Position numbers and translations under genes: made by a program | Sequence record: MN850581.1 | Reading direction: 5' to 3' (one strand) | Length of the DNA: 42,446 nucleotides | DNA from: Escherichia phage sortkaff | Shown here: in pieces, positions 1-42,446 of the stretch | Position numbering within the stretch: position 1 is the first letter of the stretch | Layout of the letters: each line of letters opens with the position of its first letter | The notes under the pieces: generated by a model | Told to the model about the DNA's origin: nothing | What the model saw: only the letters and a program-made list of their open reading frames with translations | The model's database searches: none

Positions 1-13
1 GCTCGTTCGCCAT

Positions 14-66
14 GATAAAAAAATCCTCCGGTTACTCCTGGATGTTTACAGGGTTCGCGGAGGATT
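14..66 (-). terminator. rho-independent terminator at the end of the leftward early operon
   Basis: Minus-strand reading gives a 9-bp stem AATCCTCCG/CGGAGGATT (plus 22-30 and 58-66) with inner CCTG/CAGG pairing, followed by a U7 tract (plus A-run 14-21). It lies directly downstream of the last minus-strand ORF 89..382. Confidence 0.5.
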
Positions 67-88
67 GTCGTCTATCACTGGACCGTTA

Positions 89-382
89 TCAAGTGGAGCG
101 CCCCGGCGAGAGGTCAGGGCATAGGTGCATATTCTCCGCCGTGATGGGCCAGGGGCTAACCGGGTGGGCGTAGGCCAGCTTGTCGGCCCGTTTGGCGATG
201 TAGCCCGTGCGCTTGCCCGTGTCCTCAAACTTCGCACAGATAACGCACGTCCCGTTACTGGTGAAACGGGTGAAGTTGCCCCGGTGCGCCTTGCACTCGA
301 TCCCCCGGTAGGTGGGGACTTTCATCGCGATAGCCTGCGCGCGGCTGAATGCGACGGGTTTCTCCTTCGTCGCGCCCGCCAT
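89..382 (-). CDS. hypothetical small protein, possible zinc-binding (C-x2-H ... C-x2-C)
   Basis: 97-aa ORF; its ATG overlaps the stop of the upstream gene (TAATG), suggesting translational coupling. Cys/His cluster CKAHRGNFTRFTSNGTCVIC. Confidence 0.5.
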   Translation of the reverse strand: MAGATKEKPVAFSRAQAIAMKVPTYRGIECKAHRGNFTRFTSNGTCVICAKFEDTGKRTGYIAKRADKLAYAHPVSPWPITAENMHLCPDLSPGRST

Positions 383-798
383 TAGTCGCAGGCTCCGCCG
401 CTGGGGGTGCTGCTGTCGCCACTGTCATAGCTGGGGCTGCTGTCGCTGTCGTGGCTGGAGTGGTGGCGGTGGCTGGAGTTGTCCCAGTCGTTGCGGTCGT
501 TGACGTGGTAGACCGGGTTTAGTGGCGAGGTCAGCGAAAGCGGGTTAAGCGGGTCGAGGTCGTCGCCCTGGCGGTGGAGTGCGCGCCGGGTCGGGTCACT
601 GCGGAGCGCGGTCGCCATGCGCTGCTCGTGGTGTCGCTGGTTGTTGCGACGGTCGCGGGAGGCGATGGACATAGCCCGATCGATCTCCGCCCCCATTTTG
701 GCCGCCTGGCTCTTTGCGGCCATGCTGCGCGGGGCGATGATAATCCGCTCCGTGGGCTTGCGGTTAAACAGGCGCTTAATGCTGTCAAAGATGGACAT
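382..798 (-). CDS. hypothetical protein with His/Ser/Asp-rich low-complexity C-terminus
   Basis: 138-aa ORF with a strong RBS (GAAGGAGAGAG) just upstream of the ATG at 798. Confidence 0.65.
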   Translation of the reverse strand: MSIFDSIKRLFNRKPTERIIIAPRSMAAKSQAAKMGAEIDRAMSIASRDRRNNQRHHEQRMATALRSDPTRRALHRQGDDLDPLNPLSLTSPLNPVYHVNDRNDWDNSSHRHHSSHDSDSSPSYDSGDSSTPSGGACD

Positions 799-868
799 TG
801 CTCTCTCCTTCGTCTGGGTGGAATCGGCCCCAGCATAGCGCCGGGGCGTACATCATTCAAGCGCGATA

Positions 869-1126
869 TTATCGGAGCATCAGGAGGAGGCAGCCGACCA
901 CGAGGCCGATCGCCAGCGCCTTAATGATGCCGGGACATTTGGGCCGCTCGTCGTGCGGGAAGTACATCACGCAGTCGCGCATAAGCTCCGCGCGCTTGCG
1001 GTCTATGTCGGCCTGAGTGACTGGCGGACGCGTCAGCCATGAAACCGGGATGTAGGCCGGAGGGACTCGATCCCCCCAGCTCCCGGCGGTCACTTTGCGC
1101 GGCGGTACTGCTTCACGTCGGACCAC
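869..1126 (-). CDS. hypothetical small protein with C-terminal hydrophobic segment
   Basis: 85-aa ORF with a GTG start and GGAGG about 13 nt upstream; overlaps the 3' end of the upstream gene by about 37 nt; C-terminal IIKALAIGLVVGCLLLMLR looks like a transmembrane helix. Start is uncertain. Confidence 0.35.
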   Translation of the reverse strand: MVRREAVPPRKVTAGSWGDRVPPAYIPVSWLTRPPVTQADIDRKRAELMRDCVMYFPHDERPKCPGIIKALAIGLVVGCLLLMLR

Positions 1127-2028
1127 TCGACCACGCCAGCCTCCAGCGTGTTACCTGCGCCGTTGTGGAGCATGATATCCACCAGCGCGTCGTCCGGCAT
1201 GTTGTGCGGCTTATAGCCCCATTCCCACACGATCCAGCCCTCGGAGTCCGGCTTCTCGCGCCCGGTCAGCGCGTCGAGCAAGTCCTGGCCGATCTCGGTC
1301 GGGATCCGGCCCGTGGCCGCCAGCGCCTGGATCTTGCTGCGCAATGCTTCGCCGCGTTTGGTATGCCAGCGGAGGCTCTGCTCCGTCTCCTGCTGGACGC
1401 GCGTCTCAAACCACGCCACGCGCTCGGCGTTGCAGTCACAGCGCGTCAGCTTCTCCATGTTCTCCTGTCCGCGCACGAAGTCCCGAAGGTGGCCGTTAGG
1501 CATCCTGAAAACATTCCAGTTATACGGGAGGCGCTTCTCGTCGCAGTTGGTCACGTAGCGCTCCAGCAAGTCCACGCGCTCCTCGGCCAGTCTGGCCGCC
1601 TTGTCGAATGCCCCGGCCTTGTCGGCCTTTGCCACCAGCTCGCGCGCTACCTGCTCCGTCCAGGCGATGTGTTGAGGCTCGCCCATGATGCCGCGCCAGC
1701 CGTGCGGGACGTGCATCGCGCCGATGATCTCGCGCAACCGGACATAGTAGCCGGACACGGTGGCCTCTGCGGCCCGCATCTGGTCCAGCTCCTGCTCCAG
1801 CTCGCGCTCGCGGTACTTGTCGCGCCACTTCTCGCTCTCGGCATGGACGCGAGCCAGCGCATCGTCGGACAGGAGCGGCAGGTGGCAGGGGGAGAGGTCC
1901 GGCTCCGCTTTGAAGCCGTTCGCCATAGCGTCGGCAATGTCGGAAACGCGGATCTTGCGCTGGGTGTAGCGGGCGCGGTCCTCGTGGGACATATGCGCGT
2001 AGAGTAATCCTTCGTCGTGGCTGTTCAT
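1090..2028 (-). CDS. hypothetical protein (312 aa)
   Basis: Long ORF; ATG at 2028 is preceded by a purine-rich GAGAGAGAGAACC. The in-frame upstream extension to 2217 has no ATG and would begin inside the predicted promoter, so 2028 is preferred. Confidence 0.7.
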   Translation of the reverse strand: MNSHDEGLLYAHMSHEDRARYTQRKIRVSDIADAMANGFKAEPDLSPCHLPLLSDDALARVHAESEKWRDKYRERELEQELDQMRAAEATVSGYYVRLREIIGAMHVPHGWRGIMGEPQHIAWTEQVARELVAKADKAGAFDKAARLAEERVDLLERYVTNCDEKRLPYNWNVFRMPNGHLRDFVRGQENMEKLTRCDCNAERVAWFETRVQQETEQSLRWHTKRGEALRSKIQALAATGRIPTEIGQDLLDALTGREKPDSEGWIVWEWGYKPHNMPDDALVDIMLHNGAGNTLEAGVVEWSDVKQYRRAK

Positions 2029-2219
2029 GGTTCTCTCTCTCGGTTGGTTGAAGGTGGGCGGCGTTGCTTCGTCGGTAGCCTCGGTTCGATTCCACTGGTA
2101 AGCGTTCTGCCTTGCGGCGAGTGTCCAGCGTTCGGCCTCACGGTTGGGAATCCTGACACTACGATCAAGCCCCTGCGTTGCTCCTCTCCGGCTGCATCCT
2201 GCCGCCGCCCTACGCAATA

Positions 2220-2248
2220 AAGATAACGGAAGCGTGATATTAATGCAA
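2220..2248 (-). promoter_or_regulatory. sigma70-like promoter (-35 TTGCAT, 17-bp spacer, -10 TATCTT) with ATCACGCTTCC in the spacer
   Basis: Minus-strand reading TTGCAT-taatATCACGCTTCCgt-TATCTT; near-identical in layout and spacer to the Dam promoter at 15484..15512. Confidence 0.45.
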
Positions 2249-2255
2249 GGATTAT

Positions 2256-2531
2256 TTATTCTTTATCATCACCCCATCGGCCAGGCTTTAGCAGGTTGCC
2301 GCGTCGCCAGTCGTCCCACACGAAGTACGGCCAGAATGCGAGCGTAAGCGCCAGGAAGAAAACGACAATCACCGCCACCAGCGCCGCCGCCAGTGGCACG
2401 AGCGACGAGGGCAGGGTGGCCGCCTCTTTGGCACAGGCGCGCCCCAGGTAGAGGCCAGCGCCCGCCCATATCTCGATCAGCATCCACGCCGCGCCGATCG
2501 CCAGGTAGGAGAAAATCATTTCGTAGAGCAT
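2256..2531 (-). CDS. hypothetical small membrane protein (two predicted TM helices)
   Basis: 91-aa ORF with hydrophobic stretches LAIGAAWMLIEIWAGAGLYL and LAAALVAVIVVFFLALTLAFW; its ATG overlaps the upstream stop (TGATG). Confidence 0.55.
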   Translation of the reverse strand: MLYEMIFSYLAIGAAWMLIEIWAGAGLYLGRACAKEAATLPSSLVPLAAALVAVIVVFFLALTLAFWPYFVWDDWRRGNLLKPGRWGDDKE

Positions 2532-2734
2532 CAGTAGATCCCATTGGTCAGAAGATACAGCCGCCCGTTTCGCATCAGGCGGATCATGTTGCTGGTCCCG
2601 TGGCCCATCGGGACCGGGTACAGGTTGCCATCTGCGGCGCGCATATACAGGCGGTTGCGGACGCGCCAGCCTTGCAGGGTGTGGCCCCGGCGTCCGTACT
2701 CGTCGCGCTTCACGTCCACGATCCGGCAGTACAC
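2531..2734 (-). CDS. hypothetical small protein
   Basis: 67-aa ORF with a GTG start and weak RBS. Confidence 0.3.
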   Translation of the reverse strand: MYCRIVDVKRDEYGRRGHTLQGWRVRNRLYMRAADGNLYPVPMGHGTSNMIRLMRNGRLYLLTNGIY

Positions 2735-2757
2735 CGGAGCCTAGTCAATCTGCATCA

Positions 2758-3138
2758 TCACCACTTCCTCCAGTCGGCAGGGTCGCGCGGGAGCTGCGCC
2801 AGGTCATGGTCCCACTTCGGGGCCTCGTCCGGCTTGCGGTAGCCGTCGTAAAGCATCTGGACCGCCGCGATCGGGTGAGCCGGGAGCGACTCATGGATGT
2901 ACAGATAGAACATGCCGCGCCGTCCCTCGTGGGTGATGCCGAAGCCGCTCCGGGTGTAGGTGTGGAGCGGCTGGTCGCCAGGTGCGGTCGGCATGGTGTC
3001 GGCGAGATACTGGATCGCGCTGGCGTGGAGTGGTGACGGCATCATGATTTGCGGCGTCCCTTCGGTCAGGGTGACGCGCTTGCCATCGTGCGGGCCTCCA
3101 ATCAGGAGCGCCTCGACTAAGTTTGCGGGGTGTTGCAT
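2758..3138 (-). CDS. hypothetical protein
   Basis: 126-aa ORF with RBS GGGAGGA 3 nt before the ATG. Confidence 0.65.
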   Translation of the reverse strand: MQHPANLVEALLIGGPHDGKRVTLTEGTPQIMMPSPLHASAIQYLADTMPTAPGDQPLHTYTRSGFGITHEGRRGMFYLYIHESLPAHPIAAVQMLYDGYRKPDEAPKWDHDLAQLPRDPADWRKW

Positions 3139-3222
3139 GGATCCTCCCAGTCTACGGGGTCGAATGATTAGCGCCTACTTGCGGCCCTCTGGGCTTCCAT
3201 CGTTCGGCGCTGGTGGTATCGG

Positions 3223-3573
3223 TCAGAATGGCGCGCCGTGGGTAGCGCGTAGCTCGTCTGGAGTCAGCGGCAGGCCGACCGGGCCGACTGGCCGCGATGC
3301 CTTGAGCTGGTTCCAGTAGGCAAACGGTCCAGCGTCGCGCCATGAATGATTGTACTTGCCGAAGGACAGGGAGCCGGAGCTGGTGGCCGGGCCATCGTAG
3401 CCGACGCGCTCAAGCTCTGCGAGCGGGACTAACATCAGCGTGTCCAGGGTGTGGACGCCATCGGGATAGCGGTAAACCTCGGCGCGCACGAGGGCAGGGA
3501 AGCGGACACGCTCGAAGCCGCTCCGCCCGTTGTAGCCGTAGGCGTCGGCGTGGAGGATCTCGATCATTTTCAT
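3223..3573 (-). CDS. hypothetical protein
   Basis: 116 aa from ATG-AAA-ATG (MKMIEIL...) within the longer six-frame ORF; purine-rich leader. Confidence 0.55.
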   Translation of the reverse strand: MKMIEILHADAYGYNGRSGFERVRFPALVRAEVYRYPDGVHTLDTLMLVPLAELERVGYDGPATSSGSLSFGKYNHSWRDAGPFAYWNQLKASRPVGPVGLPLTPDELRATHGAPF

Positions 3574-3625
3574 GGTGTTGTCTCTCGTCGGGTGGATGAA
3601 TGCCCCGTTGCCGGGGCGCTGGTGG

Positions 3626-3859
3626 TCAGACGCCGTAACGGTCGGCAAGGAAAGAAAACCAGTTTTCAAGGCTGGCGCGTTGTTTGGCTGAAATGCCGTC
3701 GCCGTAGCGCTCCACCATTTCCGCAAACTTGCCTTTGATTGCTTTGAGGCGTTCAGCGTTCACGAAGTACGGGCCGAATGCGTCAAACGCGAAGCCGGAG
3801 CGGTCGCCCGCGCGGTTAAGAATGTCTTTGATTTGTGCAACGGTGAATTTATTAGCCAT
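3626..3859 (-). CDS. hypothetical small protein
   Basis: 77 aa from MANKFTV...; RBS GGAGAAA 5 nt upstream of the ATG. Confidence 0.65.
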   Translation of the reverse strand: MANKFTVAQIKDILNRAGDRSGFAFDAFGPYFVNAERLKAIKGKFAEMVERYGDGISAKQRASLENWFSFLADRYGV

Positions 3860-3966
3860 TTTCGTTTCTCCTCTGGGGGTCGGCGATGTTGCCGCCCTAT
3901 GTGATATAAGATAAACACTTTCGGGCGGCATGTCCAGAGAAATATCACGAAAAGATTAAATTATTT

Positions 3967-4155
3967 TCAGGCCAGATCGTCGTCCACTCTCCGGCCCAGC
4001 GCTGCCACGTCGTCCTCGGTTGCCGGACGGTAGCCATAACCAGGCCCCAGCTTGCGGGCGATGTGCTGCGCCTGCGCCTGGTTCAGCGTCACGGCGATCA
4101 GATTATTGGCCGCATCGACCACGCAGTGGGCTGCGTTTGCTGCTGCTATGTTCAT
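3967..4155 (-). CDS. hypothetical small protein
   Basis: 62 aa from MNIAAANA...; RBS GAGGTGAG; ATG overlaps the upstream stop (ATGA). Confidence 0.6.
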   Translation of the reverse strand: MNIAAANAAHCVVDAANNLIAVTLNQAQAQHIARKLGPGYGYRPATEDDVAALGRRVDDDLA

Positions 4156-4388
4156 CGTCTCACCTCGTCCGCCAGCTCCTGCTCCAGTTGGGAGACCTGC
4201 GCGCAAACGTCGTCGAAGTCCTCCATCTTGTCCAGCAAGCGGCGCGCAAGATGCCTCACGACCTCCTCGCAGTCGAGGCCGCCGATCGAGCTGGGCGGAT
4301 AACCTTCGCTTAACATGGTCAGCTCTGCGTCGTCCAGCTCCTGCTCGTCCAGGTGGCGGACTGGTCGGGCCAGTTCCAGCTTATTCAT
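4152..4388 (-). CDS. hypothetical small acidic protein
   Basis: 78 aa from MNKLELARP...; RBS GAAGGGAGG; start overlaps the upstream gene's end. Confidence 0.6.
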   Translation of the reverse strand: MNKLELARPVRHLDEQELDDAELTMLSEGYPPSSIGGLDCEEVVRHLARRLLDKMEDFDDVCAQVSQLEQELADEVRR

Positions 4389-4611
4389 TGTCGCCTCCCT
4401 TCGCTGCTGCTCTGCGCTGCTCGTCCATCTTCGCCACAAACTCCCGGACGCCCTGCTCCGCGAGCGCCGTCGCCTGGTTATGGCTGTAGCCCTTGCGGCG
4501 GGCTATGTCGTAAAGCTGCTGGCGCATCGTCGCCCGTTGCTGCGGTCCTACATACATACGGGAGAGGTCCGTCACGCTTGCCGCCTGCCCTTTCGTCGTC
4601 TCTTTCATCAT
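4381..4611 (-). CDS. hypothetical small protein
   Basis: 76-aa ORF starting ATGATG with RBS ACGAGG. Confidence 0.6.
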   Translation of the reverse strand: MMKETTKGQAASVTDLSRMYVGPQQRATMRQQLYDIARRKGYSHNQATALAEQGVREFVAKMDEQRRAAAKGGDNE

Positions 4612-4631
4612 TACCTCGTTTTGTCGGGGCC

Positions 4632-5081
4632 GTAACGAAACCGTTACAGCTTGAGAATGTTACACACGATCGCGATTAACAGCGTTAACCCTGCGCCGTA
4701 GACTGCGAAACATATCCAGAGAAATGTCCACGATCCGACGGCTTCCCGGAGTGGTGTTTCCTGCTCCGGCGATGTTCTCCCTCGCGCTTTCCGGGAGGGG
4801 AATTTTATCACGTTAATAGTATGCTCCTTTGCATCACGTTTCAATGATAATTATGTGTGGAAATGGTCGGGGGTTTTGGGGTTTTAACCCCCGGCAAAAT
4901 CCCCGCCGTAACACTCAAAAAATACCCGTTACCGGAATGGCTGTAAGTTACTGAATATCATCGGTAACATTGTCGGTGTAACAGTGTTACCTTTTTGAAA
5001 CTTCGGAGCCACTGGGTAACGGTAACATAAATATATACCCCCTTTAGGGGGTATATGTTATGTAACCCGTGACCGTTACCA
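4632..5081. repeat. cluster of GTAAC/GTTAC iteron-like repeats and palindromes in a roughly 480-bp largely non-coding region
   Basis: About 13 GTAAC/GTTAC pentamers in about 450 bp: palindrome GTAACGAAACCGTTAC (4632-4647), CGGTAACAttgtCGGTGTAACAGTGTTAC (4962-4990), GGTAACGGTAAC (5015-5026), GTAACccgtgaccGTTAC (5062-5079). Also a 10-bp-arm palindrome ATATACCCCC-TTTA-GGGGGTATAT (5033-5056) and hairpin CGGGGGTT/AACCCCCG (4868-4893). Confidence 0.6.
4816..4844 (-). promoter_or_regulatory. sigma70-like promoter (-35 TTGAAA, 17-bp spacer, -10 TACTAT) with CGTGAT in the spacer and again just after the -10
   Basis: Minus-strand reading TTGAAA-CGTGATgcaaaggagca-TACTAT-taaCGTGAT; would drive the downstream early small genes (4611 leftward). 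Confidence 0.4.
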
Positions 5082-5094
5082 GGAAATGTGACCG

Positions 5095-6753
5095 TTAAAA
5101 ATCGTTAAGATCGTCGGCCCCGTCGTCGGCTTTATTGCCCCAGTCAGTCGGGCGCGGATCGTTATCCTTTATCCCACCCAGGAGCGGGATCGCTTCGTTC
5201 ATGGCGGTGAGCGTTTCGTCCCCGGCCATCTTGATCAGGATCTGCTTTTTGGTGGCATGTTCAAAGGCGCGATGGAATTGCATCTTGTCCATCGGGTCGT
5301 CGGTCCCGGTGCGCGCCCAGTCCGATAACATGCCTTTGGTAAGTTTCGGCGTCCGGTAGTTCTTTTCCTTTCGCGTCAGGTTGTACTCGTGGACAAACTG
5401 CGCCAGCCGGAGGGCGTTCTCCTGCGTCCGGCTCACCTTCTGCGCTGCGGCCTTCTCCTCGTCCGCGCCTGCGTCCTGTTTCACCAGCTCCGGCTCGTTG
5501 ATAACGATCAGGGTCGTGTCATTGCTGCCGATGTGCCACGCGGCGGGGCCGTCCTTCCCAGGTGCGGACATGCGCGCCATTGCGTCGCGTTTGGCCTTGA
5601 CCAGCTCCGGCGGGAGTTTAACGGACTTCGTGCGGAATGCGCGCCGCTCCAGCATGGCGGAGCCTTTGGCTTTGGTGTGATCGAATACGAACAAATCGCG
5701 GTCCTTGTGCTTCGAGAGCGTGATCTCAAAGGCGGAGTTAGCCTTGAGGGCAGACGCCCCACGTCCGCCGCGCGTTGCGTCCTTCCCGGAGTGGTGGAGG
5801 ATCACCACGGCACAGTCCAGCGCCTCGGCCAGCTTCTGCGCGTTGGCTAACAGGATCGCCGCCTGGTCGTTGTTGTTCTCGGTGAATGGCTCGCCGCCCA
5901 CCCAGCGCCCCGGCTCGTTGTCCTTCGGTTCGCGCCACTGCTCGCCGATCTTCTGGCCTGCGGAGTTGGCGCTATAGGTATCGATCACGACCAGCGCGGG
6001 CTTGTTGCCCTCCAGCTCGAAGAACGGGGAGGCGTTGAATTTGGCCGCGAATTTCATCAGCTCGCGCTCCCGGTGCAACGGTACGGGCTGCGCGATGATA
6101 AACAGGTTATCAAGCGGCTTGTTTTTGTTCTGGCTGTATACCCAGCCCGCATAGCGCTCTTTCACGCCGTCGGCGTCCTCTGGCGCGAAGTACAGCACGG
6201 AGCCTTTACGGACGGGCAAGCCCCCGAAGTGGTGGCCCTTCGCCACGCAGATAGCCATCTGGAGCGCACAAAACGTTTTCTTTGCCCCGGACTCGCCGAC
6301 CAGGAAGCCCACGGACCGCTCCGGGATCAGGTTCTGGATCACGAAGTTGATAACACGCGGGGCGCTGGCCTCCCGGAGCTTGTCCAGAAATTCGTCCGGC
6401 TGCTCCGCCAGCATGGCCTTAATTTTCGCCAGGTCACGCTCGCGGCGCTCCTCGGTGGTCAGGCTGCGCGGCATCATGGCGGGCTGGTTGTCCTCGTCCA
6501 GTACCATGTCCCACTCGTGATCCGCTTCGTTTGTGCCGAAGTGGTAGAGCTGCACGTCCTCTAACGTCATTCCCTGCTCTGCGGCTGCGTCCTCGTCGAT
6601 CGCCATCTGTCGGGCCAGCTCGTCCTCGCTCATTCCCGGCGAAGTCTCCAGCCATTCCGGCGGCTGCTCCAGAGGCCCGTCGTCTGGGAGGATCTGGTCG
6701 AGTAGCTCCTCTTTGCTCGGCTCCTGCTGGTCGTCTCTTTCGTCTTGGATCAT
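5095..6753 (-). CDS. RepA-like / RecA-fold (AAA_25-like) replication ATPase, putative replicative helicase or initiator
   Basis: 552-aa ORF with a degenerate P-loop VGESGAKKTFCALQMAICVAKG followed by hydrophobic-Asp Walker B (ALVVIDTYS) and an ILHHSGK motif; RBS AAGGAAAG; flanked on both sides by GTAAC repeats. Confidence 0.6.
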   Translation of the reverse strand: MIQDERDDQQEPSKEELLDQILPDDGPLEQPPEWLETSPGMSEDELARQMAIDEDAAAEQGMTLEDVQLYHFGTNEADHEWDMVLDEDNQPAMMPRSLTTEERRERDLAKIKAMLAEQPDEFLDKLREASAPRVINFVIQNLIPERSVGFLVGESGAKKTFCALQMAICVAKGHHFGGLPVRKGSVLYFAPEDADGVKERYAGWVYSQNKNKPLDNLFIIAQPVPLHRERELMKFAAKFNASPFFELEGNKPALVVIDTYSANSAGQKIGEQWREPKDNEPGRWVGGEPFTENNNDQAAILLANAQKLAEALDCAVVILHHSGKDATRGGRGASALKANSAFEITLSKHKDRDLFVFDHTKAKGSAMLERRAFRTKSVKLPPELVKAKRDAMARMSAPGKDGPAAWHIGSNDTTLIVINEPELVKQDAGADEEKAAAQKVSRTQENALRLAQFVHEYNLTRKEKNYRTPKLTKGMLSDWARTGTDDPMDKMQFHRAFEHATKKQILIKMAGDETLTAMNEAIPLLGGIKDNDPRPTDWGNKADDGADDLNDF

Positions 6754-6790
6754 ACTGCTTTCCTTAAATCATGGTAACGTTGTCGGTAAC

Positions 6791-6819
6791 AATGTACCCC
6801 CGACGCGTTACCCGGTCAA
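6791..6819 (-). promoter_or_regulatory. leftward promoter for the RepA-like gene (-35 TTGACC, 17-bp spacer, -10 TACATT)
   Basis: Back-to-back with the rightward promoter. The predicted transcript start falls inside two direct GGTAAC repeats (6773-6778 and 6785-6790, 12-bp period) that sit between promoter and RBS. Confidence 0.4.
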
Positions 6820-6842
6820 CCCGCCGCCAGCAAAGAAAAAAC

Positions 6843-6871
6843 TTTACATCATGGTTTCATTGTTCTAATGT
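6843..6871 (+). promoter_or_regulatory. rightward early promoter (-35 TTTACA, 17-bp spacer, -10 TAATGT) with upstream A-tract
   Basis: TTTACA-tcatggtttcattgttc-TAATGT preceded by caaagaaaaaac; downstream RBS GGAGG 5 nt before the ATG at 6898. Confidence 0.5.
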
Positions 6872-6897
6872 CGATAGCGAACAAACCGGAGGCATTT

Positions 6898-7353
6898 ATG
6901 GACCTGTTCAAAGACGAGCCGCGCGCCCCACTTCGGGCCAACGTGGCGCAACGTAAGACGCCAGCGGAGAGAATGCTGGAGATACTGGAAAAGGTTAAGC
7001 CGTCCGATCTCTCCATTCAGGACGCCATCGATCGCGGTGTACTCGATCCGTTTGGTGTAACGCAGGAAGTCCGGGACGCTTTCGCCCGGTTAAAACCGTC
7101 GGAGCAAATCTTCGCCGCGTTCTGGGGCGTTGCTGGTGTGGACAGTAAGGCATTGCTGGCCCTATGCCGACACGCCGCATTCATGGAGCGCGACGGACTG
7201 CTCCGCGATCTCAAAGTGGACAAGGAGCTGATCGCCTGCCCGGTGTCAGACTCCGACGGACTCGACGACGTGATCCCCCCAGGGGCGCCAGTCGGGCCGG
7301 AATTAGCCGCCGCTGCGTTGCGGTGTAAGCAGGCGTTACGGAGTGAGAAATGA
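6898..7353 (+). CDS. hypothetical protein (first gene of rightward early operon)
   Basis: 151 aa from the second in-frame ATG; the first ATG at 6868 lies inside the predicted -10 hexamer and lacks an RBS. Confidence 0.65.
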   Translation: MDLFKDEPRAPLRANVAQRKTPAERMLEILEKVKPSDLSIQDAIDRGVLDPFGVTQEVRDAFARLKPSEQIFAAFWGVAGVDSKALLALCRHAAFMERDGLLRDLKVDKELIACPVSDSDGLDDVIPPGAPVGPELAAAALRCKQALRSEK

Positions 7354-7553
7354 AACTTTTGTTAAAGAGGATCTACATTAACGCAATCATTCTGATTGTG
7401 GTTTATGTGGCCGTTTGGGCGCTGTTCCCCGGCCATGTCCCGTTTGATTATCTGGAGGGCTGGGCGTTCGCTGCGACGCTGGCCGCTCTGGTTGGCGTGG
7501 ACTACCTGCGGGAATATATCGACAAATTACTGGACCAGAGAGGAGACGCTTAA
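7350..7553 (+). CDS. hypothetical small membrane protein
   Basis: 67-aa ORF overlapping the upstream stop; hydrophobic helices (IILIVVYVAVWALF, WAFAATLAALVGV). Confidence 0.55.
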   Translation: MKLLLKRIYINAIILIVVYVAVWALFPGHVPFDYLEGWAFAATLAALVGVDYLREYIDKLLDQRGDA

Positions 7554-8294
7554 ATGTTTATCGCCGTGAAAAAACATAACAGGCCCGTATTTTTGAACGT
7601 GAACGAGATCAAGATCATTCGCGACGCGGAGCCGGATATCCACAACCCGGACTATGATCCGAAGATCCACCCCGGCAGTGTGATTTTTACCACGACCGAT
7701 CAGCACAGTACGCTTGAGCGGTATTTCTCCAGCATGTCGCCGGAGGACCTGCGGGACGTGATCAACGATGCCGCCGCCCAGGTTTACGCGGCTCCTATCG
7801 CCGCCCGGATCATGAGCCTGGACAATTGCGTGGCCCGCCTGGCCCGGTCTATGGAGGACTGGCTGGAGCTGGCAAACACGCCGATCATTAACGGCGAGGA
7901 TCTGGACGTCCAGCGCATACTCGACGAGACAAAGCAGACGCTGGACAGCATCCAGCCGCGCCTCGTCGCTGGTGGTTCGCCCGGTAAGCCCCGGCATTTT
8001 GTCGGGCTGGACTCGGACGTGTTTAACGTGGTTCAGCTCCTCACGTCGCACGAGTGGGCCGATCACTGCACCAGTACGCAGTTAGGCCAGCGCCTGGAGT
8101 CGGCGATCACGGACCTGCATAACCACACCAGCGAGATCCGCCAGCGTAAGGACCGGGCGGAGGAGCTGCTGGCCGAAGTGTGGCACGAGTGGAATAACGA
8201 CGACGCCACGCGGAAAGCGCTCGGCGAGGATATGGGGAAAGTTATCGGGAATTTTTTGTGGCCCGATGAAAATAAAACTTGTGAGAAAGAATAA
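7554..8294 (+). CDS. hypothetical protein (246 aa)
   Basis: ORF with RBS GAGGAGA upstream; ATG immediately after the upstream stop. Confidence 0.7.
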   Translation: MFIAVKKHNRPVFLNVNEIKIIRDAEPDIHNPDYDPKIHPGSVIFTTTDQHSTLERYFSSMSPEDLRDVINDAAAQVYAAPIAARIMSLDNCVARLARSMEDWLELANTPIINGEDLDVQRILDETKQTLDSIQPRLVAGGSPGKPRHFVGLDSDVFNVVQLLTSHEWADHCTSTQLGQRLESAITDLHNHTSEIRQRKDRAEELLAEVWHEWNNDDATRKALGEDMGKVIGNFLWPDENKTCEKE

Positions 8295-8307
8295 ATCACG
8301 ATATAGT
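8279..8307 (+). promoter_or_regulatory. sigma70-like promoter (-35 TTGTGA, 17-bp spacer, -10 TATAGT) with ATCACGA in the spacer, followed by a GC hairpin
   Basis: TTGTGA-gaaagaataaATCACGA-TATAGT; the -35 overlaps the last codons of the upstream gene; hairpin GCCGGGG-aatgg-CCCCGGC at 8317-8335 lies in the leader. Confidence 0.4.
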
Positions 8308-8354
8308 TAAGTTGTCGCCGGGGAATGGCCCCGGCAATAACGGAGATTAAGACG

Positions 8355-8594
8355 ATGGCAAAATTAACAGTAGTTTCCCCGACTTCCCAGGAACGTGGCC
8401 GCCAGTGGGCTGTTAACTTCCACGTCGTAGGCGCTCCAGTTCGCCGTCGCTTCCTCTCCTGGAAAGCGCCGGAGCTGCTGAAAGGCGAGGAGCCGGAGGT
8501 GGAGGATTACGTGGACGAGTACACCACACGCGGCGAATACGAAGCCCGCCGCATCATCCATCGCAACAACCTGCGCGCCGCTGAATACTACTAA
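8355..8594 (+). CDS. hypothetical small protein
   Basis: 79 aa from MAKLTVV...; GGAG about 8 nt upstream. The ATG at 8325 lies inside the leader hairpin, so 8355 is preferred. Confidence 0.6.
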   Translation: MAKLTVVSPTSQERGRQWAVNFHVVGAPVRRRFLSWKAPELLKGEEPEVEDYVDEYTTRGEYEARRIIHRNNLRAAEYY

Positions 8595-8637
8595 CCACAC
8601 GGCCCCTACGGGGGCCACATCCACCCAGGAGCAAGCC

Positions 8638-8985
8638 ATGACAACAATCATTTACGCCTTACCTAAGCGCACATCACACGCGCGCACGTCTCGATCCACG
8701 CCACTGATCAGCCGTAAAAATTACAGCCTGATTACAGTCGGCGAGCTGGTGAAGTCCACGCCGAAAGGGAAGAAAATTATCCCGCTCTGGTACAACAATC
8801 CGCGCCCCCAGTTTTTCGGGAGCGACTCTTATCACTTTTTCGATAACGTCAAAGACGCGGCGGAGCATATCCGGCACGAGCTGGCCGGGACGTACAAACT
8901 TCTTAACGATCAGGCGAAGTTTATCGCGGAGCTGATCGAGGAGGCGGATCAGATCTACATATCAGCCACGGATCCAACGGCATGA
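8638..8985 (+). CDS. hypothetical protein
   Basis: 115-aa ORF with RBS GGAG (cacccaGGAGcaagccATG). Confidence 0.65.
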   Translation: MTTIIYALPKRTSHARTSRSTPLISRKNYSLITVGELVKSTPKGKKIIPLWYNNPRPQFFGSDSYHFFDNVKDAAEHIRHELAGTYKLLNDQAKFIAELIEEADQIYISATDPTA

Positions 8986-9203
8986 TCCCGGCGGACATTC
9001 AGCGCAAGGCTAAAAAGGTCCTCCAGCGCCACCTCGCCGGGGAGATTAAGCCCCGGAAGCTGGTCGGCGGTCTGGGCCTCGCGCTGGAGGTTGGTTATCG
9101 CTGGCGGCTGCTGTCACGCGATAAGGGCCAGACGTGGGATCTCATGTCCCACGAGAAGTACAACAAACTTACACGGGGCAAAAAGCCCCCTAAAATGAGA
9201 TGA
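8982..9203 (+). CDS. hypothetical small basic protein
   Basis: 73-aa ORF; start overlaps the upstream stop (ATGA). Confidence 0.55.
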   Translation: MIPADIQRKAKKVLQRHLAGEIKPRKLVGGLGLALEVGYRWRLLSRDKGQTWDLMSHEKYNKLTRGKKPPKMR

Positions 9204-9487
9204 TCACAATGGAAAAATACTGGTATTTGTTCGAGGCGCACGGTCGCCAGGTCCTGGTCCGCAAGGGGTCAAACGACGACAACGATCCGACGATCGATCT
9301 CGTGGTCCAGATCGCCGGGGCGGAAATTTCTTTCGCGGTTATCTACGGGAACGAGGGCGGCGAGGAGGAGCGCGATCGCATGTTCGACACGAAGGAGGAG
9401 GAGCTGAAAGGGGCGGCTACTGCTTTCGCGGAAAAATTCATCGGCATCACTAACCCTATGGACGCGTTAGCCGCTTTACAAGGTTAA
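9200..9487 (+). CDS. hypothetical small acidic protein
   Basis: 95-aa ORF; start overlaps the upstream stop. Confidence 0.55.
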   Translation: MITMEKYWYLFEAHGRQVLVRKGSNDDNDPTIDLVVQIAGAEISFAVIYGNEGGEEERDRMFDTKEEELKGAATAFAEKFIGITNPMDALAALQG

Positions 9488-9513
9488 TCAGCGCCTTAAC
9501 ATTCGATCGATAT

Positions 9514-9540
9514 GGAGCCTTTGCGGCTCCATTTTTTTTC
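9514..9540 (+). terminator. rho-independent terminator
   Basis: Stem GGAGCC-tttgc-GGCTCC followed by ATTTTTTTT. Confidence 0.7.
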
Positions 9541-9587
9541 GTGCTACCCTTTTAGCGGTTACTCAATTGTTAAAAGGGATCAGGATA

Positions 9588-9944
9588 ATGTCCGAACATA
9601 GCACGCTCTGGCAGTTGTTCCAGGTGTACCGCGTGGAGTTGGGTTACTCCTTTGTGTCTGCGGCGGTCGCCGTCTTTCGTCACTGGCAGTTAAAACACCC
9701 ATTCCGTGATATAGTTACGGGTGGCGCTTTGTGCGCTTTCGTCGCGTTTGGGATGAATAATATCCTTTCGTTTTTTAATATTGATCACGGGACCTGGGGC
9801 TATCTGGCCTCTGTATTCCTGGGCTATATCGGCGTAGAGACTGCGCTCGACTGGGCCAGCGAAAAGATCCCGTTTCTGAAAAAAATCCGCGCCACTCCGG
9901 CGCATACCACTAACCCGGAGGATCCGACCGATGGCAAAGTTTGA
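9588..9944 (+). CDS. S: class I holin, lambda S-like
   Basis: Similar to lambda S as recalled from memory (SVFLGYIGVETALDW versus lambda SVFIGYIGTDS); hydrophobic TM segments; ATG with AGGA RBS. An in-frame TTG at 9567 would add MLKGIRI. Confidence 0.75.
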   Translation: MSEHSTLWQLFQVYRVELGYSFVSAAVAVFRHWQLKHPFRDIVTGGALCAFVAFGMNNILSFFNIDHGTWGYLASVFLGYIGVETALDWASEKIPFLKKIRATPAHTTNPEDPTDGKV

Positions 9945-10404
9945 AGTTACTACCCAGCGCAAGGCGTTTCTGGACGCTCTGGCCGTTGGCGAGGGGACCG
10001 ATAACGGCAAGCAAAAAACGAACAATCACGGCTACGACGTGATCGTGGGCGGCGAGCTGTTTACCGATTACAGCAAGCATCCGGCGAAGCTGGTCCGCCT
10101 GCGCCCCGGCCTCTCCTCTACCGCTGCTGGCCGTTATCAGCTCCTGAGCAAGTATTACGGCCACTATAAGGACCTGCTGGGCCTGCCGGACTTCTCCCCG
10201 GCGTCGCAGGACCAGATCGCCCTCCAGCAAATCAGCGAGCGCCGCGCGCTGGCCGACATTGACGCAGGCCGGATCGCCGACGCGGTGAAAAAATGTAACA
10301 CCATCTGGGCCTCCCTGCCTGGCTCGCCGTATGGTCAGCGCACGGAGACGCTCGACGACTTCCTGAGCTATTTCCGCAAGGCTGGCGGTAAGGTCGCCGA
10401 ATGA
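9931..10404 (+). CDS. R: endolysin, lambda R-type lytic transglycosylase
   Basis: 157 aa with extended similarity to lambda R recalled from memory (QRKAFLD, EGTDNG, NHGYDVIVGGELFTDYS, AGRYQLL, FSP.SQD..ALQQI, IWASLPG); catalytic-Glu context GEGT; RBS GGAGGA. Confidence 0.9.
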   Translation: MAKFEVTTQRKAFLDALAVGEGTDNGKQKTNNHGYDVIVGGELFTDYSKHPAKLVRLRPGLSSTAAGRYQLLSKYYGHYKDLLGLPDFSPASQDQIALQQISERRALADIDAGRIADAVKKCNTIWASLPGSPYGQRTETLDDFLSYFRKAGGKVAE

Positions 10405-10922
10405 TGGCCGCCCTCCGGTTGTTCCTGCGCGCCTACTGGAAGCCGCTCGCGGTGCTGGTTGCCGTGCTGCTGGCTCTGGGGGGATCTTTCTGGGCTGGTC
10501 ATGTCTGGACCGATCGAGGCTGGCAGGTGAAGGAGTCCGCCCGCAAGGCAGACGAATCCGCCCAGGTCGCCATCGGTGAACATGCCGCCCGTATCATTGA
10601 ACAAGGGCGGGACATTGCCCGCGAGGAGGCTGTAAAACATGCGAACGAACAAGCCGCACGGGCGCGCGCTGATTCCGCTGCTGCTGGGGCTGCTCTTGAT
10701 CGGCTGCTCGCACGAGCAAAGGCCGCCGAACAAGGTAACGCCGCCGCAAGTGCGACCGCTGCCCTCGGAAGCCAGGCAAGGGACAAGACCGCCCGAATGT
10801 ACGCCGACTTGCTCGAAGGGACTGGAGCGCTCGCTCGACGGTATGCTGATATAGCCGACGACGCGATCACGAGGGGGGAGACTTGCGAAAGGATCTATGA
10901 CTCGATAGTGAGTCAGCAATGA
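10401..10922 (+). CDS. Rz: i-spanin (Rz-like)
   Basis: 173 aa; N-terminal TM (LAVLVAVLLALGGSFWAG) then Ala/Glu/Arg-rich coiled-coil-like region; directly after the endolysin with overlapping start (ATGA). Confidence 0.75.
   Translation: MMAALRLFLRAYWKPLAVLVAVLLALGGSFWAGHVWTDRGWQVKESARKADESAQVAIGEHAARIIEQGRDIAREEAVKHANEQAARARADSAAAGAALDRLLARAKAAEQGNAAASATAALGSQARDKTARMYADLLEGTGALARRYADIADDAITRGETCERIYDSIVSQQ
10639..10854 (+). CDS. Rz1: o-spanin (Rz1-like lipoprotein) embedded in a different frame within Rz
   Basis: 71-aa ORF wholly inside Rz in another frame; lipoprotein signal with lipobox LLIGC, proline-rich mature part; GGAGG about 9 nt upstream. Confidence 0.7.
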   Translation: MRTNKPHGRALIPLLLGLLLIGCSHEQRPPNKVTPPQVRPLPSEARQGTRPPECTPTCSKGLERSLDGMLI

Positions 10923-10926
10923 GAGA

Positions 10927-10949
10927 GGGGCCTTGCGGCCCCTTTTTTT
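10927..10949 (+). terminator. rho-independent terminator of the lysis operon
   Basis: GGGGCC-ttgc-GGCCCC followed by T7; the T-tract overlaps the stop of the convergent Ig-like gene. Confidence 0.75.
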
Positions 10950-11949
10950 ATGCGGTGACGGTGAGAGCGCAAGCCGTGGAGGTTGCAGTCTTTCCGCCCG
11001 CGTCAGTAACGCGGCAAGTGTAGGATCCTGCGTCGCCAGACGCCGCTCCGGTTTTCGTGAACGTGGCCGACGTTGCGCCGGAAACTGCTACGCCATCCTT
11101 AAGCCACTGATAGGTTAACGGGGCTACGCCGCCGGAAGCCTGCACAGGGCCGATCGAGATATTGCCACCAGTAGCGACGGAGGACGTCGCCGGGGGCTGC
11201 GTCGTAAACGCCGGGAGCGTGTTTAACGTCACGGCGCAAGCCTGAGACGTAACGGAGCCTTGCGGCACGGCGCTGTCCTTCACAATACACGTATACGTCG
11301 CATTGTCCCCGGTCGCGGCGGTTTTGGTATACGTGGCCGCCGTGGCCCCGGCGATGTTTACGCCGTTTTTCTGCCACTGGTAGGAGTACGGCGCGAGGCC
11401 GCCAGCCGCTGCGACGGTCAGCGTCAACGGGTCGCCGATGTAGACGGCTTTAGTCGGCGTCAGGTTGGTAGAGAGGGACAGGGCGACTTTGAGGCGGATC
11501 CGCTGGGAGTCCTTCGTCTGGCCCTGGCTGTCCGTCACGGTCACGTAATAGTCGCCGTTGTTGCTCGCCTGGTAGTTGGCGATCGCATAGCTCGGCGAGT
11601 TGGATCCGACGTTAACAGTCGTCCCGCCGGAGACTTTCTTCCACTGGTAGGACAGCGGAGCGATCCCCCCAGAGGCGGCGACGGTCAGCGTCTGCGTTGC
11701 GCCAGCCGCGACGAAGGTCGATCCGGCATCACCGCCAGCCACGCCGGGGAGGTCCTGCGTAAACACGATCGGAGGTAGCAGGTTCGGATCGTACTCGATG
11801 TAAAACATTTTCGTGGGGTCGAGGTTAGTCGGGTCAGCGTCTAACCAGATAAGATCTTTTTGCGGAGTCGCGCCGCTGGCCGGATCCTCGATCCGGGTGA
11901 CTTTCCAGCCCAGCAAGTCCGGGCGGTAGTAGCGATGCCAGTAACCCAT
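10948..11949 (-). CDS. protein with three tandem bacterial Ig-like domains after a 95-aa N-terminal domain
   Basis: 333 aa; three repeats of about 80 aa each containing P(L/Y)(S/T)YQW(K/Q/L)K and Y(Y/T)(V/C) motifs typical of Ig-like folds; RBS GAGGA; bounded by terminators on both sides. Confidence 0.8.
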   Translation of the reverse strand: MGYWHRYYRPDLLGWKVTRIEDPASGATPQKDLIWLDADPTNLDPTKMFYIEYDPNLLPPIVFTQDLPGVAGGDAGSTFVAAGATQTLTVAASGGIAPLSYQWKKVSGGTTVNVGSNSPSYAIANYQASNNGDYYVTVTDSQGQTKDSQRIRLKVALSLSTNLTPTKAVYIGDPLTLTVAAAGGLAPYSYQWQKNGVNIAGATAATYTKTAATGDNATYTCIVKDSAVPQGSVTSQACAVTLNTLPAFTTQPPATSSVATGGNISIGPVQASGGVAPLTYQWLKDGVAVSGATSATFTKTGAASGDAGSYTCRVTDAGGKTATSTACALTVTA

Positions 11950-12024
11950 AATTTTGTCCTCGTGGTGTGGCCGTGGTATAGTTCCCCGGCATTGTAGATC
12001 ATCTTTGGGCCGTAAACGAAAGGA

Positions 12025-12051
12025 GCCGCTTTTTAAGCGGCCCTTTTTTTT
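12025..12051. terminator. bidirectional hairpin terminator
   Basis: Stem GCCGCT-tttta-AGCGGC. Plus strand: followed by CCTTTTTTTT. Minus strand: hairpin follows the stop of the 33-aa ORF and is followed by a U-rich stretch. Confidence 0.6.
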
Positions 12052-12151
12052 ACAGTGCTAATGATACGGCGTAACCAATTGCGGCCCATGCTGCCGCGCT
12101 GGCGGCGATTACGGCCCAGATTACATAGCGGTGTCCGCGTAAGTCTTTCAT
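12050..12151 (-). CDS. putative 33-aa single-TM peptide
   Basis: MKDLRGHRYVIWAVIAASAAAWAAIGYAVSLAL; ATG overlaps the upstream stop (ATGA); immediately followed by a terminator. Not listed in the ORF track because it is short. Confidence 0.4.
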   Translation of the reverse strand: MKDLRGHRYVIWAVIAASAAAWAAIGYAVSLAL

Positions 12152-12543
12152 TTGAATTTCCCCTCTCTCTTGAATTTCATGATCCGCCCACGAAGGGACG
12201 GGACAGTTTTGCCTAACCAGTTGGCGACGTGCGCGTGGGTCAGCTCGTCCGGGACTACCACGCCGCGCCCGGTGGAGATCACCAGCTCGTCCAGGTCTGC
12301 CTCGGTCAGCTCGTGCTCCAGGAAGCGTAGGAGCCTGCTATCCTCCCCGGTGGTCCATTCCGTATAGGTCCGGTTGAATGCCAGCGACACGCCCAGCTCC
12401 GACGCCCGGACCTGCATCTGGCGGAAGTTGCGCCCGATTTTCTTTGCCAGCTCCTCGCGTGGCATGGTCCCGGCCAGGCGGATCAGCTCCGCGTCCTGCG
12501 CGTCAGTCCATCCGATAATTTCCGCTGTTACTTTACCCATCAT
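12148..12543 (-). CDS. hypothetical protein with two helix-turn-helix-like repeats
   Basis: 131 aa from ATGATG preceded by AAGGGGGA; the longer six-frame ORF (to 12840) overlaps upstream genes and its N-terminal part is Gly/Arg-rich, so is probably not translated. Confidence 0.6.
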   Translation of the reverse strand: MMGKVTAEIIGWTDAQDAELIRLAGTMPREELAKKIGRNFRQMQVRASELGVSLAFNRTYTEWTTGEDSRLLRFLEHELTEADLDELVISTGRGVVVPDELTHAHVANWLGKTVPSLRGRIMKFKREGKFK

Positions 12544-12734
12544 CCCCCCTTGAGGCGCTTTCTGTTTTTGGTGGCCGCTATGGCCTCTTTGAGCGTCGTC
12601 TCTTTGCCGCCGCCCGGTTGTACCCGGTCCAGTTTTGGGTCCGGCTGGTGGAGGAAGATCTCGCCCTCCGGTGTCTCGATCGATATGTCCGCGATCGCCT
12701 CTTTGCCAAAGACTGCCGACACTTTGCTGATCAT
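12540..12734 (-). CDS. hypothetical small protein
   Basis: 64 aa from MISKVSAV...; stop overlaps the downstream start. Confidence 0.4.
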   Translation of the reverse strand: MISKVSAVFGKEAIADISIETPEGEIFLHQPDPKLDRVQPGGGKETTLKEAIAATKNRKRLKGG

Positions 12735-12790
12735 GTCGTCCAGTCCGGCGGCCTGCGCCGCCTCCCATACCTCGCGGCGCGTACCCTGTT

Positions 12791-13027
12791 TTAACAATCT
12801 TTGTGGTCGTCCCACGGTCCGAAGCCTCCCACGTAGACAAATTCTCCGCCGTTCTCCCGGCGCTCCTGCCTGGCGTGATATGCCGCGTTCTGCCCGGTTC
12901 GTTTCTCCTGCTTCATTGCCTTGCAGGTCTTGGAACAAAAGCGGCCCCAGCCCCGTTTAAGGTCCGCCACGCGGACCTCGTGCATTTTGCCGCACCATTC
13001 GCACGGCTTGATTTTTTTAGCGGCCAT
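12791..13027 (-). CDS. hypothetical zinc-ribbon protein
   Basis: 78 aa with CEWCG ... CSKTC (C-x2-C ... C-x3-C); start overlaps the upstream gene's end. Confidence 0.55.
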   Translation of the reverse strand: MAAKKIKPCEWCGKMHEVRVADLKRGWGRFCSKTCKAMKQEKRTGQNAAYHARQERRENGGEFVYVGGFGPWDDHKDC

Positions 13028-13298
13028 ATGCTTTCCGTAATGCGTCGTTAGCGTTAGCCATCAGCTCGGCGATCTCGCGCTGCGTGGCCTTGTATGCCTC
13101 CGGGCCTGCGTACCACATGCGGAGGCGGTTGGTAAGGCACTGCGCGTTAAAGGCCAGTGTCTGCGCCTGGACCAGCATCAGGCGGCTAACTACGCGCGCT
13201 TTGTTTGTGCGGGCGAAAATGGTCCCCGGCTGGTCGCCCCAGTATTTGGCGCGGAGGTCTGCCAGTGTCTGGCCGTTTTTGTTGGTTGCTGTAGTCAT
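13017..13298 (-). CDS. hypothetical protein
   Basis: 93 aa from MTTATNK...; RBS GAGGAAAA. Confidence 0.6.
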   Translation of the reverse strand: MTTATNKNGQTLADLRAKYWGDQPGTIFARTNKARVVSRLMLVQAQTLAFNAQCLTNRLRMWYAGPEAYKATQREIAELMANANDALRKAYGR

Positions 13299-13329
13299 TT
13301 CGTTTTCCTCGCTGGTTGGTGTGAGAAAG

Positions 13330-13358
13330 AATATAACAAAGGATAAATGGGGCCGCAA
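13330..13358 (-). promoter_or_regulatory. sigma70-like promoter (-35 TTGCGG, 17-bp spacer, -10 TATATT) for the small-gene operon
   Basis: Minus-strand reading TTGCGG-ccccatttatcctttgt-TATATT; CGTGAT at 13377-13382 upstream; overlaps the 13-mer GTGAGAAAGAATA (plus 13321-13333). Confidence 0.4.
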
Positions 13359-13380
13359 GGATTATTTTAATTATTTCGTG

Positions 13381-13410
13381 ATAAAAGAGAAAAGGCCCCG
13401 GAGTGGGGCC
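13381..13410 (-). terminator. rho-independent terminator after the Dam operon
   Basis: Minus-strand stem GGCCCC-actcc-GGGGCC followed by UUUUCUCUUUUAU. Confidence 0.7.
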
Positions 13411-13415
13411 TGAGA

Positions 13416-14153
13416 CTAGCGGACGTTAGCGAGGAAGGTCGCGAGCGCGAAGCCCTCCGGGGTGGCGCTGCGTATGTTCTTTGTGCGGGTACTCGATCCG
13501 CCCAGCTTGGACCAGCCGGGATTATCTTTAGCCGCCGGGACTGGCTTCACCTCCGGCATAACGAAGCCGCCACCACACCAGATCCCGGTCTGCTTCGGAT
13601 AGGCATCGCGCGCCGGGTAGATCTCCGGGTATAGGCGGTGCTGGTGGTCGTCCGGCAAGTAGCCGCCGTAATGGTACGGGTGAAACCAGTAATCACAGGG
13701 CCGCCACATCGTCGAGAGCCGGGAGATCTTCGGATTCTCCAGCATCCACGGAACGGGCCGCGAATCGTCATAGCTGCCATTCTCATAGGCGGCGAAGTTC
13801 GCCACCTCCTCCACCATGCGAGCCAGCGCGACGGCCTTGTGTTGGAAGTACGGATCCCGCGCCCGTTTCAGCTCCCACCAGCGCGCCCCGGTGCAAGTAA
13901 GGTCGGTACACTCGGCAAACGAGGCGACAAACTCAATACCGGGGCCGACCTCCTCGACAATGGTCAGCGCCTCGATCTCGGTATGCTGCGCGTTAAACAT
14001 GCGCCCGACGCGGATAAGGTTCGGCTCCTGCGGGTCTGGGTGGATCCCGTCCTCGTGCTGGCCGTCATACATCCAGCATTGATAGCCAGCCCGGAGCCAC
14101 GGATCAACCATGATCCGCGTAAGGTTGAATAAGAATATCGCCTTACGCGTCAT
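13416..14153 (-). CDS. hypothetical protein, possible nucleic-acid-modifying enzyme (unassigned)
   Basis: 245 aa, aromatic-rich, with short motifs reminiscent of but not diagnostic for C5-methyltransferases (LENP, TPEGFALA). Translationally coupled to the upstream gene with a GAGG RBS. Confidence 0.7.
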   Translation of the reverse strand: MTRKAIFLFNLTRIMVDPWLRAGYQCWMYDGQHEDGIHPDPQEPNLIRVGRMFNAQHTEIEALTIVEEVGPGIEFVASFAECTDLTCTGARWWELKRARDPYFQHKAVALARMVEEVANFAAYENGSYDDSRPVPWMLENPKISRLSTMWRPCDYWFHPYHYGGYLPDDHQHRLYPEIYPARDAYPKQTGIWCGGGFVMPEVKPVPAAKDNPGWSKLGGSSTRTKNIRSATPEGFALATFLANVR

Positions 14154-14154
14154 G

Positions 14155-14739
14155 TTACGGCCTCGCTGGCATAATGATCATCGTGGACGGTCCGAAAGGC
14201 GTCTTAAACTCGACGCGCATCGGCATGTTATTACCCGCGAAGTGGAGATCAACAAACGGCATCTTAATCCCGAATTTTTTCCCCAGCTTTTCGACGAGGC
14301 CCAGATATTCCGCCATCACCTTAACGTCCGTCACGGCTTTGGAGTTGTTCTTCGCGCTCTCGATCACTGCGGTAAGGTTCGGATAATTGGCGTCCACGAC
14401 GTCAACCGTCCCGACGGCCAGGCGCTGGCGGCGGAAGTCGAAGCCCTCCAGGTCCTGCGGCTTGTCTGCCATCTGCGCGCACCAGTACACGATCCCGGCT
14501 TCGGTATCGATCACGGCGGTAGAGTAGGCGCGCCCGGTCGGCGGTGTGGAAACGTTCAGGATCAGGCCATCCGCCGGGGCCTCGGTCAGCGCGGAGCGGG
14601 TGGAGAGCGCTACGTGGCCGTTAGACGTCTGGATCTCGTCGCCTTTGAAGTGTAAAGCGTTCAGGTAATACCGCACATCCTGGCGGCCTTTGGTGAGCTG
14701 GTGAGCGCGGAGCGCGTCAACGGGTGCATAGATGATCAT
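14155..14739 (-). CDS. hypothetical protein
   Basis: 194 aa; RBS AAGGGGGA 8 nt upstream; sits between the Dam gene and the 245-aa gene in the same operon. Confidence 0.7.
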   Translation of the reverse strand: MIIYAPVDALRAHQLTKGRQDVRYYLNALHFKGDEIQTSNGHVALSTRSALTEAPADGLILNVSTPPTGRAYSTAVIDTEAGIVYWCAQMADKPQDLEGFDFRRQRLAVGTVDVVDANYPNLTAVIESAKNNSKAVTDVKVMAEYLGLVEKLGKKFGIKMPFVDLHFAGNNMPMRVEFKTPFGPSTMIIMPARP

Positions 14740-14752
14740 CTTTGAGTCCCCC

Positions 14753-15453
14753 TTAAATCAGGCTTTTGCCTGCGTACATCATTTCGGTAAGCGTTACGTA
14801 TTCCGTCTTGATCTCGCCGCGCTTGCGGGGCTTGATCAGGAATAAAACGGACGACTTCGCATTTTTGCCGCCAGGTTCCCCGGTCACGGCATCCACAAAC
14901 GCCACGCGCCCGGACGTCTCGCCGTCGCTGGTGATGTGGACAATGACGGACGCATGATCCAGCGCTTTCTTAAACCAGGCCGTAGAGGCGTCGGAGTTCA
15001 CGAGGAGGACCGTCGAGACGCCGCGCGTCTTTGCCTGCTCGATCGCTTTGGTCACAAACGGCATCGGCTCCGCGTATGGTGGGTTACACCACGCCAGCCC
15101 GTTCTCCGCGCCCCAGTTCACTTCGTCGCGGAGGGCGTTCGTCTCCTGTCCAGATAGCAGGCGCACAGGGCGTTAATCTTCTCGGCGGCCACGTCGATCC
15201 CAAACTCGCCGAAACGCTTACGCGCCCAGGCGAAAAGCCACTCCGGCGTCCGCCACTTCTGGCGCACTTTGTCCGGCGTCTTGCTGCCTTTGAAACGGCG
15301 ACCGCTCACGCGGTTCTCGTCGTCGGCCATGATCTCGTTAGTCGCTTTCTGGCCGATGGCCGCGAGCTGGGTCATAACGCCGGGGGCCACGCCATGCTCC
15401 GCGCCTGCCTGCTCCAGCATTTCGATCGTGCTCTTGTCGTTCTCGTATTTCAT
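14753..15453 (-). pseudogene. dam: phage Dam-type DNA N6-adenine methyltransferase (NPPY motif), interrupted by a frameshift
   Basis: N-terminal part (15118..15453, ...WRTPEWLFAWARKRFGEFGIDVAAEKINALCACYL) and C-terminal part (14753..15166, ...NWGAENGLAWCNPPYAEP...) lie in frames offset by one base. Frame switch must fall between plus 15121 and 15171; no slippery heptamer seen. Confidence 0.65.
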
Positions 15454-15483
15454 TGGATTATCCTTTGTTGGTGGATCGCAATT

Positions 15484-15512
15484 AACATAATGGAAGCGTG
15501 ATTTTATTTCAA
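15484..15512 (-). promoter_or_regulatory. sigma70-like promoter for the Dam operon (-35 TTGAAA, 17-bp spacer, -10 TATGTT) with ATCACGCTTCC in the spacer
   Basis: Minus-strand reading TTGAAA-taaaATCACGCTTCCat-TATGTT-aATTGCG; closely matches the promoter at 2220..2248; RBS AAAGGA before the Dam ATG. Confidence 0.45.
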
Positions 15513-15592
15513 GAGGAAAATGTGATTTACTTGTGCTGTCTCTTTCCTTCGTCGGAAAAAATTAGCGCCCGCTGGTATCGGTCGCGCCCATT

Positions 15593-15618
15593 GGCCCCTC
15601 GTGCGGGGCCTTTTTTTT
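15593..15618 (+). terminator. canonical rho-independent terminator oriented for plus-strand transcripts
   Basis: GGCCCC-tcgtgc-GGGGCC followed by T8. The T-tract overlaps the primase stop codon on the opposite strand; no plus-strand gene is evident upstream. Confidence 0.55.
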
Positions 15619-16429
15619 ACCCAAACGCGCCGCAATAGTCAGCGCCCCAGCAAGCCCTCCCCGTCCGCTCGTGCCGATACATCCAGATCTCGTCCGGGTC
15701 AGTCGCCACCATGCGAAGCTCCCGATCGCCCTCATACTCCAGCGCCACCTCGACGGCATTACCCGGCGTAAACGTCAGCCAGACCTCGGCCCCTGTCCGC
15801 GCGGCCACCTTTGCAGCATGGCCGGGATCGGCCACCAGATAAGCCGTCTTGCCCTCGGCGACTGGGTGGATCAGGCCGTAGGATCCCCACGTCGGGCCGC
15901 CTGCTGCAAACGTCACGGAGCGGTCAGGCGCTATCTTCGCCACATTGCAGGGCGATCCCCCCAGCGCACGGAAGCACGGCACATACAGGAAGCCGCCGCG
16001 CATGGTCCCTTTGCTCATGATCAGCTCGACCTCCTCCGGCTTGAGGCTCCAGTCCTCGCGGGGCCGCTGCTGCATGGCTGCGAATTTCTTCGCCTCTTTG
16101 ACGATGGTTTCCCGCTTCTCCGGGGTGAGTCCGCCGATCCAGTCGCCCAGGTCGTTGATCGCCTCGTTGAATGGCTGGTTACGGGAGGCCATAAACCAAA
16201 ACATCCCATCACGCGCGCCGCCACACGAGCCGGAGCAATACGCGAAGCCGTCCCGGCGTTTTTCCTTGTCCTTGTGGCCCCAGCGGAAACGGTCGTTTCC
16301 TCCACATATCGGGCATGGTTGATGCCGCCCCTTGAATATGGCGCGGTCCCAGCCGCACAGCTCGATCAGGACTTGCTCCCATTTGTCCGGCATGGCGGCC
16401 AGTACATCCTCTTTTTTATAAATTGCCAT
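15617..16429 (-). CDS. DNA primase (zinc-ribbon plus TOPRIM-like domain)
   Basis: 270 aa; T7/P4-type primase zinc ribbon CPICGGNDRFRW ... YCSGSCGG; downstream acidic motifs (VAEGKTAYLVADPG, ATDPDE) consistent with TOPRIM; RBS GGAGGA. Confidence 0.7.
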   Translation of the reverse strand: MAIYKKEDVLAAMPDKWEQVLIELCGWDRAIFKGRHQPCPICGGNDRFRWGHKDKEKRRDGFAYCSGSCGGARDGMFWFMASRNQPFNEAINDLGDWIGGLTPEKRETIVKEAKKFAAMQQRPREDWSLKPEEVELIMSKGTMRGGFLYVPCFRALGGSPCNVAKIAPDRSVTFAAGGPTWGSYGLIHPVAEGKTAYLVADPGHAAKVAARTGAEVWLTFTPGNAVEVALEYEGDRELRMVATDPDEIWMYRHERTGRACWGADYCGAFG

Positions 16430-16497
16430 GTTGTCCTCCGGTTAATTCTGCATTACTATAAATCACGCTTTAATGATATTACAAGGAATAAAAAGGC

Positions 16498-18552
16498 ATG
16501 GTAGAGACACTGGAGCGCCAGATAGCGGCGATCGACAAAGACGCCATACTCCGCGCGCTGGGCGACTTGCCCGTGACTCCATACGATCATCAGTTCGTAG
16601 CGTATGAGGCTTGTCAGCAAGCTATCCGCAAATATCCCGGCCCGGTTATTGTGGATGCCGCCGTTTCTGCGGGTAAGACAATCATGATCGCCATGCTGGC
16701 GCGCCGGATCCGCGATCTCGGCTATCCGGCCATGATCCTGTCCCGTCAGGCGGAGATCATCGATCAGGACCATGAGGAGCTGAAAAACTTCCAGGTGTGG
16801 TCCTCGATCTACTGCGCGGGCATCAATAACACGAAGTCGAACAAATTCCCGATCATCGTCGGCTCGGAGGGTACGGTGATCGGCGGCATTAAGCCAGGCG
16901 AAAAGCTGGCGAACTATGCGCCGCTGTTCCTGCTGATCGATGAATGCCATCACGTCAACATAGAGGACCTGATCCGCTCTGAAAATCGCAAGGTCCCGGA
17001 GTACCTGGTGGAGAATGGGGCCTATGTGCTGGACGAGTTCGGCGAAAAGGTTCAGGTAGGGGAGCACGTCGGCGAGACTTACGAAGAAATGATCGAGAGT
17101 GGCCGCGCCGCCTATACGATCATCATTCGCACTTTTCAGGAGCGATGCCGCCGCGTCCACGGTAAGGAGCTGCGGATCATCGGTTACACCGGGACGCCTT
17201 ACCGGGGCTGCGAGTCCATCATCCAGCCGGACCTTAAGGAGCCGGGATTCTGGCGTAAGAAGGTATGCGAGATCTCTACGGAATACCTTGTAAGCGTCGG
17301 CGCTGTCGTCCCGACACGCTTCGGGATCTCCGATCTCCGGTACGACCTGAGCCAGTGGCGATCGACGGGCGAGGAGGGGATCAAGGAGTTTTCCGACGCT
17401 GATATGAAAGCGATGGAAGCCGCGATCCACAAGGACAAAAAGCTAACACAAAAAATCATGGCGGAAGTGTACGCCATCACTGAAAACCGTAACGGGGTGC
17501 TGGTGACGTGCGCCGGGGTCCGCCACTGCAAAGAGGCCGCCGCCGCGCTGCCGGAGGGGACGCCGTTCGCCATCATCACGGAGGACACGACGCCGCGCAA
17601 ACGCCGCGAGATCCTCAAAGATGCCAATACGGGCAAAATAAAATTCATCTTCCAGGTTAACGCGCTCACGACGGGCGTCAACGTGCCTTTCTGGGACACG
17701 TCGGTGATCCTGCGTAAGATTGGCTCCCTCACCCTGTTAACCCAGCTCTTAGGCCGTGGTATGCGTATTCTTAAGCCGTTCCATCTGGCCGCCGGGTACA
17801 CGAAAGAGGATCACCTGGTACTCGACTACGCCGGGACGCTCGACGAGCTGGGATCGTTGTACTTCTCCCCGCTGCTGGAGGCTTACCAGCATAACGCCGA
17901 CGAGAGCAAGGGTAAGCTGGTTCAGCGCTGCCCGAAATGTTACGCGGCTGGCCGCACGGTCATGAATGGCGAACATGCCCGCCGTTGCCGCTGGGTGGAT
18001 CCTGATACGAAAATCCGATGTGACCACTTTTTCACGTTCATAACCTGCGACGACTGGAAGGACTCCAGCGGGAAGATCGTCACGCAAAAAGGCTGCGGCG
18101 CGAAAAATGACATTGTGGCCCGCATCTGCCGCTGCTGCGGTAATAGCCTTGTGGATCCGAATGAAAAGCTATCACACACGGCATACAGCAAAGATGATTA
18201 TTGCACGGTCCGCGATTTCAGGATCGAGCCAGCGCGAGGCCGTAATGGCAACGATACGGGCGGCGTGGCTTTCCGGTACGTTCTGGAGCGTGACGGCGTG
18301 GAGTTTATCGCGTGGCAAGTGTTCTGGCCGGGTAGCGATTCCCCCCAGGCGCGCAAGGAGTGGCTACATAACGCGGTCAATAAGCACGTACTGGACGGAA
18401 GCATGAGAAAACAGATCAAGGAGTGCCGGACGGTCGGCGCTGTCATGAGTTACGCCGGGTACTTTATGCGCCCGCTCAAAGTGACTCACCGCAAGATCGG
18501 CAAGGGTAAAGACGTTATTTCGAACAAAATTTTTCTGAATGAGGACTTTTAA
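16498..18552 (+). CDS. superfamily-2 DNA helicase (DEAH-box) with C-terminal Cys-rich zinc-finger-like region
   Basis: 684 aa; Walker A DAAVSAGKT, DEAH box LLIDECHH, C-terminal CPKC ... C ... CRCC cluster. Confidence 0.8.
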   Translation: MVETLERQIAAIDKDAILRALGDLPVTPYDHQFVAYEACQQAIRKYPGPVIVDAAVSAGKTIMIAMLARRIRDLGYPAMILSRQAEIIDQDHEELKNFQVWSSIYCAGINNTKSNKFPIIVGSEGTVIGGIKPGEKLANYAPLFLLIDECHHVNIEDLIRSENRKVPEYLVENGAYVLDEFGEKVQVGEHVGETYEEMIESGRAAYTIIIRTFQERCRRVHGKELRIIGYTGTPYRGCESIIQPDLKEPGFWRKKVCEISTEYLVSVGAVVPTRFGISDLRYDLSQWRSTGEEGIKEFSDADMKAMEAAIHKDKKLTQKIMAEVYAITENRNGVLVTCAGVRHCKEAAAALPEGTPFAIITEDTTPRKRREILKDANTGKIKFIFQVNALTTGVNVPFWDTSVILRKIGSLTLLTQLLGRGMRILKPFHLAAGYTKEDHLVLDYAGTLDELGSLYFSPLLEAYQHNADESKGKLVQRCPKCYAAGRTVMNGEHARRCRWVDPDTKIRCDHFFTFITCDDWKDSSGKIVTQKGCGAKNDIVARICRCCGNSLVDPNEKLSHTAYSKDDYCTVRDFRIEPARGRNGNDTGGVAFRYVLERDGVEFIAWQVFWPGSDSPQARKEWLHNAVNKHVLDGSMRKQIKECRTVGAVMSYAGYFMRPLKVTHRKIGKGKDVISNKIFLNEDF

Positions 18553-18999
18553 ATGTACCTGTTAACCCGTGGAAATGTGACGATCGACGTAAACGAGGGC
18601 AAGGACTGGCTGGAATTTACCCGCCGCCATAATCTGCCGCTCTGCCCGCTGGAGGCGGTGGAGCAAAAGGAAACTAACACTTACTTGCGCTACTTCCACC
18701 CTGAGATCCTGGCGTTCCATCCGGTCAACGAATCGGGGGCCGCTGGTGATGAAAAGTACGGCGCGGAGCTGAAAAAACGCGGACGCCTCACCGGGATCTC
18801 CGACTGGGTGATCCTGGAGCCACGGGGCGGCCACCCCTACGCCCTGATCGAGCTTAAGCGAAACCTTAAGAGCAAGAGCCGATTAACGCCGGACCAGAAA
18901 GAGGTCTTGCTGGCGGCCAAAAAGCGCGGCGCGTGGACTGCGGTCGCGTGGGGTTGTGACGCTTTCGAGGCGGCGCTGGAAATGTATCTTGCTTTGTAG
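18553..18999 (+). CDS. VRR-NUC domain nuclease
   Basis: 148 aa; PD-(D/E)XK-type motif ISDWVILEP ... ALIELKR characteristic of VRR-NUC; immediately downstream of the helicase; RBS GAGGA. Confidence 0.7.
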   Translation: MYLLTRGNVTIDVNEGKDWLEFTRRHNLPLCPLEAVEQKETNTYLRYFHPEILAFHPVNESGAAGDEKYGAELKKRGRLTGISDWVILEPRGGHPYALIELKRNLKSKSRLTPDQKEVLLAAKKRGAWTAVAWGCDAFEAALEMYLAL

Positions 19000-19028
19000 T
19001 TGCGAACATCACGAAAGCATGATATAAA
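19000..19028 (+). promoter_or_regulatory. sigma70-like promoter (-35 TTGCGA, 17-bp spacer, -10 TATAAA) with ATCACGA in the spacer
   Basis: TTGCGA-acATCACGAaagcatga-TATAAA upstream of the exonuclease gene. Confidence 0.45.
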
Positions 19029-19060
19029 ATAAGCCTACCCACCACGAAAGAGACGAGACG

Positions 19061-20107
19061 ATGGAACTACAAACAAACGGCCTGATCCCTGAGCTGCCGA
19101 CGATGGAAGTTTACGGATCGATGTTTATCGACGCCCGCGCGGCGGAGGACCTGAGTAACGAAGCCTATCACGAGGACGAGATCTATATTACCGGGTCGAG
19201 CCTCTGGACTATCTTTAGCCAGTGTCCGGCGGCGTGGCGTTTCCAGAAAGCACAGGAGGACAAGGCCAAAAAACTTAACTCCGCCCAGAAGCCGCTCACG
19301 TTCGGGACCACTTCCCACACGATGTTACTTGAGCCGGACCGCTTCCAGCGCGAGTTTTACCGCCTGCCTAACCCGGACGACTTCCCGGAGCTGATTACCT
19401 CTATGGCGAAGATGCAAGCCTGGTTAAAGGAGCGCGGCCAGAAGGGCTACTCCAACAAAACGGCGGAGGAGCTGATCGCGATGTGTCGCCAGATCCAGCA
19501 ACCGGACGAAGTGCTAAACATCTGGCACGAGATCGAGGCAAACGCCATCAAAGAGGCGAACGGTCGCGAGATCGTCCCGGCGAAGGACTGGGACCGCGTT
19601 CACTCTATGCGCGACGTGCTGCTGGCTAACCACAATTACCGCCGGATCATTGAGACGGGGATCCCGGAGCTGTCCATCTTCTGCATTATCGACGGCGTTC
19701 CCGTTAAGGTGCGTCTGGACCGCGTAACGGACCTCGGCGAGATCATCGACTACAAAACCACGCAAAGCGCGGAGCCGGAGCGCTTCGGTCGTCTGGCTCA
19801 CGATCTGGGCTACTGGTGCAAGATGGCGTTACAGCATGACTGCTTCCAGCTCTGCTACCAGCAAAACCCGACCGGGACGAAGTTACTTGTACAGGAGAAG
19901 GACGAGCCGTGGCTGGCGCTCATGAATCGCCTTACGCCTGAGCAATTGATGATCGGGCGCGGCCAGTACAAGACGGCGCTCCAGCTCTTTAAACAGTGCC
20001 GCGATCTGGATATCTGGCCCGCATACGCGAACGGCCAGGAGGAGATCGACCTCCGCACTCCGATTTATTTACAGCAACGTTACAAAGAATATTTTAAGGA
20101 GATCTAA
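19061..20107 (+). CDS. PD-(D/E)XK recombination exonuclease (RecB/YqaJ-like fold)
   Basis: 348 aa; motif LDRVTDLGEIIDYKTT (D ... DYK) typical of RecB-family nucleases; sits directly upstream of the ERF annealing protein. Confidence 0.7.
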   Translation: MELQTNGLIPELPTMEVYGSMFIDARAAEDLSNEAYHEDEIYITGSSLWTIFSQCPAAWRFQKAQEDKAKKLNSAQKPLTFGTTSHTMLLEPDRFQREFYRLPNPDDFPELITSMAKMQAWLKERGQKGYSNKTAEELIAMCRQIQQPDEVLNIWHEIEANAIKEANGREIVPAKDWDRVHSMRDVLLANHNYRRIIETGIPELSIFCIIDGVPVKVRLDRVTDLGEIIDYKTTQSAEPERFGRLAHDLGYWCKMALQHDCFQLCYQQNPTGTKLLVQEKDEPWLALMNRLTPEQLMIGRGQYKTALQLFKQCRDLDIWPAYANGQEEIDLRTPIYLQQRYKEYFKEI

Positions 20108-20833
20108 ATGGAAAACATCATCCAGTTTTCGGCCACTCGTGGCGAGTTTATGAAAGCGTTTTTTGCCGCCCGGAAGAACATCGGCACGATCTCCAAAACG
20201 CGCAAAAACGATCACTTAAAATCGACTTACGCCAACCTGTCGGACTACCTGGACGCCATCGACTCCGCGATCGAGGAGCAAGGCTTGATGGTGATCCAGT
20301 CTCCGGGCGCGTTTACCGCTGCGGGCGATATGCCGATGGAAACCAGGATCGAGCATGTCGAATCGGGCGAGTTTATGGTGGCGCTCATGGAGATCCACGT
20401 CGATCGTAAAAACGCCCAGGGCGACGGCTCCGCGATTTCCTACGCCCGCCGCTACCACATCGGCGCGCTGTTCGGTCTGACTGCCGACGACGACGACGGC
20501 CACGGCGCTAAACGCAAGTTTGCCGACTACAAAAAAGAGTTTGACCTGATCGAAGATATTACCGAACTGAAAAAAGAGGCCCGCGTGGCGTTCATGTACC
20601 TGAAAGGCCAGGAGACGGAGCAAAACCTGATCCACGAGTACGTCGCGAAGCGTGAAGCCAAAGCGGCGGCCTCTACTGCGGTCGGTTTCAATCCGGCGGC
20701 CCCGGTTGCTCGTCGTGGTCAGAAGCCGCAAAATGCGCAAGCCCCGGTACAGGGGCAGACGCCGGAGCCGGAAACGAAAGAGGCCCCTGCTCCGGTACAG
20801 GACGACAAAAAACCGAATCTTGAGGACTTCTAA
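20108..20833 (+). CDS. erf: ERF-family single-strand annealing protein
   Basis: 241 aa; similarity to P22 Erf recalled from memory ([14 protein letters not shown] and [15 protein letters not shown] versus P22 SSYARKYCLNGLFG); RBS AAGGAG. Confidence 0.8.
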
Positions 20834-20835
20834 AC

Positions 20836-21384
20836 ATGGCATCACGCGGCGTAAATAAGGTGATTCTGGTCGGCAATCTGGGACAGGATCCCGAAGTAAG
20901 ATATATGCCGTCGGGCGGGGCGGTCGCGAACATCACGATCGCCACCTCTGAGTCTTGGCGCGATAAGCAGACCGGGGAGCAAAAGGAGCAAACGGAATGG
21001 CATCGCGTGGTGCTGTTCGGCAAGCTGGCGGAGATCGCCGGGGAGTACCTCAAAAAAGGCTCGCAGGTCTACATTGAGGGCCAGCTTAGGACGCGCAAAT
21101 GGACAGACCAGCAAGGCGTCGAGAAGTACACGACGGAGGTCGTCGTGAACGTTGGCGGCACTATGCAAATGCTGGGTAGCCGGGGCGGGAATGATGGCGG
21201 CCAGTCTGGGGGGAACGGTGGCGGGCGTCAGTATTCCGGCCAGACCTCCGGCGGGAATGGCAATTCTCGCAATTCTCCGGGCCGTGGCGGGGCGCAAACG
21301 CAAAAAGGAGGGGGTAGTAGCCAAAATGCGGGACAAGGCGCTGGAGAGCCTCCTATGGACTTCGACGATGATATCCCGTTTTAA
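20836..21384 (+). CDS. ssb: single-stranded DNA-binding protein
   Basis: 182 aa; classic SSB OB-fold N-terminus ([43 protein letters not shown]...[12 protein letters not shown]), Gly/Gln-rich linker and acidic tail DFDDDIPF. Confidence 0.95.
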
Positions 21385-21427
21385 CTCACTGGCCCCTCCG
21401 GGGGCCTGATCCTCCCAGGGGTCGAAG

Positions 21428-21868
21428 ATGAAACAATGTACAATCTGCAAAGAGCTTAAGCCGCTGGAGGCGTTCCACAGAAACCGGAGCAAAAAGGACG
21501 GGCGTGACTGCCGCTGTAGCGCCTGCAAAAACGCGAAGGGCCGGAGCTACTACCACGCCGATCCAGTGCGCAAAGAGAAGATCATCGCCAGCGTAAAGGC
21601 ATACCAGGCCGGACCGGGACGCGAGCTGGCAAACGCCACAAAGTCGGCATACCACACGCGACACGCCAAAAAGCGGCGCGCTCATAATCTGGTCTATAAC
21701 GCGTTAAGGCGCGGGGACCTCGTGAAAAGCCCGTGTGAGTGTTGCGGGGAGTTAAAGGTGGTAGGGCATCACGACGACTACGATCGCCCGTTAGACGTGC
21801 GCTGGCTTTGCGAGAGGCATCACAAGGAATGGCATCGGCTCCACGGGGAAGCCTTAAATCCCGATTGA
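21428..21868 (+). CDS. HNH endonuclease
   Basis: 146 aa; N-terminal CTIC ... CRCSAC zinc knuckle and C-terminal HNH core CECCG ... HH ... N ... WLCERHH. Confidence 0.7.
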   Translation: MKQCTICKELKPLEAFHRNRSKKDGRDCRCSACKNAKGRSYYHADPVRKEKIIASVKAYQAGPGRELANATKSAYHTRHAKKRRAHNLVYNALRRGDLVKSPCECCGELKVVGHHDDYDRPLDVRWLCERHHKEWHRLHGEALNPD

Positions 21869-21893
21869 CGTAAATCACTAACTAATTAATAAT
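21865..21893 (+). promoter_or_regulatory. sigma70-like promoter (-35 TTGACG, 17-bp spacer, -10 AATAAT) with AATCAC repeats
   Basis: TTGACG-taaATCACtaactaatt-AATAAT-cACGGAG; upstream of the XRE regulator gene; ATCACG spans the -10/+1 junction. Confidence 0.4.
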
Positions 21894-21910
21894 CACGGAG
21901 ACGTTAACAA

Positions 21911-22138
21911 ATGTTGGAGCCTATGATGGCACAGAAACTTAAGCCCGTTTGCCTCGTGAAAGAAGTCCGCGAGGCGAAGGGCGTAAAACAGAAAGATTTA
22001 GCGGACGCGACGGGCATCCTCCAGCAACGTTTAAGCTGCTATGAGAACGGCCACGAGCTGCCGTCTGTAACTAACCTCTGCCGCCTGGCTATGGCGTTGG
22101 ATGTTTCCATTAACGATCTGATCGAGTACGGGGTGTAA
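21911..22138 (+). CDS. XRE-family helix-turn-helix transcriptional regulator (Cro/CI-type)
   Basis: 75-aa ORF; HTH signature QKDLADATGILQQRLSCYENG; most likely start is the ATG at 21926 (GGAG 6 nt upstream). Confidence 0.7.
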   Translation: MLEPMMAQKLKPVCLVKEVREAKGVKQKDLADATGILQQRLSCYENGHELPSVTNLCRLAMALDVSINDLIEYGV

Positions 22139-22139
22139 A

Positions 22140-22514
22140 TTGAGCGATATCGACGGCATCAAAACGATCGAGGCGATTGTGGACATTATCGCCCGCACTT
22201 TCCACGAGGCTAATCGCGCCTATTGCCAGGCACTGGGCGACGATAGTCAAAAGAGCTGGGACGAGGCCCCGGAGTGGCAGCGGGAGAGCGCCCGTAACGG
22301 CGTACTGTTCCACCTTAACGGCGATCACGGCCCGGAAGCCAGTCACGAGTCCTGGCTGGCTGAGAAGCGCGCACAGGGCTGGAAATATGGCCCGGTTAAG
22401 GATGCCGAAGCGAAAGAGCATCCTTGCTTTGTGCCTTATAGCGAGCTGCCGCCGGAGCAAAAAGCGAAAGATTACATTTTCCGCGCGATCGTCCACGCGC
22501 TCGGCAAAGCGTAA
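22140..22514 (+). CDS. hypothetical protein, RyR-domain-like
   Basis: 124 aa, apparent TTG start; motifs SHESWLAEKRAQGWKYGPVKD and HPCFVPYSELPPEQKAKD recalled as typical of phage RyR-domain proteins. Confidence 0.55.
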   Translation: MSDIDGIKTIEAIVDIIARTFHEANRAYCQALGDDSQKSWDEAPEWQRESARNGVLFHLNGDHGPEASHESWLAEKRAQGWKYGPVKDAEAKEHPCFVPYSELPPEQKAKDYIFRAIVHALGKA

Positions 22515-22538
22515 TTGTTAAATCGGTATCGAGAGAAA

Positions 22539-22562
22539 GGGGCCTGAGCGGCCCCTTTTTTA
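22539..22562. terminator. bidirectional rho-independent terminator between convergent replication and tail operons
   Basis: GGGGCC-tgagc-GGCCCC followed by T6 on plus; U-rich after the hairpin on minus. Confidence 0.75.
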
Positions 22563-22565
22563 TGG

Positions 22566-24929
22566 CTACGGCCCGGAGGTGATACGCGGGCGCGTTACGA
22601 TCTGCTTGTACATCCTGATCTGAGTCTCCGCCGGGACCGCCGTCTGGATAGGGTCGGCAATGTCCACAACGATCGGCTTGCCCGTATCGTCCGGCGGCGT
22701 CTGGTACGGAGGGCGGACGACCGTCGTAACGAGGTCAGCGCCACCAGCGCCAGCGCCGGGGATAACGATCCGCGTACCGGGGGACAGCATCGTGGTATAG
22801 AGCCACGGGGATCCGGTACTCGTGCCGTTAGGCGTCAGCCATTGGGTGATCGACTTCTGGCCGACACTGGCGGCGAGGATCTTCGCCTGGTTCCCGGTCG
22901 GGAAGTACGCGCCAGCCTCGACGACCAGATAAGGCTTAAGCCCTACGATCCCATTAGGACCGCCCGCCGGGTCGTTGCTGCCATAGTCATAAGTCCAGAC
23001 CAGATCGCCCCGGTCAAACTCGCGGCCACACGGGAAGAAATTACCGTACCCGCCGTGGGAGGTGATATCAGGGAAAAACTGCTTAGACACTCCCCCCAGC
23101 ATGGCCCCCAGAGAGCCGTCAATATTGACGTACATCCGGGCCTCGACGTTACAGTTAATCATGTTGATATTGCTGTAACGGCATTTGCTCCACGCCTGCG
23201 TTACCGGGTTCAGGCTGTTCACGTTCATCATGTTCAGCACGGACTTAGTACGAATGTACTGGCCGGAGGAGGTGGTCCCGCCTGCGGAGTCGTCGCCGAT
23301 CGCGTCCAGCTCCCAGAAATTCACGTTAAACATGTCGAGCTGAGTCGCCACGCCGAAGATCGTCAGCTTATAGCAGTCGATGTTTTCCAGCTTAACGCGG
23401 TTGTCGTGCGGCGCACGGTTGACGCCTGCGGTCGGGTCGCCGGGGTCGGCTGCTACCGGGCAGTAAACGCGGCCAGTTTTCGTCTTAACGTTGCGGATCG
23501 TGTAGTTGCGCGGCGCGGACTGGCGAGGCGGCCCCCATTCCATATGGATGATTCGCAGATCGTGGACGTCGGTCGTCGCGTTGCCGACGGGTTCCCCGGT
23601 CACGCCGTCGATCACGAAGTCTTTACAGCCAGACGTGTAGATCCCGGCGGTGGTGATACCAGTCCCCACGGACTTGTTAACGTCAGGGTTTACGCAAACA
23701 TTCTCGATCACGAAGTCGCGGCCCATTTCAACGTGAATACACTGTTTACACGCATTAACAAGGACGTTACGGATCGTGAAGTTGCGCGCGTAGTTTTCAT
23801 CAGGCAGATCCCAGCCGTAAGGGCCTTTGCCCGCCACGCCGATCCCCAGCCCCCAGTTAGACGCAAAGCTGCCGGGGTTAATCCCGTCGATGTTGTCGAG
23901 GAGGATATTTTCGATCACGCATCCATCCTGGAAACACTGGTGGACCACGTTAAGCTCGATCCCGTCGCCCTGCATGTTGACGAAAGCGAGGTTGCGGAAG
24001 ATGCCGCGCGACATAAACGCATTCCCGCCCTGGTGAATGATGCCGTTATAGCCGTTGGTAAACAGACAACCGTCGATCTCGATCGTTCCCCAGATCTGCG
24101 GGCCGCCGGATTGTACGCCCTGGATGTTGATATGGCTGTTATTGCTGCCGCCGGGGATCCCGTCGTACCAGCAATCGAACATCCTCACGTCGCCGCCGTC
24201 ATGGCGCATACGGTGGCCGTTACGGCCATTAACGCCGCGTAGGGTGGTATTCTGACACCACATCGAACGACCGCGCCACGTACCGCCGATAACCTCGCAA
24301 TTCACGAAGCGGGGATCGTTGCCAGTCAGCGTCCAGTCGCCGCCGAAAATGCGAATATTGGAGGCAGTCAGGATCCCGTTAGTGGTCCCTTTCCAGCCGT
24401 CCGCCCGGACGTCGAGGCCGTTCGCGCTGGCGTAGTCAAACATGGCCTGTAAAGCTGCCGTTACAGTTGCGTAAGGTGCTTTGCCGACGAAGTTCCACGG
24501 CGTCACATAGCCGTTTAGCTGCTCCTGCACATTGCCGACGGGCGTCCCGACGTACTTCGCCCCGTTCTGGGACAGAAGCAAATTCCACATCTGGACGGGA
24601 TCATATTTAAAGAGATTGGAAAAGGTGAAGATCACGACGTCGTTTTGGTCTGCGACGACCATAGACGACTCAATTTTGGTGATCAGCTTGACCACTTGAC
24701 CATTCCAGACCGGGAAGCCTGCGACGTTCGTCCGCACGGGTTGCGGGATAGGCGTCAGGGTCCCGTCCTCGTTCTCGACGTAGACCTGGACCTGGTTCGC
24801 CGGGTTAGTGGGATCCGTGTCAGCCTTTCCCGCGTAGATCTTCCCGTTCGCCAGCGCGGCGAAACGGTCGTTGCGAAAGAAAGGTTGCGACGGCATTCCC
24901 AGATTGGAAAAGACCTCAAGATCTGCCAT
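22566..24929 (-). CDS. tailspike protein with P22 gp9-type N-terminal head-binding domain and right-handed beta-helix-like receptor-binding domain
   Basis: 787 aa; N-terminal about 110 aa align with P22 tailspike recalled from memory (FAALANGKIYAGKADTDPTNPANQVQVYVENEDG ... NGQVVKLI versus [34 protein letters not shown] ... NGQLVKIV); the rest is divergent, Gly/Asn-rich and repetitive. Confidence 0.85.
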   Translation of the reverse strand: MADLEVFSNLGMPSQPFFRNDRFAALANGKIYAGKADTDPTNPANQVQVYVENEDGTLTPIPQPVRTNVAGFPVWNGQVVKLITKIESSMVVADQNDVVIFTFSNLFKYDPVQMWNLLLSQNGAKYVGTPVGNVQEQLNGYVTPWNFVGKAPYATVTAALQAMFDYASANGLDVRADGWKGTTNGILTASNIRIFGGDWTLTGNDPRFVNCEVIGGTWRGRSMWCQNTTLRGVNGRNGHRMRHDGGDVRMFDCWYDGIPGGSNNSHINIQGVQSGGPQIWGTIEIDGCLFTNGYNGIIHQGGNAFMSRGIFRNLAFVNMQGDGIELNVVHQCFQDGCVIENILLDNIDGINPGSFASNWGLGIGVAGKGPYGWDLPDENYARNFTIRNVLVNACKQCIHVEMGRDFVIENVCVNPDVNKSVGTGITTAGIYTSGCKDFVIDGVTGEPVGNATTDVHDLRIIHMEWGPPRQSAPRNYTIRNVKTKTGRVYCPVAADPGDPTAGVNRAPHDNRVKLENIDCYKLTIFGVATQLDMFNVNFWELDAIGDDSAGGTTSSGQYIRTKSVLNMMNVNSLNPVTQAWSKCRYSNINMINCNVEARMYVNIDGSLGAMLGGVSKQFFPDITSHGGYGNFFPCGREFDRGDLVWTYDYGSNDPAGGPNGIVGLKPYLVVEAGAYFPTGNQAKILAASVGQKSITQWLTPNGTSTGSPWLYTTMLSPGTRIVIPGAGAGGADLVTTVVRPPYQTPPDDTGKPIVVDIADPIQTAVPAETQIRMYKQIVTRPRITSGP

Positions 24930-24967
24930 TTATCGCTCCATTAGAAAGGGGGCTTGCGCCCCCGTTG

Positions 24968-27900
24968 TTACTGCTGGTTATCGTCTGCGGCGGCTCGTCC
25001 GCCAGCGCCCGAAAAGAAGCCCACGATCCCGGCCCGGTTAACTGCTGCCTGTTCCTCCGGGGTCATGGCTGCGAATAGCTCGCGCCACTGGGGGGAATTT
25101 GCCATTTCGCGCTCGGCTTCGTTGACGAAAGTCCGGCCCGCCGGGGTGAGCTTGCCGGAGCTTTGCGCCGCTGCTGCCTGCATGAGTTTATTAAAATTCG
25201 TGCCGGATAGCACATTATCCGCAAGGACCGATCGCGGGACACGGTTCGCACGGGCCAGGCCCTGGGCTGCGGACAATGCGGCGTTACCTGCCGGACCTGC
25301 TGCGGCGTATGCTGCGGCATGTTTCCCGATCCACCCAGCCGCGCCGTAGAGCTTGGACAGCGGACCGCCAGCTCCCGGATCGTCGAAGCGTTTCACGAAG
25401 TCATTGATCGCCCCGGTGGTCGTGGTGAAACGTTGTGCGCGGTCGATACCATTCGCGACGCGGTAGATCTGCATGAAGCGGACGCGCTGCTCTCGCGGTA
25501 GGTGCTTCATAACGTTCCCCAGAGTGCCGTTAGCCTGCGCCGTCTTGTACCAGTCCACGAAGCCGGGGACGGCGAAAGTATTACGCGCGCTACGTGCGCC
25601 CAGGGTACGCTCCAGCGCGTTAGCCACTACCTCGCCTTTGAGGCTCTCCGGGGTTGCCGCCATCAGCTTGTCCCAGTCGCGGGCGCTGCCGCCTTTCTTG
25701 CCCAGGTTAAGGATCGCGTTTTGCACTTTCCCGGTGATCGAGTCGTTGAGGTTTTTCCCCAGCGTGTCGATCGCGATCGTCTCCAGGTCCTTACGACGCT
25801 TAACGAGCTGTTTCCCCACGTTCCAGTCGTCCGCCGCGCCGTACTTGGCCGCGATAGCCTCCTGATCCTCGGTTAATCGCGCGTAGAGCTGTTTTAGCGC
25901 TGCCTTGTCGGAGTCCACAAACGGACCGGATCGCGTGTTAAGCGCCTGGCCTACCTGTCGGCGGAGCTTGTCCAGACGGGCATAAGTCGGCGGCCCCATA
26001 GAGTCGTTAACAGGCTGGAGCCAGTCCAGCGCCTTACGCTCTGCCGCGTCCAGCGTCCCCAGCCCCTCTACGTCCGCCTTGTCCCAGATATGGCGTAACG
26101 TGTTGTTTGCGTCCACGGTTTCGTTTTTCGGGATTTTGGTCGCGATCTGGTTATAAACGTCGTCCGCCTGTTTCCCCAGGTCGTCAATAATGGCACGGGT
26201 GCGGGTGCTAAACGCCTGATCGATCGTCTGCGCGTTCATGGTCCCCATGCTGTCGATCAGCTCGTCCGCTTTCCCGGCCAGACGTCCGATCCCTTCGAGC
26301 TGCTGGGCTTCCAGATTGGAGCCTTTGCGGCTAACGAGCTGCTGGACCGTCGCGCGGAACTGAGGATCACGCGCATAAGCCGCCGGGGTCAGCGAATCCT
26401 CGATCCCCAGTTGCTGGGCGGTGCGCATCAGCTTTTTGTCCACGTCGGCCATGTTCGCAAGGTCGATCGTGTCCTGGGAGGCCCGGAGGTTCTCGCCGTT
26501 CGGCGCGGCCACGTTCTCGTCGCCAGTAAAGCGGAATTTGCTTTGATCGCGGGCCACGGCGTCCGAAATGTTGGCCTCGGTGGCCGCCGGGGTCGGTGCT
26601 GCATCGCCAGCGGCACGAGAAGCCGCTCCAGCTTCCTCCCAGACGCCCTTAGCCGCATTCCATACCTTGCTTGCTCCGCCGATAAGCGCACGGCCTACGG
26701 CCTCGCCAGCGGGCGCTAGTGCGATGTTAGTCAGCGTCTCCTCCGGGTCGCCACGGCCAGCCGCGATCGAGCCGGGAACGGCACGAGCCGCCGGAGCTGC
26801 CACCCATTTCTCCACGCCATCGGCGACGCGGGTCAAAACGCTGGCGACTTCTGGGCTTGCGCGCTCTGCGAGGCCCATCAGCTCCGTAGCTGCTTTGGCC
26901 TTACCTGCGGACGGCAACGGCGCGAGGAGGTCCCCGATCAGGGTCCCGATCTGCGCGTATTTGTCGGTAGGCGGTTCGAAGCCGGGGATCGTCCCCGGCG
27001 GGATGTTCGGCGCTTGCGTGTCCTGGTCAACGATACCCAGCGACTTACCCGCATCCGTGGCCGCGTTGGAAACCATATTGACCAGCGAGATCGGCGTGTT
27101 GAGGAGGTCGATCCCGGTCTGGACGATACCGCGCCCGCCCTGGTCGAGAGCGTGGAGCGCGGTCTGGCCTAACTGTTCCCAGTTTTGGGCGGCTTGCTCG
27201 TTGGGATCGACGGATCCAGGGGCCTGTCCGGCTTGATCAGCGCTGCCCGGCTCTCCGTTACCGTTCGGCGCTGCCGCCCCTCGTGCGACATTAGATCCCG
27301 CTTGATTAGGTGCATTGCCAGCGGGGACGGCTGCGACTTGCTGATCGGCCCCTCCGGCTCCGGCGGTTGCGCCATTTTCTCCAGCTCCGGCGGTAAAGGT
27401 TCCTGCTTCGTCGAACTGGTCGAAAAAGTTACCAGAAGATTTAGAGCCATCCCGGCGGGCGCTGGTTGCGCGCTGAATAGGTTCGCCGCTATCGCCAGCC
27501 CCTCGACTAGTCCACTCGTTAAAACGTTCATCCACATATTGACGCCCCTCCGGGCCGGGGGTTGCCTGGCCCGCCAGTTGTTTGTCTACGTTGCCGGGGC
27601 CGTCGTGGTAAGCCTGGAGCGCAAGGCCCCAGTCTCCGTAACGCTGGTACATCTGGGAAAGGTACTGAGCCCCGGCGTCAGCCTGGAGCGCCGGATCGCT
27701 CTTGAGAGCGTTCCAGTCGTAACCCATATCCTCCGCCGTGCCTTTCATGACCTGCGTTAAACCGTGCGCGCCTTTGCTGGAGACGGCGGACGTAGGATCC
27801 GCCGTGCCGCCCGTTTCCTTGCTCGCGAGTGCCGTCATGATGCCAGCGGGTAGGCCCCATCGTGCCCCGGCGCTCTCCAGTAAATCAGAATACCCGCCGC

Positions 27901-27991
27901 CCGACGATCCCGCTTGAGACGGAATCTGATTAGGGAGCGCCGTCGCATTTTTCGGCATGTTCTGATCAAACTGGTCGAAGAAATTCGCCAT
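24968..27991 (-). CDS. internal virion / ejection protein with N-terminal soluble lytic transglycosylase (SLT) domain
   Basis: 1007 aa; SLT motifs KETGG ... GAHGLTQVM ... AGAQYL ... AYHDGPGNV; Ala/Gly/Gln-rich remainder; occupies the position of P22 gene 16. Confidence 0.8.
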   Translation of the reverse strand: MANFFDQFDQNMPKNATALPNQIPSQAGSSGGGYSDLLESAGARWGLPAGIMTALASKETGGTADPTSAVSSKGAHGLTQVMKGTAEDMGYDWNALKSDPALQADAGAQYLSQMYQRYGDWGLALQAYHDGPGNVDKQLAGQATPGPEGRQYVDERFNEWTSRGAGDSGEPIQRATSARRDGSKSSGNFFDQFDEAGTFTAGAGENGATAGAGGADQQVAAVPAGNAPNQAGSNVARGAAAPNGNGEPGSADQAGQAPGSVDPNEQAAQNWEQLGQTALHALDQGGRGIVQTGIDLLNTPISLVNMVSNAATDAGKSLGIVDQDTQAPNIPPGTIPGFEPPTDKYAQIGTLIGDLLAPLPSAGKAKAATELMGLAERASPEVASVLTRVADGVEKWVAAPAARAVPGSIAAGRGDPEETLTNIALAPAGEAVGRALIGGASKVWNAAKGVWEEAGAASRAAGDAAPTPAATEANISDAVARDQSKFRFTGDENVAAPNGENLRASQDTIDLANMADVDKKLMRTAQQLGIEDSLTPAAYARDPQFRATVQQLVSRKGSNLEAQQLEGIGRLAGKADELIDSMGTMNAQTIDQAFSTRTRAIIDDLGKQADDVYNQIATKIPKNETVDANNTLRHIWDKADVEGLGTLDAAERKALDWLQPVNDSMGPPTYARLDKLRRQVGQALNTRSGPFVDSDKAALKQLYARLTEDQEAIAAKYGAADDWNVGKQLVKRRKDLETIAIDTLGKNLNDSITGKVQNAILNLGKKGGSARDWDKLMAATPESLKGEVVANALERTLGARSARNTFAVPGFVDWYKTAQANGTLGNVMKHLPREQRVRFMQIYRVANGIDRAQRFTTTTGAINDFVKRFDDPGAGGPLSKLYGAAGWIGKHAAAYAAAGPAGNAALSAAQGLARANRVPRSVLADNVLSGTNFNKLMQAAAAQSSGKLTPAGRTFVNEAEREMANSPQWRELFAAMTPEEQAAVNRAGIVGFFSGAGGRAAADDNQQ

Positions 27992-29308
27992 TTAAAGCCC
28001 CTCCGGTAAAAATCCGAATTTTGCCTTAAATTGCTCTTTACGGGTAGGGGTAGGCTCCGCATAAAGTGCATCGATCGCCGCCTGCGCATTTTGAACGGGC
28101 ATCCCCCCAGCCGAAAGCTGGCCGACTGCTGCGGTCTTGCTGTCGTCGATCGCAATGTCGCGCTTGTACGCTTCGACGCGCCCGCCCTGCGATTTCTCGA
28201 TCGCGTCCTTGCCTTTGCTGAGGGCGTCAACGTAGCGCTGCATGACGTCTTTTAGCTGCTGCTCGCTCATGGTTCGCGGGTCTGCGCTGATCAGTGCCTG
28301 AGCTGCGGCGCGGCCCTCCTGCTCGGTTACGGGGCCAGTACCGCGCAAAGCCTGAATACCCGCGACGCGGGCCTGGTCTTTCATCTGGTTAAACTGGTTC
28401 ATGATTTCCGCCGTAGCGTCACCGCCACCAGTGGCCGCACTCCATGCCCTGTTACCCAGACCGTTGATCCCGGTAACGAAGCCCAGATCCTTACGCTCAA
28501 GCAAGCGTTTCGCCTGGTCGATCGCCGTGTCGATCGGCGCGAGCGTGGTCTGGTACGTCTGGAGAAAATCGCGTTTCGTGTTGAGCTGGTCGGCCTGCAT
28601 CTTGCTTTGTTGCTGGAGCAATTTCGAGCGCTCAATGTCGTTTTTCTCCTGAGAGATCCGCGTGTTAAGGCGCTCCGTTTGCAGACCGATGTAACGGAGG
28701 TTACGGTCCGCCGCGTTACTGGCCGCCGTGACGTCCTGGCCCCGGATCGTGGTCTGGTTCTTCATGACCTCTTTCGCGTAGTCCAGTTGATCCTTGCTGG
28801 TATTGCTCGCCAGGTGGAGCGCCTGCACGGAGCGACGGAAGCCGTCCGGGTCGGTCGCTGCGGCCTGATAGGCTTTCTGCGGGTCGATACCCAGCGCCTT
28901 AAGCGCGTCCGCGTTCTGCTGGACAAACTGCTGGGTCTGCTCCGGCCCCTGCGAGAGCGCGACGTCTGCCTGGCTGGCGAGCTGCGCGCCCTGCTGCTGG
29001 CGGATCCCGTCCATCATGCCTAAGCGCTTTTGTAGCGCCTCGATCTGGTTCGGGTACTTGTACGCCAGCGCCTGCAATTTCGACGGATCACCCTGCGCGG
29101 CCTGCCAGTCAGCATTGAATTGCTTCATTTGCTCCTGTTGCTGCTGGGCGGCCTGCATTGCCATTCCCTGCTGTCGGTTCTGGATCGCCGCTGCGGTGTT
29201 CTGCTGGATCTGGCCGTAGTTGTTTAGCGTGTCCTGCGCGCCCTGCTGAATGATCCCGATATTCTGCGCGAAGGATCCAACGTTGGGATCAGTGCCGAAA
29301 ATAGCCAT
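27992..29308 (-). CDS. ejection protein (P22 gp20-like by position and size), Gln-rich coiled coil
   Basis: 438-aa ORF contiguous with neighbours; Q-rich helical sequence; assignment by synteny only. Confidence 0.6.
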   Translation of the reverse strand: MAIFGTDPNVGSFAQNIGIIQQGAQDTLNNYGQIQQNTAAAIQNRQQGMAMQAAQQQQEQMKQFNADWQAAQGDPSKLQALAYKYPNQIEALQKRLGMMDGIRQQQGAQLASQADVALSQGPEQTQQFVQQNADALKALGIDPQKAYQAAATDPDGFRRSVQALHLASNTSKDQLDYAKEVMKNQTTIRGQDVTAASNAADRNLRYIGLQTERLNTRISQEKNDIERSKLLQQQSKMQADQLNTKRDFLQTYQTTLAPIDTAIDQAKRLLERKDLGFVTGINGLGNRAWSAATGGGDATAEIMNQFNQMKDQARVAGIQALRGTGPVTEQEGRAAAQALISADPRTMSEQQLKDVMQRYVDALSKGKDAIEKSQGGRVEAYKRDIAIDDSKTAAVGQLSAGGMPVQNAQAAIDALYAEPTPTRKEQFKAKFGFLPEGL

Positions 29309-29970
29309 TAGATAAAGCTCCCGAACATATTACCGAACATGGAGGCCCCGGTGTTCATATCCTGCGCCACGCCCTGATTAAGCGCATTCTGGCTGTAGCC
29401 TGCCACCTGCCACGGCAAGGCCGCTTTAGCCGCGTTTACGTTGCCTTTCTGGCCCTGTAGCGCGTTAAGGGCGTTGGTCCCTTGTGCCGCTGCTGCGGAC
29501 TGCGCGCCAGCGCCGGACAGTCCCACGTTAGCCAGGCCCATAAGCTGGTTATACATGTCTTGTTGCTGCGCCGTCATTTGCGCGAGGTAGTTCTGGCCCA
29601 GCGTCGGCGCGATCGTGGTCAGGGAGTTAGCCGTGGCCGCCCCACCTAAGTTGCCCGTAGCCTCTGCGCTGGCTAACAGGGAGTTACGCGCCTGGCCCTC
29701 CTGCATTTTGTACTCATTGCCGCCGTAATACTGCTGGAGCGTTTTCTCCCGATCGATCGGCTGTCCCGCGATCGCGATAAGGTCAGGTAGCGCGCCCGTC
29801 CCGGCTTCGCGGAAAGGCGAGAGCCAGGCGTCTTGACGGTTCATTAAGTCGCGCTGCCAGTCCATTTGTTTGTCGAGGCTCTTTTGTTGCTGCTTCGCCG
29901 CTTTATTCGCGCCGATGCCGCCTAAGATACCGCCGACGGCGTTACCAATTCCGCTAACAATGCCGCCCAT
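29308..29970 (-). CDS. ejection protein (P22 gp7-like by position)
   Basis: 220 aa, Gly-rich N-terminus; assignment by synteny. Confidence 0.55.
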   Translation of the reverse strand: MGGIVSGIGNAVGGILGGIGANKAAKQQQKSLDKQMDWQRDLMNRQDAWLSPFREAGTGALPDLIAIAGQPIDREKTLQQYYGGNEYKMQEGQARNSLLASAEATGNLGGAATANSLTTIAPTLGQNYLAQMTAQQQDMYNQLMGLANVGLSGAGAQSAAAAQGTNALNALQGQKGNVNAAKAALPWQVAGYSQNALNQGVAQDMNTGASMFGNMFGSFI

Positions 29971-30349
29971 CTGGTGGCCTCCTCATGAAAATCATTTGCA
30001 CTTTTTGCCCGGTGATCAATTCTACTTGCTGCGGGTCGCTTTCAACAAATCCAAAGCGGCGCAAACAATTTCGGACGCCCTCGTGACCTGGGAGGATCGG
30101 CGCTCGGATAGGGACGCTGCCAAACTTCGCCATAAAGTCCGCCAGCGCCTCCCTAACGTACTTTCGGAAGCCGGGACGCATTGCCATATGCCCGTCCAGT
30201 CCGCCCTCCTCGTTGGCGTTGATGGCGAATATGCCGCACTCTCCCCATAGCCAGTATGTGCATACATCGTTTTCCGGCCATTCAGGGACGCCCCACGCGC
30301 GCATAAGGGCCGCGCCGTAGTCCTCCGGGACCTGCCTTAAGCCGATCAC
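29954..30349 (-). CDS. virion protein (P22 gp14-like by position)
   Basis: 131-aa ORF overlapping neighbours; assignment by synteny. Confidence 0.5.
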   Translation of the reverse strand: MIGLRQVPEDYGAALMRAWGVPEWPENDVCTYWLWGECGIFAINANEEGGLDGHMAMRPGFRKYVREALADFMAKFGSVPIRAPILPGHEGVRNCLRRFGFVESDPQQVELITGQKVQMIFMRRPPDGRHC

Positions 30350-30924
30350 GTCCCGGCCATCCCGTGCGACATAACGAGCGCCACCAGCGCCGCGATCACC
30401 TGGCGAGCCTCCACCAGCCCGTCCGCGAGCGCCTGGATCTCCGCTTGCGAGTACGTCGCCCCGGCGGCGTAAGCCGCGCTACCATTGATCGCCCCCTTTT
30501 TGAGCGCCCCGGTCGGGGACGTCCAGCCCGTTTGACGGCCTCCCATCACCTTGATGTTGTTCACGCGGATCTCGGTCCCGATCGAGAGAGGTCCGTCCAT
30601 TACCTGGAGCGCGTCCTCATTTAGTTTCACAACGTTATTATTAATGGTGATAATGGAGCCGTTAAGGTTATCGATCTCGCCGTTAATCTGGGAGATCTGG
30701 CCCTGCTGGTCGGTCAGCGCGGCGTCCTGCTGGTCGTTGCGGATCCTTTGCTGCTCTGCGACCTGAAACGCGTCGGAGGCATCACTCCCGGCCTGATCTG
30801 CGGCGCTCCCTGCGCTGGCAGTAACTCCCCCCAGGCGGGTAAGCCAGTCCTTAAAAGCGACGGACGTCCCCGGCGGGAGGCTGCTTAAGTTGAGCTGCTG
30901 GATAAGGAATTTAGTATCAGCCAT
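30346..30924 (-). CDS. tail needle protein (P22 gp26-like)
   Basis: 192 aa; C-terminal similarity to P22 gp26 recalled from memory (GGRQTGWTSPTG ... YSQAEIQALADGLVEARQ versus GARQTGWTAATG ... YTQTEIQAIANALITERR); heptad-like N-terminal region. Confidence 0.75.
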   Translation of the reverse strand: MADTKFLIQQLNLSSLPPGTSVAFKDWLTRLGGVTASAGSAADQAGSDASDAFQVAEQQRIRNDQQDAALTDQQGQISQINGEIDNLNGSIITINNNVVKLNEDALQVMDGPLSIGTEIRVNNIKVMGGRQTGWTSPTGALKKGAINGSAAYAAGATYSQAEIQALADGLVEARQVIAALVALVMSHGMAGT

Positions 30925-30934
30925 GAGGCCCCCA

Positions 30935-32395
30935 TTAGCTTACGCGGACGCGCGCACGGGACAGCGTGGCAGGCGTAGCGCCTACGGTGCGGATCTTGAA
31001 TCCGACGACGGTCCGGCAACGTCCGACCTTGTGCAAAATAACGCGTTTTAGCCACTGCTGCGGCGTGTTGTAGTCGATCAGGATCTCCTGTCCGAATACG
31101 CTCCCGTCCTCCGTGGCGCTGATCCACATCCGGCTCGTTACGCTGTCGCCGCCCACGCTGGCGTCGATCTCGAAGTCGCTTAACATCATGCCCGTAAACG
31201 GCATCAGCGGCGTATAGAGGACGATCTCCTGGTCTGCCCCGTACTGCGCGCAAGTGGTCATATCAAACGCGCCCAGTACCGCCAGCGTCTTGTCTCCGAC
31301 CGTTACGCGGTTCCCTTCGTTAACGTAGTCGATCGCGCGGTGCGGTCCGCTGGCATTTTGTACGCCCGTTTTAATGATCGTCCAGACCGGGAGGCCCTGC
31401 GCCTGGCTAACCGGGTGATCGTAGACGAGCGTTTGATCCGGTAAGTGGACAATAAGCAATTTATGGCTTTCAAAGCTGATCGCCTCCAGTCGCGTTTGTT
31501 GGAGCTGGGCCACGGTGTACCCGGCCAGAATCTTTTTAACCTGCACGGAGGCCAGATCAGACCAGTCTCCGCCGCCGGGGTTCATCAGCGCGATCGTGTA
31601 CTCGCCCACGAAAGGCGACGTAAGAAATGCGAAGCTGTTCAGGTACTGGCATACGGTTTCACGGCCCAGCGTCCCGGCCTCGACGGTGTAGGATGGCTGA
31701 TTGGCGTAAACGTTCTGGGCGTCCCCGGTCAGGCCGAAAAACTCGATCGAGGCGGTCCCGAAGCAAATCACGTAATCGCGCCACGCCCTGATCGCCACGA
31801 TGCCGTCCGGCATGGACTCCGCACGATAGAACGGCGCGATCTTGTCCGGGTGGCTCTCGTCCTCCAGCGAGGAGATCCAGAAAGTGTCCGAATTTTTCAC
31901 GCTGAAAATGTAGCGCTGGCGGAGGTGGCACACGTCGTTAATGTCGCCCCAGGTGAATTGCGGGTTGTTGACGCCCGTCCCGGAGTCCAGCGGCCAGTTA
32001 CTAAACGTCTTGCGGGTCCCGTCGTAGCGGTAGAGTAAGAGCTGGTTTCCGGTCACGACGCCCTGAGAATCGCGGCTATGGGCCATAGGAGTACGATCCT
32101 CGCCGTTGACGTCGCCGACCTCCACGCCTGCGTTATACAGCTTGCCGCCCATTACCCTATAAGCGGAGTTCGAAACCGTGTTCCAGTCGGAGCCACGGGA
32201 CAGGCCCGCCACGTCCGCGACTTTCTTAAGCCCCGGCATCATGCGCATATAGCCGTTACCGCCCTTAATCTGGCGAGCAATGGCGAGCATGTTCTCCGGT
32301 AGCCGGGTGATCCAGTCGAAGTCCGTCCGGCTGCGGCCATCACCGAAAACGATCGGCAGGTTAACGACCTGCCCGCGTTGCGCATAAGCTCCCAT
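30935..32395 (-). CDS. tail hub protein (P22 gp10-like by position and size)
   Basis: 486-aa ORF; synteny with the P22 late operon. Confidence 0.6.
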   Translation of the reverse strand: MGAYAQRGQVVNLPIVFGDGRSRTDFDWITRLPENMLAIARQIKGGNGYMRMMPGLKKVADVAGLSRGSDWNTVSNSAYRVMGGKLYNAGVEVGDVNGEDRTPMAHSRDSQGVVTGNQLLLYRYDGTRKTFSNWPLDSGTGVNNPQFTWGDINDVCHLRQRYIFSVKNSDTFWISSLEDESHPDKIAPFYRAESMPDGIVAIRAWRDYVICFGTASIEFFGLTGDAQNVYANQPSYTVEAGTLGRETVCQYLNSFAFLTSPFVGEYTIALMNPGGGDWSDLASVQVKKILAGYTVAQLQQTRLEAISFESHKLLIVHLPDQTLVYDHPVSQAQGLPVWTIIKTGVQNASGPHRAIDYVNEGNRVTVGDKTLAVLGAFDMTTCAQYGADQEIVLYTPLMPFTGMMLSDFEIDASVGGDSVTSRMWISATEDGSVFGQEILIDYNTPQQWLKRVILHKVGRCRTVVGFKIRTVGATPATLSRARVRVS

Positions 32396-32404
32396 GCTCG
32401 CCCC

Positions 32405-32860
32405 TTAGTTGGCCGTGTCGTCGTCGTAAAAGCGGCTATGCGCCCAGGTCGATTGATTCCCCGCCCCGGTCGGCATGTCGTTACGGCGTTTGAGCGTCGG
32501 CACTTCGTAGAATGCCACCTTAATGTCGTCCCATTTCTCCTTAAGGAGCGCCCGGACGTCTGCGGGGAGTTCCATCTGGTTATCGATCAGCATCCTTTGT
32601 GCCATCTTGAGCGCGATCGCCTCCAGCGTCCACAGCTCCAGACCGGAGTCCTCGTTGCCATCGGGGATCCCGTCGGAGTTGGTGGTGAAGATGTACGGAA
32701 AATTCAGGTTATCCTTGATACACTCCGCCATAAAAGCCTCTAAATCAGTCAGCCCGTCAACGACGGACTGCTGATCGGCAATTAGGAGGGTTGCAGTCGA
32801 GGACAGGCCCGCACGGCGTAACGCCTGGTTAACGATCCTGATCTTCTGCAACGTCGCCAT
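32405..32860 (-). CDS. tail adaptor protein (P22 gp4-like)
   Basis: 151 aa; motifs DLEAFMAEC and MPTGAGNQ resemble P22 gp4 as recalled; synteny. Confidence 0.65.
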   Translation of the reverse strand: MATLQKIRIVNQALRRAGLSSTATLLIADQQSVVDGLTDLEAFMAECIKDNLNFPYIFTTNSDGIPDGNEDSGLELWTLEAIALKMAQRMLIDNQMELPADVRALLKEKWDDIKVAFYEVPTLKRRNDMPTGAGNQSTWAHSRFYDDDTAN

Positions 32861-33399
32861 TATTTTTTCCCTTTCGCCTCAGTGTCCACTTTCTGGCCGT
32901 CTACTTTCTGGCCGTCTTTTTTGCCGTCGTCCGCTTTGGCGTCGTCCTTCGGCTCGTCTTTCTTCGGCTCCACTTTCACGCCGTCCGGCTGTTCAGAAGC
33001 GACGATCGTCTCCCCTTCGGTGTGGACCTGATCGCCCACCAGTTTCTCGTCCTCCGGGGTCGGTGCTGCGGCTGCGGGGACGACCTGAGCCTGGCCCTCT
33101 GCCACCTGCACGGCGTCCAGTTTAAGGCGCTGCTCCTCGACCTCCTGCTCCGCCTGGGTGGATTTCTGTTCGCGGCTGGCGCGCTCGGCTTCCTTCTGCT
33201 TCGCCTCCTCGATCGCTTCGTCCAGGATGTGGATCTTGTTCGGGTGATCCACCCAGAGGCCCGACTCCAGACGCTTTTCGGCTTCCAGCGCCGGGAAAAT
33301 AGCATAGTGGACGAGGTGCGGACCGCAACGGACGGCAGTCAGGCGGATCGCTTCGGTGATGATGTTCGGGCGGGTGTAGATCATTTGTTCGTAGGACAT
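32860..33399 (-). CDS. hypothetical protein with Lys/Asp/Glu-rich low-complexity C-terminus, located between coat and tail adaptor genes
   Basis: 179 aa from MSYEQMIY...; RBS GAGGAG; no counterpart in the P22 gene order as I recall it. Confidence 0.6.
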   Translation of the reverse strand: MSYEQMIYTRPNIITEAIRLTAVRCGPHLVHYAIFPALEAEKRLESGLWVDHPNKIHILDEAIEEAKQKEAERASREQKSTQAEQEVEEQRLKLDAVQVAEGQAQVVPAAAAPTPEDEKLVGDQVHTEGETIVASEQPDGVKVEPKKDEPKDDAKADDGKKDGQKVDGQKVDTEAKGKK

Positions 33400-33441
33400 T
33401 GGAGACACTCCTCTGGTTAGTTAACGGGACAAGTATAAGCG

Positions 33442-33467
33442 AAAAAAAAGGGGCCACAAAGGCCCCC
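33442..33467 (-). terminator. rho-independent terminator immediately after the major capsid gene
   Basis: Minus-strand stem GGGGCC-uuugu-GGCCCC followed by U8; about 25 nt after the coat stop; an A8 tract precedes it on plus, so it could also work for plus-strand transcripts. Confidence 0.7.
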
Positions 33468-33489
33468 TTTCTCATATTGCCGCGCCAGC

Positions 33490-34752
33490 TTACGCGGGCT
33501 GCTTCGGCAGTAACAGCCCCACATATTCCGGGACCAGTACGGACACGCCGTAAAGCGTGGTAAAACGAGCCGTACACACGCCCGCGATGTGGTTAAAGTC
33601 CCAGGACATGATCAGGGTAGCGCCGTTCTTCGTGCGGCTACGCATGACTTTAGGCCCCATGTCGGACGGGAATGCCAGGTTGCCGAACATGAGTTCTACG
33701 GAGCCGTCGGCCCATGCCAGGTTTCCGTTAGCGGCCACTTTGTTGATCACGGTGATAGCCGCGCCGCTTGCTGCGTTGGCGTCAACGTTAGCATACGGAC
33801 GAGACGGCAGATCGGCGTTATTGACCGGGAGGATCTGCGGGGTGATCGTGATGTTGTTGCCGGAAACGTCCAGGACGCGGAACGTCTGGAGCTGGTCGGT
33901 CGTGTCCTTGCTGATCATATGGACGGAGTGAACGCCCGCGATCGTGAACGCGTCGCCCGCTTCCAGACCATGACCAGCGGAAACGGCGATGATGCCCTGG
34001 CGGTTATCGATCGGGACGTCGTTCGCGTTTTTGGACTGGACTTTGTGCGCCGGGGCAGCGGTCAGGGTGATCGCGCCAGTCGGGCCAGCGCCTACGCGCG
34101 GAGCCAGATCGACCTTATACGCGTCAAAGCTCGCGATATCCGGGATTTTCGCCTTTTCGAAAGCGCTCTGGTTGATGCCTGCGGAGTACGCACGGCCCGC
34201 CAGCTCGCCCGCGATATCTTTGTAAGAGAACGGCTCTACAAAGGCGCGGCGAGGGACGCCCATCGGGATCCCGATAGAGGTCATTTTCGCGTCCAGGGTC
34301 GCGAAACCGTTCCACAGGTCTTTACCCAGCGTACCCGTAGAGTTATCGCCTACGGTTGCGACCTGAGTCGCGTAACGGCCTGCGGTGTTCGCCACGTCAG
34401 AATCGATCTGAGCGGCCAGACGCAGGGCAGCGGCGCGGCCCATTTCTTTCATGTACTCCGGGCGACGCATTTCGCGCGCGTCCAGTTTCCACAGGACGTT
34501 CTGAGGCTCTTTGAACGCAGACGGGACCAGACGCTCCACGATATCGGTCGGCTGTTTGGAGGTCAGATCCAGACCTTCGACGATATCAGCGTGGTAACGC
34601 TGCGGGCGATAGATGACGTCACCTGCTTTCTGCATGGTTTCATCATCCGGGCGGTATTTGGAGGCGTTGTTAGACATTACGCAGGCAGCGTCAAAGCTCT
34701 CTACGTACTCCTCCCACATAATTTCTACTTGCTTTGCTACCTGGTTAGCCAT
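33490..34752 (-). CDS. major capsid (coat) protein, P22 gp5-like
   Basis: 420 aa from MANQVAKQ (RBS GGAG 8 nt upstream); C-terminal similarity to P22 coat recalled from memory (RPYANVDANAASGAAITVIN ... LAWADGS versus [20 protein letters not shown] ... VFWADDA). Confidence 0.85.
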   Translation of the reverse strand: MANQVAKQVEIMWEEYVESFDAACVMSNNASKYRPDDETMQKAGDVIYRPQRYHADIVEGLDLTSKQPTDIVERLVPSAFKEPQNVLWKLDAREMRRPEYMKEMGRAAALRLAAQIDSDVANTAGRYATQVATVGDNSTGTLGKDLWNGFATLDAKMTSIGIPMGVPRRAFVEPFSYKDIAGELAGRAYSAGINQSAFEKAKIPDIASFDAYKVDLAPRVGAGPTGAITLTAAPAHKVQSKNANDVPIDNRQGIIAVSAGHGLEAGDAFTIAGVHSVHMISKDTTDQLQTFRVLDVSGNNITITPQILPVNNADLPSRPYANVDANAASGAAITVINKVAANGNLAWADGSVELMFGNLAFPSDMGPKVMRSRTKNGATLIMSWDFNHIAGVCTARFTTLYGVSVLVPEYVGLLLPKQPA

Positions 34753-34785
34753 TCTCTGTTTCTCCAACCGATGGGCGAATAGGGT

Positions 34786-35754
34786 TTAGTCTTTCTTCTC
34801 TAACTTTGCTTTCAGCTCAAAATATGCGTCCCAGTTGCCGGAGCTGCGCGCTTTTTCCTTCGCTGCTTCGAGCTGGCCGATATTTTTAGCGCCGCCGTTG
34901 CCTTTCACCTGCGGAGCGCCGTTAACGTCTTTCTTCGCTCTCGGCGCGGTTCCTGCTCGGCGATCAATGTCGGCGATCAGGTAGCCCAGGCGAATATGGT
35001 CGTTATTATAGGCGTCCTCGATCTCTTGTCGCAATTTTTCGTTACGCGCAAGAGCCATAACGGTAAGGGTAGGCTTTTGACTGTTCAGAAGCAAAGCGGC
35101 TTGCAGCGGCTCCGGCAGGGACGACACGATCTCCTCTGCCTGCTCATAGCCCGCGAATTTCTTCACGGCCACGGCGCGCTCCTGCTTGTACACTTCGCCG
35201 CGCTCCTGGATACGCGTCTGGAATTGCTCGGCCTTAGCCTGCTGGGTTTTCTGGTGAGCTTCGGCCTCGGCCTTTTGCTCATACCATTTGTCCATCGCCT
35301 CGGCCAGCTTGCCCTCGTCCCAGTCGATCCCCTCGTCGCCTAACTGCGGCTTAGGCGGCAGATTGTCGAGACTGGTCGCGGGCTTGTGTTCGGTCTGGGT
35401 GGATTTCTGTTTGAGCTGGCGGGACTGCTCGCGGAGCTGCGCGCGTAATTTCTTCACCAGATCGGAGTCGTTCGCGCCGTCCTCTACCTCGTCAGGATCC
35501 GCCAGGGGCTGGCCGTCGAAGGTAAACTCCTCGCCCTCGTCCTCGCCGTTCGGATCGTCGGTGGTGGTGCGCTGGCGCTCCGGGTTGTCGTCGTCGTTCG
35601 GATCACCTTCGCCGCGCTCGCCATTGTCGCCCGGATCGGAGTCGTCGGTGGTGGTTTCTGCGGTCTGTTCAGCCGCTCCGCCGCCAGCGTCGCCGCCCTG
35701 AGTGCCGTCGTCAAAGGCTGCGTAGTATTTTAACCATGCGTTACGAAATTTCAT
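34786..35754 (-). CDS. scaffolding protein
   Basis: 322 aa, acidic N-terminus, helical middle; C-terminal coat-binding helix resembles P22 gp8 (WDAYFELKAKLEKK versus VETYRKLKAKLKGIR as recalled); directly upstream of coat. Confidence 0.75.
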   Translation of the reverse strand: MKFRNAWLKYYAAFDDGTQGGDAGGGAAEQTAETTTDDSDPGDNGERGEGDPNDDDNPERQRTTTDDPNGEDEGEEFTFDGQPLADPDEVEDGANDSDLVKKLRAQLREQSRQLKQKSTQTEHKPATSLDNLPPKPQLGDEGIDWDEGKLAEAMDKWYEQKAEAEAHQKTQQAKAEQFQTRIQERGEVYKQERAVAVKKFAGYEQAEEIVSSLPEPLQAALLLNSQKPTLTVMALARNEKLRQEIEDAYNNDHIRLGYLIADIDRRAGTAPRAKKDVNGAPQVKGNGGAKNIGQLEAAKEKARSSGNWDAYFELKAKLEKKD

Positions 35755-35811
35755 TGTAGATCCCCGTTTTGTTGCATACGCGATGTATTTCGCCCATCGG
35801 TGGCGGGGATA

Positions 35812-35841
35812 AGTGTAAGAGAAGTTTTACATCATATGCAA
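35812..35841 (-). promoter_or_regulatory. candidate promoter upstream of scaffold (-35 TTGCAT, 18-bp spacer, -10 TACACT)
   Basis: Minus-strand reading of the 127-bp gap between the cassette and the scaffold gene; weak call. Confidence 0.25.
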
Positions 35842-35881
35842 GGGGGAAAGGTTTAAGGCCGATCCCCCCAGAGGTGGCGGG

Positions 35882-36148
35882 CTATTTCGTGGCGGCTTTC
35901 ACGAGGCATTGAGACAGATATAGCGCTTCGTGGTGCGGCGGGACCGAAGCGGGGATCACGCAGTACAGCGCGACGTTAGGCCCCGTGTTCGCGTGGATCA
36001 TTTCGCTGGCGACTATCCGCCACTTTTCGCCGTCCGGCCCGGTCAGGATGCCGTCGAGGTCGTGTAGTTCTTCCTTGACCTGCGCGATCCGGCTTAACGT
36101 TGTCGGTCCCTTCCCTGGGAACGCGAGATAGTGATGGACGGTTTTCAA
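35882..36148 (-). CDS. hypothetical protein (cassette gene D)
   Basis: 88-aa ORF whose start overlaps the stop of gene C (ATGA). Confidence 0.55.
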   Translation of the reverse strand: MKTVHHYLAFPGKGPTTLSRIAQVKEELHDLDGILTGPDGEKWRIVASEMIHANTGPNVALYCVIPASVPPHHEALYLSQCLVKAATK

Positions 36149-36615
36149 AATGGTATGTCCAGCGGCTTGTCGTTGTTGGCCGGAGGAACGATCTCGGCGT
36201 CCTCCACGTCCTCCGCTTTGCGCGGGTTCACTTCGCGGGCTGCGTCCGCTGCGGCCACAAAATCGCCCTCCAGCGGCCCCTTGTAGGTCAGTTGTTTAAT
36301 GCTGGCGATATCTGCGAGGAGCTTCGACTCTGCCACTACAAAGTCGGCGCGGAGTTTCTGGAGTCCGGCTTCCATGATCGGGAGGCTGATCTCTGCCTGC
36401 TCCTCGGCGGTCGGCATGGTGTAATCAATATCGATCTCGATCTCTTTTAACAGGACGTAAGCCGCATTTTTGCCGCCTGAATTAATATGCTCCTGGACGC
36501 CCCAGATCGCGCCGTAATCGTAACTTTCCACGGACACGGATCCGCGCTTGTCGCCGCCCTGGCTACCTTCGGCCACGCAAAGGCAAACGTACATTGTTTT
36601 TTTGATAGTTGGCAT
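36145..36615 (-). CDS. hypothetical protein (cassette gene C)
   Basis: 156-aa ORF; RBS AAGAGGA; no recognisable motif. Confidence 0.65.
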   Translation of the reverse strand: MPTIKKTMYVCLCVAEGSQGGDKRGSVSVESYDYGAIWGVQEHINSGGKNAAYVLLKEIEIDIDYTMPTAEEQAEISLPIMEAGLQKLRADFVVAESKLLADIASIKQLTYKGPLEGDFVAAADAAREVNPRKAEDVEDAEIVPPANNDKPLDIPF

Positions 36616-36664
36616 TGTCTCTAATCCTCTTTGGGGTGGGGCGGGACGATGCCCGCCGCCGGGG

Positions 36665-37081
36665 TTATTTGTTGCGAGCGCCGATCATGCCCTGCCACAT
36701 GAAAACGACGGTATCAGATAACAGCTCTTTCACCTCGTCCTCGCCCATCTGCTCATAAAGCGAATCAAGCGCGCCGGGGATCTGCTCCCATAGTGCCTTT
36801 TGCCCTTCTTCCACCTGCGCGTCCGTCGGCTGGAGCTGGACCTCGATCGGGGAGGGTTCAGTGTCGCCGGACTTGACGCGGGGGTGAGCGTTAGCCATGA
36901 GGGCCTCGGCCTGCATACCCACCAGCGCGAACGCCGTCGCCAGTGCCGCCAGATCCTCCTCGGTCGGCTGCTGGATAAACATCTGGGCCAGACGGGCCTC
37001 CATAGTGCGGACCTTATCGCCGATCCCGTTCTCGTCGCACTCGGCCAGAATGATCGCGCGCGCTGCTTTTACTTGATCCAT
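36665..37081 (-). CDS. hypothetical acidic protein (cassette gene B)
   Basis: 138-aa ORF; RBS GAGAGAGAA. Confidence 0.65.
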   Translation of the reverse strand: MDQVKAARAIILAECDENGIGDKVRTMEARLAQMFIQQPTEEDLAALATAFALVGMQAEALMANAHPRVKSGDTEPSPIEVQLQPTDAQVEEGQKALWEQIPGALDSLYEQMGEDEVKELLSDTVVFMWQGMIGARNK

Positions 37082-37132
37082 TGTGTTCTCTCTCGTCGGT
37101 TAATGATGCCCCGGCGGTCCGGGGCGGTCTGG

Positions 37133-37570
37133 TTATGCGTTGCCCTGCGCCTGAGCGGCCAGGAGCTGGATAATCGGCTCCACGTCGGCCTCCGCCGCCG
37201 GGATAGGCAGGTCAACCACGCCGCGCGGCTCGCCTTTGGAAATGTGGAATTTCCAGATCGCCATCACGTCGTCCAGCGAGTAGCCCGCCAGGATCTCCTC
37301 GTGGATCTTCTGCGCGCCGTTGGTTTCGTTAAACTCCAGGACCTGATCAACGGTCGGCATCTGGTTCCCGAATTTCGCCATTGTGCGGGCCATGACGACC
37401 ACGCCGACGCCACGGGACAGGAAGGTGTTACCCTGCTCGCCGCCGGAAACCATCACGGCGATCTCCGGCTCGTCGGTGTTCGGGTGGTAGGCAAGGGCGA
37501 GGGTAACGAAGCCGCCGCGCGGGGTGACTTCGAAAACGCGAGCTGCTGGGGTGGTGGTGATCTCTTTCAT
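37133..37570 (-). CDS. hypothetical protein (cassette gene A)
   Basis: 145-aa ORF; RBS GAGAGAGGA; preceded by its own promoter and operator-like palindrome. Confidence 0.65.
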   Translation of the reverse strand: MKEITTTPAARVFEVTPRGGFVTLALAYHPNTDEPEIAVMVSGGEQGNTFLSRGVGVVVMARTMAKFGNQMPTVDQVLEFNETNGAQKIHEEILAGYSLDDVMAIWKFHISKGEPRGVVDLPIPAAEADVEPIIQLLAAQAQGNA

Positions 37571-37588
37571 GGTGTCCTCTCTCAGTTA

Positions 37589-37645
37589 ATCACGATAGCG
37601 TGATGTTGTGTGAGAAAGAATAGCCCGGACGTACCGGGCTGTAAA
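37589..37645 (-). promoter_or_regulatory. promoter (-35 TTTACA, 17-bp spacer, -10 TATTCT) plus 16-bp near-palindrome ATCACGATAGCGTGAT in the leader
   Basis: Minus-strand reading TTTACA-GCCCGGTACGTCCGGGC-TATTCT; the spacer is the portal terminator stem-loop; near-palindrome at plus 37589-37604 lies about +6 to +21. Confidence 0.45.
37611..37640 (-). terminator. rho-independent terminator after the portal gene
   Basis: Minus-strand stem AGCCCGG-uacgu-CCGGGCU followed by AUUCUUUCUC, about 30 nt after the portal stop. Confidence 0.55.
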
Positions 37646-37671
37646 GTGTTTTTTTACTGCTTTCGTTAAAA

Positions 37672-39906
37672 TTATTGTGCGGCACGTTCCAGGGTGTTGT
37701 CGGCCTGCTGCTGCGCCTGGCGCTCGGCCAGTTGCTGCGCTGCTCGGTCGCTCTGGATCTGGTGGCCCTGCCCTACGGATTTCAGGAACAAGTCGGCCTG
37801 TTTGTGCGCGTCCTGGCTCTGGGCCGTGACGTACTTCTGGAGGATGGCAACGGCGGCCATTAGCTGATCCTGCGGGATAGCTGCGGCCTCGGCCATCGTC
37901 TTGACGGTCTGCGCCTGCTTGAGCTGGCCGTCTGCCTGCGTCCCCTGCGCCTTGAGCTGCAATTCTAAGCGCTTGTTGTCCTGCTCCATAACGGCGGCCT
38001 TGCCCTGGTCTGCCACGCCCTGCGCTGCGACCATCTGCGCGTCCGGCTGGTCCTGCTGGCTCTGCTGGGCCTGCGCTACCATCTGTTTTTCCTCGTCCGT
38101 CTGCGGCTTCACAATGCCGGAGAGTAAAAGCTGGTTGCGGGTGTACTCTTTGAAGTCCTGGAGGCCCTCGCCGTCCATGTTCGCGATGATCAGGCTCATG
38201 ACGATCGTCGCGTTAGGGTCGCCCGGTTGCATGGTCGCTAACAGGTTAGTCAGGCTGCGGACAGTCTGCTGGCGTCGCGTCTGGGAGGACTCGCCGACGT
38301 CGGCCACGATCTCATATTTGCCGCGCTTGAGGTCGTTAATCGCGATCACTTCCTTCGTCTCGCGATCGACTACCTTCCCGGTCATTAACACGAGGTCGTC
38401 GCTCCCGTCCTCCTGCTGGATCCTCACGTAAGACTCGGAGCCGTAAACCTTGCGAGCGGCGGACAGGTAGACGCGGCCACAATGGCGCAACGTCTTAGCC
38501 AGGTTGTCCATGTAGAGCGCGCCCTGGCCGTCCATGCGCGCGAAAATTGCCTCCACGGTTTCAGTCGCCAGATTCGACGGCAGCGCTTCGAGCTGGGAGG
38601 ATCCGACAATCTGCTGGATCGTCGCCCCGGTGTACTGGAGAACGGCAGCGAGCGCCGGAGAGAGCGGAGTCGCCGGAGTATAGCCCAGCGGTCCGGCCTG
38701 CTGGACGACCTCACCAGACGCATTACGGAGCGATTTAGCGGGCAGATACGCGGGGCGCTTCGTGTTGCGATCCCCCCAGGCGTTGGCGAGATTTCCGGGG
38801 ATCATGTCGATATCCATGATCGGGATGTTGTCGCCGCCTGCCTGCGCGGCCTGGTCGGCCATCATCGACACGATCAGGTTTTCCAGACGCTGGGCGTCCA
38901 TCGCGAGCGTGGCGTGGCCCATCACGCGCTCCTGGTTGTCGATAAACGAGCGGCGCGCGTTGAAGATGAAAACCGGGATCCATTCGAACGGGATCAGCTT
39001 CGGCTCCTCGATCCACTCCCCGCCGGAAAACAGACCGCAATAGACCTTACGACGTTTGACACGGCGATCCTTGAGCTTTTTCCAGCCTGCGGCCTTAAGC
39101 TCGTCGAAAACCTGCTCCATGTCGTCCTCGTCGTAGACCTCCGTTTCCCCGGTGAGCGGGTTCTGGTAGGAGATCACGGTGGTGTCCTCGATCTTCACCT
39201 CGTAGTAACGGGCGATATAAATCGCGTCTTTAGAGGCCCAGTCAAACCATTTGCCCGTGTTCAGCTCCATGAGGTCCTCCGGGGCCATCGCGTCCGGGTA
39301 ACGCTCCTCGTACTTCTCCGGGGTCATGCTGAATAGCTCGGCCATCCACATAGCATCACTGCGATCGTACATTTTGGAGTCAGGATCGACAAAGAGGCAC
39401 GAGGCCGGATCGTAGATCGGGTAAAAGACGATGTGCCGCTCCTCGTTGTCGGGATCAAATTCGTCCTCCAGCTCCGTGTCCATGCGAAACGCGCCCATCC
39501 CGCCGTCGATGCCGTCGCCGTAAGTGTTATCGACGGACTCCGGCCCGTTGCTCTCGTTGTAGTCGGCGCGGAATTTGCCGTTTAGCTTGTCGGCCAGCTC
39601 CTCGGATGCCTTTTCGTCCTTCGGACGGAATACCACGGAGACACGGTTTAGGCGGTAATCGGTGATCAGGCGGTCGCACTCGCGGGCCACTTTGTTAAGT
39701 TCGAATCGAGGGTATTTCTCGAATCGTTCATCATCCATCGCAAAGCCGGAGTTGGTCGATCCTTCCCACTGCGCGCCCGGAATACGGACAAAGCGCTGGG
39801 TTTCGATCATTTTCTTGCGGCTTTGCTCCTCGCTGGCGATCGTCTGGCTCAGGCGCTTACGCGCCGTCTCATGCCAGTTCTGGGCCGATTTGGTGACTCG
39901 TGCCAT
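37672..39906 (-). CDS. portal protein, P22 gp1-like
   Basis: 744 aa; similarity to P22 portal recalled from memory (ARYYEVKIEDTTVISYQNPLTGETEVY ... KDRRVKRRKVY versus [27 protein letters not shown] ... AERQIKRRRVY); Gln-rich C-terminal helical region. Confidence 0.9.
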   Translation of the reverse strand: MARVTKSAQNWHETARKRLSQTIASEEQSRKKMIETQRFVRIPGAQWEGSTNSGFAMDDERFEKYPRFELNKVARECDRLITDYRLNRVSVVFRPKDEKASEELADKLNGKFRADYNESNGPESVDNTYGDGIDGGMGAFRMDTELEDEFDPDNEERHIVFYPIYDPASCLFVDPDSKMYDRSDAMWMAELFSMTPEKYEERYPDAMAPEDLMELNTGKWFDWASKDAIYIARYYEVKIEDTTVISYQNPLTGETEVYDEDDMEQVFDELKAAGWKKLKDRRVKRRKVYCGLFSGGEWIEEPKLIPFEWIPVFIFNARRSFIDNQERVMGHATLAMDAQRLENLIVSMMADQAAQAGGDNIPIMDIDMIPGNLANAWGDRNTKRPAYLPAKSLRNASGEVVQQAGPLGYTPATPLSPALAAVLQYTGATIQQIVGSSQLEALPSNLATETVEAIFARMDGQGALYMDNLAKTLRHCGRVYLSAARKVYGSESYVRIQQEDGSDDLVLMTGKVVDRETKEVIAINDLKRGKYEIVADVGESSQTRRQQTVRSLTNLLATMQPGDPNATIVMSLIIANMDGEGLQDFKEYTRNQLLLSGIVKPQTDEEKQMVAQAQQSQQDQPDAQMVAAQGVADQGKAAVMEQDNKRLELQLKAQGTQADGQLKQAQTVKTMAEAAAIPQDQLMAAVAILQKYVTAQSQDAHKQADLFLKSVGQGHQIQSDRAAQQLAERQAQQQADNTLERAAQ

Positions 39907-39923
39907 TGTGTTCTCCGTGGGTG

Positions 39924-41546
39924 TCAGTAGTTGCTCGGCACATTATAGCCGTGATAGTCGTCGTTTTTCACGCGCTCCGGCGGCTGCATCAACATGCAAA
40001 GCACGTCGGCCATGCCTGGCGATTTCATTTTGAGCTTGGTCCGCATCTGCGGCTTAGGCATACGGGCAAACTTGCCGTTGGTGTTGTATACGCGCGGAAT
40101 ACGGCAGACCTCGGCGCGTAACTTCTGCATATGCTCCCCGATCCCGGCCTTGTCCAGACTGATCAGCTCCTCCGGGTTGTGGTAGATGCCTTTCACGACG
40201 GCCTCGTAAGTCTTTTCGAAGCGACGGCGTAACAGGTAGATATCCTGGCTCCCCCTGTTCGCAAAAGCATCAACATTTTTCAGGAGGTTGTCGCCCTCGG
40301 TCTTGTTGTTGAGCCAGTGATCCAGCTCCACCAGCCCGTCCGGGTCTTTGACGCCCTCCCCGGCGTTGTAGCCGTCCACGATAACGTTAGTCCCGGCGTA
40401 AGCCTCCGTTACCTGGCGACGCAGGCCAGCGCCCAGCCCTGCCCGGTCCCACACAAAAGCCTCGACGCCGTGGATCTTCGCCTCGCCGATCGCCCGGTCT
40501 ACTGCGTCGTTAGCGTCGCCCTCGTACCACTCGGACATATGGGTGACGACTGGCCCCTGGCGCTCGCCATAGGCTTTGTTATCGGTCCCGACGTCCGCCG
40601 GGTCGAGTGCTGCGATCCTCATGCCGGACGGTTTAAAGCCTAAATGCAAATGAGCGTCGATCGCGGCATCAAACCATTCAGCCGGGATAATGGCATCCGG
40701 CACGGAGTCATTGAAATGACCTTCCCAGACGTGATCGAACAAGGCGCGGGAGAGGGTTTTCCGGTCAAACTCCATTTCTGCGCGGAGTTCGGGCGGAAAC
40801 CACGGGTTATCCGACCAGTTGACGCGGATAACCAGGTGGAGATCGTCCTCATAGATGCCGTCGCGGAGTAGATCCTCCCAGAATGGATTAATAAATCGCT
40901 TGCTGAATGGGTCCTCACTGGATCCGGGGTTGGCGGTGAATAGCATCATGCCGCCCTTTTCGCGCATGGTCGGCGTCAGCTTGCGGATCGACTCCTCGGA
41001 GAACGTTTGCGCCTCCTCGCCCCAGAATCGTTTGAAGCCGAAAGCGGATTTCACGCCGTCCGGGTCGCGGGCCATCCCCTTAAAACGGATGATCGCGCCG
41101 TTCTCGTGGCGGATCTCCTTCTCCAGAATTTCGAAGCCGTCCAGACCGTACTCCTCGATCCGGTTGGCGAGGAGCGGGTGGACAGAATCCTTGATCGACG
41201 CCTGAAACTCACGCAGACACATAGCGCTCGCGGCCTCGTCGTGGGCGTCTGCATCCACGATCCCGCCGACGGTGAGCGACTTCCCGGAGCCACGGCCCCC
41301 GACCAGGATAACGAAGCGTTTCGGGCGTAACAGGATGGGCGTCAGGCACTCGGCGATCGTAATGTCGTGCGGGTCGCTGGTGTAAACCCACTCGCCGTTA
41401 ACCTTGCGCATGTTGTACAGGTGGCGCGCCTGCAATCCATCCGGCGCATAGACGCCGTAAACCAGGCCGCCCTCGCGCGCCTTGTAGCGGAGCATGGCCT
41501 CCAGTCGGGCCAGTCGCTCGATCGCCTCCTTACGATTTTTTGCCAT
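39924..41546 (-). CDS. terL: terminase large subunit
   Basis: 540 aa; Walker A VILVGGRGSGKS; size and position directly upstream of portal. Confidence 0.85.
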   Translation of the reverse strand: MAKNRKEAIERLARLEAMLRYKAREGGLVYGVYAPDGLQARHLYNMRKVNGEWVYTSDPHDITIAECLTPILLRPKRFVILVGGRGSGKSLTVGGIVDADAHDEAASAMCLREFQASIKDSVHPLLANRIEEYGLDGFEILEKEIRHENGAIIRFKGMARDPDGVKSAFGFKRFWGEEAQTFSEESIRKLTPTMREKGGMMLFTANPGSSEDPFSKRFINPFWEDLLRDGIYEDDLHLVIRVNWSDNPWFPPELRAEMEFDRKTLSRALFDHVWEGHFNDSVPDAIIPAEWFDAAIDAHLHLGFKPSGMRIAALDPADVGTDNKAYGERQGPVVTHMSEWYEGDANDAVDRAIGEAKIHGVEAFVWDRAGLGAGLRRQVTEAYAGTNVIVDGYNAGEGVKDPDGLVELDHWLNNKTEGDNLLKNVDAFANRGSQDIYLLRRRFEKTYEAVVKGIYHNPEELISLDKAGIGEHMQKLRAEVCRIPRVYNTNGKFARMPKPQMRTKLKMKSPGMADVLCMLMQPPERVKNDDYHGYNVPSNY

Positions 41547-41955
41547 AGCCTAAGCCCTCGTAAGCCCGTTCAATCTGGGTAAACAGCGCGCCGACCAGAT
41601 ACGCCTCCGGCTCGTCGTTCTCCGGTCCCCAGGTGATATTAAAATCATCTGCGATAAAGTTTTTGATGTGGACGACCTCGTGGGCCACGACCGCGCGCCA
41701 GTGCTGGCTCCGCTTAATTTGCACGATCGCCACATAGGCGTCGTCGGTGACGTAGGCCGTCGCTCGGCCACTCTGGCAGGGCTTCGCCGGGTCGCGCCAG
41801 TTCTCCAGCGCCTGATCCATTACCTCCAGGTGCGCGTCGTTCTGCGGGTCGATACAGCAAACGAGATAGGGGTAAGGCGTCGCCAGAAACCACTCGATCC
41901 CCAGCTTGTCGAAGCGCCCGATCGTGTCAGGCGGTAACTTATTTTTTCTGCTCAT
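41530..41955 (-). CDS. HExxH-motif protein, possibly ImmA/IrrE-like zinc metallopeptidase
   Basis: 141 aa; RAVVAHEVVHIKNF fits the AHExxH signature of ImmA/IrrE-type peptidases; overlaps both neighbours. Confidence 0.55.
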   Translation of the reverse strand: MSRKNKLPPDTIGRFDKLGIEWFLATPYPYLVCCIDPQNDAHLEVMDQALENWRDPAKPCQSGRATAYVTDDAYVAIVQIKRSQHWRAVVAHEVVHIKNFIADDFNITWGPENDEPEAYLVGALFTQIERAYEGLGYGKKS

Positions 41956-42446
41956 TCAGGAGGGCCTCCAGCGCATCAAGACGGGCGATCAGGTCGGATA
42001 GTTCTTCTACCTCGGCCCCGTGGCGGATCATCTTCACAATCACCTCGGCAGCGTCGAACGGGAGAATGCCGTCCGCCACAGCCTGCGTGACCTCGCGGAT
42101 CTTGTCGCTGGCTTTGGTCCCCTTGAGTTCAAACTGGTAGATCGGCGCGGTCGGCTTCACGTATGGCACAAGGCGGCTCAGAATGTCGCGCATCATGGAC
42201 GGGTCATAAAGCGACATCTGGATCGCGCGCTGGATGTACATATCCTCGGTCAGCGCCACCTCCACCAGCTCGTCCTCCTGGCGGATTTCGCCCGTCTCCT
42301 TGTCCTCTACGTCGATCTTGCGCCCGGTCTTTTCTTTCACCTTCACTTTTCGGAGGGCGTCGAGTAGGAGGGTGCGGAATTGCTTTTCCCGCCCGCGTCG
42401 CTGCGGCTGGTTATCCTTGCTGAATCGGTTGCCTTTCTTAAGGTTC
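41939..42446 (-). CDS. terS: terminase small subunit, 5'-partial (N-terminus outside window)
   Basis: Reading frame is open to the right window edge (LKKGNRFSKDNQPQRRGREKQF... precedes the listed start); position upstream of the large terminase; family call rests on position and the basic N-terminal motif. Confidence 0.5.
   Translation of the reverse strand, partial: NLKKGNRFSKDNQPQRRGREKQFRTLLLDALRKVKVKEKTGRKIDVEDKETGEIRQEDELVEVALTEDMYIQRAIQMSLYDPSMMRDILSRLVPYVKPTAPIYQFELKGTKASDKIREVTQAVADGILPFDAAEVIVKMIRHGAEVEELSDLIARLDALEALLNEQKK

What the first reader, a model, noticed from the sequence alone, without database searches (positions are those of the whole stretch)
2220..2248. Near-identical promoter copy shared by two distant operons
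The promoters at 2220-2248 and 15484-15512 match over about 29 bp (TTGMAW-taaWATCACGCTTCCrt-TATNTT-wATTGCG), including the entire spacer and the bases after the -10. Spacer identity is not required for promoter function, so this implies either recent duplication or selection on a binding site overlapping the spacer. One copy heads the Dam operon, the other a 312-aa unknown gene with a leader of about 185 nt.
Basis: seen in the sequence. Interest (0 to 1): 0.4.

Follow-up and report, generated by a model that had tools for sequence, protein, structure and literature searches.

The report
Shared repressor-type operator inside two phage promoters
Two distant promoters of this Klebsiella phage look almost identical because both carry the same 16-bp palindromic protein-binding site between their -35 and -10 boxes. 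At least eight promoters of the phage share that site, so this is an ordinary phage control circuit rather than a recent duplication.

Summary
On the minus strand, 2249..2213 and 15513..15477 match at 31 of 37 positions, covering -36 to +1. The flanks match at chance level.

The shared spacer is a dyad, ATCACG-N4-CGTGAT. The window holds 14 copies with up to 2 mismatches, against 1.85 expected. Eight of them lie in the 7% of DNA that is intergenic, against 0.12 expected, and each overlaps a promoter-like site. Copies A and B, and the helicase promoter, place the dyad in the same register, with its last 3 bases forming the start of the -10. That register explains their near-identity.

Both copies have positional orthologues in phage Sortsne. 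Copy B also has them in Kc237 and Skarpretter, so the pair is old, not a recent duplication.

The most likely mechanism is occlusion of RNA polymerase by a dimeric phage protein. The 75-aa XRE protein (21911-22138) is the only candidate found, and the evidence linking it to the dyad is mixed.

Copy B drives Dam-RusA-methyltransferase. Copy A drives a 158-nt structured RNA and then a 312-aa gene. The RNA has no Rfam match and occurs in several families of enterobacterial phages. In sister genera the same loci carry marbox-like promoters.

The parts
2213..2249 (-). Promoter A. -35 TTGCAT at 2248..2243, 17-nt spacer, -10 TATCTT at 2225..2220, discriminator TATTGCG, predicted start G2213.
   Evidence: In every phage that carries the downstream RNA, a -10-like hexamer sits 7-9 nt before the RNA's 5' end.
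2223..2238 (.). Dyad operator in promoter A. It reads ATCACG-CTTC-CGTTAT on the minus strand (1 mismatch to ATCACG-N4-CGTGAT). Its last 3 nt are the first 3 nt of the -10.
15477..15513 (-). Promoter B. -35 TTGAAA at 15512..15507, 17-nt spacer, -10 TATGTT at 15489..15484, discriminator AATTGCG, predicted start G15477.
15487..15502 (.). Dyad operator in promoter B. It reads ATCACG-CTTC-CATTAT on the minus strand (2 mismatches), in the same register as in A.
16462..16477 (.). Dyad ATCACGCTTTAATGAT in the 68-bp primase/helicase divergent region. It fills the spacer of the primase promoter (minus strand, TTGTAA-18-TATAGT). Read on the plus strand it has the A/B register ahead of GATATT, a possible helicase promoter.
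   Evidence: conserved in IME279, Kc237 and Lumpael.
19008..19023 (.). Dyad ATCACGAAAGCATGAT in the spacer of the plus-strand promoter TTGCGA-17-TATAAA before the exonuclease VIII gene.
   Evidence: conserved in 5 genomes.
4833..4848 (.). Dyad ATCATTGAAACGTGAT (minus strand) enclosing the -35 TTGAAA of the promoter at the head of the leftward small-gene cluster. A further half-site, CGTGAT, lies just after its -10.
74..89 (.). Dyad ATAACGGTCCAGTGAT (minus strand) overlapping the -35 and spacer of TTGATA-17-GACAAT, before the gp46 and terminase genes.
21892..21907 (.). Dyad-like site ATCACGGAGACGTTAA at about -8 to +8 of the promoter TTGACG-17-AATAAT in front of the XRE gene. A further ATCAC lies in the spacer (TTGACG-TAAATCAC...).
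37589..37604 (.). The only perfect dyad, ATCACGATAGCGTGAT. It lies between the portal gene and the gp42 homologue, downstream of a terminator-like hairpin and TTTACA-17-TATTCT.
21911..22138 (+). 75-aa XRE/Cro-type helix-turn-helix protein, the only candidate regulator detected.
   Evidence: Pfam HTH_3, E = 2e-13. Closest solved relatives are an XRE-family transcriptional regulator (6jq1), DdrOC, C.BclI and C.AhdI. It is 88-100% identical across Sortsnevirus with an invariant helix 3. No other DNA-binding domain passed threshold among the other 25 proteins scanned.
2054..2211 (-). Structured RNA of about 158 nt transcribed from promoter A. It forms most of the 185-nt leader.
   Evidence: Covariance-model hit of 192.5 bits. 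It has 41 pairs in 7 helices; 91% of cells are paired, against 28-46% in slid controls, and 21 pairs show compensatory changes (also 64 and 86). No Rfam match.
1090..2028 (-). 312-aa ORF of unknown function (gp50 homologue), the first coding gene after promoter A.
13416..15453 (-). Operon driven by promoter B. It comprises Dam (14753-15453, split into two ORFs here), RusA-like resolvase (14155-14739) and a second DNA methyltransferase (13416-14153).
   Evidence: A terminator-like hairpin follows at 13411..13393.

Best explanation
A and B are two members of a family of at least eight sigma-70-type promoters in this Sortsnevirus genome. Each carries the same 16-bp dyad operator, (T)ATCACG-N4-CGTGAT(A).

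In A and B the dyad starts 4 nt after the -35 hexamer, and its right half-site is fused to the -10 hexamer (CGTGAT has become CGTTAT or CATTAT, supplying the TAT of the -10). Identical register plus one perfect left half-site gives the near-identical spacer.

The inferred mechanism is that a dimeric DNA-binding protein made by the phage occupies the dyad from about -25 to -10 and excludes RNA polymerase. The operons for Dam-RusA-methyltransferase (B), the structured RNA plus gp50 (A), primase/helicase, exonuclease VIII-Erf-SSB and others would then be switched together.

Shown here: the dyad, its enrichment, its placement on promoter-like sites, and its conservation. Inferred: that a protein binds it, that binding represses, and that the binder is the 75-aa XRE protein. 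About 0.35-0.4 of the confidence below rests on that protein specifically.
For: - Enrichment. The dyad with up to 2 mismatches occurs 14 times, against 1.85 +/- 1.27 expected; 0 of 100 shuffles reach 14.
- Location. Eight of the 14 lie in the 7.1% of the genome that is intergenic, against 0.12 expected in shuffled intergenic DNA (0 of 500). With up to 3 mismatches the count is 12 against 1.1.
- Symmetry. The pooled half-site profile is WAnATCACG on both arms.
- Placement. The sites overlap the -35, spacer, -10 or early transcribed region of promoter-like sites at varied offsets. This is what operators do; fixed promoter elements do not vary this way.
- Conservation. Half-sites are kept while the central 4 nt vary at the primase, exonuclease VIII, gp46 and leftmost promoters in IME279, Kc237, Sortsne and Lumpael.
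- Orthologues of the two copies. B is TTGAAAtaaaATCACGaaTCC in Kc237 and Sortsne. A is TTGCATgattATCACGatagCGTTATATT in Sortsne.
- A genus-specific variant. Skarpretter uses TTCACG-N4-CGTGAA (12 sites with up to 2 mismatches, against 0-5 in the other four genomes), including its locus-B orthologue in almost the same register. Skarpretter and Sortsne were both isolated on E. coli K-12 MG1655. A host factor would be expected to give both phages the same site, so this favours a phage-encoded binder.
- A candidate regulator. An HTH_3 protein is encoded at 21911-22138 and has a site on its own promoter.
Against: - No binding or transcription data exist; all promoters and start sites are predictions.
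- Promoter A matches the consensus at only 7 of 12 positions.
- The link to the XRE protein is weak. Lumpael keeps ATCAYG dyads although three positions of helix 3 differ that, by analogy with the 434 repressor (from memory), would contact bases: LQQRLSC versus IPHQLSR.
- C130_2 has the same helix 3 as Skarpretter but shows no TCACG dyad enrichment.
- A and B also share positions that neither the dyad nor the hexamers explain: TAA after the -35, the central CTTC, and ATTGCG after the -10. These positions vary among orthologues, so some shared ancestry or gene conversion between A and B is not excluded.
- The site at 21892-21907 overlaps a ribosome-binding region and may be conserved for that reason.
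Confidence: 0.65

Rival explanations
1. The dyad is bound by a host (Enterobacteriaceae) transcription factor rather than by a phage protein. A and B would then be wired into a host regulon.
For: The core TCACG-N4-CGTGA is kept in phages of E. coli, Klebsiella, Salmonella and Kosakonia even though helix 3 of the phage XRE protein differs. Relatives clearly do use a host-type site, the marbox-like sequence, at the same loci.
Against: Sortsne (ATCACG...CGTGAT) and Skarpretter (TTCACG...CGTGAA) prefer different outer bases although both were isolated on E. coli K-12 MG1655. C130_2 and Kc166B have no such sites. I could not recall any E. coli factor with this consensus; that is memory, not a test.
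Confidence: 0.12
2. A and B are alike mainly by descent. One promoter was copied to the other locus, or the two exchange sequence by gene conversion, and the spacer identity is a historical residue.
For: They share 13 positions that neither the hexamers nor the half-sites explain (TAA, CTTC, ATTGCG). A-to-B identity in the window (30/36) exceeds that in IME279 (28/36) and Sortsne (23/36), and exceeds each copy's identity to its Sortsne orthologue (27/36). These counts are my own, made on the sequences.
Against: Both loci already carry the promoter and dyad in Sortsne, and locus B does so in Kc237 and Skarpretter, so any copying event is ancient. Similarity ends exactly at -36 and +1. The same dyad is on at least six further promoters that are not otherwise similar. 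The difference between 30 and 27 matches out of 36 is not significant.
Confidence: 0.1
3. The conserved spacer is an intrinsic promoter feature read by RNA polymerase itself, or by polymerase modified by a phage factor in the manner of the T4 MotA box, and is not a repressor site.
For: A, B and the possible helicase promoter share one fixed register relative to the -10.
Against: In the other family members the dyad sits at quite different positions: over the -35, at the start site, or at about +13 to +28. Two-fold symmetry is not expected of a polymerase-contact element. No RNA polymerase gene or sigma-like protein is annotated in the near-identical IME279.
Confidence: 0.05

Closest known systems
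Lambda OR/OL operators with Cro/CI (lambdoid immunity regions)
   Same: A dyad-symmetric site with an ATCAC...GTGAT core. The lambda consensus half-site TATCACCGC is established knowledge quoted from memory. The site overlaps the -35, spacer or -10 of sigma-70 promoters, and a small Cro/C1-type helix-turn-helix protein is encoded in the same genome.
   Different: - The gap between ATCAC and GTGAT is 6 bp, not 7.
- Sites occur singly on at least eight dispersed promoters, not as two tripartite clusters.
- No CI-type repressor with a cleavable C-terminal domain is present, and no integrase.
- The phage group has been described only as lytic isolates (PMC7552041, PMC8402661).
- Binding is untested.
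Dispersed-operator regulons of phages: P1 C1 with its many operators, and mycobacteriophage L5 gp71 'stoperators' (from memory)
   Same: One short motif is repeated at many intergenic positions around a phage genome. Some copies lie on promoters and some downstream of start sites, which implies one protein controlling many operons.
   Different: The P1 and L5 sites are asymmetric, and both are immunity repressors of temperate phages. Here the site is a palindrome, and no lysogeny module or plasmid relative was found.
Controller (C) proteins of restriction-modification systems (C.AhdI, C.BclI)
   Same: Apart from an XRE-family regulator (6jq1) and DdrOC, these are the closest solved relatives of the candidate XRE regulator (E = 9e-5 to 1.5e-4). 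They are small XRE dimers that bind dyads overlapping promoters, and one target here (B) is a methyltransferase operon.
   Different: No restriction endonuclease gene is present. The sites are genome-wide rather than a single C-box pair upstream of the C gene. The match shows only general HTH_3 similarity.
Class II marbox promoters (MarA/SoxS/Rob)
   Same: In the sister genera, loci orthologous to A and B carry a near-consensus marbox overlapping the -35 region, with a -10 hexamer 18-19 bp downstream. The class II layout is as defined in PMC12052159.
   Different: The window's A and B do not match the marbox. They have ordinary -35 hexamers instead.

Membership tests
Sigma-70-type promoter | A -35 and a -10 hexamer close to TTGACA and TATAAT, separated by 16-18 bp | tested here: met
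   B is TTGAAA-17-TATGTT, 9 of 12, and is listed by the scan. A is TTGCAT-17-TATCTT, only 7 of 12, and is not listed. A is supported instead by position: a -10-like hexamer lies 7-9 nt before the 5' end of the downstream RNA in every carrier phage.
Sigma-70-type promoter | Transcription actually starts there | not testable with these tools
   No transcript data are available. The start sites G2213 and G15477 are predictions.
Repressor-operator regulon (lambda, P1 or LexA type) | A dyad-symmetric motif repeated more often than chance and concentrated in regulatory DNA | tested here: met
   14 sites against 1.85 expected. 8 sites against 0.12 expected in intergenic DNA. The half-site profile is symmetric.
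Repressor-operator regulon (lambda, P1 or LexA type) | Sites overlap core promoter elements | tested here: met
   Dyads lie in the spacer (A, B, primase, exonuclease VIII), over the -35 (4833, 74), or over the -10 and start site (21892). The promoters themselves are predictions.
Repressor-operator regulon (lambda, P1 or LexA type) | Sites are conserved at orthologous promoters while neighbouring bases drift | tested here: met
   Alignments of five promoter regions across up to five genomes. Orthologues of A and B.
Repressor-operator regulon (lambda, P1 or LexA type) | A cognate DNA-binding protein that binds the site | tested here: inconclusive
   One HTH_3 protein is present. Covariation between its recognition helix and the dyad is inconsistent across genera. 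Binding itself is not testable here.
Recent duplication of a promoter cassette | The copies are younger than the divergence of related phages: one locus lacks the element in relatives | tested here: not met
   Both loci carry the promoter and dyad in Sortsne. Locus B also does so in Kc237 and Skarpretter.
Phage-RNA-polymerase promoters (T7-type conserved promoter copies) | A phage-encoded RNA polymerase and a fixed-position conserved block from about -17 to +6 | tested here: not met
   No RNA polymerase is annotated among the 59 genes of the 97%-identical IME279. The conserved block spans -36 to +1 and contains sigma-70 hexamers.
Class II marbox promoter (MarA/SoxS/Rob) | A forward marbox (AYnGCACnnWnnRYYAAAYn; consensus quoted from memory) overlapping the -35 | tested here: not met
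   The window has no intergenic match with up to 1 mismatch. Lumpael has six, including the loci orthologous to A and B.

The most novel reading that the evidence does not exclude
A single phage-encoded factor times nearly all promoters of a virulent P22-like podovirus through one palindromic operator. One of its targets, promoter A, launches a previously undescribed class of about 160-nt structured RNA. This RNA moves as an autonomous module: each host phage supplies its own promoter, the module carries the RNA, and the downstream genes vary. It is found in at least five groups of enterobacterial phages (Sortsnevirus, Murrayvirus, Jilinvirus, Drexlerviridae and the Bas84 group). It could act in cis on the transcribing polymerase, like the put RNAs of HK022, or in trans as an anti-defence or decoy RNA.
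Probability: 0.3. Interest if true: 0.7.

Novelty: new member of a known kind. Interest (0 to 1): 0.4.

Why it matters
For the finding itself, the result turns an odd-looking pair of promoters into a testable map of a small regulon. It gives one motif, about ten targets and one candidate regulator in a phage group known only from genome announcements. Some members of this group have been suggested in the literature as biocontrol agents (PMC8402661).

It also shows regulatory turnover. The same loci are driven by an ordinary -35 plus operator in Sortsnevirus, by marbox-like sites in Murrayvirus, C130_2 and Kc166B, and by both together in Skarpretter.

The by-products may matter more than the pair. 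The first is a covariation-supported RNA family that is absent from Rfam 15 and present in 173 GenBank phage records. The second is a hint that several lytic coliphages use the host Rob/MarA/SoxS activators.

Tried and rejected
- **tRNA or tmRNA in the leader.** ARAGORN found none.
- **Known RNA family.** There were no Rfam hits at gathering scores for the window. None appeared at E up to 10 for three divergent copies of the RNA.
- **Single-sequence folding of the leader.** This was uninformative (z = 0.75). Only comparative analysis revealed the structure.
- **Host or prophage origin of the leader.** There was no match in 5,426 E. coli genomes.
- **Phage-plasmid lifestyle.** Only the ssb gene matches plasmids.
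- **RNA plus gp50 as one module.** Rejected, because a gp50 homologue follows the RNA only in Sortsnevirus and Murrayvirus.
- **Exact-palindrome enumeration.** This was too strict to see the operator family, but it exposed the TAGCA-N5-TGCTA pattern in Lumpael. I then re-read that pattern as an asymmetric marbox, because GCAC and YAAA are conserved without mirror partners.
- **More copies of the full A/B pattern.** None were found in the window with up to 5 mismatches. That search did turn up the palindromic sites in Sortsne and Kc237 that led to the dyad.
- **Other DNA-binding proteins.** Pfam scans of the other 25 phage proteins tested gave only a sub-threshold HTH_Crp_2 hit for gp13.
- **XRE helix versus operator covariation across five genera.** Inconclusive.
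- **Literature.** Searches found nothing on the regulation of these phages or on the RNA.

Full report
**Observation.** Both elements are on the minus strand. Copy A (2249..2213) reads cTTGCAT-TAATATCACGCTTCCGT-TATCTT-TATTGCG. Copy B (15513..15477) reads cTTGAAA-TAAAATCACGCTTCCAT-TATGTT-AATTGCG. The repeat finder lists them as a 37-nt pair at 84% identity. A degenerate 20-mer covering the spacer, searched with 3 mismatches allowed, hits only these two places, with 0 expected. In an ungapped alignment with 40-nt flanks the core matches at 31/37, the upstream flank at 13/40 and the downstream flank at 11/40. The similarity therefore covers -36 to +1, spacer and discriminator included, and nothing else.

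**Context.** The window is a complete, circularly permuted genome about 97% identical to Klebsiella phage vB_KpnS_IME279, genus Sortsnevirus. This is a P22-like podovirus group known only from genome descriptions, which do not mention promoters.

Copy B lies between the primase gene and a Dam gene (PF05869) whose ATG is 24 nt after the predicted start. A RusA-like resolvase gene, a second methyltransferase gene and a terminator-like hairpin follow. Copy A lies directly after the stop codon of a small gene. It is followed by a 185-nt leader and a 312-aa ORF with no Pfam match.

**What the shared spacer is.** A relaxed search for the A/B pattern in relatives turned up palindromic sites such as ATCACGAAAGCGTGAT in Sortsne. 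Searching for ATCACG-N4-CGTGAT with up to 2 mismatches gives 14 sites in the window, against 1.85 +/- 1.27 expected; no shuffle reaches 14. Eight sites fall in the 7.1% of the genome that is intergenic, against 0.12 expected from shuffled intergenic DNA. With up to 3 mismatches the count is 12 against 1.1.

- The eight intergenic sites start at 74, 2223 (A), 4833, 15487 (B), 16462, 19008, 21892 and 37589. The last is a perfect match.
- The pooled half-site is WAnATCACG on both arms.
- Each site overlaps a promoter-like sequence, at different offsets: in the spacer (A, B, primase, exonuclease VIII), over the -35 (4833, 74), over the -10 and start site (21892, in front of the XRE gene), or downstream of the start (37589).

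Variable placement and two-fold symmetry are the marks of an operator for a dimeric protein. They are not expected of an element read by RNA polymerase.

**Why A and B in particular look alike.** In both, the dyad begins 4 nt after the -35 and its last three bases double as the first three of the -10. The right half-site has drifted from CGTGAT to CGTTAT or CATTAT, which gives a better TATnnT. The plus-strand reading of the primase/helicase site has the same register (ATCACGCTTTAATGAT-ATT). One perfect left half-site in the same register, together with the hexamers, accounts for most of the identity. It does not account for TAA after the -35, the central CTTC, or ATTGCG after the -10. These positions vary among orthologues, so some common descent or gene conversion between A and B cannot be excluded.

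**Age of the two copies.** Copy B is TTGAAAtaaaATCACGaaTCCatTATGTT in Kc237 and TTGAAAtaaaATCACGaaTCCgtTAACTT in Sortsne. Copy A is TTGCATgattATCACGatagCGTTATATT at the orthologous position in Sortsne.

In Skarpretter the locus-B orthologue carries a dyad in almost the same register, but with the genus-specific form TTCACG-N4-CGTGAA. That form has 12 sites in Skarpretter, against 0-5 in the other four genomes. Half-sites are also conserved, while the central 4 nt drift, at the primase, exonuclease VIII, gp46 and leftmost promoters across up to five genomes.

A-to-B identity is 30/36 in the window, 28/36 in IME279 and 23/36 in Sortsne. Each copy is 27/36 identical to its Sortsne orthologue. Recent duplication is therefore not the explanation.

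**Who binds.** The only DNA-binding domain detected is the 75-aa HTH_3 protein at 21911-22138.

- In favour: it is the best-conserved small protein. Its helix 3 is invariant within Sortsnevirus. Its own promoter carries a site. Sortsne and Skarpretter, both isolated on E. coli K-12, prefer different outer bases, which argues for a phage-encoded binder.
- Against: Lumpael keeps ATCAYG dyads despite three changes in helix 3. C130_2 shares Skarpretter's helix 3 but has no such dyads.

I therefore assign about 0.65 to 'operator for a trans-acting, probably phage-encoded repressor', and only about 0.35-0.4 of that to the XRE protein.

**What promoter A drives.** The leader is conserved at 83-95% identity in 173 GenBank phage records from unrelated groups, mostly unannotated, and in IMG/VR contigs. 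In each phage it starts 7-9 nt after a -10-like hexamer of that phage's own promoter, and the downstream genes differ.

- A 41-pair, 7-helix structure is 91% paired, against 28-46% for slid controls. It has 16-21 pairs with compensatory changes and covariation scores of 0.33-0.44, against 0.12-0.13 for shuffles.
- Invariant G-U pairs place the RNA on the promoter strand.
- A covariance model finds exactly one copy per carrier genome, and none in Sortsne, Kc237, Skarpretter, C130_2 or Kc166B.
- Rfam 15 has no match, and E. coli genomes have none.

Sortsne has promoter A without the RNA. The promoter is therefore ancestral at that position, and the RNA was either inserted later or lost in Sortsne. 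Its function is unknown. No terminator follows it, so it is at least initially a 5' leader.

**Relatives use another device at the same loci.** In Lumpael, six intergenic sites match the marbox of MarA/SoxS/Rob with up to 1 mismatch (consensus quoted from memory). They include the orthologues of A and B. All are in forward orientation and overlap the -35 region, with a -10 hexamer 18-19 bp downstream. That is the class II layout as defined in PMC12052159. The same arrangement precedes the RNA in the Drexlerviridae phages swan01 and KMI8. It also marks locus B in Skarpretter, C130_2 and Kc166B. The window has no such intergenic site. A and B thus share a regulatory device in each genus even though the device differs, which again points to co-regulation rather than copying.

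**Verdict.** The system is a new member of a familiar kind, a phage operator regulon. The accompanying RNA and the marbox-like promoters are the less expected results.

Noticed in passing
window 2054-2211 (minus strand); also L002, L003, L008/L012, L013, L017-L026, L029-L040: A structured RNA of about 158 nt lies immediately downstream of promoter A. It matches 173 GenBank phage records (Sortsnevirus IME279, Murrayvirus, Jilinvirus, Drexlerviridae, the Bas84 group). Covariation is strong: 21 of 41 pairs show compensatory changes. It has no Rfam 15 match, and in each phage it sits behind that phage's own promoter with different downstream genes.
   Followed up: partly
L012 (Lumpael) 3016-3035, 4781-4800, 8693-8712, 13603-13622, 15915-15934, 37221-37240; L003 about 1445-1465; L025; L028 (marbox-like sequences next to the dyads at 3942-3957 and 26501-26516); L044 and L045 locus B: Near-consensus marbox sequences (ATAGCACnnnnTGYTAAA) overlap the -35 region with a -10 hexamer exactly 18-19 bp downstream, the class II MarA/SoxS/Rob layout. 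They occur at several promoters of lytic enterobacterial phages, including the orthologues of A and B. Sortsnevirus genomes lack them.
   Followed up: partly
window 14753-15453 (minus strand): The Dam gene behind promoter B is split into two ORFs (15453..15121 and 15166..14756, covering Pfam Dam positions 1-47 and 48-167). The IME279 orthologue is one intact 702-nt gene. This is either a frameshift or a sequencing error.
   Followed up: partly
window 4576-5094 and 6754-6897: Many GTTAC/GTAAC(C/G) repeats and long inverted repeats flank the RepA-like AAA ATPase gene (5095-6753). They resemble origin iterons.
   Followed up: no
window 15593-15620: A GC-rich hairpin followed by T8 on the plus strand lies right after the minus-strand primase gene. 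It is oriented as a terminator for antisense (plus-strand) transcription. It is 88-96% conserved in Sortsne, Lumpael and sortregn although the DNA around it diverges.
   Followed up: no
window 8982-9203 (plus strand): A 73-aa protein has a clear ParE-like toxin domain (PF24732, E = 1e-19). It follows a 115-aa ORF of unknown function. This may be a toxin-antitoxin pair in a phage described as lytic.
   Followed up: no
window 15514-15545 (minus strand), upstream of promoter B: A second copy of the half-site context, AAGTAAATCACATTTTCC, lies 21 bp upstream of AAATAAAATCACGCTTCC in B. It is conserved in Kc237. It may be an auxiliary half-site or the trace of a local tandem duplication.
   Followed up: no
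L045 (Kc166B), promoter regions at about 11300-11430, 12392-12468 and 14835-14876: Kc166B promoters carry GTTAAC-containing repeats where Sortsnevirus has ATCACG dyads, and helix 3 of its XRE homologue is different again. The operator sequence may have been replaced in this genus.
   Followed up: no

Follow-up and report, generated by a model that had tools for sequence, protein, structure and literature searches.

A candidate replication origin downstream of the RepA-like helicase gene of Escherichia phage sortkaff

Escherichia phage sortkaff (MN850581.1; Sortsnevirus) contains a dense cluster of GTAAC repeats in the gap downstream of a RepA-like helicase gene, and on sequence evidence these repeats most likely mark the replication origin of the phage. 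The analysis covered the whole genome of 42,446 nucleotides (the window), which shares 98% identity with that of Klebsiella phage IME279. The original prediction had described iterons that are read by the RepA-like protein and serve both as an origin and as autoregulatory sites. The central part of that proposal stands: the layout is conserved in 18 relatives, and the words in the gap and in the helicase promoter co-vary with a predicted winged helix of the helicase. Its helically spaced direct repeats and its non-coding reading of a neighbouring ORF did not hold, and the copies at 4632–4663, which it included, probably lie outside the system. We consider it probable that the helicase is a self-loading initiator that is served by an adjacent iteron origin and by autoregulatory operators. 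This reading is based on the repeat enrichment, the conserved layout, words that at both loci co-vary with the C-terminal segment, and the predicted winged helix and RecA-fold core, from which we infer physical binding of the words, melting of the DNA, ring loading and a replication start in the gap. Few lytic phages have a known replication origin, and the analysis yields a concrete candidate.

Short repeats in the gap downstream of the helicase gene

About thirteen copies of GTAAC or GTTAC had been counted in positions 4632–5081, and both the number and the location are exact (Table 1). The enrichment, for which a genome-wide count had been proposed as a check, is also borne out: the 450 bp contain 13 copies compared with 0.87 per 450 bp elsewhere (Poisson p = 1e-11). 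When the gap was shuffled 5000 times with its dinucleotide content preserved, it contained 1.9 GTAAC copies on average and 7 at most, against the 13 observed. Ranked by enrichment in the gap, GTAAC comes first among the 5-mers, and GGTAAC and GTAACA lead the 6-mers. When every word was scanned without bias in every 250-bp window, the GTAAC gap came out as the strongest short-repeat cluster of the genome (p = 1.6e-10; runner-up, 1e-6). Genome-wide, GGTAAC occurs 25 times with 12.5 expected; the gap and the helicase-promoter loci hold 9 of the 25 copies, the other 16 are at about chance level, and the excess is limited to these two loci, which flank the helicase gene.

The arrangement of the copies differs from the predicted one. 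Instead of a roughly helical spacing, the successive distances are 11, 16, 249, 20, 19, 17, 14, 8, 30, 6, 40 and 13 bp, and instead of direct repeats of the plasmid-iteron type, the gap contains words of 6–9 bp that are mirrored around a palindrome. A search for longer direct repeats revealed no such family in the gap. The original prediction had also suggested skew analysis; over the whole window, neither GC skew nor cumulative skew gave a usable origin signal.

The functional core is narrower than the region first outlined and covers about 4908–5093. The non-coding gap spans about 4815/4845–5094, because the ORF residues from about 4814 down align to homologues. Ten GTAAC copies are found inside 190 bp, the first of which lies 2 nt past the helicase stop codon. 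In the helicase sense, the core dyad starts with the words GGTCACA, GGTAACG, GGTCACG and GGTTACA, continues with a perfect palindrome (ATATACCCCCT-aa-AGGGGGTATAT, 5033–5056), and carries mirrored TGTTACC and CGTTACC words on the far side (5015–5026). The palindrome has one pyrimidine and one purine arm, a TAAA/TATA centre and ATATA flanks. The dyad stretch forms a single extended hairpin in the fold calculation (dG −18.7 kcal/mol, z −3.8), which is equalled by 0 of 200 shuffles. Duplex stability is low at 5017–5036, which ranks 18th among the 42,426 20-bp windows and is not a unique spot in the genome.

The distal word cluster contains a 13-bp palindrome (GTAACAgTGTTAC, 4978–4990), and a stretch of about 30 bp within it (4963–4991) resembles the operator pair of the helicase promoter at 6773–6804 (repeats D19 and I1). 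The adjoining G/C blocks and A4/T4 tracts may represent bent DNA or a hairpin, and Lumpael, sortregn, IME_EC2 and sortsyn have a similar element. The conserved element at the distal gap edge recurs in its ATCATTGAWAMGTGATGC form, identically placed, in 9 of the 10 gaps of isolate phages (the window and relatives); Kc237 is the exception. A sigma-70 scan revealed no convincing conserved promoter among the gap words, and a match at 4844–4816 is not conserved in the Murrayviruses. The DnaA box (TTATNCACA, at most 1 mismatch) has 11 matches in the genome with 13.5 expected, none of them between 4600 and 7000.

Table 1. Coordinates of the repeats, genes and proposed elements in the window.
Feature	Position	Strand	Basis or detail
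RepA-like helicase, 552 aa, proposed initiator-helicase	5095..6753	-	Pfam AAA_25 1.2e-24; PHROG 2850
Winged-helix coding region, helicase residues 442-517 (predicted)	5203..5430	-	AF2 model
Disordered C-terminal tail coding region, aa 520-552 (predicted)	5098..5196	-	pLDDT below 50
GTAAC copies, + strand	4632, 4908, 4964, 4978, 5016, 5022, 5062	+	
GTAAC copies, - strand	4643, 4659, 4928, 4947, 4986, 5075	-	
Core dyad of proposed origin	5015..5093	no strand	sequence and relatives
Distal word cluster	4908..4991	no strand	6 GTAAC: 4908, 4928, 4947, 4964, 4978, 4986
G/C blocks alternating with A4/T4 tracts	4866..4907	no strand	G5T4G4T4AAC5 at 4869-4892; inverted repeat I13
Conserved element ATCATTGAAACGTGATGC (helicase-sense)	4831..4848	-	distal gap edge, just upstream of small gene
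Small-protein gene, hydrophobic C-terminal helix	4644..4814	-	Lumpael gp13 homology
Three extra GTAAC copies and small hairpin GTAACGaaacCGTTAC (4632-4647)	4632..4663	no strand	sequence
Helicase promoter with putative operator words	6773..6819	-	promoter scan; -35 TTGACC 6819-6814, -10 TACATT 6796-6791, 17 spacer
Divergent rightward promoter TTTACA-17-TAATGT	6843..6871	+	sequence

The helicase and the segment that tracks the words

The helicase contains four regions: an acidic, poorly ordered N-terminus (residues 1 to about 125), a RecA-fold ATPase core (about 130–400), a winged helix (442–517), and a disordered acidic tail. A PDB sequence search with the helicase returned RSF1010 RepA (1g8y) as the sole match (profile E = 2.4e-5). 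Foldseek with the AF2 model likewise retrieved RepA (1olo/1g8y) with a TM-score of 0.64 (0.59–0.64 across the RepA entries), normalised to the target, at 21–22% identity, and further matched RadA/Rad51, KaiC and DnaB-like proteins. As judged from the profile and the model, the ATPase core is a RecA fold of the RSF1010-RepA type. The AF2 model confidently predicts the winged helix, which consists of H1 (442–463), H2 (473–482), H3 (490–503) and a β-hairpin (507–517); sequence searches of the C-terminal domain against the PDB and Pfam gave nothing significant. We propose this domain as the word-reading, origin-binding domain. The tail carries a conserved GGI..P.PTDW motif and the acidic terminus ...DDLNDF. 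P533, T536, D537, W538 and F552 are invariant among 24 homologues, and the helicases of distant relatives likewise end in EEDF, DDDQF or IIDF. The phage also encodes a primase (15617–16429), an SSB and recombination genes, while neither a DNA polymerase nor a separate initiator is found among its annotated genes. Annotation pipelines name the helicase only 'AAA family ATPase', and one record lists it as a metal-resistance protein.

Two GGTAAC copies 12 bp apart had been noticed near the RepA-like gene, and we confirmed them at 6773–6778 and 6785–6790, just downstream of the helicase −10. A third, inverted copy (6807–6812) directly follows the −35, and all three overlap the helicase promoter region (TTGACC-17-TACATT). 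When 16 relatives are aligned, the words that follow the −35 and surround the −10 change together with the gap word of the same phage. The spacer of the divergent promoter contains a word-like GGTTTCA (6853–6859), and CTTTACATCA of this promoter is invariant in 16 of 16 aligned relatives.

The comparison set comprises 18 related phages and contigs, including near-duplicates. Across these 18 the layout is kept while the word varies (GGTAACA, GGTTACA, CGTTACA, CGTTAA(C), ATAACAT, AGTAACA and GGTTTCA), and in total at least 8 word types accompany helicases that are otherwise nearly identical. If up to 1 mismatch is allowed, the word of each relative occurs 6–13 times in 200 bp of gap and 1–4 times in 110 bp of promoter, against a background of 0.3–1.6 per 310 bp. 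The dyad module lies 27–40 nt past the helicase stop codon in 18 of 18 relatives, with arms that change in compensatory fashion, and the mirrored orientation of the words is seen in 14 of 18 (left 35:5, right 3:36). More distant relatives with 31–35% identity show the same design with unrelated words, namely CCATCCC in Serratia phage Smarc2 and GGATTAT in Pantoea phage MED16. Within Murrayvirus the helicases are 61–64% identical, compared with 86–100% for the primase, the DEAD-box helicase and the methylases.

A natural domain swap is provided by sortsyn and ST231, whose helicases share 97–100% identity over about 440 columns and 35–51% in the C-terminal segment. At the DNA level, the identity of this pair is 45% in the promoter patch, 88–100% in the helicase body (79% in one 100-bp window), 53–66% in the C-terminal segment, 43–49% in the gap and 81–100% in the flanks; the words are GTTAA in sortsyn and ATAACA in ST231. 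In partial Mantel regressions, the identity of the C-terminal segment of about 80 residues has a coefficient of 0.97–1.08 for k-mer similarity of the gap and 0.75–0.92 for that of the promoter, each reached by 0 of 3000–5000 permutations, p-values that are optimistic because the 18 sequences include near-duplicates and share phylogeny. Neither the helicase body nor the N-terminus nor the divergent neighbour gene reached significance. P0005 and sortsyn have the recognition helix RTDFFHAFEHATK and the word CGTTAA in common, with 27% identity in the N-terminus and 75% in the body. Pointing the other way, the window and Lumpael both use GGTAAC despite segments that are only 58% identical. The co-variation suggests that iteron specificity is set by the C-terminal domain of the helicase; part of it could reflect co-inheritance, since the segment adjoins the gap, a concern that the promoter result answers only indirectly.

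Other proteins were considered as readers of the words. The XRE/HTH_3 regulator is excluded because it is 99% identical in Lumpael (GTAAC) and ST231 (ATAACA), which use different word types. The first divergent gene is not supported as a reader; it is 84% identical between sortsyn and ST231 and not significant in the Mantel regression.

Proposed mechanism and alternative explanations

In the mechanism that we favour, the gap downstream of the helicase gene would be the replication origin and the helicase its own initiator. The C-terminal winged helix would read short words of the form GGTNAC[R] with the core GTAAC. Through the same-orientation words, the A/T-centred palindrome and the mirrored words, helicase subunits would assemble to the left and right of a centre that opens readily, where the helicase would load with no need for a dedicated loader, probably in the form of two rings that allow bidirectional replication. 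The second word set at 4908–4991 would supply extra binding capacity, and through the three promoter copies, located in the −35/−10 spacer and the start region, the winged-helix domain would repress helicase synthesis.

The words may alternatively be transcriptional operators only, with the winged helix or another factor repressing the helicase and divergent promoters, the gap copies controlling read-through or a promoter of the downstream small genes, and replication starting elsewhere. The words that overlap the helicase promoter in its −35/−10 spacer, −10 and start region, the word-like copy in the spacer of the divergent promoter, and the resemblance of 4963–4991 to the promoter operator pair (D19, I1) are all expected from such operators, and a scan flagged the palindrome of the window as terminator-like. 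We nevertheless regard this explanation as unlikely, since a repressor would need far fewer than the 10 or more sites that form, within about 190 bp, a dyad about a conserved palindrome directly behind the helicase stop codon. Moreover, the scan of the gap words gave no convincing conserved promoter, and relatives do not conserve the T-run that follows the palindrome. Some origin must exist in the phage, and no iteron-like cluster other than the gap was found; in the SaPIs, an origin of this design has been proven by experiment (PMC9371898). It is more improbable still that a different phage or host protein binds the words and that the helicase C-terminus tracks them merely as part of a co-inherited recombination block. 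The C-terminal segment does adjoin the gap, and in the one pair compared, IME_EC2 and ST231, several other small proteins also differ. However, the promoter words of sortsyn and ST231, 1.3–1.7 kb away, still switch with the segment across a body that is 88–100% identical, and the adjacent N-terminus and divergent gene fail to explain them. The exclusion of the XRE regulator, the recognition helix and word common to P0005 and sortsyn on different helicase backgrounds, and the predicted DNA-binding fold of the segment also argue against another reader.

The starts of several sequence records suggested a packaging signal or a physical genome end: position 1 of IME279 corresponds to window position 4563, and the records of Kc237 and Sortsne begin inside the gap. 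We rejected this very improbable explanation. The IME279 start cuts a conserved ORF, the Murrayvirus records begin at unrelated places or are deposited as circular, and no termini are reported in the papers on these phages. In addition, the terminase genes (39924–41546 and upstream) are about 5–7 kb away over the window junction, beyond the leftward early-gene block, and the words co-vary with the helicase and not with the terminase, which is 95–96% identical across the Murrayvirus word types. A reading of the palindrome as an intrinsic terminator of the helicase transcript, with the GTAAC copies as a compositional accident of an AT-richer gap, draws on ATATACCCCCTAAAGGGGGTATAT followed by ATTTATGTTA, which the scan flagged, and on a GC content of 47.6% in the gap versus about 60% in the genome. 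It is hardly credible and is refuted on three grounds: the shuffles never exceed 7 copies, the palindrome is kept in 18 of 18 relatives, most of which lack a T-run after it on either strand, and the concerted switching of words at two loci cannot be compositional.

Beyond the origin itself, we advance more tentatively the joint claim that no self-loading initiator-helicase with a RecA-fold core of the RSF1010-RepA/DnaB class has been described before this one, which would act with no separate initiator or loader, that the specificity of this helicase is an exchangeable cassette, and that replicon types are under selection. An SF4-class ring helicase may in that case find and open its own dyad origin via a fused winged helix, and Sortsnevirus, Murrayvirus and the more distant Serratia and Pantoea phages may all carry the RecA-fold self-loading design. 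From the sequence comparisons, the winged-helix segment and the words appear to move together as a specificity cassette, with the promoter operators re-matched each time, and this exchange suggests selection for replicon-specificity types among co-infecting phages. The literature, in the incomplete part covered, contains no earlier origin for Sortsnevirus or Murrayvirus, no replication-profile data and no RepA-like self-loading helicase.

Known replication systems and neighbouring genes

The RecA-fold helicase class normally relies on separate initiators and loaders. RSF1010 (IncQ) RepA (PDB 1g8y, 1nlf and 1olo) is the closest solved relative of the phage core by profile and among the best by fold, and both proteins belong to the Pfam family AAA_25. 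RepA has 279 aa and no DNA-binding domain, whereas the 552-aa phage protein has an extra N-terminal region, the predicted winged helix and the acidic tail. The RSF1010 origin is read by the separate initiator RepC, which binds 20-bp direct iterons.

In phage P4, the C-terminal winged helix of the alpha protein binds 8-bp iterons, direct and inverted, at two separate loci (ori and crr). The sortkaff system resembles it in the predicted C-terminal winged helix of a replication protein and in short iterons in both orientations at two loci. At the origins bound by SV40 large T antigen and papillomavirus E1, inverted pairs of penta- or hexanucleotides lie about a dyad beside easily melted DNA; their reader is the origin-binding domain of a hexameric helicase, which assembles into a double hexamer. 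Both proteins are eukaryotic SF3 helicases whose origin-binding domain has another fold, and the likeness is an analogy only. If self-loading is true, the initiator-helicase design of SaPI Rep, P4 alpha and large T antigen/E1 would extend to the RecA-fold class.

The SaPI Rep proteins are experimentally characterised self-loading initiator-helicases of Staphylococcus aureus pathogenicity islands, whose C-terminal winged helix reads 6–12 penta- or hexanucleotide iterons immediately downstream of rep (PMC9371898). The SaPI ori has an AT-rich centre with at least 2 iterons per side in opposite orientation, and the Rep core is AAA+, SF3/MCM-like and 3′–5′ (PMC9371898). The phage system shares the predicted C-terminal winged helix, the hexanucleotide-type words directly downstream of the helicase ORF (with equivalents in 18 of 18 relatives) and the A/T-rich centre with oppositely oriented words on both sides. 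In both systems the iteron and C-terminal-domain specificity varies between elements, and some members have a separate primase whereas others carry it as a fusion, as does MED16 among the relatives of sortkaff. In contrast, the phage core is a RecA-fold AAA_25 domain, not AAA+, and no sequence similarity was detected. Since its core is RSF1010-RepA-like, the phage helicase lies outside the SaPI Rep protein family and has the same functional design only. The host element also differs, being a lytic enterobacterial podovirus and not a Gram-positive satellite island, as do the perfectly palindromic centre with its pyrimidine and purine arms and the additional operator copies in the helicase promoter. 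The downstream-iteron layout was previously described only for this unrelated helicase type of the Staphylococcus islands.

The iterons of plasmids such as pSC101, F, R6K and RK2 are tandem direct repeats of 17–22 bp, to which a dedicated Rep with two winged helices binds; this Rep recruits host DnaB, and DnaA boxes usually lie close by (PMC4980987). The phage promoter copies provide a sequence-level basis for one likeness, which is that initiator sites are present in the origin and again at the promoter of the initiator. The phage words, however, are 6–9 bp long, mirrored and irregularly spaced at 6–40 bp, not tandem repeats in helical phase; no DnaA box lies near them, and the proposed reader is the helicase itself.

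The analysis names a reader domain (helicase residues 442–517) together with its DNA words, and the 8 or more word types constitute a natural specificity panel. A compact module of ori and helicase could be of use in phage engineering, and the words could serve as a replicon-type marker in therapeutic-candidate phages of Klebsiella, E. coli and Salmonella.

The genes next to the two loci required some revision. The ORF at 4644..4844, which had been taken as non-coding, contains a real conserved gene that is homologous to Lumpael gp13 (37.5% identity, E = 2e-8, tblastn). Homologues of gp13 occur in most relatives of both genera, Sortsnevirus and Murrayvirus, and keep an NVIxFPxR motif and the hydrophobic C-terminal helix. 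Candidate starts of the small gene are GTG 4811, ATT 4817 and TTG 4844. It is a neighbour that lies outside the repeat system. The three GTAAC copies at 4632–4663 sit in its last codons, its stop codon and the 32-nt spacer that precedes the next gene; their contexts (ccGTAACg, ctGTAACg and gtGTAACa) mostly do not have the −1 G that characterises the clustered words, and these copies are probably outside the origin and repeat system too. For the rightward gene, the IME279 annotation maps the true start to 6898, not 6868, and the PHROG match spans residues 11–161 of the 6868 ORF.

Repeat enrichment in the gap downstream of the helicase gene

The window represents an essentially complete, circularly permuted Sortsnevirus genome. 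The 2.7-kb queried stretch shares 98.3% identity with Klebsiella phage vB_KpnS_IME279; Kosakonia phage Kc237 and Escherichia phage Sortsne match it less well. The repeat cluster sits between two minus-strand genes, a helicase gene (5095–6753; 552 aa, AAA_25/RepA-like, Pfam 1.2e-24) and a small-gene run starting at 4611. The original prediction counted about 13 GTAAC/GTTAC copies at 4632–5081 against about one expected by chance. All 13 are present, and the rest of the genome gives 0.87 copies per 450 bp (Poisson p = 1e-11). An ORF at 4644–4844 within this region had been considered probably non-coding; its product in fact aligns from ~4814 with Lumpael gp13 (37.5% identity, E = 2e-8) and homologues in both genera (Sortsnevirus and Murrayvirus), and contains a conserved NVIxFPxR motif and a hydrophobic C-terminal helix. 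The non-coding gap between this gene and the helicase stop codon is therefore only ~250–280 bp, in line with the Murrayvirus gaps of 253–272 bp. Three copies at 4632–4663, which fall within the final codons of the small gene, its stop codon and a 32-nt spacer, are real but are not counted in the system.

Shuffling the gap 5000 times with its dinucleotides preserved yields 1.9 copies on average and 7 at most. GTAAC heads the enriched 5-mers in the gap, and GGTAAC and GTAACA head the 6-mers. An unbiased scan for any word across the 250-bp windows of the genome ranks the GTAAC cluster as the strongest in the genome (p = 1.6e-10; runner-up 1e-6). GGTAAC is found 25 times against 12.5 expected, with six copies in 4928–5080, three in 6773–6812 and the other 16 scattered at about chance level; the sites therefore form a two-locus system flanking the helicase gene rather than a set of operators spread over the genome. 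Within the clusters the consensus is gGTAAC[R]nT, and distances between sites are irregular (6–40 bp), not roughly helical as predicted.

Principal features of the gap and the helicase promoter
Feature	Sequence	Position	Remark
Words	GGTCACA, GGTAACG, GGTCACG, GGTTACA		Helicase-sense; first word 2 nt past helicase stop codon
Perfect palindrome	ATATACCCCCT-aa-AGGGGGTATAT	5033–5056	Helicase-sense; after first words
Mirrored words	TGTTACC, CGTTACC	5015–5026	Helicase-sense; beyond palindrome
Second GTAAC group	six copies	4908–4991	
G and C runs with A4/T4 tracts		4866–4907	
Conserved 18-bp element	ATCATTGAAACGTGATGC	4831–4848	Helicase-sense; distal edge of gap
Helicase promoter	TTGACC-17-TACATT		Sigma-70-like; upstream of helicase; promoter scan

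The region 5015–5081 forms one extended imperfect palindrome, with a single-strand fold of −18.7 kcal/mol (z = −3.8; none of 200 shuffles as good). Its flank at 5017–5036 has low duplex stability, ranking 18 among 42,426 20-bp windows, similar to other intergenic regions. In the helicase promoter, one GGTAAC lies directly past the −35 and two lie just downstream of the −10.

Conserved layout and changing words among relatives

The helicase neighbourhoods of nine isolate phages and eight metagenomic contigs share a common layout of two to three words, a perfect palindrome and mirrored words. In the palindrome a TATA-like centre always separates a pyrimidine arm from a purine arm, and the arms vary in compensatory fashion (CCCCC/GGGGG, CTCTCTCT/AGAGAGAG, CTCCCTGT/ACAGGGAG). 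A terminator reading is disfavoured because no T-run after the palindrome is conserved among the relatives. The mirrored orientation is found in 14 of 18 cases, which are not all independent phages.

Word types in the gaps
Word	Phages or contigs
GGTAACA	window, IME279, Kc237, Lumpael, sortregn, P0017
GGTTACA	KMB41, P0010
CGTTACA	P0012, P0014
CGTTAA(C)	IME_EC2, sortsyn, P0005
ATAACAT	ST231
AGTAACA	P0007
GGTTTCA / GGTATCA	Sortsne, P0003

Each phage's gap word recurs in its own helicase promoter, and across 16 aligned promoter regions the word after the −35 and the word embedding the −10 change type position for position. Distant helicase homologues (31–35% identity) show the same design with unrelated words. 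Serratia phage Smarc2 carries CCATCCC copies to the left and GGGATGG copies to the right of a central palindrome, and the region of its helicase promoter holds five copies of the word's ATCCC core; in Pantoea phage MED16, which encodes a 903-aa primase-helicase fusion, TGGATTAT...ATAATCCA is mirrored about TATATCCCTATAGGGATATA.

The C-terminal segment of the helicase as candidate word reader

Among Murrayviruses, the primase, DEAD-box helicase, methylases and terminase are 86–100% identical and the RepA-like helicase only 61–64%. The sortsyn and ST231 helicases share 97–100% identity over ~440 alignment columns, drop to 35–51% over ~80 C-terminal residues and recover in the tail. At the DNA level, identity within this pair is 45% in the promoter patch, 88–100% in the helicase body (one 100-bp window, 79%), 53–66% in the C-terminal segment, 43–49% in the gap and 81–100% in the flanks. 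In a partial Mantel regression over 17 phages, a related and partly redundant set, only the C-terminal segment (window residues 445–525) explains k-mer similarity, both in the gap (coefficient 0.97–1.08) and in the physically separate promoter (0.75–0.92), and 0 of 3000–5000 permutations reach either value; neither the helicase body nor the N-terminus nor the divergent neighbour gene explains it. The promoter co-variation is the stronger argument, because the C-terminal segment adjoins the gap and linkage adds to their correlation. The word CGTTAA occurs together with the helix sequence RTDFFHAFEHATK in both P0005 and sortsyn, whose helicase backgrounds differ.

The most economical reading of these data is a self-loading initiator-helicase with an adjoining origin. 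We hold it probable, with some reserve, that the origin lies directly downstream of the gene and that autoregulatory operators lie at its promoter. The helicase itself would read and bind the words, the origin would be melted, and the helicase would be loaded to start replication at the gap. The promoter copies alone would fit words with a purely regulatory role, which we consider unlikely given the layout conserved around the palindrome. Reading by a protein other than the helicase appears more doubtful still; the XRE regulator is excluded, because it is 99% identical in Lumpael (GTAAC) and ST231 (ATAACA) despite their different words.

For the favoured initiator-helicase, the conserved layout and the words that track the helicase C-terminus support the predicted origin and autoregulatory sites. 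The classical plasmid-iteron type does not apply: the words are short and lie in mirrored orientation, DnaA boxes were not found near them, and the proposed reader is the helicase. The design matches the Rep/ori of Staphylococcus aureus pathogenicity islands (SaPIs), an initiator with a C-terminal winged-helix domain and 6–12 penta- or hexanucleotide iterons immediately downstream of rep, with at least two on each side of an AT-rich centre, the two sides in opposite orientation, as shown experimentally (PMC9371898). SaPI Reps are AAA+ proteins, whereas the phage helicase has a RepA-like RecA fold and therefore falls outside that family. A literature search of incomplete coverage returned no description of a Sortsnevirus/Murrayvirus origin or of a RepA-like self-loading helicase.

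Additional features of the helicase locus

Helicase residues 1–~125 are acidic, poorly ordered and hypervariable (13–45% identity among Murrayviruses, where the core has 80–97%), independently of word type, and may mediate partner interaction or be specific to the host. Residues 520–552 (5098–5196, minus strand) form a disordered acidic tail with an invariant P..TDW and the end ...DDLNDF; distant homologues end in EEDF, DDDQF or IIDF. SSB, T7 gp4 and T7 gp2.5 have acidic Phe-terminated tails for docking with polymerase or partner proteins, and by this resemblance the helicase tail may recruit the host replisome.

The 18-bp element is kept in 9 of 10 isolate-phage gaps of both genera amid diverged surroundings, and is absent in Kc237. 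Downstream of its unrelated helicase, Kc166B (record L022), a phage from the same study as Kc237, carries a sequence identical to the distal half of the Kc237 gap (ATATATCCCCCCCTCTAAAGAGGGGGGGGATATTATATCATAATGTAAAATTAATAC...), which points to recent mosaic exchange at the helicase locus; the small membrane-protein gene is missing from Kc237 as well. G5T4G4T4AAC5 (4869–4892) resembles two Oxytricha-type G4T4 telomere repeats and could be a bent-DNA, hairpin or G-quadruplex element; the surrounding block of G/C runs with phased A/T tracts also occurs in Lumpael and IME_EC2.

Scattered GTAAC outside clusters is in ~twofold genome-wide excess (78 copies, ~46 expected; shuffle maximum 64), with C at −1 and G at +1, and may reflect a codon-pair effect. 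Minor coding-region groups of three to four copies (28691–28719, three within 30 bp; 23148–23204; 19724–19886) lack the GGTAAC form except for one copy at 23200.

The small gene (4644–4814, minus strand) is unannotated in IME279 and Kc237; its candidate starts lie 6 nt (ATT) and 12 nt (GTG) past an AAGGAG Shine-Dalgarno, and the Murrayvirus homologues start with ATG or TTG. The ATG of the mechanical ORF 6868–7353 falls inside the −10 hexamer of a rightward promoter; the true start is 6898, with a GGAGG Shine-Dalgarno, matching the IME279 annotation. The helicase is mislabelled 'cobalt-zinc-cadmium resistance protein' in the KMB41 record (L013, 38983–40638), and in that of IME_EC2 (L011, 38709–40396) it appears as two CDSs, 'DNA primase' and a hypothetical protein; comparison with its near-twin sortsyn puts the split down to an apparent frameshift in the winged-helix region.

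Follow-up and report, generated by a model that had tools for sequence, protein, structure and literature searches.

The DNA analysed here, referred to as the window, is the whole 42,446-nucleotide sequence of Escherichia phage sortkaff (MN850581.1), which was assigned by megablast to the genus Sortsnevirus. Over 4 kb it matches Klebsiella phage vB_KpnS_IME279 (42.5 kb) at 97% identity, and its farther relatives in the same search are Kosakonia phage Kc237, Escherichia phage Sortsne and the Murrayvirus phages IME_EC2, sortsyn, sortregn, Lumpael and ST231. Positions 6754-6897 are exactly the intergenic 144 bp that separate repA from the gene at the head of the rightward operon. On the left side, repA (5095-6753, minus strand) begins with an ATG at 6753 and is preceded by the ribosome-binding site AAGGAAAG at 6765-6758; on the right side, gp02 (6898-7353, plus strand), which opens the rightward operon, encodes a 151-aa protein with no assigned function from an ATG at 6898, with the ribosome-binding site GGAGG at 6888-6892. 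Gene order was taken from the IME279 record: the leftward flank of repA consists of small genes and then the entire packaging, head and tail block, and the rightward flank of the gap consists of seven small genes without assigned function, followed by the lysis cassette. A strong terminator-like site at 9512-9532 lies at the end of the rightward operon. A second gap with back-to-back promoters, 68 bp long and located near 16430-16497, separates a further divergent pair: the leftward primase operon, which also encodes methylases and RusA, and the rightward DEAD-box helicase operon, which also encodes an exonuclease, Erf, SSB and a Cro-like HTH protein. Literature searches for promoter or origin analyses of Sortsnevirus and Murrayvirus phages found genome descriptions only.

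Divergent promoters in the repA-gp02 gap

A promoter scan identified the leftward (repA) promoter, with a -35 hexamer TTGACC (6814-6819, minus strand) and a -10 hexamer TACATT (6791-6796, minus strand) separated by a 17-bp spacer. It scores 9/12, a quality found at 0.28 sites per kb per strand in the sortkaff genome, and its spacing predicts a repA transcript start near 6783-6784 on the minus strand. The scan also returned an alternative leftward promoter, TTACCA-17-TATGAT (6777-6749), which we rejected as spurious because it overlaps the repA start codon and its start would fall within the gene. The rightward promoter was read from the sequence as TTTACA (6843-6848, plus strand) and TAATGT (6866-6871, plus strand), again with a 17-bp spacer, and from this spacing a plus-strand start is predicted near 6878. 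Its -10 hexamer matches consensus at 3/6 positions, making it weak by consensus, and its overall score of 8/12 is under the scan threshold. Because sites of 8/12 quality occur 1.4 times per kb per strand in this genome, the rightward promoter alone is not significant and could be a chance match; it is credible because it is conserved in relatives. The two -35 hexamers are 23 bp apart, and the A/T tract AAAGAAAAAAC (6832-6842) lies between them, directly before TTTACA. This tract, which is kept in part among relatives, resembles an UP element and may serve both promoters. No known RNA element was matched in the leader or the gap when the whole window was searched against Rfam at the gathering threshold.

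Inspection by eye showed a leftward -35/-10 pair at 17-bp spacing in all 11 phages compared for this feature, three of them with -10 hexamers that match at only 3/6 positions; the pairs combine TTGACS or TTTACA with TACATT, TACACT, TACAAT, TAACAT and similar hexamers. TTGAC is kept in the Sortsnevirus relatives, several Murrayvirus-like relatives have TTTACA in its place at an equivalent 17-bp spacing, and the -10 form TACANT is kept in relatives (TACACT, TACAAT, TAACAT). On the rightward side, the -35 block CTTTACATCA shows no variation in a six-phage alignment and is also present, by eye, in the sequences of the remaining relatives, and the equivalent of the -10 hexamer in sortregn and Lumpael is TAATAT, a better hexamer than that of sortkaff. 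The divergent sigma70-like promoter pair proposed in an earlier, sequence-only reading of this locus is thus present, with a leftward member scoring 9/12 in the scan and a rightward member scoring 8/12 with a conserved -35; the distance of 24 bp given there measures 23 bp between the -35 hexamers.

GGTAAC repeats on both sides of repA

Three exact copies of the hexanucleotide GGTAAC lie on the repA promoter. S1 (6773-6778, plus strand) covers approximately +6 to +11 of the predicted repA transcript, S2 (6785-6790, plus strand) abuts the leftward -10 at approximately -1 to -6, and S3 (6807-6812, minus strand) lies in the leftward spacer beside the -35. A degenerate copy, S4 (GGTTTC, 6853-6858, plus strand), is in the spacer of the rightward promoter and forms part of a 20-nt direct repeat (6764-6783 and 6844-6863, 80% identical). 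The sequence-only reading had placed the leftward start within two direct GGTAAC repeats, and the predicted start at 6783-6784 does fall between S1 and S2. Both of those copies are there, and the description has to be widened to take in the inverted third copy, the degenerate fourth and a larger cluster outside the gap.

That larger cluster occupies the non-coding 250 bp directly 3′ of repA (4845-5094). Six exact GGTAAC copies at 4928-5080 and seven one-mismatch copies make up an iteron cluster at 4905-5094, which is a candidate replication origin. At its centre is the palindrome AATATATACCCCCT/AGGGGGTATATGTT (5030-5059), with oppositely oriented iterons on its flanks: on one side of the hairpin are copies at 5015(+) and 5021(+), on the other the inverted copies at 5062(-), 5069(-), 5075(-) and 5088(-), and more copies are found at 4907-4991. 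On the minus strand the same palindrome forms a terminator-like hairpin for repA (5056-5033). An equivalent hairpin with a G/C stem is found in every relative, and the layout of the downstream cluster is the same in all of them, with a repeat variant specific to the phage. The repeats of the putative origin are also present on the promoter of the putative initiator gene, as exact copies at the -35 flank, the -10 flank and +6. We searched both repeat regions for a DnaA box and found no TTATCCACA-like site with one mismatch or fewer in either, on which ground a DnaA-dependent origin was rejected.

To ask how unusual this concentration of repeats is, GGTAAC was counted across the genome, where it occurs 25 times against 12.5 expected. 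Nine of the 25 copies fall inside the 394 bp of the two non-coding stretches, and the other 16 are near the chance expectation of about 12.5 for the whole genome. In composition-matched shuffles, 0.18 copies are expected in the two stretches, and none of 20,000 shuffles reached the nine seen. An unbiased k-mer test likewise ranked GGTAAC as the top enriched 6-mer of the two stretches (9 copies against 0.15 expected, P ~1e-13). These counts bear on the reading, to which we give almost no weight, that the repeats are non-functional and arose through compositional chance or as relics of duplication. Both regions are indeed AT-rich, at 44-46% GC against 59% for the genome (44% in 4845-5094), and they share a short duplicated segment, some 32 bp at the promoter (ATCATGGTAACGTTGTCGGTAACAATGTACC, 6768-6798) being closely similar to 4957-4991 in the downstream cluster; the shuffles speak against composition as the source, and the comparison of relatives described below all but decides the matter.

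RepA and the co-variation of its C-terminal domain with the repeats

RepA is a protein of 552 aa with an acidic N-terminus, an AAA_25 helicase domain (Pfam, E=1.2e-24) and an extra C-terminal domain. Its closest solved relative in the PDB is 1g8y, the hexameric helicase RepA of RSF1010 (E=2.8e-5), and its PHROG matches are to helicase/primase families and to the helicase parts of primase-helicases. Pfam gave AAA_25 only, and no Rep_3-type (WH1-WH2) domain was found. Because it is an AAA_25 helicase of the RSF1010 type, the protein is not an iteron-binding initiator of the plasmid type, and the trap set by the shared name 'RepA' is thereby mended. The C-terminal domain has no Pfam family and no significant PDB match, and we therefore dropped any sequence-based naming of it. 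A model of moderate confidence, built from 21 sequences, predicts a winged helix of about 75 residues; Foldseek returned no significant match with this model. The predicted winged-helix domain, at residues ~440-520 (encoded at 5194-5436, minus strand), is the candidate reader of the iterons.

The sequence-only reading, taken literally, described a plasmid-type RepA with Rep_3/WH1-WH2 architecture that is autorepressed through two leader repeats within a single master early region, and in this form we consider it very unlikely. The promoter and the repeats are at the place it gave and the IME279 record notes 'RepA'; set against this are the AAA_25 RSF1010-type helicase without a Rep_3-type domain, the presence of three to four sites together with an external cluster, and the second divergent promoter gap at about 16430-16497. 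What had been called a RepA-like initiator is better described as an RSF1010-type AAA_25 helicase with an added C-terminal domain of DNA-binding-like character. Nor is a master early control region established: repA appears to end at the terminator-like hairpin 5056-5033, and the designation is unproven given the other divergent promoter region near 16430-16497.

We then compared the gap upstream of repA and the region downstream of it across 14 phages: the window, IME279, Kc237, Sortsne, sortregn, Lumpael, sortsyn, IME_EC2 and ST231, together with five metagenomic or GenBank contigs picked so that each cluster of RepA C-terminal domains is represented. A scan of IMG/VR for relatives yielded only seven loci, three of them new, and three IMG/VR loci were also compared. 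All of them have the two regions laid out alike. The repeat differs among the 14 phages, and the two regions of any one phage always share the same variant. GGTAAC is found in the window, IME279, L018, Kc237, sortregn and Lumpael; GGTTWC or GGTWWC in L019 and Sortsne; GTTAAC in sortsyn and IME_EC2; ATAACAT in ST231; GCGTTAA in P0005; GGTTAC(A) in P0006, P0011 and L021; AGTAACA in P0007; and CGTTACA in P0012. The sites of the promoter gap fall on -35, -10 and +1 in every relative, though single sites turn over, and their orientation and exact promoter positions differ between genera. At the position of S4, at least five relatives (ST231, sortregn, Lumpael, P0011 and L019) carry a copy of their own motif, such as GGTAAC in sortregn, ATAAC in ST231 and GGTTAC in P0011, and the other relatives have variants with one or two mismatches. 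The motif shifts coordinately in both regions across the 14 phages while the flanking promoter bases are fixed, and because of this co-variation the idea that the repeats are non-functional is effectively refuted.

Two pairs of phages illustrate how the repeats change. The RepA of L019 is 85% identical to that of the window and its promoter is nearly the same base for base, and L019 has GGTTAC, GGTTTC and GAAACC at the exact positions of GGTAAC, GGTAAC and GTTACC of the window (S1, S2 and S3), GAAACC being GGTTTC on the complementary strand. The S2 position is GGTTTC in both L019 and Sortsne, and the downstream cluster of L019 is built from GGTTWC. We read such coordinated change, site by site in a fixed frame, as the signature of sites for a phage-encoded binder whose specificity has shifted. 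The second pair, sortsyn and ST231, points to the part of RepA that may be involved. Their RepA proteins are 96-100% identical across the N-terminus and the ATPase domain (96% in the ATPase domain), whereas the C-terminal domain has 32-49% identity over alignment columns 441-520, and its coding region 41%. Divergence in the repA locus is confined to the upstream gap, the segment coding for the C-terminal domain and the downstream gap, and the ~1.3 kb between the diverged segments is conserved. Linkage could explain why the C-terminal domain and the adjacent candidate origin move together, but it fails for the change at the promoter sites, because these lie beyond the conserved DNA that codes for the ATPase domain.

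Across the 14 phages the iteron variant tracks the fast-diverging C-terminal domain of RepA, as a correlation only. Overall identity of this domain is an imperfect predictor of the motif, and in the alignments the relation is not one-to-one: the window and sortregn have GGTAAC in common with C-terminal domains that are 50% identical, and sortsyn and P0006 have different motifs with domains that are 66% identical. In the predicted third helix of the domain the sequence RAFxHAT is invariant, and the residues before it are DKxQFxRAF in phages with GGTAAC, RTDFFHAF with repeats of the TTAAC type and xMKxTRAF with (A/G)TAACA. In the window, the variable residues that open this helix read KMQFHR. 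That these groups of residues roughly follow the motif is suggestive only.

Other candidate readers of the repeats were considered. The repeats of sortsyn and ST231 differ and their gp02 proteins are evenly conserved, so that gp02 is not the determinant of specificity; the gene that follows repA is conserved between these two phages as well. Similarity of gp04 does not follow the motif, since the window and Kc237 share a motif with gp04 proteins that are 54% identical, and sortregn and sortsyn differ in motif with proteins that are 71% identical. The Cro-like HTH protein (21911-22138, HTH_3) is 86% identical between sortsyn and ST231, and its putative recognition helix is nearly unchanged, with one A-to-P substitution. 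A host factor is unlikely as well: E. coli K-12 MG1655 was the isolation host of Sortsne, sortsyn and sortregn alike, and their repeats differ. It is improbable, in our judgement, that the repeats are operators for another phage regulator, be it the Cro-like HTH protein or some small protein not recognised as such, which would control early transcription and a promoter or terminator region after repA, with RepA acting as a helicase only. The genome does encode the HTH_3 protein and many small proteins without assigned function, and because many other genes differ between sortsyn and ST231, some other binder may exist. This explanation is opposed by the near constancy of the HTH recognition helix while the repeats differ, by the conservation of gp02 and of the gene after repA, by the behaviour of gp04, and by the fact that in the repA locus the C-terminal domain of RepA is the only protein segment that diverges with both repeat clusters. 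The comparison thus gives support to the sequence-only proposal that the repeats are operator-like and tied to the replication protein, through the cluster after repA and its apparent co-variation with the C-terminal domain.

A candidate self-loading initiator and proposed control of its own promoter

[quoted passage not shown] SaPI Rep is described there as a self-loading helicase, classed with the AAA+ SF3 and MCM (SF6) helicase groups, whose C-terminal winged helix reads penta- or hexanucleotide iterons; the SaPI ori contains six to twelve of these directly downstream of rep, on both sides of an AT-rich centre and in opposed orientations (PMC9371898). On this description, sortkaff shares with the SaPIs short iterons directly 3′ of the gene, their placement in opposed orientations on both sides of a central element, and an apparent specificity that varies among related elements, and the predicted C-terminal winged helix of RepA would be the counterpart of the SaPI iteron reader. 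The differences are that the sortkaff motor is built on a RecA-fold AAA_25 domain like that of RSF1010 RepA, that the centre of its cluster is a G/C-stem hairpin with AT-rich shoulders instead of a plain AT-rich block, that an extra set of iterons lies on the repA promoter, and that the element itself is a virulent-type podophage, not a satellite. RepA has no detectable sequence similarity to the SaPI Reps, and no SaPI Rep chain was among the PDB sequence matches of full-length RepA or of the C-terminal domain profile. Because the motor differs and there is no sequence similarity, RepA would work like SaPI Rep without being a member of its family.

Each of the other systems with which the locus can be compared shares part of this arrangement. 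In RSF1010 itself, the iterons are read by a different protein, RepC, and RepA is not known to have a domain for sequence-specific DNA binding; sortkaff RepA, whose ATPase domain (Pfam AAA_25) has RSF1010 RepA as its nearest relative of solved structure, adds ~125 N-terminal and ~150 C-terminal residues. The alpha protein of phage P4 combines helicase activity and C-terminal origin binding in one polypeptide and binds two clusters, ori and crr; it is also a primase, its motor is of the SF3 type, and crr is not on the alpha promoter. Sortkaff resembles it in joining a helicase and a putative C-terminal origin-binding function in one protein, and in having short iterons in two clusters, and differs in the lack of sequence similarity and in the position of its second cluster on the repA promoter. 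In lambdoid phages the DNA-binding domain of O co-varies with the iterons; in lambda these are located within the gene for O, which is not known to be a helicase. The C-terminal domain of RepA and its iterons likewise co-vary as a unit, with the difference that in the sortkaff relatives a second, unlinked set of iterons on the promoter co-varies too.

The arrangement on the promoter has its counterpart in iteron plasmids. The initiators P1 RepA (incC/incA), F RepE, pSC101 RepA and R6K pi bind repeats that overlap their own promoters, which results in autorepression. In P1 and F the rep promoter is embedded in the origin iterons, and another cluster of iterons comes after the rep gene. Such initiators are WH1-WH2 (Rep_3-type) proteins without helicase activity that recruit host DnaB, and their iterons are 19-22 bp long. 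Sortkaff has repeats on the repA promoter and a second cluster after the gene, as these plasmids do; it differs in that a Rep_3-type initiator is absent and in that a lytic phage does not obviously need control of copy number.

Based on these results, we propose that RepA reads the iterons, loads itself at the origin, and then occupies its own promoter and lowers transcription of repA, a reading to which we assign a probability of roughly 0.55. We infer that RepA is the binder, that its binding represses, and that the cluster after repA is the origin. Under this model the two back-to-back promoters of the gap would be served by host RNA polymerase (sigma70-type), the leftward one driving repA, apparently as far as the hairpin 5056-5033, and the rightward one driving the seven small early-type genes to the terminator-like site 9512-9532. 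RepA would be a self-loading initiator-helicase, SaPI Rep-like in its working, whose C-terminal winged helix recognises the hexanucleotide iterons, and the downstream cluster, with its hairpin and AT-rich shoulders, would be the likely replication origin. As RepA accumulates, its occupation of the promoter iterons would exclude RNA polymerase and cut its own synthesis. It may also lower rightward early transcription, an effect that is likely to be weaker in sortkaff because S4 is degenerate there. Several points count against the model: tight autoregulation would be of no obvious use to a lytic phage, the rightward promoter, at 8/12, is weak by consensus, the model of the C-terminal domain is of moderate confidence, identity of that domain relates only loosely to the motif, site orientation and position shift between genera, and many other genes differ between sortsyn and ST231.

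The promoter iterons might instead be a second replication element and not an operator: one component of a bipartite origin, or an enhancer comparable to P4 crr or the P1 incC origin. RepA would still be the binder; bound at the promoter, it would act together with the cluster 1.7 kb away or form a loop with it, or else the origin would be activated by local transcription, and any effect on repA transcription would be secondary. The iteron clusters on both sides of repA, the resemblance of about 32 bp between them, the A/T tract that adjoins the sites and the precedent of P1 and F are consistent with this alternative. The gap has only three to four sites compared with 13 downstream, and these sit precisely on -35, -10 and +1 in every relative, both of which argue against it, and we regard it as unlikely, though deserving of consideration. 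It is mutually compatible with repression of the repA promoter by RepA.

Autorepression of repA through iterons on its promoter would be a control design of a known kind that is newly described for these phages. For the Sortsnevirus and Murrayvirus podophages, which have so far been the subject of genome reports only, it would supply a replication and early-control module that can be tested: a candidate self-loading initiator-helicase, together with its candidate origin and the operator-like sites that overlie divergent early promoters. More speculatively, and with doubt on our part, both iteron clusters may be a single device in which RepA hexamers pair or loop across the 1.7-kb repA gene, so that firing of the origin shuts both early promoters, and the iteron/winged-helix specificities of the family may be incompatibility groups. 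If this were true, it would amount to a replication-coupled early-to-late switch built from a self-loading helicase of the SF4 type, and the seven or more specificities would be incompatibility or anti-cross-talk groups among co-infecting phages. With at least seven iteron variants and a predicted winged-helix domain of ~75 residues carried on a near-constant motor, the family offers a system in which the evolution of initiator specificity may be followed.

A candidate origin and extended iterons around repA

The 250-bp non-coding stretch that directly follows repA (4845-5094) is a candidate replication origin. It contains 13 GGTAAC-like copies, a palindrome at its centre (5030-5059) and a second hairpin, which is G-rich (4859-4902), and its GC content is 44%, as against 59% for the genome. 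The record of the closest relative, Klebsiella phage vB_KpnS_IME279 (IME279), annotates no feature in the equivalent stretch. Ahead of the next leftward genes lies a promoter-like site on the minus strand, TTGAAA-17-TACTAT (4816-4844). The block surrounding its -35 element, ATCATTGA, is found again in most relatives, and in some of these (P0011 and P0012, two of the related phages and contigs) an iteron copy stands immediately upstream of the block.

Upon inspection of the iterons themselves, we found that three copies share an ATCAT extension: ATCATGGTAAC (6768-6778) and ATCATGGTTTC (6848-6858), both in the gap upstream of repA, and ATCATCGGTAAC (4957-4968), in the candidate origin. The iteron copies of the relatives have the same flank, CATGAT or CGTGAT. 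Such an extension may mean that the full site is longer than the hexamer, or that another recognition element adjoins the iteron.

The RepA N-terminus and the naming of the family

The acidic N-terminal region of RepA (residues 1-125; 6379-6753, minus strand) is conserved within genera and highly variable between them (10-45% identity). It has no assigned function, in parallel with the uncharacterised N-terminal domain of the Rep initiator-helicases of Staphylococcus aureus pathogenicity islands. The RepA homologue of sortsyn is a single ORF of 562 aa. In its place the IME_EC2 record (2433-4120) has two pieces, a 47-aa ORF and a 'DNA primase' of 515 aa; the split is likely to be a frameshift or an annotation artefact. 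The names 'primase' and 'cobalt-zinc-cadmium resistance' carried by members of the family look wrong.

Putative control elements and a tail protein elsewhere in the genome

A 75-aa Cro/CI-type HTH protein is encoded on the plus strand at 21911-22138 (HTH_3, E=2e-13) and is labelled a transcriptional repressor in IME279, whose record annotates no integrase. Strong terminator-like hairpins were found at 9512-9532 (plus strand), between the small rightward genes and the holin/endolysin/spanin cassette, and at 12023-12043 (both strands), the latter looking bidirectional. A 333-aa tail protein with tandem Ig-like repeats, in which the motif 'APLSYQW.K' recurs, is encoded away from the main structural block (10948-11949, minus strand), with the lysis cassette on one side and the methylase/primase operon on the other.

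The sequence-only reading had placed the likely master early control region of the genome in the gap upstream of repA (6754-6897). For this role, that gap is rivalled by the second back-to-back promoter gap in the genome (16430-16497, 68 bp), in which TTGTAA-18-TATAGT lies on the minus strand and GGTAAC is absent, and which separates the primase operon (minus strand) from the DEAD-box helicase/recombination operon (plus strand).

Follow-up and report, generated by a model that had tools for sequence, protein, structure and literature searches.

Genomic Setting

The 42,446-bp window spans the entire genome of Escherichia phage sortkaff, which belongs to Sortsnevirus and has a P22/CUS-3-like virion. 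Its P22-type virion module lies on the minus strand (22566–42346) and encodes the terminase, portal, scaffold, coat, gp4-like and gp10-like proteins as well as the needle, ejection proteins, and tailspike. PDB chain 8skg_F, deposited as a 'Putative coat protein', is a very near match to the sortkaff coat protein (4e-171), which is also clearly akin to that of P22 (7.7e-37). The gene of interest, which encodes an immunoglobulin (Ig)-like display protein, occupies 10948–11949 on the minus strand; as proposed in the first-pass annotation, it is an open reading frame of 333 codons, beginning with ATG and followed by a TAA stop. An exact match in the protein collection identifies its product as QHZ59572.1, 'hypothetical protein sortkaff_24', and the locus shares 97.8% DNA identity with that of Klebsiella phage vB_KpnS_IME279, also a Sortsnevirus.

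The initial description placed the gene over 10 kb away from the structural genes and convergent with the lysis cassette (holin-endolysin-spanin), and both points hold. The nearest structural gene, encoding the tailspike (22566–24929), is 10.6 kb away, and a gap of 25 bp separates the Ig stop codon from the end of the spanin open reading frame at 10922. In each of the 11 phage genomes and five metagenomic loci examined, the Ig gene and the lysis cassette meet 3′-end to 3′-end, and no relative without the Ig gene at this junction was found among them. Upstream of the gene, Sortsnevirus, Murrayvirus, and Skarprettervirus carry a block of small early/middle-type genes. In phage Kc259 and the metagenomic contigs L018 and L019, the Ig homolog instead starts 48 nt past the tailspike gene and closes the structural operon. 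Since a homolog of this type directly follows the tailspike gene, the remoteness from the structural genes in sortkaff is best regarded as a lineage-specific rearrangement.

Flanking Hairpins and Expression Signals

Folding and sequence reveal a GC-rich hairpin, GGGGCC-TTGC-GGCCCC (10927–10942), between the convergent spanin and Ig genes. Its folding energy is −23.1 kcal/mol on the plus strand (z −3.7) and −18.6 kcal/mol on the minus strand. A U7 tract follows only in the plus (lysis) direction, making it a canonical terminator for the lysis cassette, and the Ig stop codon falls within the T-run of this hairpin. Read in the direction of the Ig gene, the hairpin is bare, without a U-tract, and is followed by UCUCUCAUUG. 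A second hairpin (12023–12043) sits between the gene and the minus-strand operon upstream of it, acting as an insulator. A terminator scan matches this hairpin on both strands, with folding energies of −23.8 and −22.5 kcal/mol (z −5.9 and −4.9), and is kept in Sortsnevirus and Murrayvirus. On the minus strand, A8 stands before it and UUUCGUUU after it, so that the plus strand reads as a hairpin with U8; the element thus reads as a two-way terminator-like hairpin. A short plus-strand RNA is predicted at about 11989–12051. The claim that terminators flank the gene is correct as to strong hairpins on both sides, the downstream one having its U-tract in the lysis direction only.

An alignment of the upstream region from nine related phages yielded a common order, consisting of a 33-codon hydrophobic open reading frame (12050–12151), the hairpin, the element GATGATCTACAATGCCGGGG, GAGGA, and the ATG at 11949. 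The Shine-Dalgarno sequence GAGGA, read from the minus strand at 11957–11961, is located 7 nt 5′ of the ATG, and its GAGG is unchanged in all nine phages. The upstream element AGATGATCTACAATGCCGGGG (11984–12004, minus strand) contains a −10-like TACAAT at 11996–11991 and is a candidate promoter for the Ig gene. Within it, GATGATCTACAATGCC is invariant in eight of the nine phages, and the distant Kc166B retains TGATCAATAATGCCGGG. A second copy of the element was sought across the sortkaff genome, where zero chance matches are expected, and none was found; its interpretation as a shared promoter motif was dropped owing to this single occurrence. A sigma-70 scan returned no full promoter on the Ig gene strand, and no convincing −35 is present. 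The Ig gene probably has its own promoter, either activator-dependent or −35-independent, and late expression may proceed from the conserved −10-like element. Murrayviruses are annotated with a longer N-terminus of 14 extra codons (MPGQYTAQFHEDKI...), which was rejected as the true start; the ATG used, situated within TACAATGCC, is out of frame in sortkaff, and 11949 is thus the real start. An Rfam scan of the gene flanks produced nothing at the gathering score.

Domain Architecture

The presence of three tandem Ig-like domains, noted at first from the sequence, is upheld by Pfam, AlphaFold2, and Foldseek. Pfam Ig_3 matches three stretches (E 1.4e-21, 77.2 bits against a cut-off of 30), as does Ig_2 (2e-18, 66.8 bits against a cut-off of 27), and I-set is matched at 35 bits against a cut-off of 23.7. 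Structure prediction, which had been suggested as a check, was carried out with AlphaFold2 on a 10-sequence family alignment and produced three beta-sandwich domains with a mean pLDDT of 92.3. When this model was used as a Foldseek query, tandem I-set Ig arrays were recovered, including RB49 Hoc (3shs, 3e-11).

Several details of the first description required revision. The repeats, given as about 80 aa each, have a period of 89–90 aa as judged from YQW spacing. The YQW motif does occur three times (residues 101, 190, and 280), but YxC is found in two domains only (YTC at 219 and 310), with YYVTV taking its place in the first. The N-terminal non-Ig part, previously set at 95 aa, comprises approximately 57 aa, as the first Ig domain begins near PPIVFTQDL according to the AlphaFold2 model and alignments to the Ig regions of GAP227 and Gostya9. 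Residues 1–57 (11779–11949, minus strand) thus form an N-terminal domain (N-domain), a candidate virion anchor with four predicted beta strands. Ig-like domain 1 (residues 58–157; 11479–11778, minus strand) is delimited by Pfam K319L-like_PKD and Ig_3 matches and by the model, and shares 46% identity with the first Ig domain in the Hoc-like protein of GAP227. Ig-like domain 2 (residues 158–243; 11221–11478, minus strand) is matched by Ig_3 and SprB and likewise modeled, and Ig-like domain 3 (residues 244–333; 10951–11220, minus strand) contains the best Ig_3 stretch, at 246–315. The three repeats share 36–47% protein identity, and a search within the gene for a tandem repeat at the DNA level found none.

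Neither a signal peptide nor a transmembrane segment was detected in the protein, whose maximal 19-residue hydropathy is 1.28 and whose N-terminus is hydrophilic, and Pfam returned no enzymatic domain. From its sequence, the protein is predicted to be made in the cytoplasm. Lack of both a signal peptide and a transmembrane segment is what one would expect if the protein is added to particles ahead of lysis.

Variation and Mosaicism of the Ig Modules

Testing for variation in copy number among relatives, as the first-pass annotation had suggested, gave a positive result, with either two or three Ig domains present. The arrangement N-Ig1-Ig2-Ig3 is shared by sortkaff, IME279, and Kc237, while Sortsne, the Murrayviruses, and Kc166B have N-Ig1-Ig2′ and lack Ig3. 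The family member P0003 is of the form N-Ig1-Ig3-like, and Skarpretter joins the conserved N-domain to Ig domains of the Kc259/P0005 type. The third Ig domain of sortkaff shares 62% identity with the terminal Ig domain of Kc259 but only 47% with its neighbor Ig2. Origin of Ig3 by recent internal duplication was ruled out on the basis of this closer relationship and of the missing DNA-level repeat. Beyond this group, GAP227_44 (Autographiviridae) and Gostya9 Dec (T5-like) carry the shared Ig modules behind entirely different N-terminal domains, consistent with an anchor particular to each lineage and display modules common to several. A constant anchor combined with exchangeable display cassettes is the pattern expected of a virion-attached adhesin.

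The N-Terminal Domain Family

The first 20 residues of the N-domain are basic and aromatic, and the remainder is acidic. AlphaFold2 predicts its four beta strands with a pLDDT of 79–88 in the full-length model and of 67 when the domain is modeled alone. No Pfam family covers the domain, its profile matches no PDB chain, Hoc entries included, and comparison with solved folds revealed no likeness, including to known capsid-binding domains. Residues 1–95, used as the query of a word-indexed protein search, returned nothing; an exhaustive profile search later recovered the family. Against 1.84 billion representative proteins, the N-domain profile produced 11 hits, eight of which are true members (P0001–P0007 and P0010), making this a rare domain confined to eight clusters. 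It is always N-terminal, at residues 1–80, in all eight. Two or three Ig domains follow it in six members, and the other two are stand-alone proteins of 72–73 aa. A stand-alone N-domain paralog of 70 aa is encoded directly 3′ of the Ig gene in Kc259, Lumpael, and sortregn and in the metagenomic loci L018, L019, and L022, and at L020 the stand-alone form is the only one present. No such paralog was found in the sortkaff genome.

The N-domain of sortkaff is 82–84% identical to that of Skarpretter or Kc166B. For the same comparisons, identity is 57–65% for the coat protein, 58–62% for the portal, and 53–67% for TerL; among real genes, only the endolysin is conserved to a comparable degree. Third codon positions of the N-domain are 54–67% identical, and about half of the conserved residues are encoded by different codons. 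Such diverged codons rule out recent horizontal transfer as the source of the conservation. Since synonymous sites have diverged while the protein has been conserved, the N-domain has been under long-term purifying selection. In its fixed N-terminal position and its conservation, it behaves like an interaction module. Tentatively, the 57-aa domain may constitute an undescribed virion-anchor fold of one P22/CUS-3-like podovirus clade, either fused to swappable Ig domains or standing alone, though we regard this as rather doubtful in its full form.

Evidence for a Probable Accessory Virion Protein

In a search of solved structures, the Ig region alone finds matches. The best of these is 9ncf_S, an 'Immunoglobulin-like domain protein' (3.7e-54), whose sequence is 83–92% identical over 324 aa to those of phages including Felixounavirus AN17P8. 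Further matches are to Sf14 gp20 (9c2d_S, 6.7e-37), confined to the Ig region and to chain residues 119–370; the Ig domain of T5 pb10 (5lxk_A residues 1–88, 3.1e-13), aligned to residues 156–244 of the sortkaff protein; the Ig domain of gp24, the tail-tube protein of Sf11 (5.2e-7); and, by sequence, RB49 Hoc (6.8e-5). Two PHROG families cover both the N-domain and the Ig region, namely PHROG 3995 ('tail protein', 3.9e-81, residues 6–247) and PHROG 2973 ('Hoc-like head decoration', 9.8e-69, residues 14–243), their names being putative annotation labels.

The first-pass annotation read the product as a decoration or adhesion protein, and this fits both the homology of its Ig modules to Sf14 gp20, T5 pb10, and RB49 Hoc and its pb10/gp20-like layout. 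The protein is most likely a dispensable virion decoration or adhesin in the style of Hoc and pb10. Stated in full, it would serve a P22/CUS-3-like podovirus as a non-essential accessory protein of the virion, built on the pb10/gp20 plan and forming a capsid-anchored, glycan-binding Ig fiber, to which we assign a probability of roughly 0.6. Searches of the literature found no virion proteomics or cryo-EM of Sortsnevirus, Murrayvirus, or Skarprettervirus, and association of the sortkaff protein with the virion is inferred from the homologies and layout above. Its Ig domains are presumed to bind glycans.

In the proposed mechanism, the N-terminal domain of approximately 57 aa would anchor the protein non-covalently to the assembled particle, most likely on the capsid surface with one monomer per capsomer. 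The three flexible Ig-like domains would then reach outward as a fiber of approximately 10 nm and make weak, multivalent contacts with host or environmental polysaccharide; candidates include capsule, LPS, colanic acid, and mucin-type glycans. Rates of encounter and adsorption would rise as a result. The Ig modules would act as exchangeable cassettes, used in twos or threes in varied combinations, on an anchor that stays constant.

The gene lies behind a terminator, beside early/middle-type genes and 10.6 kb from the structural genes, a position that counts against a decoration protein. Also counting against it are the want of a full sigma-70 promoter on the Ig gene strand, the dissimilarity of the N-domain to known capsid-binding domains, and an N-domain divergence that follows no structural protein. 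The gene had also been likened to a moron, and a related proposal is that it encodes a non-virion factor, a free Ig protein released at lysis that could serve as a decoy coating debris or capsule, block superinfection, or bind a host component. Consistent with this, the unit is bracketed by hairpins, has a conserved −10-like element of its own, lies over 10 kb away from the structural genes, and is always paired with the lysis cassette. Moreover, conservation of the N-domain exceeds that of every structural protein, and none of these co-varies with it, which would fit a conserved partner outside the phage. The moron comparison itself is not supported, as the gene is of typical base composition and present in every relative. 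It occupies the same locus throughout the Sortsnevirus, Murrayvirus, Skarprettervirus, Kc166B, and metagenomic sequences examined; its GC content is 62.2% against 59.4% for the genome, its GC3 is 0.754 (0.64–0.82 in other genes), and its CAI-like value is 0.70 (0.52–0.76 in other genes). As for the promoter and terminator of a moron, the flanks hold two hairpins, a −10-like TACAAT lacking a −35, and, downstream, a hairpin lacking a U-tract in the direction of the gene. The same uniform presence and composition weigh against a non-virion factor in general, as does the sub-lineage in which the gene closes the structural operon, and so do the missing signal peptide, transmembrane segment, and enzymatic domain. 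Likewise, phage Ig-like domains were located in virion proteins, at least within the survey of Fraser et al. (2006) as summarized in PMC7602432. A role in modifying the host surface, also raised initially, is not supported, since the protein lacks a signal peptide and therefore does not resemble a secreted factor, and it has neither a transmembrane segment nor enzymatic homology. Overall, a free, non-virion Ig protein appears very unlikely, and the virion-attached display protein is preferred.

Capsid or Tail Attachment

For a virion-attached display protein, the site of attachment must be considered. The N-domain could instead dock on the portal-proximal tail hub of gp4-like or gp10-like proteins, or on the tailspike, forming a tail or neck fiber (whisker or collar) whose Ig domains act as accessory adhesins beside the tailspikes. 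The gene order of Kc259, L018, and L019, with the Ig gene directly after the tailspike gene, agrees with such a placement, and a 'collar' has been described by electron microscopy of Kc166B and Kc237 (PMC8402661). GenBank, RefSeq, and PHROG labels for the family also include 'tail protein', 'neck whiskers', and 'major tail subunit', but these trace to Ig-domain similarity. Their best explanation is propagation of annotation by this route, which the GAP227 annotation note also followed, and pb10 was itself at first misclassified as a tail protein through the similarity of its Ig domain (PMC7602432).

Co-variation was assessed by comparing the identities of 18 structural proteins in seven genomes with N-domain identity. 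The top value belongs to hyp182 (r = 0.83), though only five genomes enter into it and the near-identical IME279 drives the value; Skarpretter and Kc166B yielded no hyp182 homolog in which to check it. All other structural proteins gave r ≤ 0.58. Between Lumpael and sortkaff, the N-domain is 42% identical and the coat protein 77%. Group-specific positions, defined as those invariant among phages with the conserved N-domain type and changed in both Lumpael and Kc259, number two in the coat protein (the adjacent D141 and S143), four in the gp10-like hub, one in the portal, and none in TerL, counts to which no statistics are attached. The hub also has nine positions at which Lumpael alone departs, compared with two in the IME_EC2 control. 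While these hub positions lend themselves to the tail alternative, the head-binding domain of the tailspike does not co-vary with the N-domain, being 50–59% identical in all comparisons. The counts are too small to decide between the capsid and the tail hub.

Among solved relatives of the Ig modules with a known location, those nearest in sequence decorate capsids. [quoted passage not shown] Among podoviruses, N4 gp17 is a three-Ig decoration protein on the capsid (PMC7602432). By analogy with these proteins, the capsid rather than the tail is favored as the probable binding site, and a tail or neck fiber is considered unlikely, though less so than a non-virion factor.

Implications

Ig-displaying virion proteins affect phage adsorption, mucosal persistence, and epithelial uptake (PMC13370021). 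They also serve as display scaffolds. The searched literature contained no report of Hoc-like decoration of P22-type capsids, and the sortkaff family would extend Ig display to P22/CUS-3-like podoviruses by means of an anchor domain that is new, very small, and conserved to an unusual degree. If the fused and stand-alone forms of the N-domain compete for or co-occupy one site, the pair would set the number of Ig fibers per particle. Were its anchoring role to prove true, the N-domain would represent a compact natural plug-in tag for P22-type capsids. The conflicting labels in use ('tail protein', 'neck whiskers', 'major tail subunit', 'Hoc-like', and 'hypothetical') would better read 'Ig-like display protein'. 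The new elements are modest, consisting of an uncharacterized small anchor, a stand-alone paralog, and a Hoc-style display protein in P22/CUS-3-like podoviruses; apart from the unfamiliar anchor, this is a known and fairly ordinary kind of protein.

Comparison with Known Decoration Proteins

The closest match to the Ig modules among solved structures, chain S of PDB 9NCF, was characterized through its sequence relatives. T5 pb10 (PDB 5LXK, 5LXL, 8ZVI) resembles the sortkaff protein in having an N-terminal anchor followed by flexible Ig-like sequence, although pb10 possesses one Ig domain and the sortkaff protein three. The pb10 anchor (residues 2–68) is a five-helix binding domain (PMC11313276), whereas that of sortkaff is predicted to be beta-rich, and comparison of the two found no similarity in sequence or fold. 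The particles differ as well, since T5 is a siphovirus with a T=13 capsid and sortkaff a podovirus with a P22/CUS-3-like capsid.

Gp20 of Shigella phage Sf14 (PDB 9C2D), grouped with the Mooglevirus Hoc-like decorations, follows the same anchor-then-Ig plan from the N-terminus, and its homologs contain two to three Ig domains (PMC11821841). However, its anchor is a helical bundle with no similarity to the 57-aa N-domain of sortkaff. Sf14 is a T=9 myovirus in whose virions gp20 has been seen directly, while the presence of the sortkaff protein in virions is a prediction.

Hoc of T4 and RB49 (PDB 3SHS, 5VF3), for which a role in adhesion and mucus binding has been proposed, is likewise an elongated three-Ig fiber, with weak but significant similarity to the sortkaff protein in both sequence and fold. 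In contrast to the sortkaff protein, which ends with Ig3 and whose sole non-Ig part is N-terminal, Hoc has its capsid-binding domain, domain 4, at the C-terminus, and the two are not orthologous. Since the capsid-binding domains that define the Hoc, pb10, and gp20 families were sought in the sortkaff protein and not found, it falls outside all three.

Dec of phage L is also comparable, as an add-on to a P22-type capsid that can be dispensed with (PMC7602432). Unlike the sortkaff protein, with which it shares neither sequence, fold, nor probable role, Dec is an OB-fold trimer that occupies quasi-3-fold sites and stabilizes the capsid. By analogy, it is in the manner of Hoc, pb10, or gp20 that the sortkaff protein may work.

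Start site and relatives of the Ig gene

In the Murrayvirus records among the loci of relatives (L004, L005 and L007, at 2459-2500), the start of the Ig gene is placed 14 codons further upstream (MPGQYTAQFHEDKI...), at an ATG that lies within the conserved TACAATGCC element. The corresponding region in sortkaff is 11947-11992 on the minus strand, where the ATG of the element is out of frame with the Ig gene. The upstream starts in the Murrayvirus records are therefore probably misannotated.

A separate paralog of the N-domain, 70-73 aa in length, lies immediately 3' of the Ig gene in Kc259, Lumpael, sortregn, and metagenomic contigs. This stand-alone form is located at 3257-3475 (+) of L008 and 1446-1658 (-) of L009, both loci of relatives, and at 1909-2130 (+) and 1727-1945 (+) of the metagenomic loci L018 and L022, respectively. 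On metagenomic contig L020, the small form (122-340, +) is the sole N-domain form and adjoins the lysis cassette. The sortkaff genome contains no stand-alone N-domain paralog. The 90% cluster of P0001, an N-domain family member found by protein profile search, also includes PZQ94769.1, a 333-aa protein labelled as a Cereibacter sphaeroides MAG, for which the longest contig given in the cluster is 42.8 kb. The MAG label probably reflects a Sortsnevirus contig that was wrongly binned with a bacterial genome.

Signals and small ORFs around the convergent units

Ahead of the lysis cassette, the plus strand carries a promoter-like site (9475-9502) and a strong hairpin followed by U8 (9512-9540), both within 9475-9590, with the hairpin directly past the stop of the upstream plus-strand operon. 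Since the lysis cassette also has a hairpin/U8 before it, each of the two convergent units, lysis genes as well as Ig gene, lies behind a terminator, and it is conceivable that both are under read-through or antitermination control. Embedded in the spanin gene (10401-10922) in another frame is a 71-aa ORF (10639-10854, +) with a lipoprotein-type signal (LLLIGC). It resembles an o-spanin of the Rz1 type encoded within the Rz-like gene and is without annotation in the IME279 RefSeq record.

A plus-strand promoter-like site with the sequence TTGTCC-17-TATAGT and a TG before it points towards a downstream hairpin with U8 at 12025-12051. Transcription from the one to the other (11954-12051, +) would yield a roughly 60-nt RNA, antisense to the promoter region of the Ig gene. 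The -10 element, TATAGT in sortkaff, is retained as TATACT in Murrayviruses, and Rfam returned no match for the region. The predicted RNA could be a chance occurrence or a small regulatory RNA.

Right ahead of the hairpin, the upstream minus-strand operon ends in a conserved 33-codon ORF (12050-12151, -) encoding a hydrophobic peptide (MKDLRGHRYVIWAVIAASAAAWAAIGYAVSLAL). It is listed as a 102-nt CDS in some Murrayviruses, whereas RefSeq leaves it unannotated for IME279, Sortsne, and IME_EC2; it has no match in PHROG.

A possible further head accessory gene

Between the coat and gp4-like genes lies a 182-aa gene (32860-33408, -) assigned to PHROG 28530 (function unknown), which is weakly conserved or missing in Kc166B and Skarpretter. 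The gene order of P22 is not known to include a counterpart at this position. The product of the 182-aa gene may be a further head accessory protein.

Follow-up and report, generated by a model that had tools for sequence, protein, structure and literature searches.

Two adjacent minus-strand genes lie downstream of a dam gene in the window (the whole stretch of phage DNA that was analysed, 42,446 nt). On the evidence of profile alignments, the product of the first gene, of 194 aa, is a truncated homologue of the beta sliding clamp DnaN and not an enzyme; we call it, and the family around it, mini-beta. The hydrophobic clamp-binding pocket is the most conserved feature of this family. The second gene product, of 245 aa, belongs to a small phage Dcm-like C5-cytosine methyltransferase family, where it falls in a divergent clade with conserved catalytic residues. 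We consider it fairly probable that the 245-aa protein is an enzyme of the C5 methyltransferase family and that the 194-aa protein works off the ring as a clamp-pocket protein, either a decoy or a tether.

Gene layout and genome setting

The window is the genome of a podophage of the genus Sortsnevirus. Over ~4 kb at the locus its identity is 97.8% with Klebsiella phage vB_KpnS_IME279 (IME279) and 85.6% with Kosakonia phage Kc237, and further relatives are Escherichia phage Sortsne and the Murrayvirus phages. The annotated relative IME279 encodes a RepA-like ATPase, a primase, a DEAD/DEAH helicase, exonuclease VIII, Erf and SSB, and its annotation contains no DNA polymerase gene.

Features of the locus are collected in Table 1. 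A single base separates the stop codon (TAA) of the 194-aa gene from the ATG of the 245-aa gene, and 13 nt lie between the Dam stop and the ATG of the 194-aa gene, with a Shine-Dalgarno-like GGGGGA run in between. A sequence-only reading of this DNA had described coupled minus-strand ORFs of 194 and 245 aa downstream of Dam, and both the coordinates and the two gaps agree with it. It had also given the operon a promoter and a terminator of its own. We found a TTGAAA-17-TATGTT element between primase and Dam, in a gap of 163 nt, and a GC-rich hairpin beyond the last gene; the element at 15484-15512 is promoter-like by its position only, as 2 promoter-type matches were found in the region against 1.5 expected, which is not significant alone. 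The primase, which had been placed in the same operon, is indeed on the same strand, but an intergenic hairpin and the promoter-like element stand between it and Dam. A three-gene early operon, Dam - mini-beta - Dcm-like, is the best explanation of this layout.

Table 1. Features of the Dam - mini-beta - Dcm-like locus (positions in the window)
Feature	Position	Strand	Remarks
Sigma-70-like promoter, TTGAAA-17-TATGTT (promoter-like, by position)	15484..15512	-	9/12 match; within 163-nt primase-Dam gap
Dam N-terminal fragment, 111-aa ORF, frameshift-ended	15118..15453	-	PF05869 profile positions 1-47, E 1.3e-10
Dam C-terminal fragment, 137-aa ORF, other frame, NPPY inside	14753..15166	-	PF05869 positions 48-167, E 2.3e-29
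194-aa mini-beta (truncated beta sliding clamp homologue, from alignments)	14155..14739	-	DnaN domain II + C-terminal half of domain III
245-aa small phage Dcm-like C5-cytosine methyltransferase-fold protein	13416..14153	-	FNLTR / FAEC / ENP / IRSATP motifs
Intrinsic-terminator-like hairpin, 7 bp, GC-rich, T-rich tail	13393..13411	-	just past 245-aa stop

In IME279 Dam is one intact CDS of 233 aa; relative to it, the window has lost 1 nt between 15148 and 15147, which splits the gene. Against IME279, Kc237 and Sortsne the 245-aa gene has a dN/dS of 0.18-0.21 and the 194-aa gene one of 0.17-0.26; both ORFs are real genes under purifying selection. A search of the PADLOC defence library returned no match. 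GATC and CCWGG sites are both over-represented in the window, with no sign of avoidance. This excess, which codon usage may explain, is uninformative on methylation specificity.

The 194-aa protein and the sliding clamp

A profile of close relatives of the 194-aa protein matched E. coli beta in the PDB (E 9e-9), the alignment falling into three colinear segments of DnaN, 139-176, 232-253 and 330-365. When the profile was built from 46 diverse relatives, the match to E. coli beta reached E 1.8e-21. Overall, the protein is colinear with DnaN ~136-250 and 312-366 only, so that 194 aa stand against the 366 aa of the E. coli protein (PF02767/PF02768). Its layout is that of DnaN domain II minus one channel-lining helix, fused to the final unit (beta-alpha-beta-beta-beta) of domain III; domain I, that channel helix and DnaN 251-311, which holds the I272/L273 segment of the dimer interface, are not present. 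Mutation of I272/L273 makes beta monomeric (PMC11139829). The DnaN central domain, PF02767, was matched by 18 of the 46 relatives, none of which matched PF02768 at E<=0.01, and the window protein itself had no match in Pfam or NCBIfam.

What mini-beta shares with DnaN is a series of short motifs: DVRYYLN, NGH, VDxxxPD, EYL and (I/V)MPxR. We used the published list of residues that form the clamp-binding-motif pocket, with its subsites I and II (PMC11139829). In the family, 18 positions are conserved at >=80%, and 10 of these belong to the pocket (R152, L155, T172, G174, H175, P242, Y323, M362, P363 and R365; hypergeometric p 8e-8). Pocket residues are identical between the window protein and DnaN at 10 of 18 positions; M190, P191 and Y145 are among the pocket residues of the window protein. 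The numbering of the E. coli DnaN sequence used for pocket mapping and for pI agrees with the PDB alignments. The sequence-only reading had listed the 194-aa protein as an unknown of enzyme size and had named homology to a replication-accessory protein as a finding that would count against its proposal; for this protein the homology was found, to DnaN.

Mini-beta differs from DnaN in charge and in setting as well. The median pI of the family is 8.5 and that of the window protein 7.8 (mildly basic), whereas E. coli beta has a pI of 5.25; there is no clamp loader gene, and in phages mini-beta appears as a mobile accessory gene. High pI marks viral clamp homologues that form no ring and have no loader (Kazlauskas and Venclovas, PMC3201878). 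These loader-less clamp-fold proteins share the raised pI with mini-beta, and their partners are proposed or known to bind through the equivalent of the pocket without encirclement of DNA (PMC3201878).

The existing annotation of this family points elsewhere. The 194-aa protein matches phrog_3007, labelled RusA-like, at E 4.6e-43, and the same label recurs in RefSeq, which together make up the case for a RusA-like Holliday junction resolvase. Neither sequence nor fold similarity to RusA (PF05866) was found, and the DnaN homology and fold refute this assignment; we give it practically no credence. 'RusA-like resolvase' is thus a mis-annotation that has been propagated in RefSeq and PHROG-derived records, and it is corrected here.

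The family is large. An exhaustive HMM search retrieved 1,780 cluster representatives at E<=1e-3, 246 of them at E<=1e-10. Among the best 150 of the 1,780 representatives nearly all are 148-229 aa long, with a few shorter, fragment-like sequences. Mini-beta is carried by 137 phage records, and the viral structure library is full of similar short phage proteins. Dhillonvirus EP23, Shewanella phage 1/41, BASEL phage Bas81 and a metagenomic contig each have a lone mini-beta near or inside head or tail modules, in three of the four on the strand opposite to its neighbours. EP23 encodes its own DNA polymerase besides mini-beta. Because the gene stands alone in the head and tail settings of other phages and coexists with a polymerase in EP23, we regard mini-beta as a mobile accessory gene and not as a fixed part of a replisome. 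A link between mini-beta and the lack of a phage polymerase was rejected, since EP23 has both genes. As mini-beta is found in phages with a polymerase (EP23) and without one (IME279), no specific partner can be deduced from its distribution. No work on truncated beta clamps of phages turned up in the literature search.

Could mini-beta still form a ring, for example as a higher-order oligomer that the host clamp loader would load on phage DNA for use by host Pol III? The clear DnaN homology and the preserved polymerase-docking pocket speak for such a clamp, as do the position of the gene beside replication genes in the Sortsnevirus/Murrayvirus/Skarprettervirus lineage and the lack of a DNA polymerase in IME279-type phages, which must use host Pol III. 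Only ~1.5 clamp domains are left, however, and domain I, the channel helix and the stretch with the I272/L273 interface are all gone. The high pI of the family is that of non-ring viral clamp homologues, and elsewhere the gene is a lone, moron-like element far from replication genes, found also in phages that encode a polymerase. A ring-forming clamp is therefore unlikely.

The off-ring reading, which we prefer, has mini-beta docking clamp-binding peptides of the QLxLF type, from host or phage proteins, away from any ring. The candidate host partners include the alpha or epsilon subunit of Pol III, the clamp-loader subunit delta, Hda and MutL, and mini-beta would act on them as a decoy or as a tether that needs no loader. 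Translesion polymerases may also be targets, and so may RecBCD, whose binding to beta is reported in the title of a recent preprint. A scan of the phage's own proteins for clamp-binding motifs gave nothing convincing in the replication proteins. The only two matches, to an antisense ORF that is probably non-coding and to a tail-spike-like protein, were judged to be due to chance. The RepA-like ATPase, the helicase and Erf end in L-x-(E)-D-F tails (final residues DDLNDF, FLNEDF and NLEDF) that resemble possible ligands of a mini-clamp; they were set aside as ligands, being not conserved in Skarpretter, though Skarpretter has a mini-clamp.

The 245-aa protein and the small phage Dcm family

The 245-aa protein matches phrog_757, 'DNA methyltransferase', over residues 2-243 (E 3.3e-66, PHROGs), and has at least 418 homologues, many of which carry the name 'Dcm methylase'. 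By tblastn the family is present in 1,480 phage records, among them Drexlerviridae, Dhillonvirus, Vequintavirinae and Klebsiella siphophages. The same method aligned the window protein with the 'Dcm' of phage JK16 at 38% identity and 100% coverage (E 4e-45). Distant homologues sit in unrelated early or nin-type contexts. Such settings are typical of orphan phage methyltransferases.

General domain libraries did not reach the family. Pfam and NCBIfam searches gave no match for the 245-aa protein, and PF00145 matched neither it nor any of 38 members of its clade, even at E<=10; one member of the canonical clade matched PF00145 at E 0.0076, below the cut-off. PDB searches with the single sequence and with a profile were empty or insignificant, and hhalign of the clade profile against motifs I-IV of DNMT3B produced only an insignificant alignment of motif IV (E 0.18). 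Structure prediction, which the sequence-only reading had proposed as a check, gave a confident AlphaFold model (pLDDT 93.6) with the class I methyltransferase fold of the C5-MTase type, similar to DNMT3. Among the residues invariant in the clade are E81-C82-T83 (motif IV), E139-N140-P141 (motif VI, 'ENV') and R228-S229-x-T231-P232 (motif X). E139-N140-P141 is found in 38 of 38 clade sequences and is also kept in the canonical clade. The protein had been described as aromatic-rich with a faint resemblance to methyltransferases; its 9 W, 12 Y and 11 F amount to 13.1%, and the phrog_757 match, the DNMT3-like fold, the invariant Cys and the ENP motif turn the resemblance into family membership.

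The family consists of two clades. The K42/JK16 clade is canonical, with LFDGSG in motif I and FPPC in motif IV, while in the clade of the window protein motif I reads [FY]DxTG or FNxxx, motif IV has Glu-Cys, and FDGQH is invariant. At the SAM loop of motif I (FxGxG) the window protein reads F-N-L-T-R, against a clade consensus of [FY]-D-x-T-G, F-D-G-S-G in JK16 and F-D-G-I-A in DNMT3B, so that both glycines of the loop are replaced. In motif IV the invariant Cys82 is preceded by Glu81 (FAEC or FPEC) in place of Pro. A Pro-Cys dipeptide at this place is near-universal in C5-cytosine methyltransferases. Among the top 120 homologues, all 117 motif-matching sequences lack this Pro and have Glu instead, with one Asp. 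Three positions near the expected cofactor site co-vary, reading D..G / MW / P in the main group and N..R / RM / A in the sub-group of the window protein. The divergence from JK16 Dcm is uneven along the chain: the N-terminal half, which binds the cofactor, is 32% identical, and the C-terminal half, which faces the DNA, is 57% identical.

An experimental anchor for the family comes from phage K42 (Drexlerviridae). Its 711-bp dcm encodes a DNMT3A-like enzyme with C82, E128, K175 and K176, the residues mutated in inactive Dcm, and the enzyme reportedly puts 5mC, detected by LC-MS, on a CCWGG site of msDNA, which triggers retron Ec86 (bioRxiv 10.1101/2023.08.16.553469, preprint). The JK16 gene is also 711 bp long and has the same four residues at the same positions. 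From gene length and residue numbering, and not from the K42 sequence, we infer that JK16 Dcm is the orthologue of K42 Dcm. The activity evidence, from this one preprint, covers the K42-type canonical clade (LFDGSG / PPC).

The 245-aa protein and the K42/KarlJaspers-type Dcm are members of the same family, phrog_757, with 236 aa in JK16 against 245 in the window. Both have a DNMT3-like core without a large target-recognition domain and the catalytic Cys at position 82. The glutamate of ENP (E128 = E139) and the first of the two DNA-binding lysines (K175 = K187) are kept as well, whereas K176 is replaced by Gln188. Further differences, at 38% identity overall, are FNLTR for FDGSG, FAEC for FPPC, an insertion of ~11 residues that precedes ENP and one additional helix in the N-terminal half. 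To the catalytic domains of mammalian DNMT3A and DNMT3B the 245-aa protein is 12-15% identical, with no significant sequence or HMM match; the SAM loop and Pro-Cys of these enzymes are not kept, and there are no regulatory domains or partner subunits.

A role in DNA modification or anti-restriction, which had been suggested for both proteins, is the leading reading for the 245-aa protein by virtue of its membership in the Dcm-like family and the 5mC activity reported for one member, K42 Dcm; it does not extend to the 194-aa protein, a DnaN homologue. The 245-aa protein would be a minimal C5 methyltransferase, reduced to a DNMT3-like core with no large target-recognition domain. It would flip the target cytosine, Cys82 would attack C6 and Glu139 of the ENP motif would protonate N3, after which the methyl group of SAM would be added at C5. 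Phage DNA would then carry 5mC, probably at a CCWGG-like site, which would blunt restriction and, if K42 Dcm is a guide, could make the phage a target of retron Ec86/Eco1. Because the motifs are altered and the cofactor half has diverged, SAM use and methyl transfer by the window clade are things we only infer, and the same is true of the target site.

The same changes could be read as the machinery of covalent catalysis being kept while normal use of SAM is gone, a reading drawn from the motifs which we consider rather unlikely. The protein would then be inactive, would bind DNA and flip bases without transfer, or would use another donor such as carboxy-SAM and add a non-methyl group. Enterobacteria make carboxy-SAM with CmoA. 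Purifying selection on the gene is strong and both the Cys and ENP are invariant, which speaks against an inactive enzyme. An Arg that might have been informative is also found, as GRS, in DNMT3 and in the canonical clade with its reported 5mC maker, and so does not discriminate. The annotated relative IME279 has no cmoA or ligase gene, and the SPPC motif that defines the relatives of CmoX is missing from the 245-aa protein. CmoX itself, a phage DNA cytosine C5-carboxymethyltransferase of 333 aa (PDB 8yf3; PMC12783734), has SPPC, a canonical SAM-type pocket and cmoA and ligase neighbours, and none of its distinguishing features was found at this locus. The Glu-Cys, glycine-less clade may nevertheless have a remodelled cofactor site and a non-methyl product. 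A bolder version of our reading, in which mini-beta is a non-ring mimic of the docking pocket of the host clamp, from a hitherto unnoticed class of host-takeover or anti-defence proteins, and, separately, the Glu-Cys clade adds a non-methyl group, is offered tentatively, as the less probable course.

Relationship between the two genes and significance

The order Dam - mini-clamp - Dcm-like is common to Sortsnevirus, Murrayvirus and Skarprettervirus; the last of these is distant, with 40% identity between its clamp and that of the window. Outside this lineage the two are found apart from each other, each as a mobile gene on its own. Since distant homologues of both sit in unrelated contexts, the order is lineage-specific, and for the same reason the conserved neighbourhood was rejected as a clue to function. 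We found no sign of a joint hypermodification pathway or of cooperation between the two proteins.

The gene order in these three genera and the translational coupling of the ORFs could also be taken to mean that the operon is a unit in which the mini-clamp would tether Dam and the Dcm-like protein to replicating DNA, in the way that DNMT1 binds PCNA. Sortsne Dam even has a sequence near its C-terminus, QAEMIF, that fits the hexameric clamp-binding consensus (PMC11139829). This sequence is not conserved, though: the window and IME279 have LTEMMY in its place, and Skarpretter has QQQMRD. It also lies within the Dam domain; no conserved clamp-binding motif was found in the methyltransferases. Beyond the lineage the genes have no methyltransferase or clamp neighbours, and synteny in a single lineage can be plain vertical inheritance. 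Attractive as the idea is, we consider tethering of this kind improbable.

For the 245-aa protein, the significance lies in a small phage Dcm family that is present in ~1,480 sequenced phages and yet is outside the reach of Pfam. The window clade has changed both hallmark motifs, the glycine loop for SAM and Pro-Cys, and still keeps the nucleophile. Testing this clade would tell whether it still methylates, what it protects against and whether it still alerts retron Eco1. Mini-beta represents a large, widespread, mis-annotated and unstudied family that seems to keep only the partner-docking pocket of the clamp. If mini-betas bind clamp-binding motifs, they would offer a compact natural tool and would represent a new phage route into the replication and repair hub of the host.

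Module plasticity and lone mini-clamp homologues

The Dam - mini-clamp core of the operon is conserved, while the module around it is plastic. In Skarpretter, two inserted small genes separate the mini-clamp (a truncated DnaN homologue) from the Dcm-like gene, which belongs to the main clade with [FY]DxTG at motif I (FDRTG). A dUTPase was found between primase and Dam in both Sortsne and Skarpretter, and Skarpretter adds a band-7 protein at the same place. In other phage lineages, the mini-clamp homologue was found as a lone gene within or close to head/tail gene clusters. Moron-like placement, on the strand opposite to the neighbouring genes, is seen for the homologues of EP23, Shewanella phage 1/41 and locus L015. 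Database names of the homologues conflict (RusA-like resolvase, DNA polymerase, DNA pol III beta, beta clamp domain protein).

Features and loci compared
Feature	Sequence	Coordinates	Strand
RepA-like ATPase	window	5095-6753	-
78-aa zinc-ribbon protein	window	12791-13027	-
Dam gene (split)	window	14753-15453	-
GC hairpin past primase	window	15593-15610	
Helicase	window	16498-18552	+
Erf	window	20108-20833	+
SSB	window	about 20836-21384	+
156-aa protein	window	36145-36615	-
Module locus	L021 (Skarpretter)	41-2549	
Module locus	L020 (Sortsne)	7870-10307	
Mini-clamp homologue	L023 (EP23)	4977-5489	
Mini-clamp homologue	L024	5001-5531	
Mini-clamp homologue	L022	4974-5510	
Mini-clamp homologue	L015	6001-6624	

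Dam frameshift, site counts and flanking features

A single-base deletion between 15148 and 15147 splits the window Dam gene into two frames (GGAC-AGGAG, compared with GGACGAGGAG in the Klebsiella phage IME279). The two ORFs cover positions 1-47 and 48-167 of the Pfam Dam profile exactly. The split gene in the sortkaff isolate is either a real pseudogene or an assembly error. Of the methylation/restriction sites GATC and CCWGG, neither was avoided in the whole window; both were strongly over-represented. Dinucleotide shuffles predicted 206 +/- 13 GATC sites and 464 were counted, while CCWGG occurred 150 times with 90 +/- 8 expected. Codon usage (ATC, CTG) may contribute to this excess.

Just downstream of the operon, the zinc-ribbon protein resembled Lar-like restriction-alleviation proteins, though weakly and below threshold (Pfam E 0.005; phrog_599 E 0.0025). 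The hairpin past primase looks like a terminator of antisense (+) transcription rather than of primase, since its T-run is on the + strand and its A-run on the primase strand.

Acidic C-terminal tails

Acidic L-x-(E)-D-F tails were common to the C-termini of the RepA-like ATPase, helicase and Erf (DDLNDF, FLNEDF, NLEDF); Sortsne keeps these tails and Skarpretter does not. The last residues of SSB are DDDIPF, and those of the unrelated 156-aa protein are PLDIPF, which appears to mimic the SSB tip. The tails of these phage proteins may constitute a common docking code for some hub protein.

Follow-up and report, generated by a model that had tools for sequence, protein, structure and literature searches.

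The dam locus of Escherichia phage sortkaff (Sortsnevirus) is an ordinary one: the gene is an orthologue within a well-known family of orphan methyltransferases from phages and bears a private one-base deletion. The gene occupies positions 15453 to 14753 on the minus strand of the window (the complete stretch of 42,446 nucleotides that was analyzed) and is spread over two reading frames. On balance, the deletion is most likely a genuine and very recent loss-of-function mutation in the sequenced lysate.

Two reading frames of one methyltransferase gene

The whole Dam-type N6-adenine methyltransferase locus (14753-15453, minus strand) is a disrupted counterpart of an intact 233-amino-acid orthologue and was delimited by tblastn and by comparison with Pfam family PF05869 (Dam); it aligns to gp18 of Klebsiella phage vB_KpnS_IME279 at 98.1% DNA identity with a single gap. 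Its N-terminal open reading frame (ORF; 111 amino acids, 15118-15453, minus strand) begins at ATG 15453, encodes 102 native residues followed by nine out-of-frame residues (RRRTPSATK), and ends at TGA 15120-15118. An AAGGA Shine-Dalgarno sequence stands ahead of this ATG, and a candidate sigma-70-like promoter (TTGAAA-17-TATGTT, 15484-15512, minus strand; a match to consensus only) lies upstream of the gene. The C-terminal ORF (137 amino acids, 14753-15166, minus strand) runs from GTG 15166 to TAA 14755-14753 in the −1 frame relative to the N-terminal ORF; within it, homology to Dam residues 103 to 233 begins at about 15146 (131 codons, sharing ~98% identity with the closest relative). The W-x-T-P and D-V-A-A motifs are carried by the N-terminal ORF (15453-15118), while the catalytic motif IV NPPY (AAC CCA CCA TAC, 15074-15085, minus strand) is in the C-terminal frame. 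Both frames are open over 55 nt (15118-15172, minus strand), and a switch of frame is possible nowhere else.

Both pieces matched PF05869 above its curated cutoff of 28.1 bits (N-terminal piece: 41.7 bits, profile positions 1-47; C-terminal piece: 102.7 bits, positions 48-167), and restoring one codon gave a repaired protein that matched across positions 1-167 of 169 (156.8 bits, E = 5.5e-46). The domain is thus broken at profile position 47/48 and does not lie in a single uninterrupted frame. The same division was evident when IME279 gp18 was used as a tblastn query, with residues 1-102 aligning in frame −3 and residues 103-233 in frame −2. Because the two pieces and the repaired protein all match PF05869, the split dam gene is confirmed far beyond chance. 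These results uphold the first-pass annotation, which had recognized a Dam-type N6-adenine methyltransferase with an NPPY motif, described its N- and C-terminal parts as offset by one base, and placed the feature at 15118-15174, with the switch between 15121 and 15171. The split is already in the public record, where QHZ59580.1 (“hypothetical protein sortkaff_32”) is the exact 137-amino-acid C-terminal product; the exact 111-amino-acid N-terminal product is absent from the recorded called genes.

A single G is missing from codon 103

Alignment to intact phage homologues, which had been proposed as a way of placing the indel, identified a single-base deletion on the minus strand between C15148 and A15147, within codon 103 (GAG in relatives). 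The lesion reads GAC[G]AGGAG on the minus strand and CCT[C]GTC on the plus strand, converting GAC GAG GAG to GAC-AGGAG. It is the one gap in the alignment with the orthologues from IME279, Kc237, and Sortsne, in which the relatives read CTG GAC GAG GAG ACG (or GAC GAA G..) and sortkaff reads CTGGAC-AGGAGACG; over the site as a whole, the deleted form is GACAGGAG and the intact form GACGAGGAG. The joined reading offered earlier (...CACYL / SGQETN) therefore needs correction, as the true junction lies two to three codons downstream, at ...CACYLD|(E)ETNALRDE.... Since the lost G stood between C and A, the deletion site is no homopolymer, and neither a homopolymer error nor transcriptional slippage is an apt description of the lesion.

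Apart from the deletion, sortkaff Dam differs from that of IME279 by about nine synonymous and two nonsynonymous differences, and the downstream frame holds no further lesions, a pattern that would fit a very recent mutation or an artefact alike. The private substitutions are D3Y and P199A. They were considered as a sign of relaxed selection and set aside as too weak, other close relatives also having one or two private changes.

The interruption is private to sortkaff among the relatives examined

Comparison of sequences indicates that the deletion is private to sortkaff and that the relatives examined carry an uninterrupted gene. The closest counterpart is IME279 gp18 (YP_009792808.1, DNA N-6-adenine methyltransferase), with 99% protein identity after repair. 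Orthologues in IME279, Kc237, Sortsne, Lumpael, IME_EC2, sortsyn, and sortregn have the same position in a shared arrangement (primase, then dam, the RusA-like gene, and the second methyltransferase) and are uninterrupted at 213 to 236 amino acids; relative to them, sortkaff lacks the one G in codon 103 and has D3Y and P199A. The Kc237 orthologue (QQV88608.1; Kosakonia phage Kc237, MW258710, 1550-2260) is labeled “DNA helicase” in GenBank, evidently a misannotation.

Homologues of PF05869 are widespread in phages: a tblastn search of 50,697 phage records with the repaired protein matched 1,679 records, and all 60 of the best phage homologues among them were uninterrupted. In a large protein database, 33 clusters were recovered, all of them single Dam ORFs of 140 to 240 amino acids and none broken at the sortkaff site. 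Within the cluster formed at 90% identity (17 members), the 137-amino-acid sortkaff piece alone was truncated at the deletion site, and all 13 protein relatives at 91 to 99% identity were continuous across the junction. At the nucleotide level, nine of nine related loci, drawn from isolate genomes, IMG/VR, and independent ENA and Logan metagenome assemblies, retained the G, reading GACGAGGAG or GACGAAG(A/C). A pattern scan for either form returned two matches in IMG/VR, both to the intact 30-mer and neither to the deleted form, and no matches to either form in the JGI metagenome collection or the GTDB genome collection. The deletion was present in one record only, that of sortkaff. Because the genes of the relatives are intact, we attribute the split to a private mutation or to an error in the sequence, with no special coding mechanism involved.

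Genomic setting

The sortkaff genome is ~97.5% identical to that of IME279 and circularly permuted relative to it. Mosaic replacements with respect to IME279 were seen at 41530-41955 (minus strand), 22139-22532, and 3634-4318. IME279 gp45, whose gene adjoins the large terminase gene, is unmatched in sortkaff, which has an unrelated 141-amino-acid ORF instead; gp27, gp41, gp51, gp56, and gp57 are also unmatched. A putative tailspike (“colanic acid degradation” protein, 22569-24929, minus strand) is 98.7% identical to that of the Klebsiella phage IME279, though the isolation host of sortkaff was E. coli K-12.

The two genes downstream of dam are intact. Thirteen nucleotides past the dam stop codon lies a 194-amino-acid gene (14155-14739, minus strand; PHROG 3007, “RusA-like”) with its own AGGGGGA ribosome-binding site. 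Its name varies between records, being “RusA-like Holliday junction resolvase” in RefSeq and PHROG 3007 and “putative beta sliding clamp” in KMB41 and IME_EC2, and its product has no Pfam match. The second methyltransferase gene (245 amino acids, 13416-14153, minus strand; PHROG 757, “DNA methyltransferase”) is in a single frame, with 98.4% identity to IME279 gp16; it matched no Pfam family, and its sortregn orthologue is annotated as a putative C5-cytosine methyltransferase. Between primase and dam, a strong hairpin is followed by a T-run (GGCCCCTCGTGCGGGGCC TTTTTTTT, 15593-15618, plus strand); its orientation as a terminator is that of the plus strand, whereas the genes on either side are encoded on the minus strand.

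Predicted consequences for the protein

Residues that were invariant among 25 aligned homologues fell on both sides of the break, with T69, P70, D87, and A90 before it and L108, W114, C123-N-P-P-Y127, and several later residues after it. The AlphaFold2 model of the repaired Dam had a mean pLDDT of 80, rising to 86-95 in the core and 86-94 around residues 91 to 110, which include the break. In a Foldseek search with this model, the best PDB matches were all N6-adenine methyltransferases (CAPAM, CamA, M.TaqI, HsdM, and EcoDam), albeit weak (best E = 5e-4, TM = 0.45); a sequence search of the PDB with the repaired protein gave chance matches only (E ≥ 0.49). The modeled protein is thus predicted to adopt the class I (Rossmann-like) fold of N6-adenine methyltransferases, and, if its motifs follow the order usual in such enzymes, the N-terminal piece would supply those for cofactor binding, and the C-terminal piece would supply the catalytic NPPY together with the remainder.

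Ribosomes starting at ATG 15453 would add nine aberrant residues to 102 native ones before stopping at TGA 15120-15118, yielding a truncated product that would be without the catalytic NPPY and everything downstream of it. Inspection of the sequence before GTG 15166 of the C-terminal ORF found no Shine-Dalgarno sequence at a useful distance. Because the domain is divided between two frames, any product as encoded would lack either the N-terminal or the catalytic half, and because the NPPY part is in the −1 frame without a good ribosome-binding site, the locus should give no active enzyme. As judged from its sequence, the sortkaff dam gene should be a very young pseudogene.

Mutation, sequence error, or a functional arrangement

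Sortkaff was obtained from Danish wastewater on dam+ E. coli K-12 MG1655, prepared with Nextera XT, sequenced on an Illumina NextSeq, and assembled with CLC/SPAdes from merged overlapping reads (PMC7552041), with a coverage of ~52× from crude lysate 39B, which held two phages (PMC7552041, supplementary table). The genome is given as 42,538 bp in the source paper and 42,446 bp in the record, and a trimmed terminal overlap might explain the difference of 92 bp. In the preprint, sortkaff is named as one of the phages that encode both dam and dcm (bioRxiv 10.1101/2020.01.19.911818). As the authors list sortkaff as dam-encoding, they did not regard the gene as broken, and the frameshift evidently went unnoticed.

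Across the 39.6 kb aligned to IME279, in which frame-breaking indels were scored by grouping neighboring gaps and taking their net length, the dam deletion stood alone as a net frame-breaking indel within conserved coding sequence, and among the ~55 IME279 proteins matched in sortkaff, Dam alone mapped to two frames. Each remaining gap either belonged to a compensated substitution cluster, had a length divisible by three, fell in an intergenic T-run or at an end of the alignment, or lay where the gp29 gene diverges at its 3′ end, and a generally indel-ridden assembly was rejected as an explanation. With sortregn and Lumpael, compared as a control on the pipeline of the same laboratory, no coding frame-breaks were found in 37.7 kb. 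Because this sole frame-breaking indel in conserved coding sequence sits in an Illumina assembly of ~52×, a genuine mutation is favored over an assembly error. The competing explanation, possible but clearly the less probable of these two, is that the phage truly has GACGAGGAG and an intact 233-amino-acid Dam, a base having dropped out when reads were merged, assembled de novo, or called to consensus. Such a loss would fit the confinement of the deletion to a single record among intact relatives, the moderate depth from a crude two-phage lysate assembled after merging of overlapping reads, and the listing of sortkaff as dam-encoding by its authors. It would also fit the fully intact downstream frame (~98% identical to IME279, with no second lesion), since a perfectly preserved frame is equally expected from an artefact. 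Illumina consensus indels at nonrepetitive sites are rare, however, and the site is neither a homopolymer nor a repeat; the absence of any other frame-breaking indel in the conserved coding sequence of sortkaff, or of any in the sister genome from the same pipeline, likewise speaks against an error. Two biological considerations weigh on the other side: the retention of Dam throughout a GATC-rich clade suggests that it is useful, and the ~365 nt of mRNA left untranslated ahead of two intact genes could cause polarity and be somewhat costly. The earlier verdict of mutation or sequence error, with recoding unlikely, thus stands, given that slippery site, RNA structure, and shared split are all lacking; its suggestion of a homopolymer error falls, as no homopolymer is present at the site, and the lost anti-restriction function that it put forward is a possible consequence of such a mutation.

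Programmed recoding, in which a −1 ribosomal frameshift or transcriptional slippage within 15172-15118 would restore some full-length Dam, is suggested by the direction of the required shift (−1) and by the 55-nt overlap. Moreover, the zero frame enters three consecutive arginine codons (AGG AGA CGA) beside an AGGAG Shine-Dalgarno-like sequence; these codons are rare in enterobacteria, and rare codons together with AGGAG could pause ribosomes. Both features, though, are by-products of the deletion in a stretch coding for Glu-Glu-Thr-Asn. Within 15172-15118 there is neither an X XXY YYZ heptamer nor a run of five or more identical bases, in agreement with the earlier statement that a slippery XXXYYYZ site is missing; the gene has just one such heptamer (TTTGGGA at 15204), and it is located upstream of the overlap. 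Given the sequence, tRNAs that slipped by −1 from CUG or GAC could not pair again. The predicted RNA fold of 15175-15050 is no more stable than that of shuffled sequence (minimum free energy of −43 kcal/mol versus a shuffle mean of −43.4; z-score 0.11), leaving no stimulatory structure, and the two-frame arrangement recurs in none of the 60 best phage matches, nine related loci, or 13 close proteins. With an overlap that has neither a slippery heptamer nor an unusual RNA structure, programmed frameshifting and transcriptional slippage are effectively excluded. Scarcely more credible is a functional split enzyme, in which the N-terminal fragment and a C-terminal fragment started at GTG 15166 would associate into an active methyltransferase. 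Natural and engineered split DNA methyltransferases exist (e.g., M.AquI and M.EcoHK31I), and here both frames are open over the overlap, a GTG heads the second ORF, and each fragment keeps conserved motifs. Against this, no Shine-Dalgarno sequence is usefully spaced from GTG 15166, and the break interrupts one compact domain within its confidently modeled core. The arrangement is also absent from the relatives examined, and for that reason it is unlikely to have been shaped by selection. A genuine mutation accordingly remains our preferred reading.

GATC content and tolerance of the loss

GATC occurs at 464 sites in sortkaff, 3.0 times the expectation from base composition and 1.44 times that from a second-order Markov model, and is the most overrepresented 4-nt palindrome; the excess extends across the clade (3.0 to 3.6 times in IME279, sortregn, and Lumpael). 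Such enrichment is compatible with GATC being the target of the sortkaff-type Dam. Characterized members of PF05869 target GATC, and among the members of PF05869/TIGR01712 the Dam proteins of phage T1, Stx-phage 933W/VT2, and HP1 are reported to be GATC specific. CTAG, by comparison with its own expectation, is almost absent from sortkaff (4 sites, 0.11 times). Sites for EcoKI, which E. coli K-12 carries, are absent as well (AACN6GTGC / GCACN6GTT: 0 in 42.4 kb), where about five would be expected by a rough estimate for a random site of seven specified bases on both strands.

If the target is GATC, loss of the phage Dam would be masked by the host enzyme, because MG1655 is dam+. The loss would probably have been tolerated during enrichment on this host, whose Dam may cover GATC methylation, and the second, cytosine-type phage methyltransferase of sortkaff is still intact. 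We infer that the deletion is biological and not an artefact, and that the loss would be neutral on MG1655. On a further and unlikely reading, the deletion is real and was also selected: a phage whose closest relative infects Klebsiella was enriched on MG1655, where its own Dam would have been either superfluous beside the host enzyme or harmful, perhaps through generating sites for a methylation-dependent restriction enzyme such as Mrr. Were such selected loss true, sortkaff would be a natural dam-null in an unusually GATC-rich clade and could be used to test the role of phage Dam.

Implications and comparison with known systems

The practical value lies chiefly in annotation: the C-terminal piece is described as a “hypothetical protein” in the public record, whereas the paper treats the phage as dam positive, and a better label for the locus would be a frameshifted dam pseudogene or a probable sequence error. 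Should the deletion prove genuine, sortkaff and the IME279-like phages would form a near-isogenic natural pair (~98% identical) differing in Dam, which could show what the phage enzyme contributes in a clade with about one GATC per 90 bp. Neither the corrected annotation nor the natural pair alters current understanding.

In having two overlapping frames offset by −1, the locus resembles genes with programmed −1 frameshifting, such as dnaX and the phage tail-chaperone genes G/GT, but sortkaff differs from these in lacking a slippery heptamer, a stimulatory structure, and a conserved arrangement. It also recalls the phase-variable methyltransferase genes of phasevarions, in which a methyltransferase is turned off by a frame shift through slippage in simple-sequence repeats; the sortkaff site, in contrast, lies in unique sequence (GAC[G]AGGAG), without a repeat or homopolymer tract (no run of at least five bases in the overlap) or sign of reversible switching. 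A further likeness is to the “phage N-6-adenine-methyltransferase” family itself (PF05869/TIGR01712), to which the sortkaff protein corresponds in its full-length domain match after repair, its NPPY motif, and its N6-adenine methyltransferase-like AlphaFold2 model, and from which it differs in that its domain is split over two frames.

Follow-up and report, generated by a model that had tools for sequence, protein, structure and literature searches.

A plus-strand intrinsic terminator conserved at the primase stop codon of Sortsnevirus and related podoviruses: candidate 3′ end of a short antisense transcription unit

INTRODUCTION

What does an intrinsic terminator end when the genes on both sides of it are read from the other strand? 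The question is raised by the genome of Escherichia phage sortkaff (MN850581.1), in which a G-C hairpin followed by a T8 tract stands in plus-strand orientation between primase and dam, both of which are encoded on the minus strand. The stretch of DNA analysed here, called the window, is 42,446 nucleotides long and represents almost the whole genome of this podovirus of the genus Sortsnevirus (~42 kb, ~59% G+C); Klebsiella phage vB_KpnS_IME279, of the same genus, shares 98.6% identity with it over the 1.8 kb tested. The early-gene block of the minus strand is arranged in the order primase, a 163-bp gap, dam, a RusA-like gene and a second methyltransferase, and the primase-dam block is divergent from a plus-strand helicase operon that begins at 16498. 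At one edge of the gap stands the dam ATG (reverse complement of 15451-15453), at the other the primase TAA (reverse complement of 15617-15619).

Promoters and terminators go unmentioned in the papers found on these phages. An earlier note on this DNA had described the hairpin as a canonical plus-strand terminator with no plus-strand gene upstream, and had proposed that it ends a short plus-strand RNA or blocks antisense read-through; these are still the two leading readings. In this study, we examine the anatomy of the terminator, its conservation in close and distant relatives, and the candidate promoters from which a plus-strand transcript could reach it. The features of the locus are collected in Table 1, where the terminator hairpin is called hp1 and a second hairpin in the gap hp2.

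TABLE 1 Features of the primase-dam region of the window
Feature	Position	Strand	Description
dam gene	14753..15453	−	
Primase-dam gap	15454-15616		163 bp between two minus-strand genes
TAACATA, symmetric −10 region	15483..15489	both	Minus strand TATGTT (dam −10); plus strand TAACAT (15483-15488)
dam promoter TTGAAA-17-TATGTT	15484..15512	−	12.8 bits, fourth best in the window (PWM)
TGTGATTTA	15521..15529	+	Degenerate counterpart of TGCTATNNN, from alignment with Murrayvirus GTGCTATTT
TGTCTCTTTCCTTC	15537..15550	+	Pyrimidine-rich block; 5′ part of the putative plus-strand RNA
AAUUUUUU	15563-15556	−	U6 tract right after hp2 (sequence and alignment)
57-nt element	15562-15618		From TTAGCG to the end of T8; includes hp1, T8 and hp2
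hp2 hairpin	15564..15588	−	GGCGC-GA-CCG / AUACCAG / CGG-GCGCU; dG −9.4 kcal/mol
hp1 hairpin	15593..15610	+	GGCCCC-tcgtgc-GGGGCC; 6/6 G-C pairs, 6-nt loop, dG −12.6 kcal/mol
T8 tract	15611..15618	+	U-tail of the hp1 terminator, directly after the stem
Primase gene	15617..16429	−	270 aa, zinc-ribbon primase; stop codon abuts the terminator

RESULTS

Anatomy of the terminator

The two halves of hp1, GGCCCC (15593-15598) and GGGGCC (15605-15610), enclose a small loop, and the plus-strand site is listed by the terminator scan, so that sequence, scan and fold energy all confirm the canonical terminator that had been described. The stable G-C stem, the U-tract immediately after it and the conserved pairing are those of an intrinsic terminator. 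The last two T's of the T8 tract fall within the stop codon of primase (TAA, minus strand, 15619-15617). When read on the minus strand, hp1 has A8 on its 5′ side and AAUGGGCG, not a U-tract, on its 3′ side, as the earlier note had also pointed out, and hp1 could therefore serve as an intrinsic terminator only for the plus strand.

Under strict criteria (a perfect stem of 6 bp or longer in which 5 or more pairs are G-C, 3-8 nt in the loop, and T7 or more directly alongside), the window contains four sites, compared with 0 in each of 200 dinucleotide-preserving shuffles; a loose terminator scan of the window gave no excess over its shuffles. Runs of T8 or A8 occur only four times in the window, always as the tail of a G-C hairpin terminator. 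Chance is thus excluded as an explanation for the hp1 terminator. The other three strict sites, at 9513-9539 (plus strand), 10927-10949 (plus strand) and 33466-33442 (minus strand), have the same GGGGCC/GGCCCC type of stem and energies from −12.4 to −13.0 kcal/mol; all three are placed as expected of terminators, in that the first lies within and the second closes the first plus-strand gene block, and the third lies in the late block.

The absence of a plus-strand gene ahead of the terminator was borne out, since no plausible plus-strand open reading frame (ORF) precedes it and the one present, 15498..15638, runs through it. A small protein encoded by this ORF was rejected on the same ground and on account of indels among the relatives that are not multiples of three, while a mini-ORF over hp2 on the minus strand was rejected because, by the alignment, its frame differs from clade to clade. 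No ORF fits the putative unit, which is in this respect non-coding. Recoding at the A-run of the primase strand, by frameshift or transcriptional slippage, was ruled out because the stop codon precedes or begins the A-run in most lineages. A search of the region of the window against Rfam yielded nothing that reached or approached threshold (isrD came highest, with 15.9 bits against a gathering score of 37), and seven related loci gave no family match; the resemblance to isrD is generic terminator likeness.

Other terminators and transcription units in the genome

The genome has further terminators placed at the ends of minus-strand genes. Inside the minus-strand block, a plus-strand terminator at 12025-12051 (GCCGC-TTTTTAA-GCGGC, CC, T8) overlaps a minus-strand stop codon with its T-tract, and the best sigma-70-like site of the window (TTGTCC-17-TATAGT with TG, 15.2 bits, plus strand, 11954-11982) is found 43 nt upstream of it; together they make a plus-strand RNA of ~60 nt possible. 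This hairpin is probably a two-way terminator, since its minus-strand tail, CUUUCGUUU, is the most conserved part in relatives. An unannotated ORF of 33 codons on the minus strand (12050..12151), encoding the hydrophobic peptide MKDLRGHRYVIWAVIAASAAAWAAIGYAVSLAL, ends at the T8 of the same terminator, and Lumpael has an annotated 102-nt gene at the equivalent place. The plus-strand site at 10927-10950 (GGGGCC-TTGC-GGCCCC-T7) closes the lysis/spanin block, and a tail gene that converges on it from the minus strand (10948..11949) has its stop codon within reach of the T-tract, the two overlapping. There are thus three plus-strand terminators in this genome in which the T-tract is the stop codon of a minus-strand gene. 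On the minus strand, a sense terminator (13393-13411; AGGCCCC-ACUCC-GGGGCCU-UUUCUCUUUU) follows the second methyltransferase and is itself directly followed by a good minus-strand promoter (TTGCGG-17-TATATT with TG, 13358-13330, 12.0 bits), which divides the minus-strand block into at least four transcription units.

Contents of the gap and the dam promoter

The earlier note held that the gap contains only the dam promoter. The promoter is indeed there, with a predicted transcription start at ~15477 and a leader at 15454-15477, but the gap also holds the 57-nt element and, with it, hp2. A GATC (Dam) site at 15474-15477, where the dam transcript is predicted to begin, occurs in the Sortsnevirus clade and not in Murrayvirus, and could permit methylation-dependent autoregulation. 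The dam promoter region also carries two direct repeats 24 nt apart, GTGATTTTA (15498-15506) and GTGATTTA (15522-15529); both are kept in five IME279/Kc237-like sequences, with a variable spacer between them, and may serve a regulator in place of the palindrome found in the sister genera (see below). In the window, dam is broken into two ORFs (15118..15453 and 14753..15166) by a 1-nt deletion at 15148 relative to IME279 (CTCCT-GTCC versus CTCCTCGTCC), in which dam is intact and encodes 233 aa; the split is either genuine, as a frameshift or pseudogene, or a sequencing error.

Conservation in Sortsnevirus and Murrayvirus

The gap was aligned between the window and nine phage records of Sortsnevirus and Murrayvirus, and the 57-nt element was aligned in 12 sequences, that is, nine of those in the gap alignment and three metagenomic contigs. 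The hairpin and a T-run of T8-T9 are present in every sequence of both alignments (12/12 for the 57-nt element). The outer pair of hp1 is G-C in 6/12 and A-U in 6/12 (in the plus-strand alignment, 4 paired and 2 gaps), a switch that is found in Sortsnevirus and in Murrayvirus subclades, and the loop varies in both sequence and length.

The 57-nt element is more conserved relative to the window than is the primase coding sequence: 98% versus 75% in Lumpael, 88% versus 81% in Sortsne, 86% versus 75% in ST231, and 91% versus 89% in Kc237. The left part of the gap, in turn, reaches an identity of only 57-63% outside the subclade of the window. The element is therefore either constrained or exchanged as a module. 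The match in Lumpael, a Murrayvirus, suggests that constraint is very strong or that a small module was exchanged recently, with ~15558 as the mosaic junction; in this phage, the gap beyond the 57-nt element cannot be aligned to the window. Pattern scans of IMG/VR and metagenomes for the element recovered the same small phage group and chance matches only.

The same layout in distant lineages

Searching outward from the primase protein, by tblastn and a scan of IMG/VR, we found the same layout in every related podovirus lineage examined, down to a primase identity of 32-34%: the primase stop codon, an A-run and a G-C hairpin, which on the opposite strand is a hairpin followed by a T-run. Between lineages, the stem sequences bear no relation to one another. 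On the primase strand, Skarpretter and contig L061 (primase identity 51-53%) have A8 and AGCCGC...GCGGCT, C130_2 and STP9 (50%) have A7-8 and GCCGC...GCGGC, Kc166B (32%) has A7 and GCCAGGC-ATA-GCCTGGC, which overlaps the last codons, and contig L062 (34%) has A8 and GGCCCAC-CGAA-GTGGGCC; the Serratia phages Susuwatari and Smarc2 (33%) have A7 (A6 in Smarc2, counting the A's of the stop codon) and CCCGGC...GCCGGG. It is only on the antisense strand that the L062 hairpin closes with C(UUCG)G, a very stable tetraloop. An independent terminator scan called the sites of Kc166B and Susuwatari on the strand opposite primase; those of Skarpretter and C130_2, with long and irregular loops, were not called, and both do fold.

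In none of these podovirus lineages does a sense U-tract come right after the hairpin. T1-like Drexlerviridae with a homologous primase (tuinn, Vc1 and IME347) have an ordinary sense terminator instead (CCCCGC-TTAT/TTCG-GCGGGG in tuinn and Vc1, CCCGC-TTCG-GCGGG in IME347, followed by T6-9), and the KLB16 and Abuela groups have no terminator of either orientation. The retention of the A-run beside six unrelated hairpins is difficult to account for unless it is the T-run of the opposite strand that matters. On this comparison, the backwards orientation of the terminator is conserved across the related podovirus lineages, with the qualification that, owing to shared ancestry, the agreement among lineages is not fully independent evidence. 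The conserved position, orientation and T-tract, the compensatory change in the stem and the complete turnover of the stem sequence strongly support the claim of a working terminator: hp1 with its T8 tract has every appearance of a genuine plus-strand Rho-independent terminator, and there is a high probability that the element is functional.

The second hairpin and the minus strand

The second hairpin, hp2, and the AAUUUUUU tract after it were absent from the earlier note. The loop of hp2 (CTGGTAT) is invariant across relatives, and the hairpin folds better on the minus strand than on the plus strand; in the EC2 group, where the stem is GCGUCG/CGGCGC, one U.G pair of the minus strand becomes a C.A mismatch on the plus strand. 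As a whole, the strand preference read from structure is mixed, since hp2 favors the minus strand, a hairpin in Sortsne favors the plus strand, and hp1 has Watson-Crick pairs only. The U-tract after hp2 is confined to the window/IME279/Kc237 clade and is absent in Murrayvirus and the other genera. In that clade, hp2 and its U6 tract may terminate primase transcripts, and by virtue of this U-tract the locus looks like a pair of back-to-back terminators, hp1 with U8 for the plus strand and hp2 with U6 for the minus strand. Such an arrangement would explain part of the conservation, though not the universal A-run. A long-range helix between the 3′ codons of primase and the hp2 loop, which RNAalifold and single-sequence folds made suggestive, failed its controls: among other 14-mers of the coding sequence and shuffled targets, the fraction reaching the observed duplex energy was 0.03-0.76.

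Candidate promoters for a plus-strand transcript

No plus-strand promoter candidate of at least 8 bits was found by PWM between 12052 and 15600. Among the 14 candidates of at least 5.5 bits in this interval, four lie in 15434-15531, three of them ranking among the four strongest, a distribution that makes it most likely that the terminated transcripts start inside the gap. The promoter TTGTTG-17-TAATGG (15465-15493) put forward in the earlier note is present, but it has G at −7, scores below the 5.5-bit threshold for listing and is not conserved. Nor would a plus-strand RNA be antisense to the dam leader, as had been supposed, because the predicted plus-strand starts lie at or beyond 15495 and dam starts at ~15477, so that the two do not overlap; the sequences to which such an RNA would instead be complementary are the dam promoter region and any RNA that reads through from primase.

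In the sister lineages, an extended −10-like motif, TGCTATNNN, is found on the terminator strand 75-83 nt upstream of the end of the T-run. It occurs as TGCTATTTG in Lumpael (77 nt), TGCTATTTA in ST231 (78 nt) and IME_EC2 (80 nt), TGCTATTTT in Skarpretter (80 nt), TGCTATTCT in L061 (75 nt), C130_2 (80 nt) and Kc166B (77 nt), and TGCTATAGT in Susuwatari (83 nt). Counted as seven sequences in five lineages, the motif has T at −7 in four, all of them outside Murrayvirus, in which the hexamer has G or A at this position. The hexamers of these four sequences (TATTTT, TATTCT and TATAGT after TG-N) count as acceptable extended −10 promoters under established sigma-70 rules, and their motif predicts an RNA of ~70 nt. 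The motif is also the right half of a palindrome, TAGCA-N5-TGCTA, whose left half supplies the TTGCTA −35 of the sense promoter. The palindrome, which overlaps both this −35 and, on the antisense strand, the −10-like motif, has been kept in Murrayvirus, Skarpretter, C130_2, Kc166B (TAGCT..TGCTA) and the T1-like phages, in the last of which it stands upstream of the tail-fibre gene, and it is absent from the clade of the window. It may be an operator for a candidate regulator, a promoter, or both.

The promoter candidates of the window itself are weak. In place of the motif it has TGTGATTTA, which predicts a start at ~15536 and an RNA of ~80 nt and in which −7 or −11 is not consensus; the related PWM site TTTATT-17-TTTACT (TG) scores 7.3 bits, a value that no plus-strand candidate for this transcript in the window exceeds and that compares with 142 sites of at least 7 bits in the window. 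Sortsne is the one phage in which this site is good (TTTATT-17-TAAATT with TG, 11.6 bits). Another possible source is the symmetric −10 region of the dam promoter. The −11A and −7T of TATGTT (15489-15484) and of its mirror image TAACAT are reciprocally paired at positions 15484 and 15488, and TAACAT, if active on the plus strand as we infer from this symmetry, would give a start at ~15495 and an RNA of ~120 nt.

Downstream of these candidates, TGTCTCTTTCCTTC lies partly within a small hairpin, TTTCC-ttcgtc-GGAAA (15543-15558), and has the counterpart TGTCTTTGTTTCCTTC in C130_2 and L061. The order of blocks is constant in the multi-lineage alignment: −10-like motif, pyrimidine-rich segment, TTAGC stem-loop, terminator hairpin and T-run.

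DISCUSSION

We consider it probable, on balance, that hp1 is the 3′ end of a short, conserved, non-coding antisense unit that starts inside the gap. RNA polymerase would initiate on the plus strand in the AT-rich promoter region, transcribe 80-125 nt through the CU-rich segment, the second stem-loop and then the G-C hairpin, and be released in U8, exactly at the primase stop codon. Being released there, it would never run antisense through primase or into the divergent helicase operon. The −10-like motif, the ~70 nt that follow it, the hairpin and the T-run of the sister genera point to an inherited unit with a geometry like that of lambda OOP. In the clade of the window, the ancestral promoter would have decayed, and initiation would probably be weak, from the mirror −10 of the dam promoter, from TGTGATTTA, or from both. 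The RNA might pair with primase read-through RNA and lead to its cleavage by RNase III. The anatomy, orientation and conservation of the terminator can be read directly from the sequences compared here; what we infer is that a promoter and an RNA exist, along with any effect of that RNA on regulation. Counted against such a unit are the palindrome, which could be the operator of a protein and not a promoter, the better folding of hp2 on the minus strand, and the weakness of the promoters in the window.

It is possible, though we hold it doubtful, that the unit goes further and represents a family of small antisense RNAs in Sortsnevirus, Murrayvirus, Skarprettervirus, Hungariovirus and the Kc166B-like and Serratia Susuwatari-like podoviruses that controls primase read-through or the switch from early to middle expression. 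Each member would have an extended −10 promoter embedded in an operator, then a 5′ segment rich in C and U (UGUCU..UUUCCUUC), the TTAGC stem-loop and the terminator, and might act, for example, by exposing the RNA between the primase and dam cistrons to RNase III cleavage or through anti-Shine-Dalgarno pairing in trans.

Next in likelihood after a short antisense unit, and clearly less likely than it, is that the terminator is purely an insulator. There would then be no dedicated transcript and the RNA would have no function; the terminator would simply stop plus-strand transcription arising as a by-product, divergent or pervasive, in the AT-rich dam promoter region or further left, and would spare primase the antisense traffic and the helicase operon such transcripts. 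The bidirectional-promoter geometry of the dam −10 (TAACATA) would provide the source, the uniformly weak plus-strand promoters of the window agree with it, and a T-tract pressed upon a stop codon fits a boundary element, all the more as the plus-strand terminators at 10927-10949 and 12025-12051 likewise abut minus-strand stop codons. However, a simple stop signal has no need of a specific motif kept by the sister genera at a fixed 75-83 nt, of the conserved blocks inside the transcribed part (TGTCT..TTTCCTTC and TTAGC), or of a 57-nt element that is conserved above the coding sequence.

Sense-mRNA and DNA-level roles are less likely than either an antisense unit or an insulator. With respect to the former, the tandem hairpins could serve the primase mRNA as a 3′ stabiliser, as a processing site or, through hp2 and U6, as its terminator; the A-run would be incidental or an RNase E entry site, and the look of a plus-strand terminator would be a side effect. 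The G.U pairs that make hp2 stabler on the minus strand, the AAUUUUUU tract in the clade of the window and the deep conservation of the minus-strand tail CUUUCGUUU at the 12025-12051 locus are in keeping with this. We nevertheless regard it as improbable, as no lineage has a sense U-tract after hp1 and only one clade has it after hp2, an incidental A7-8 would not persist beside six unrelated hairpins, the UUCG tetraloop of L062 forms on the antisense strand only, and the predicted pairing between the primase 3′ end and hp2 is no better than its controls. That the locus acts as DNA, as a replication origin or a primase/helicase loading site and not as a transcription signal, is highly improbable: its place between replication genes, the AT-rich flank with its repeated GTGATTT(T)A (15498-15506, 15522-15529) and the palindromes at the site in sister genera would suit such a role, but the anatomy is that of the other terminators of the phage (GGGGCC/GGCCCC stems, T7-8), the compensatory stem change is expected for RNA or cruciform pairing and not for protein recognition, and nothing among the features examined indicates an origin.

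The terminator itself resembles the intrinsic terminators of enterobacteria and their phages in its 6-bp G-C stem, 6-nt loop and adjacent U8, and it shares energy and stem type with the gene-end terminators of the same phage at 10927-10949 and 33466-33442. Unlike these, hp1 opposes both of its flanking genes and has no annotated gene or RNA upstream on its strand. In bidirectional intrinsic terminators, which typically stand where two genes converge, a single hairpin has an A-tract on one side and a U-tract on the other, as seen by Term-seq. The locus recalls them in the A-run located 5′ of hp1 on the mRNA strand, and in the clade of the window it may stop transcription in both directions; it differs in that hp1 has a U-tract on one side only, that the flanking genes are co-directional, both on the minus strand, and that a two-way stop would need two hairpins, with hp1 serving the plus strand and hp2 the minus strand.

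An antisense unit would find its closest parallel in the oop unit of lambda (pO-oop-tO), which lies between cII and O, produces a small antisense RNA against the pR operon and ends in a hairpin terminator; the overlap of OOP with the 3′ end of cII amounts to 52 bases, and the RNA mediates cleavage linked to RNase III (PMC5869508). Like oop, the unit proposed here would be short and non-coding, would run in the opposite direction between two co-directional early or replication genes, and would stop at an intrinsic terminator where the gene upstream has its 3′ end, with ~70 nt predicted in the sister genera. The differences are considerable. The two have no sequence relationship; the phage studied here is virulent and lambda is temperate; the overlap with the coding sequence is 2 nt of the stop codon (~25 nt in Kc166B) as against 52; and the promoter, RNA and effect are putative here, the promoter being degenerate in the window. 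Bidirectional sigma-70 promoters have been described as having divergent starts spaced by 18 bp and reciprocal −7T/−11A (Warman et al., 2021, as cited in PMC10268837). The dam −10 TATGTT and its mirror TAACAT share this reciprocity, and a divergent non-coding RNA would be expected from it; unlike those promoters, the plus-strand partner has no recognisable −35 or TG extension, and its activity is putative.

Both an intrinsic terminator and an OOP-like antisense unit are of known kinds. The interest of hp1, a modest finding, resides mainly in the apparent sharing of the unit by a whole group of phages, in none of which it seems to be annotated. If the terminator is an insulator only, it would still be a clear case in nature of a gene boundary at which a terminator persists for no other task than halting antisense transcription, and as such of use in phage engineering and in the terminator-based annotation of hidden transcription units. 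If the antisense unit is real, the annotations of an entire group of ~42-kb enterobacterial podoviruses, some of them under consideration for therapy, miss a conserved non-coding unit amid the replication module. It would then offer a handle on how virulent phages separate primase expression from that of the dam/RusA/methylase operon, and would be a lytic-phage counterpart to the lambda oop paradigm.
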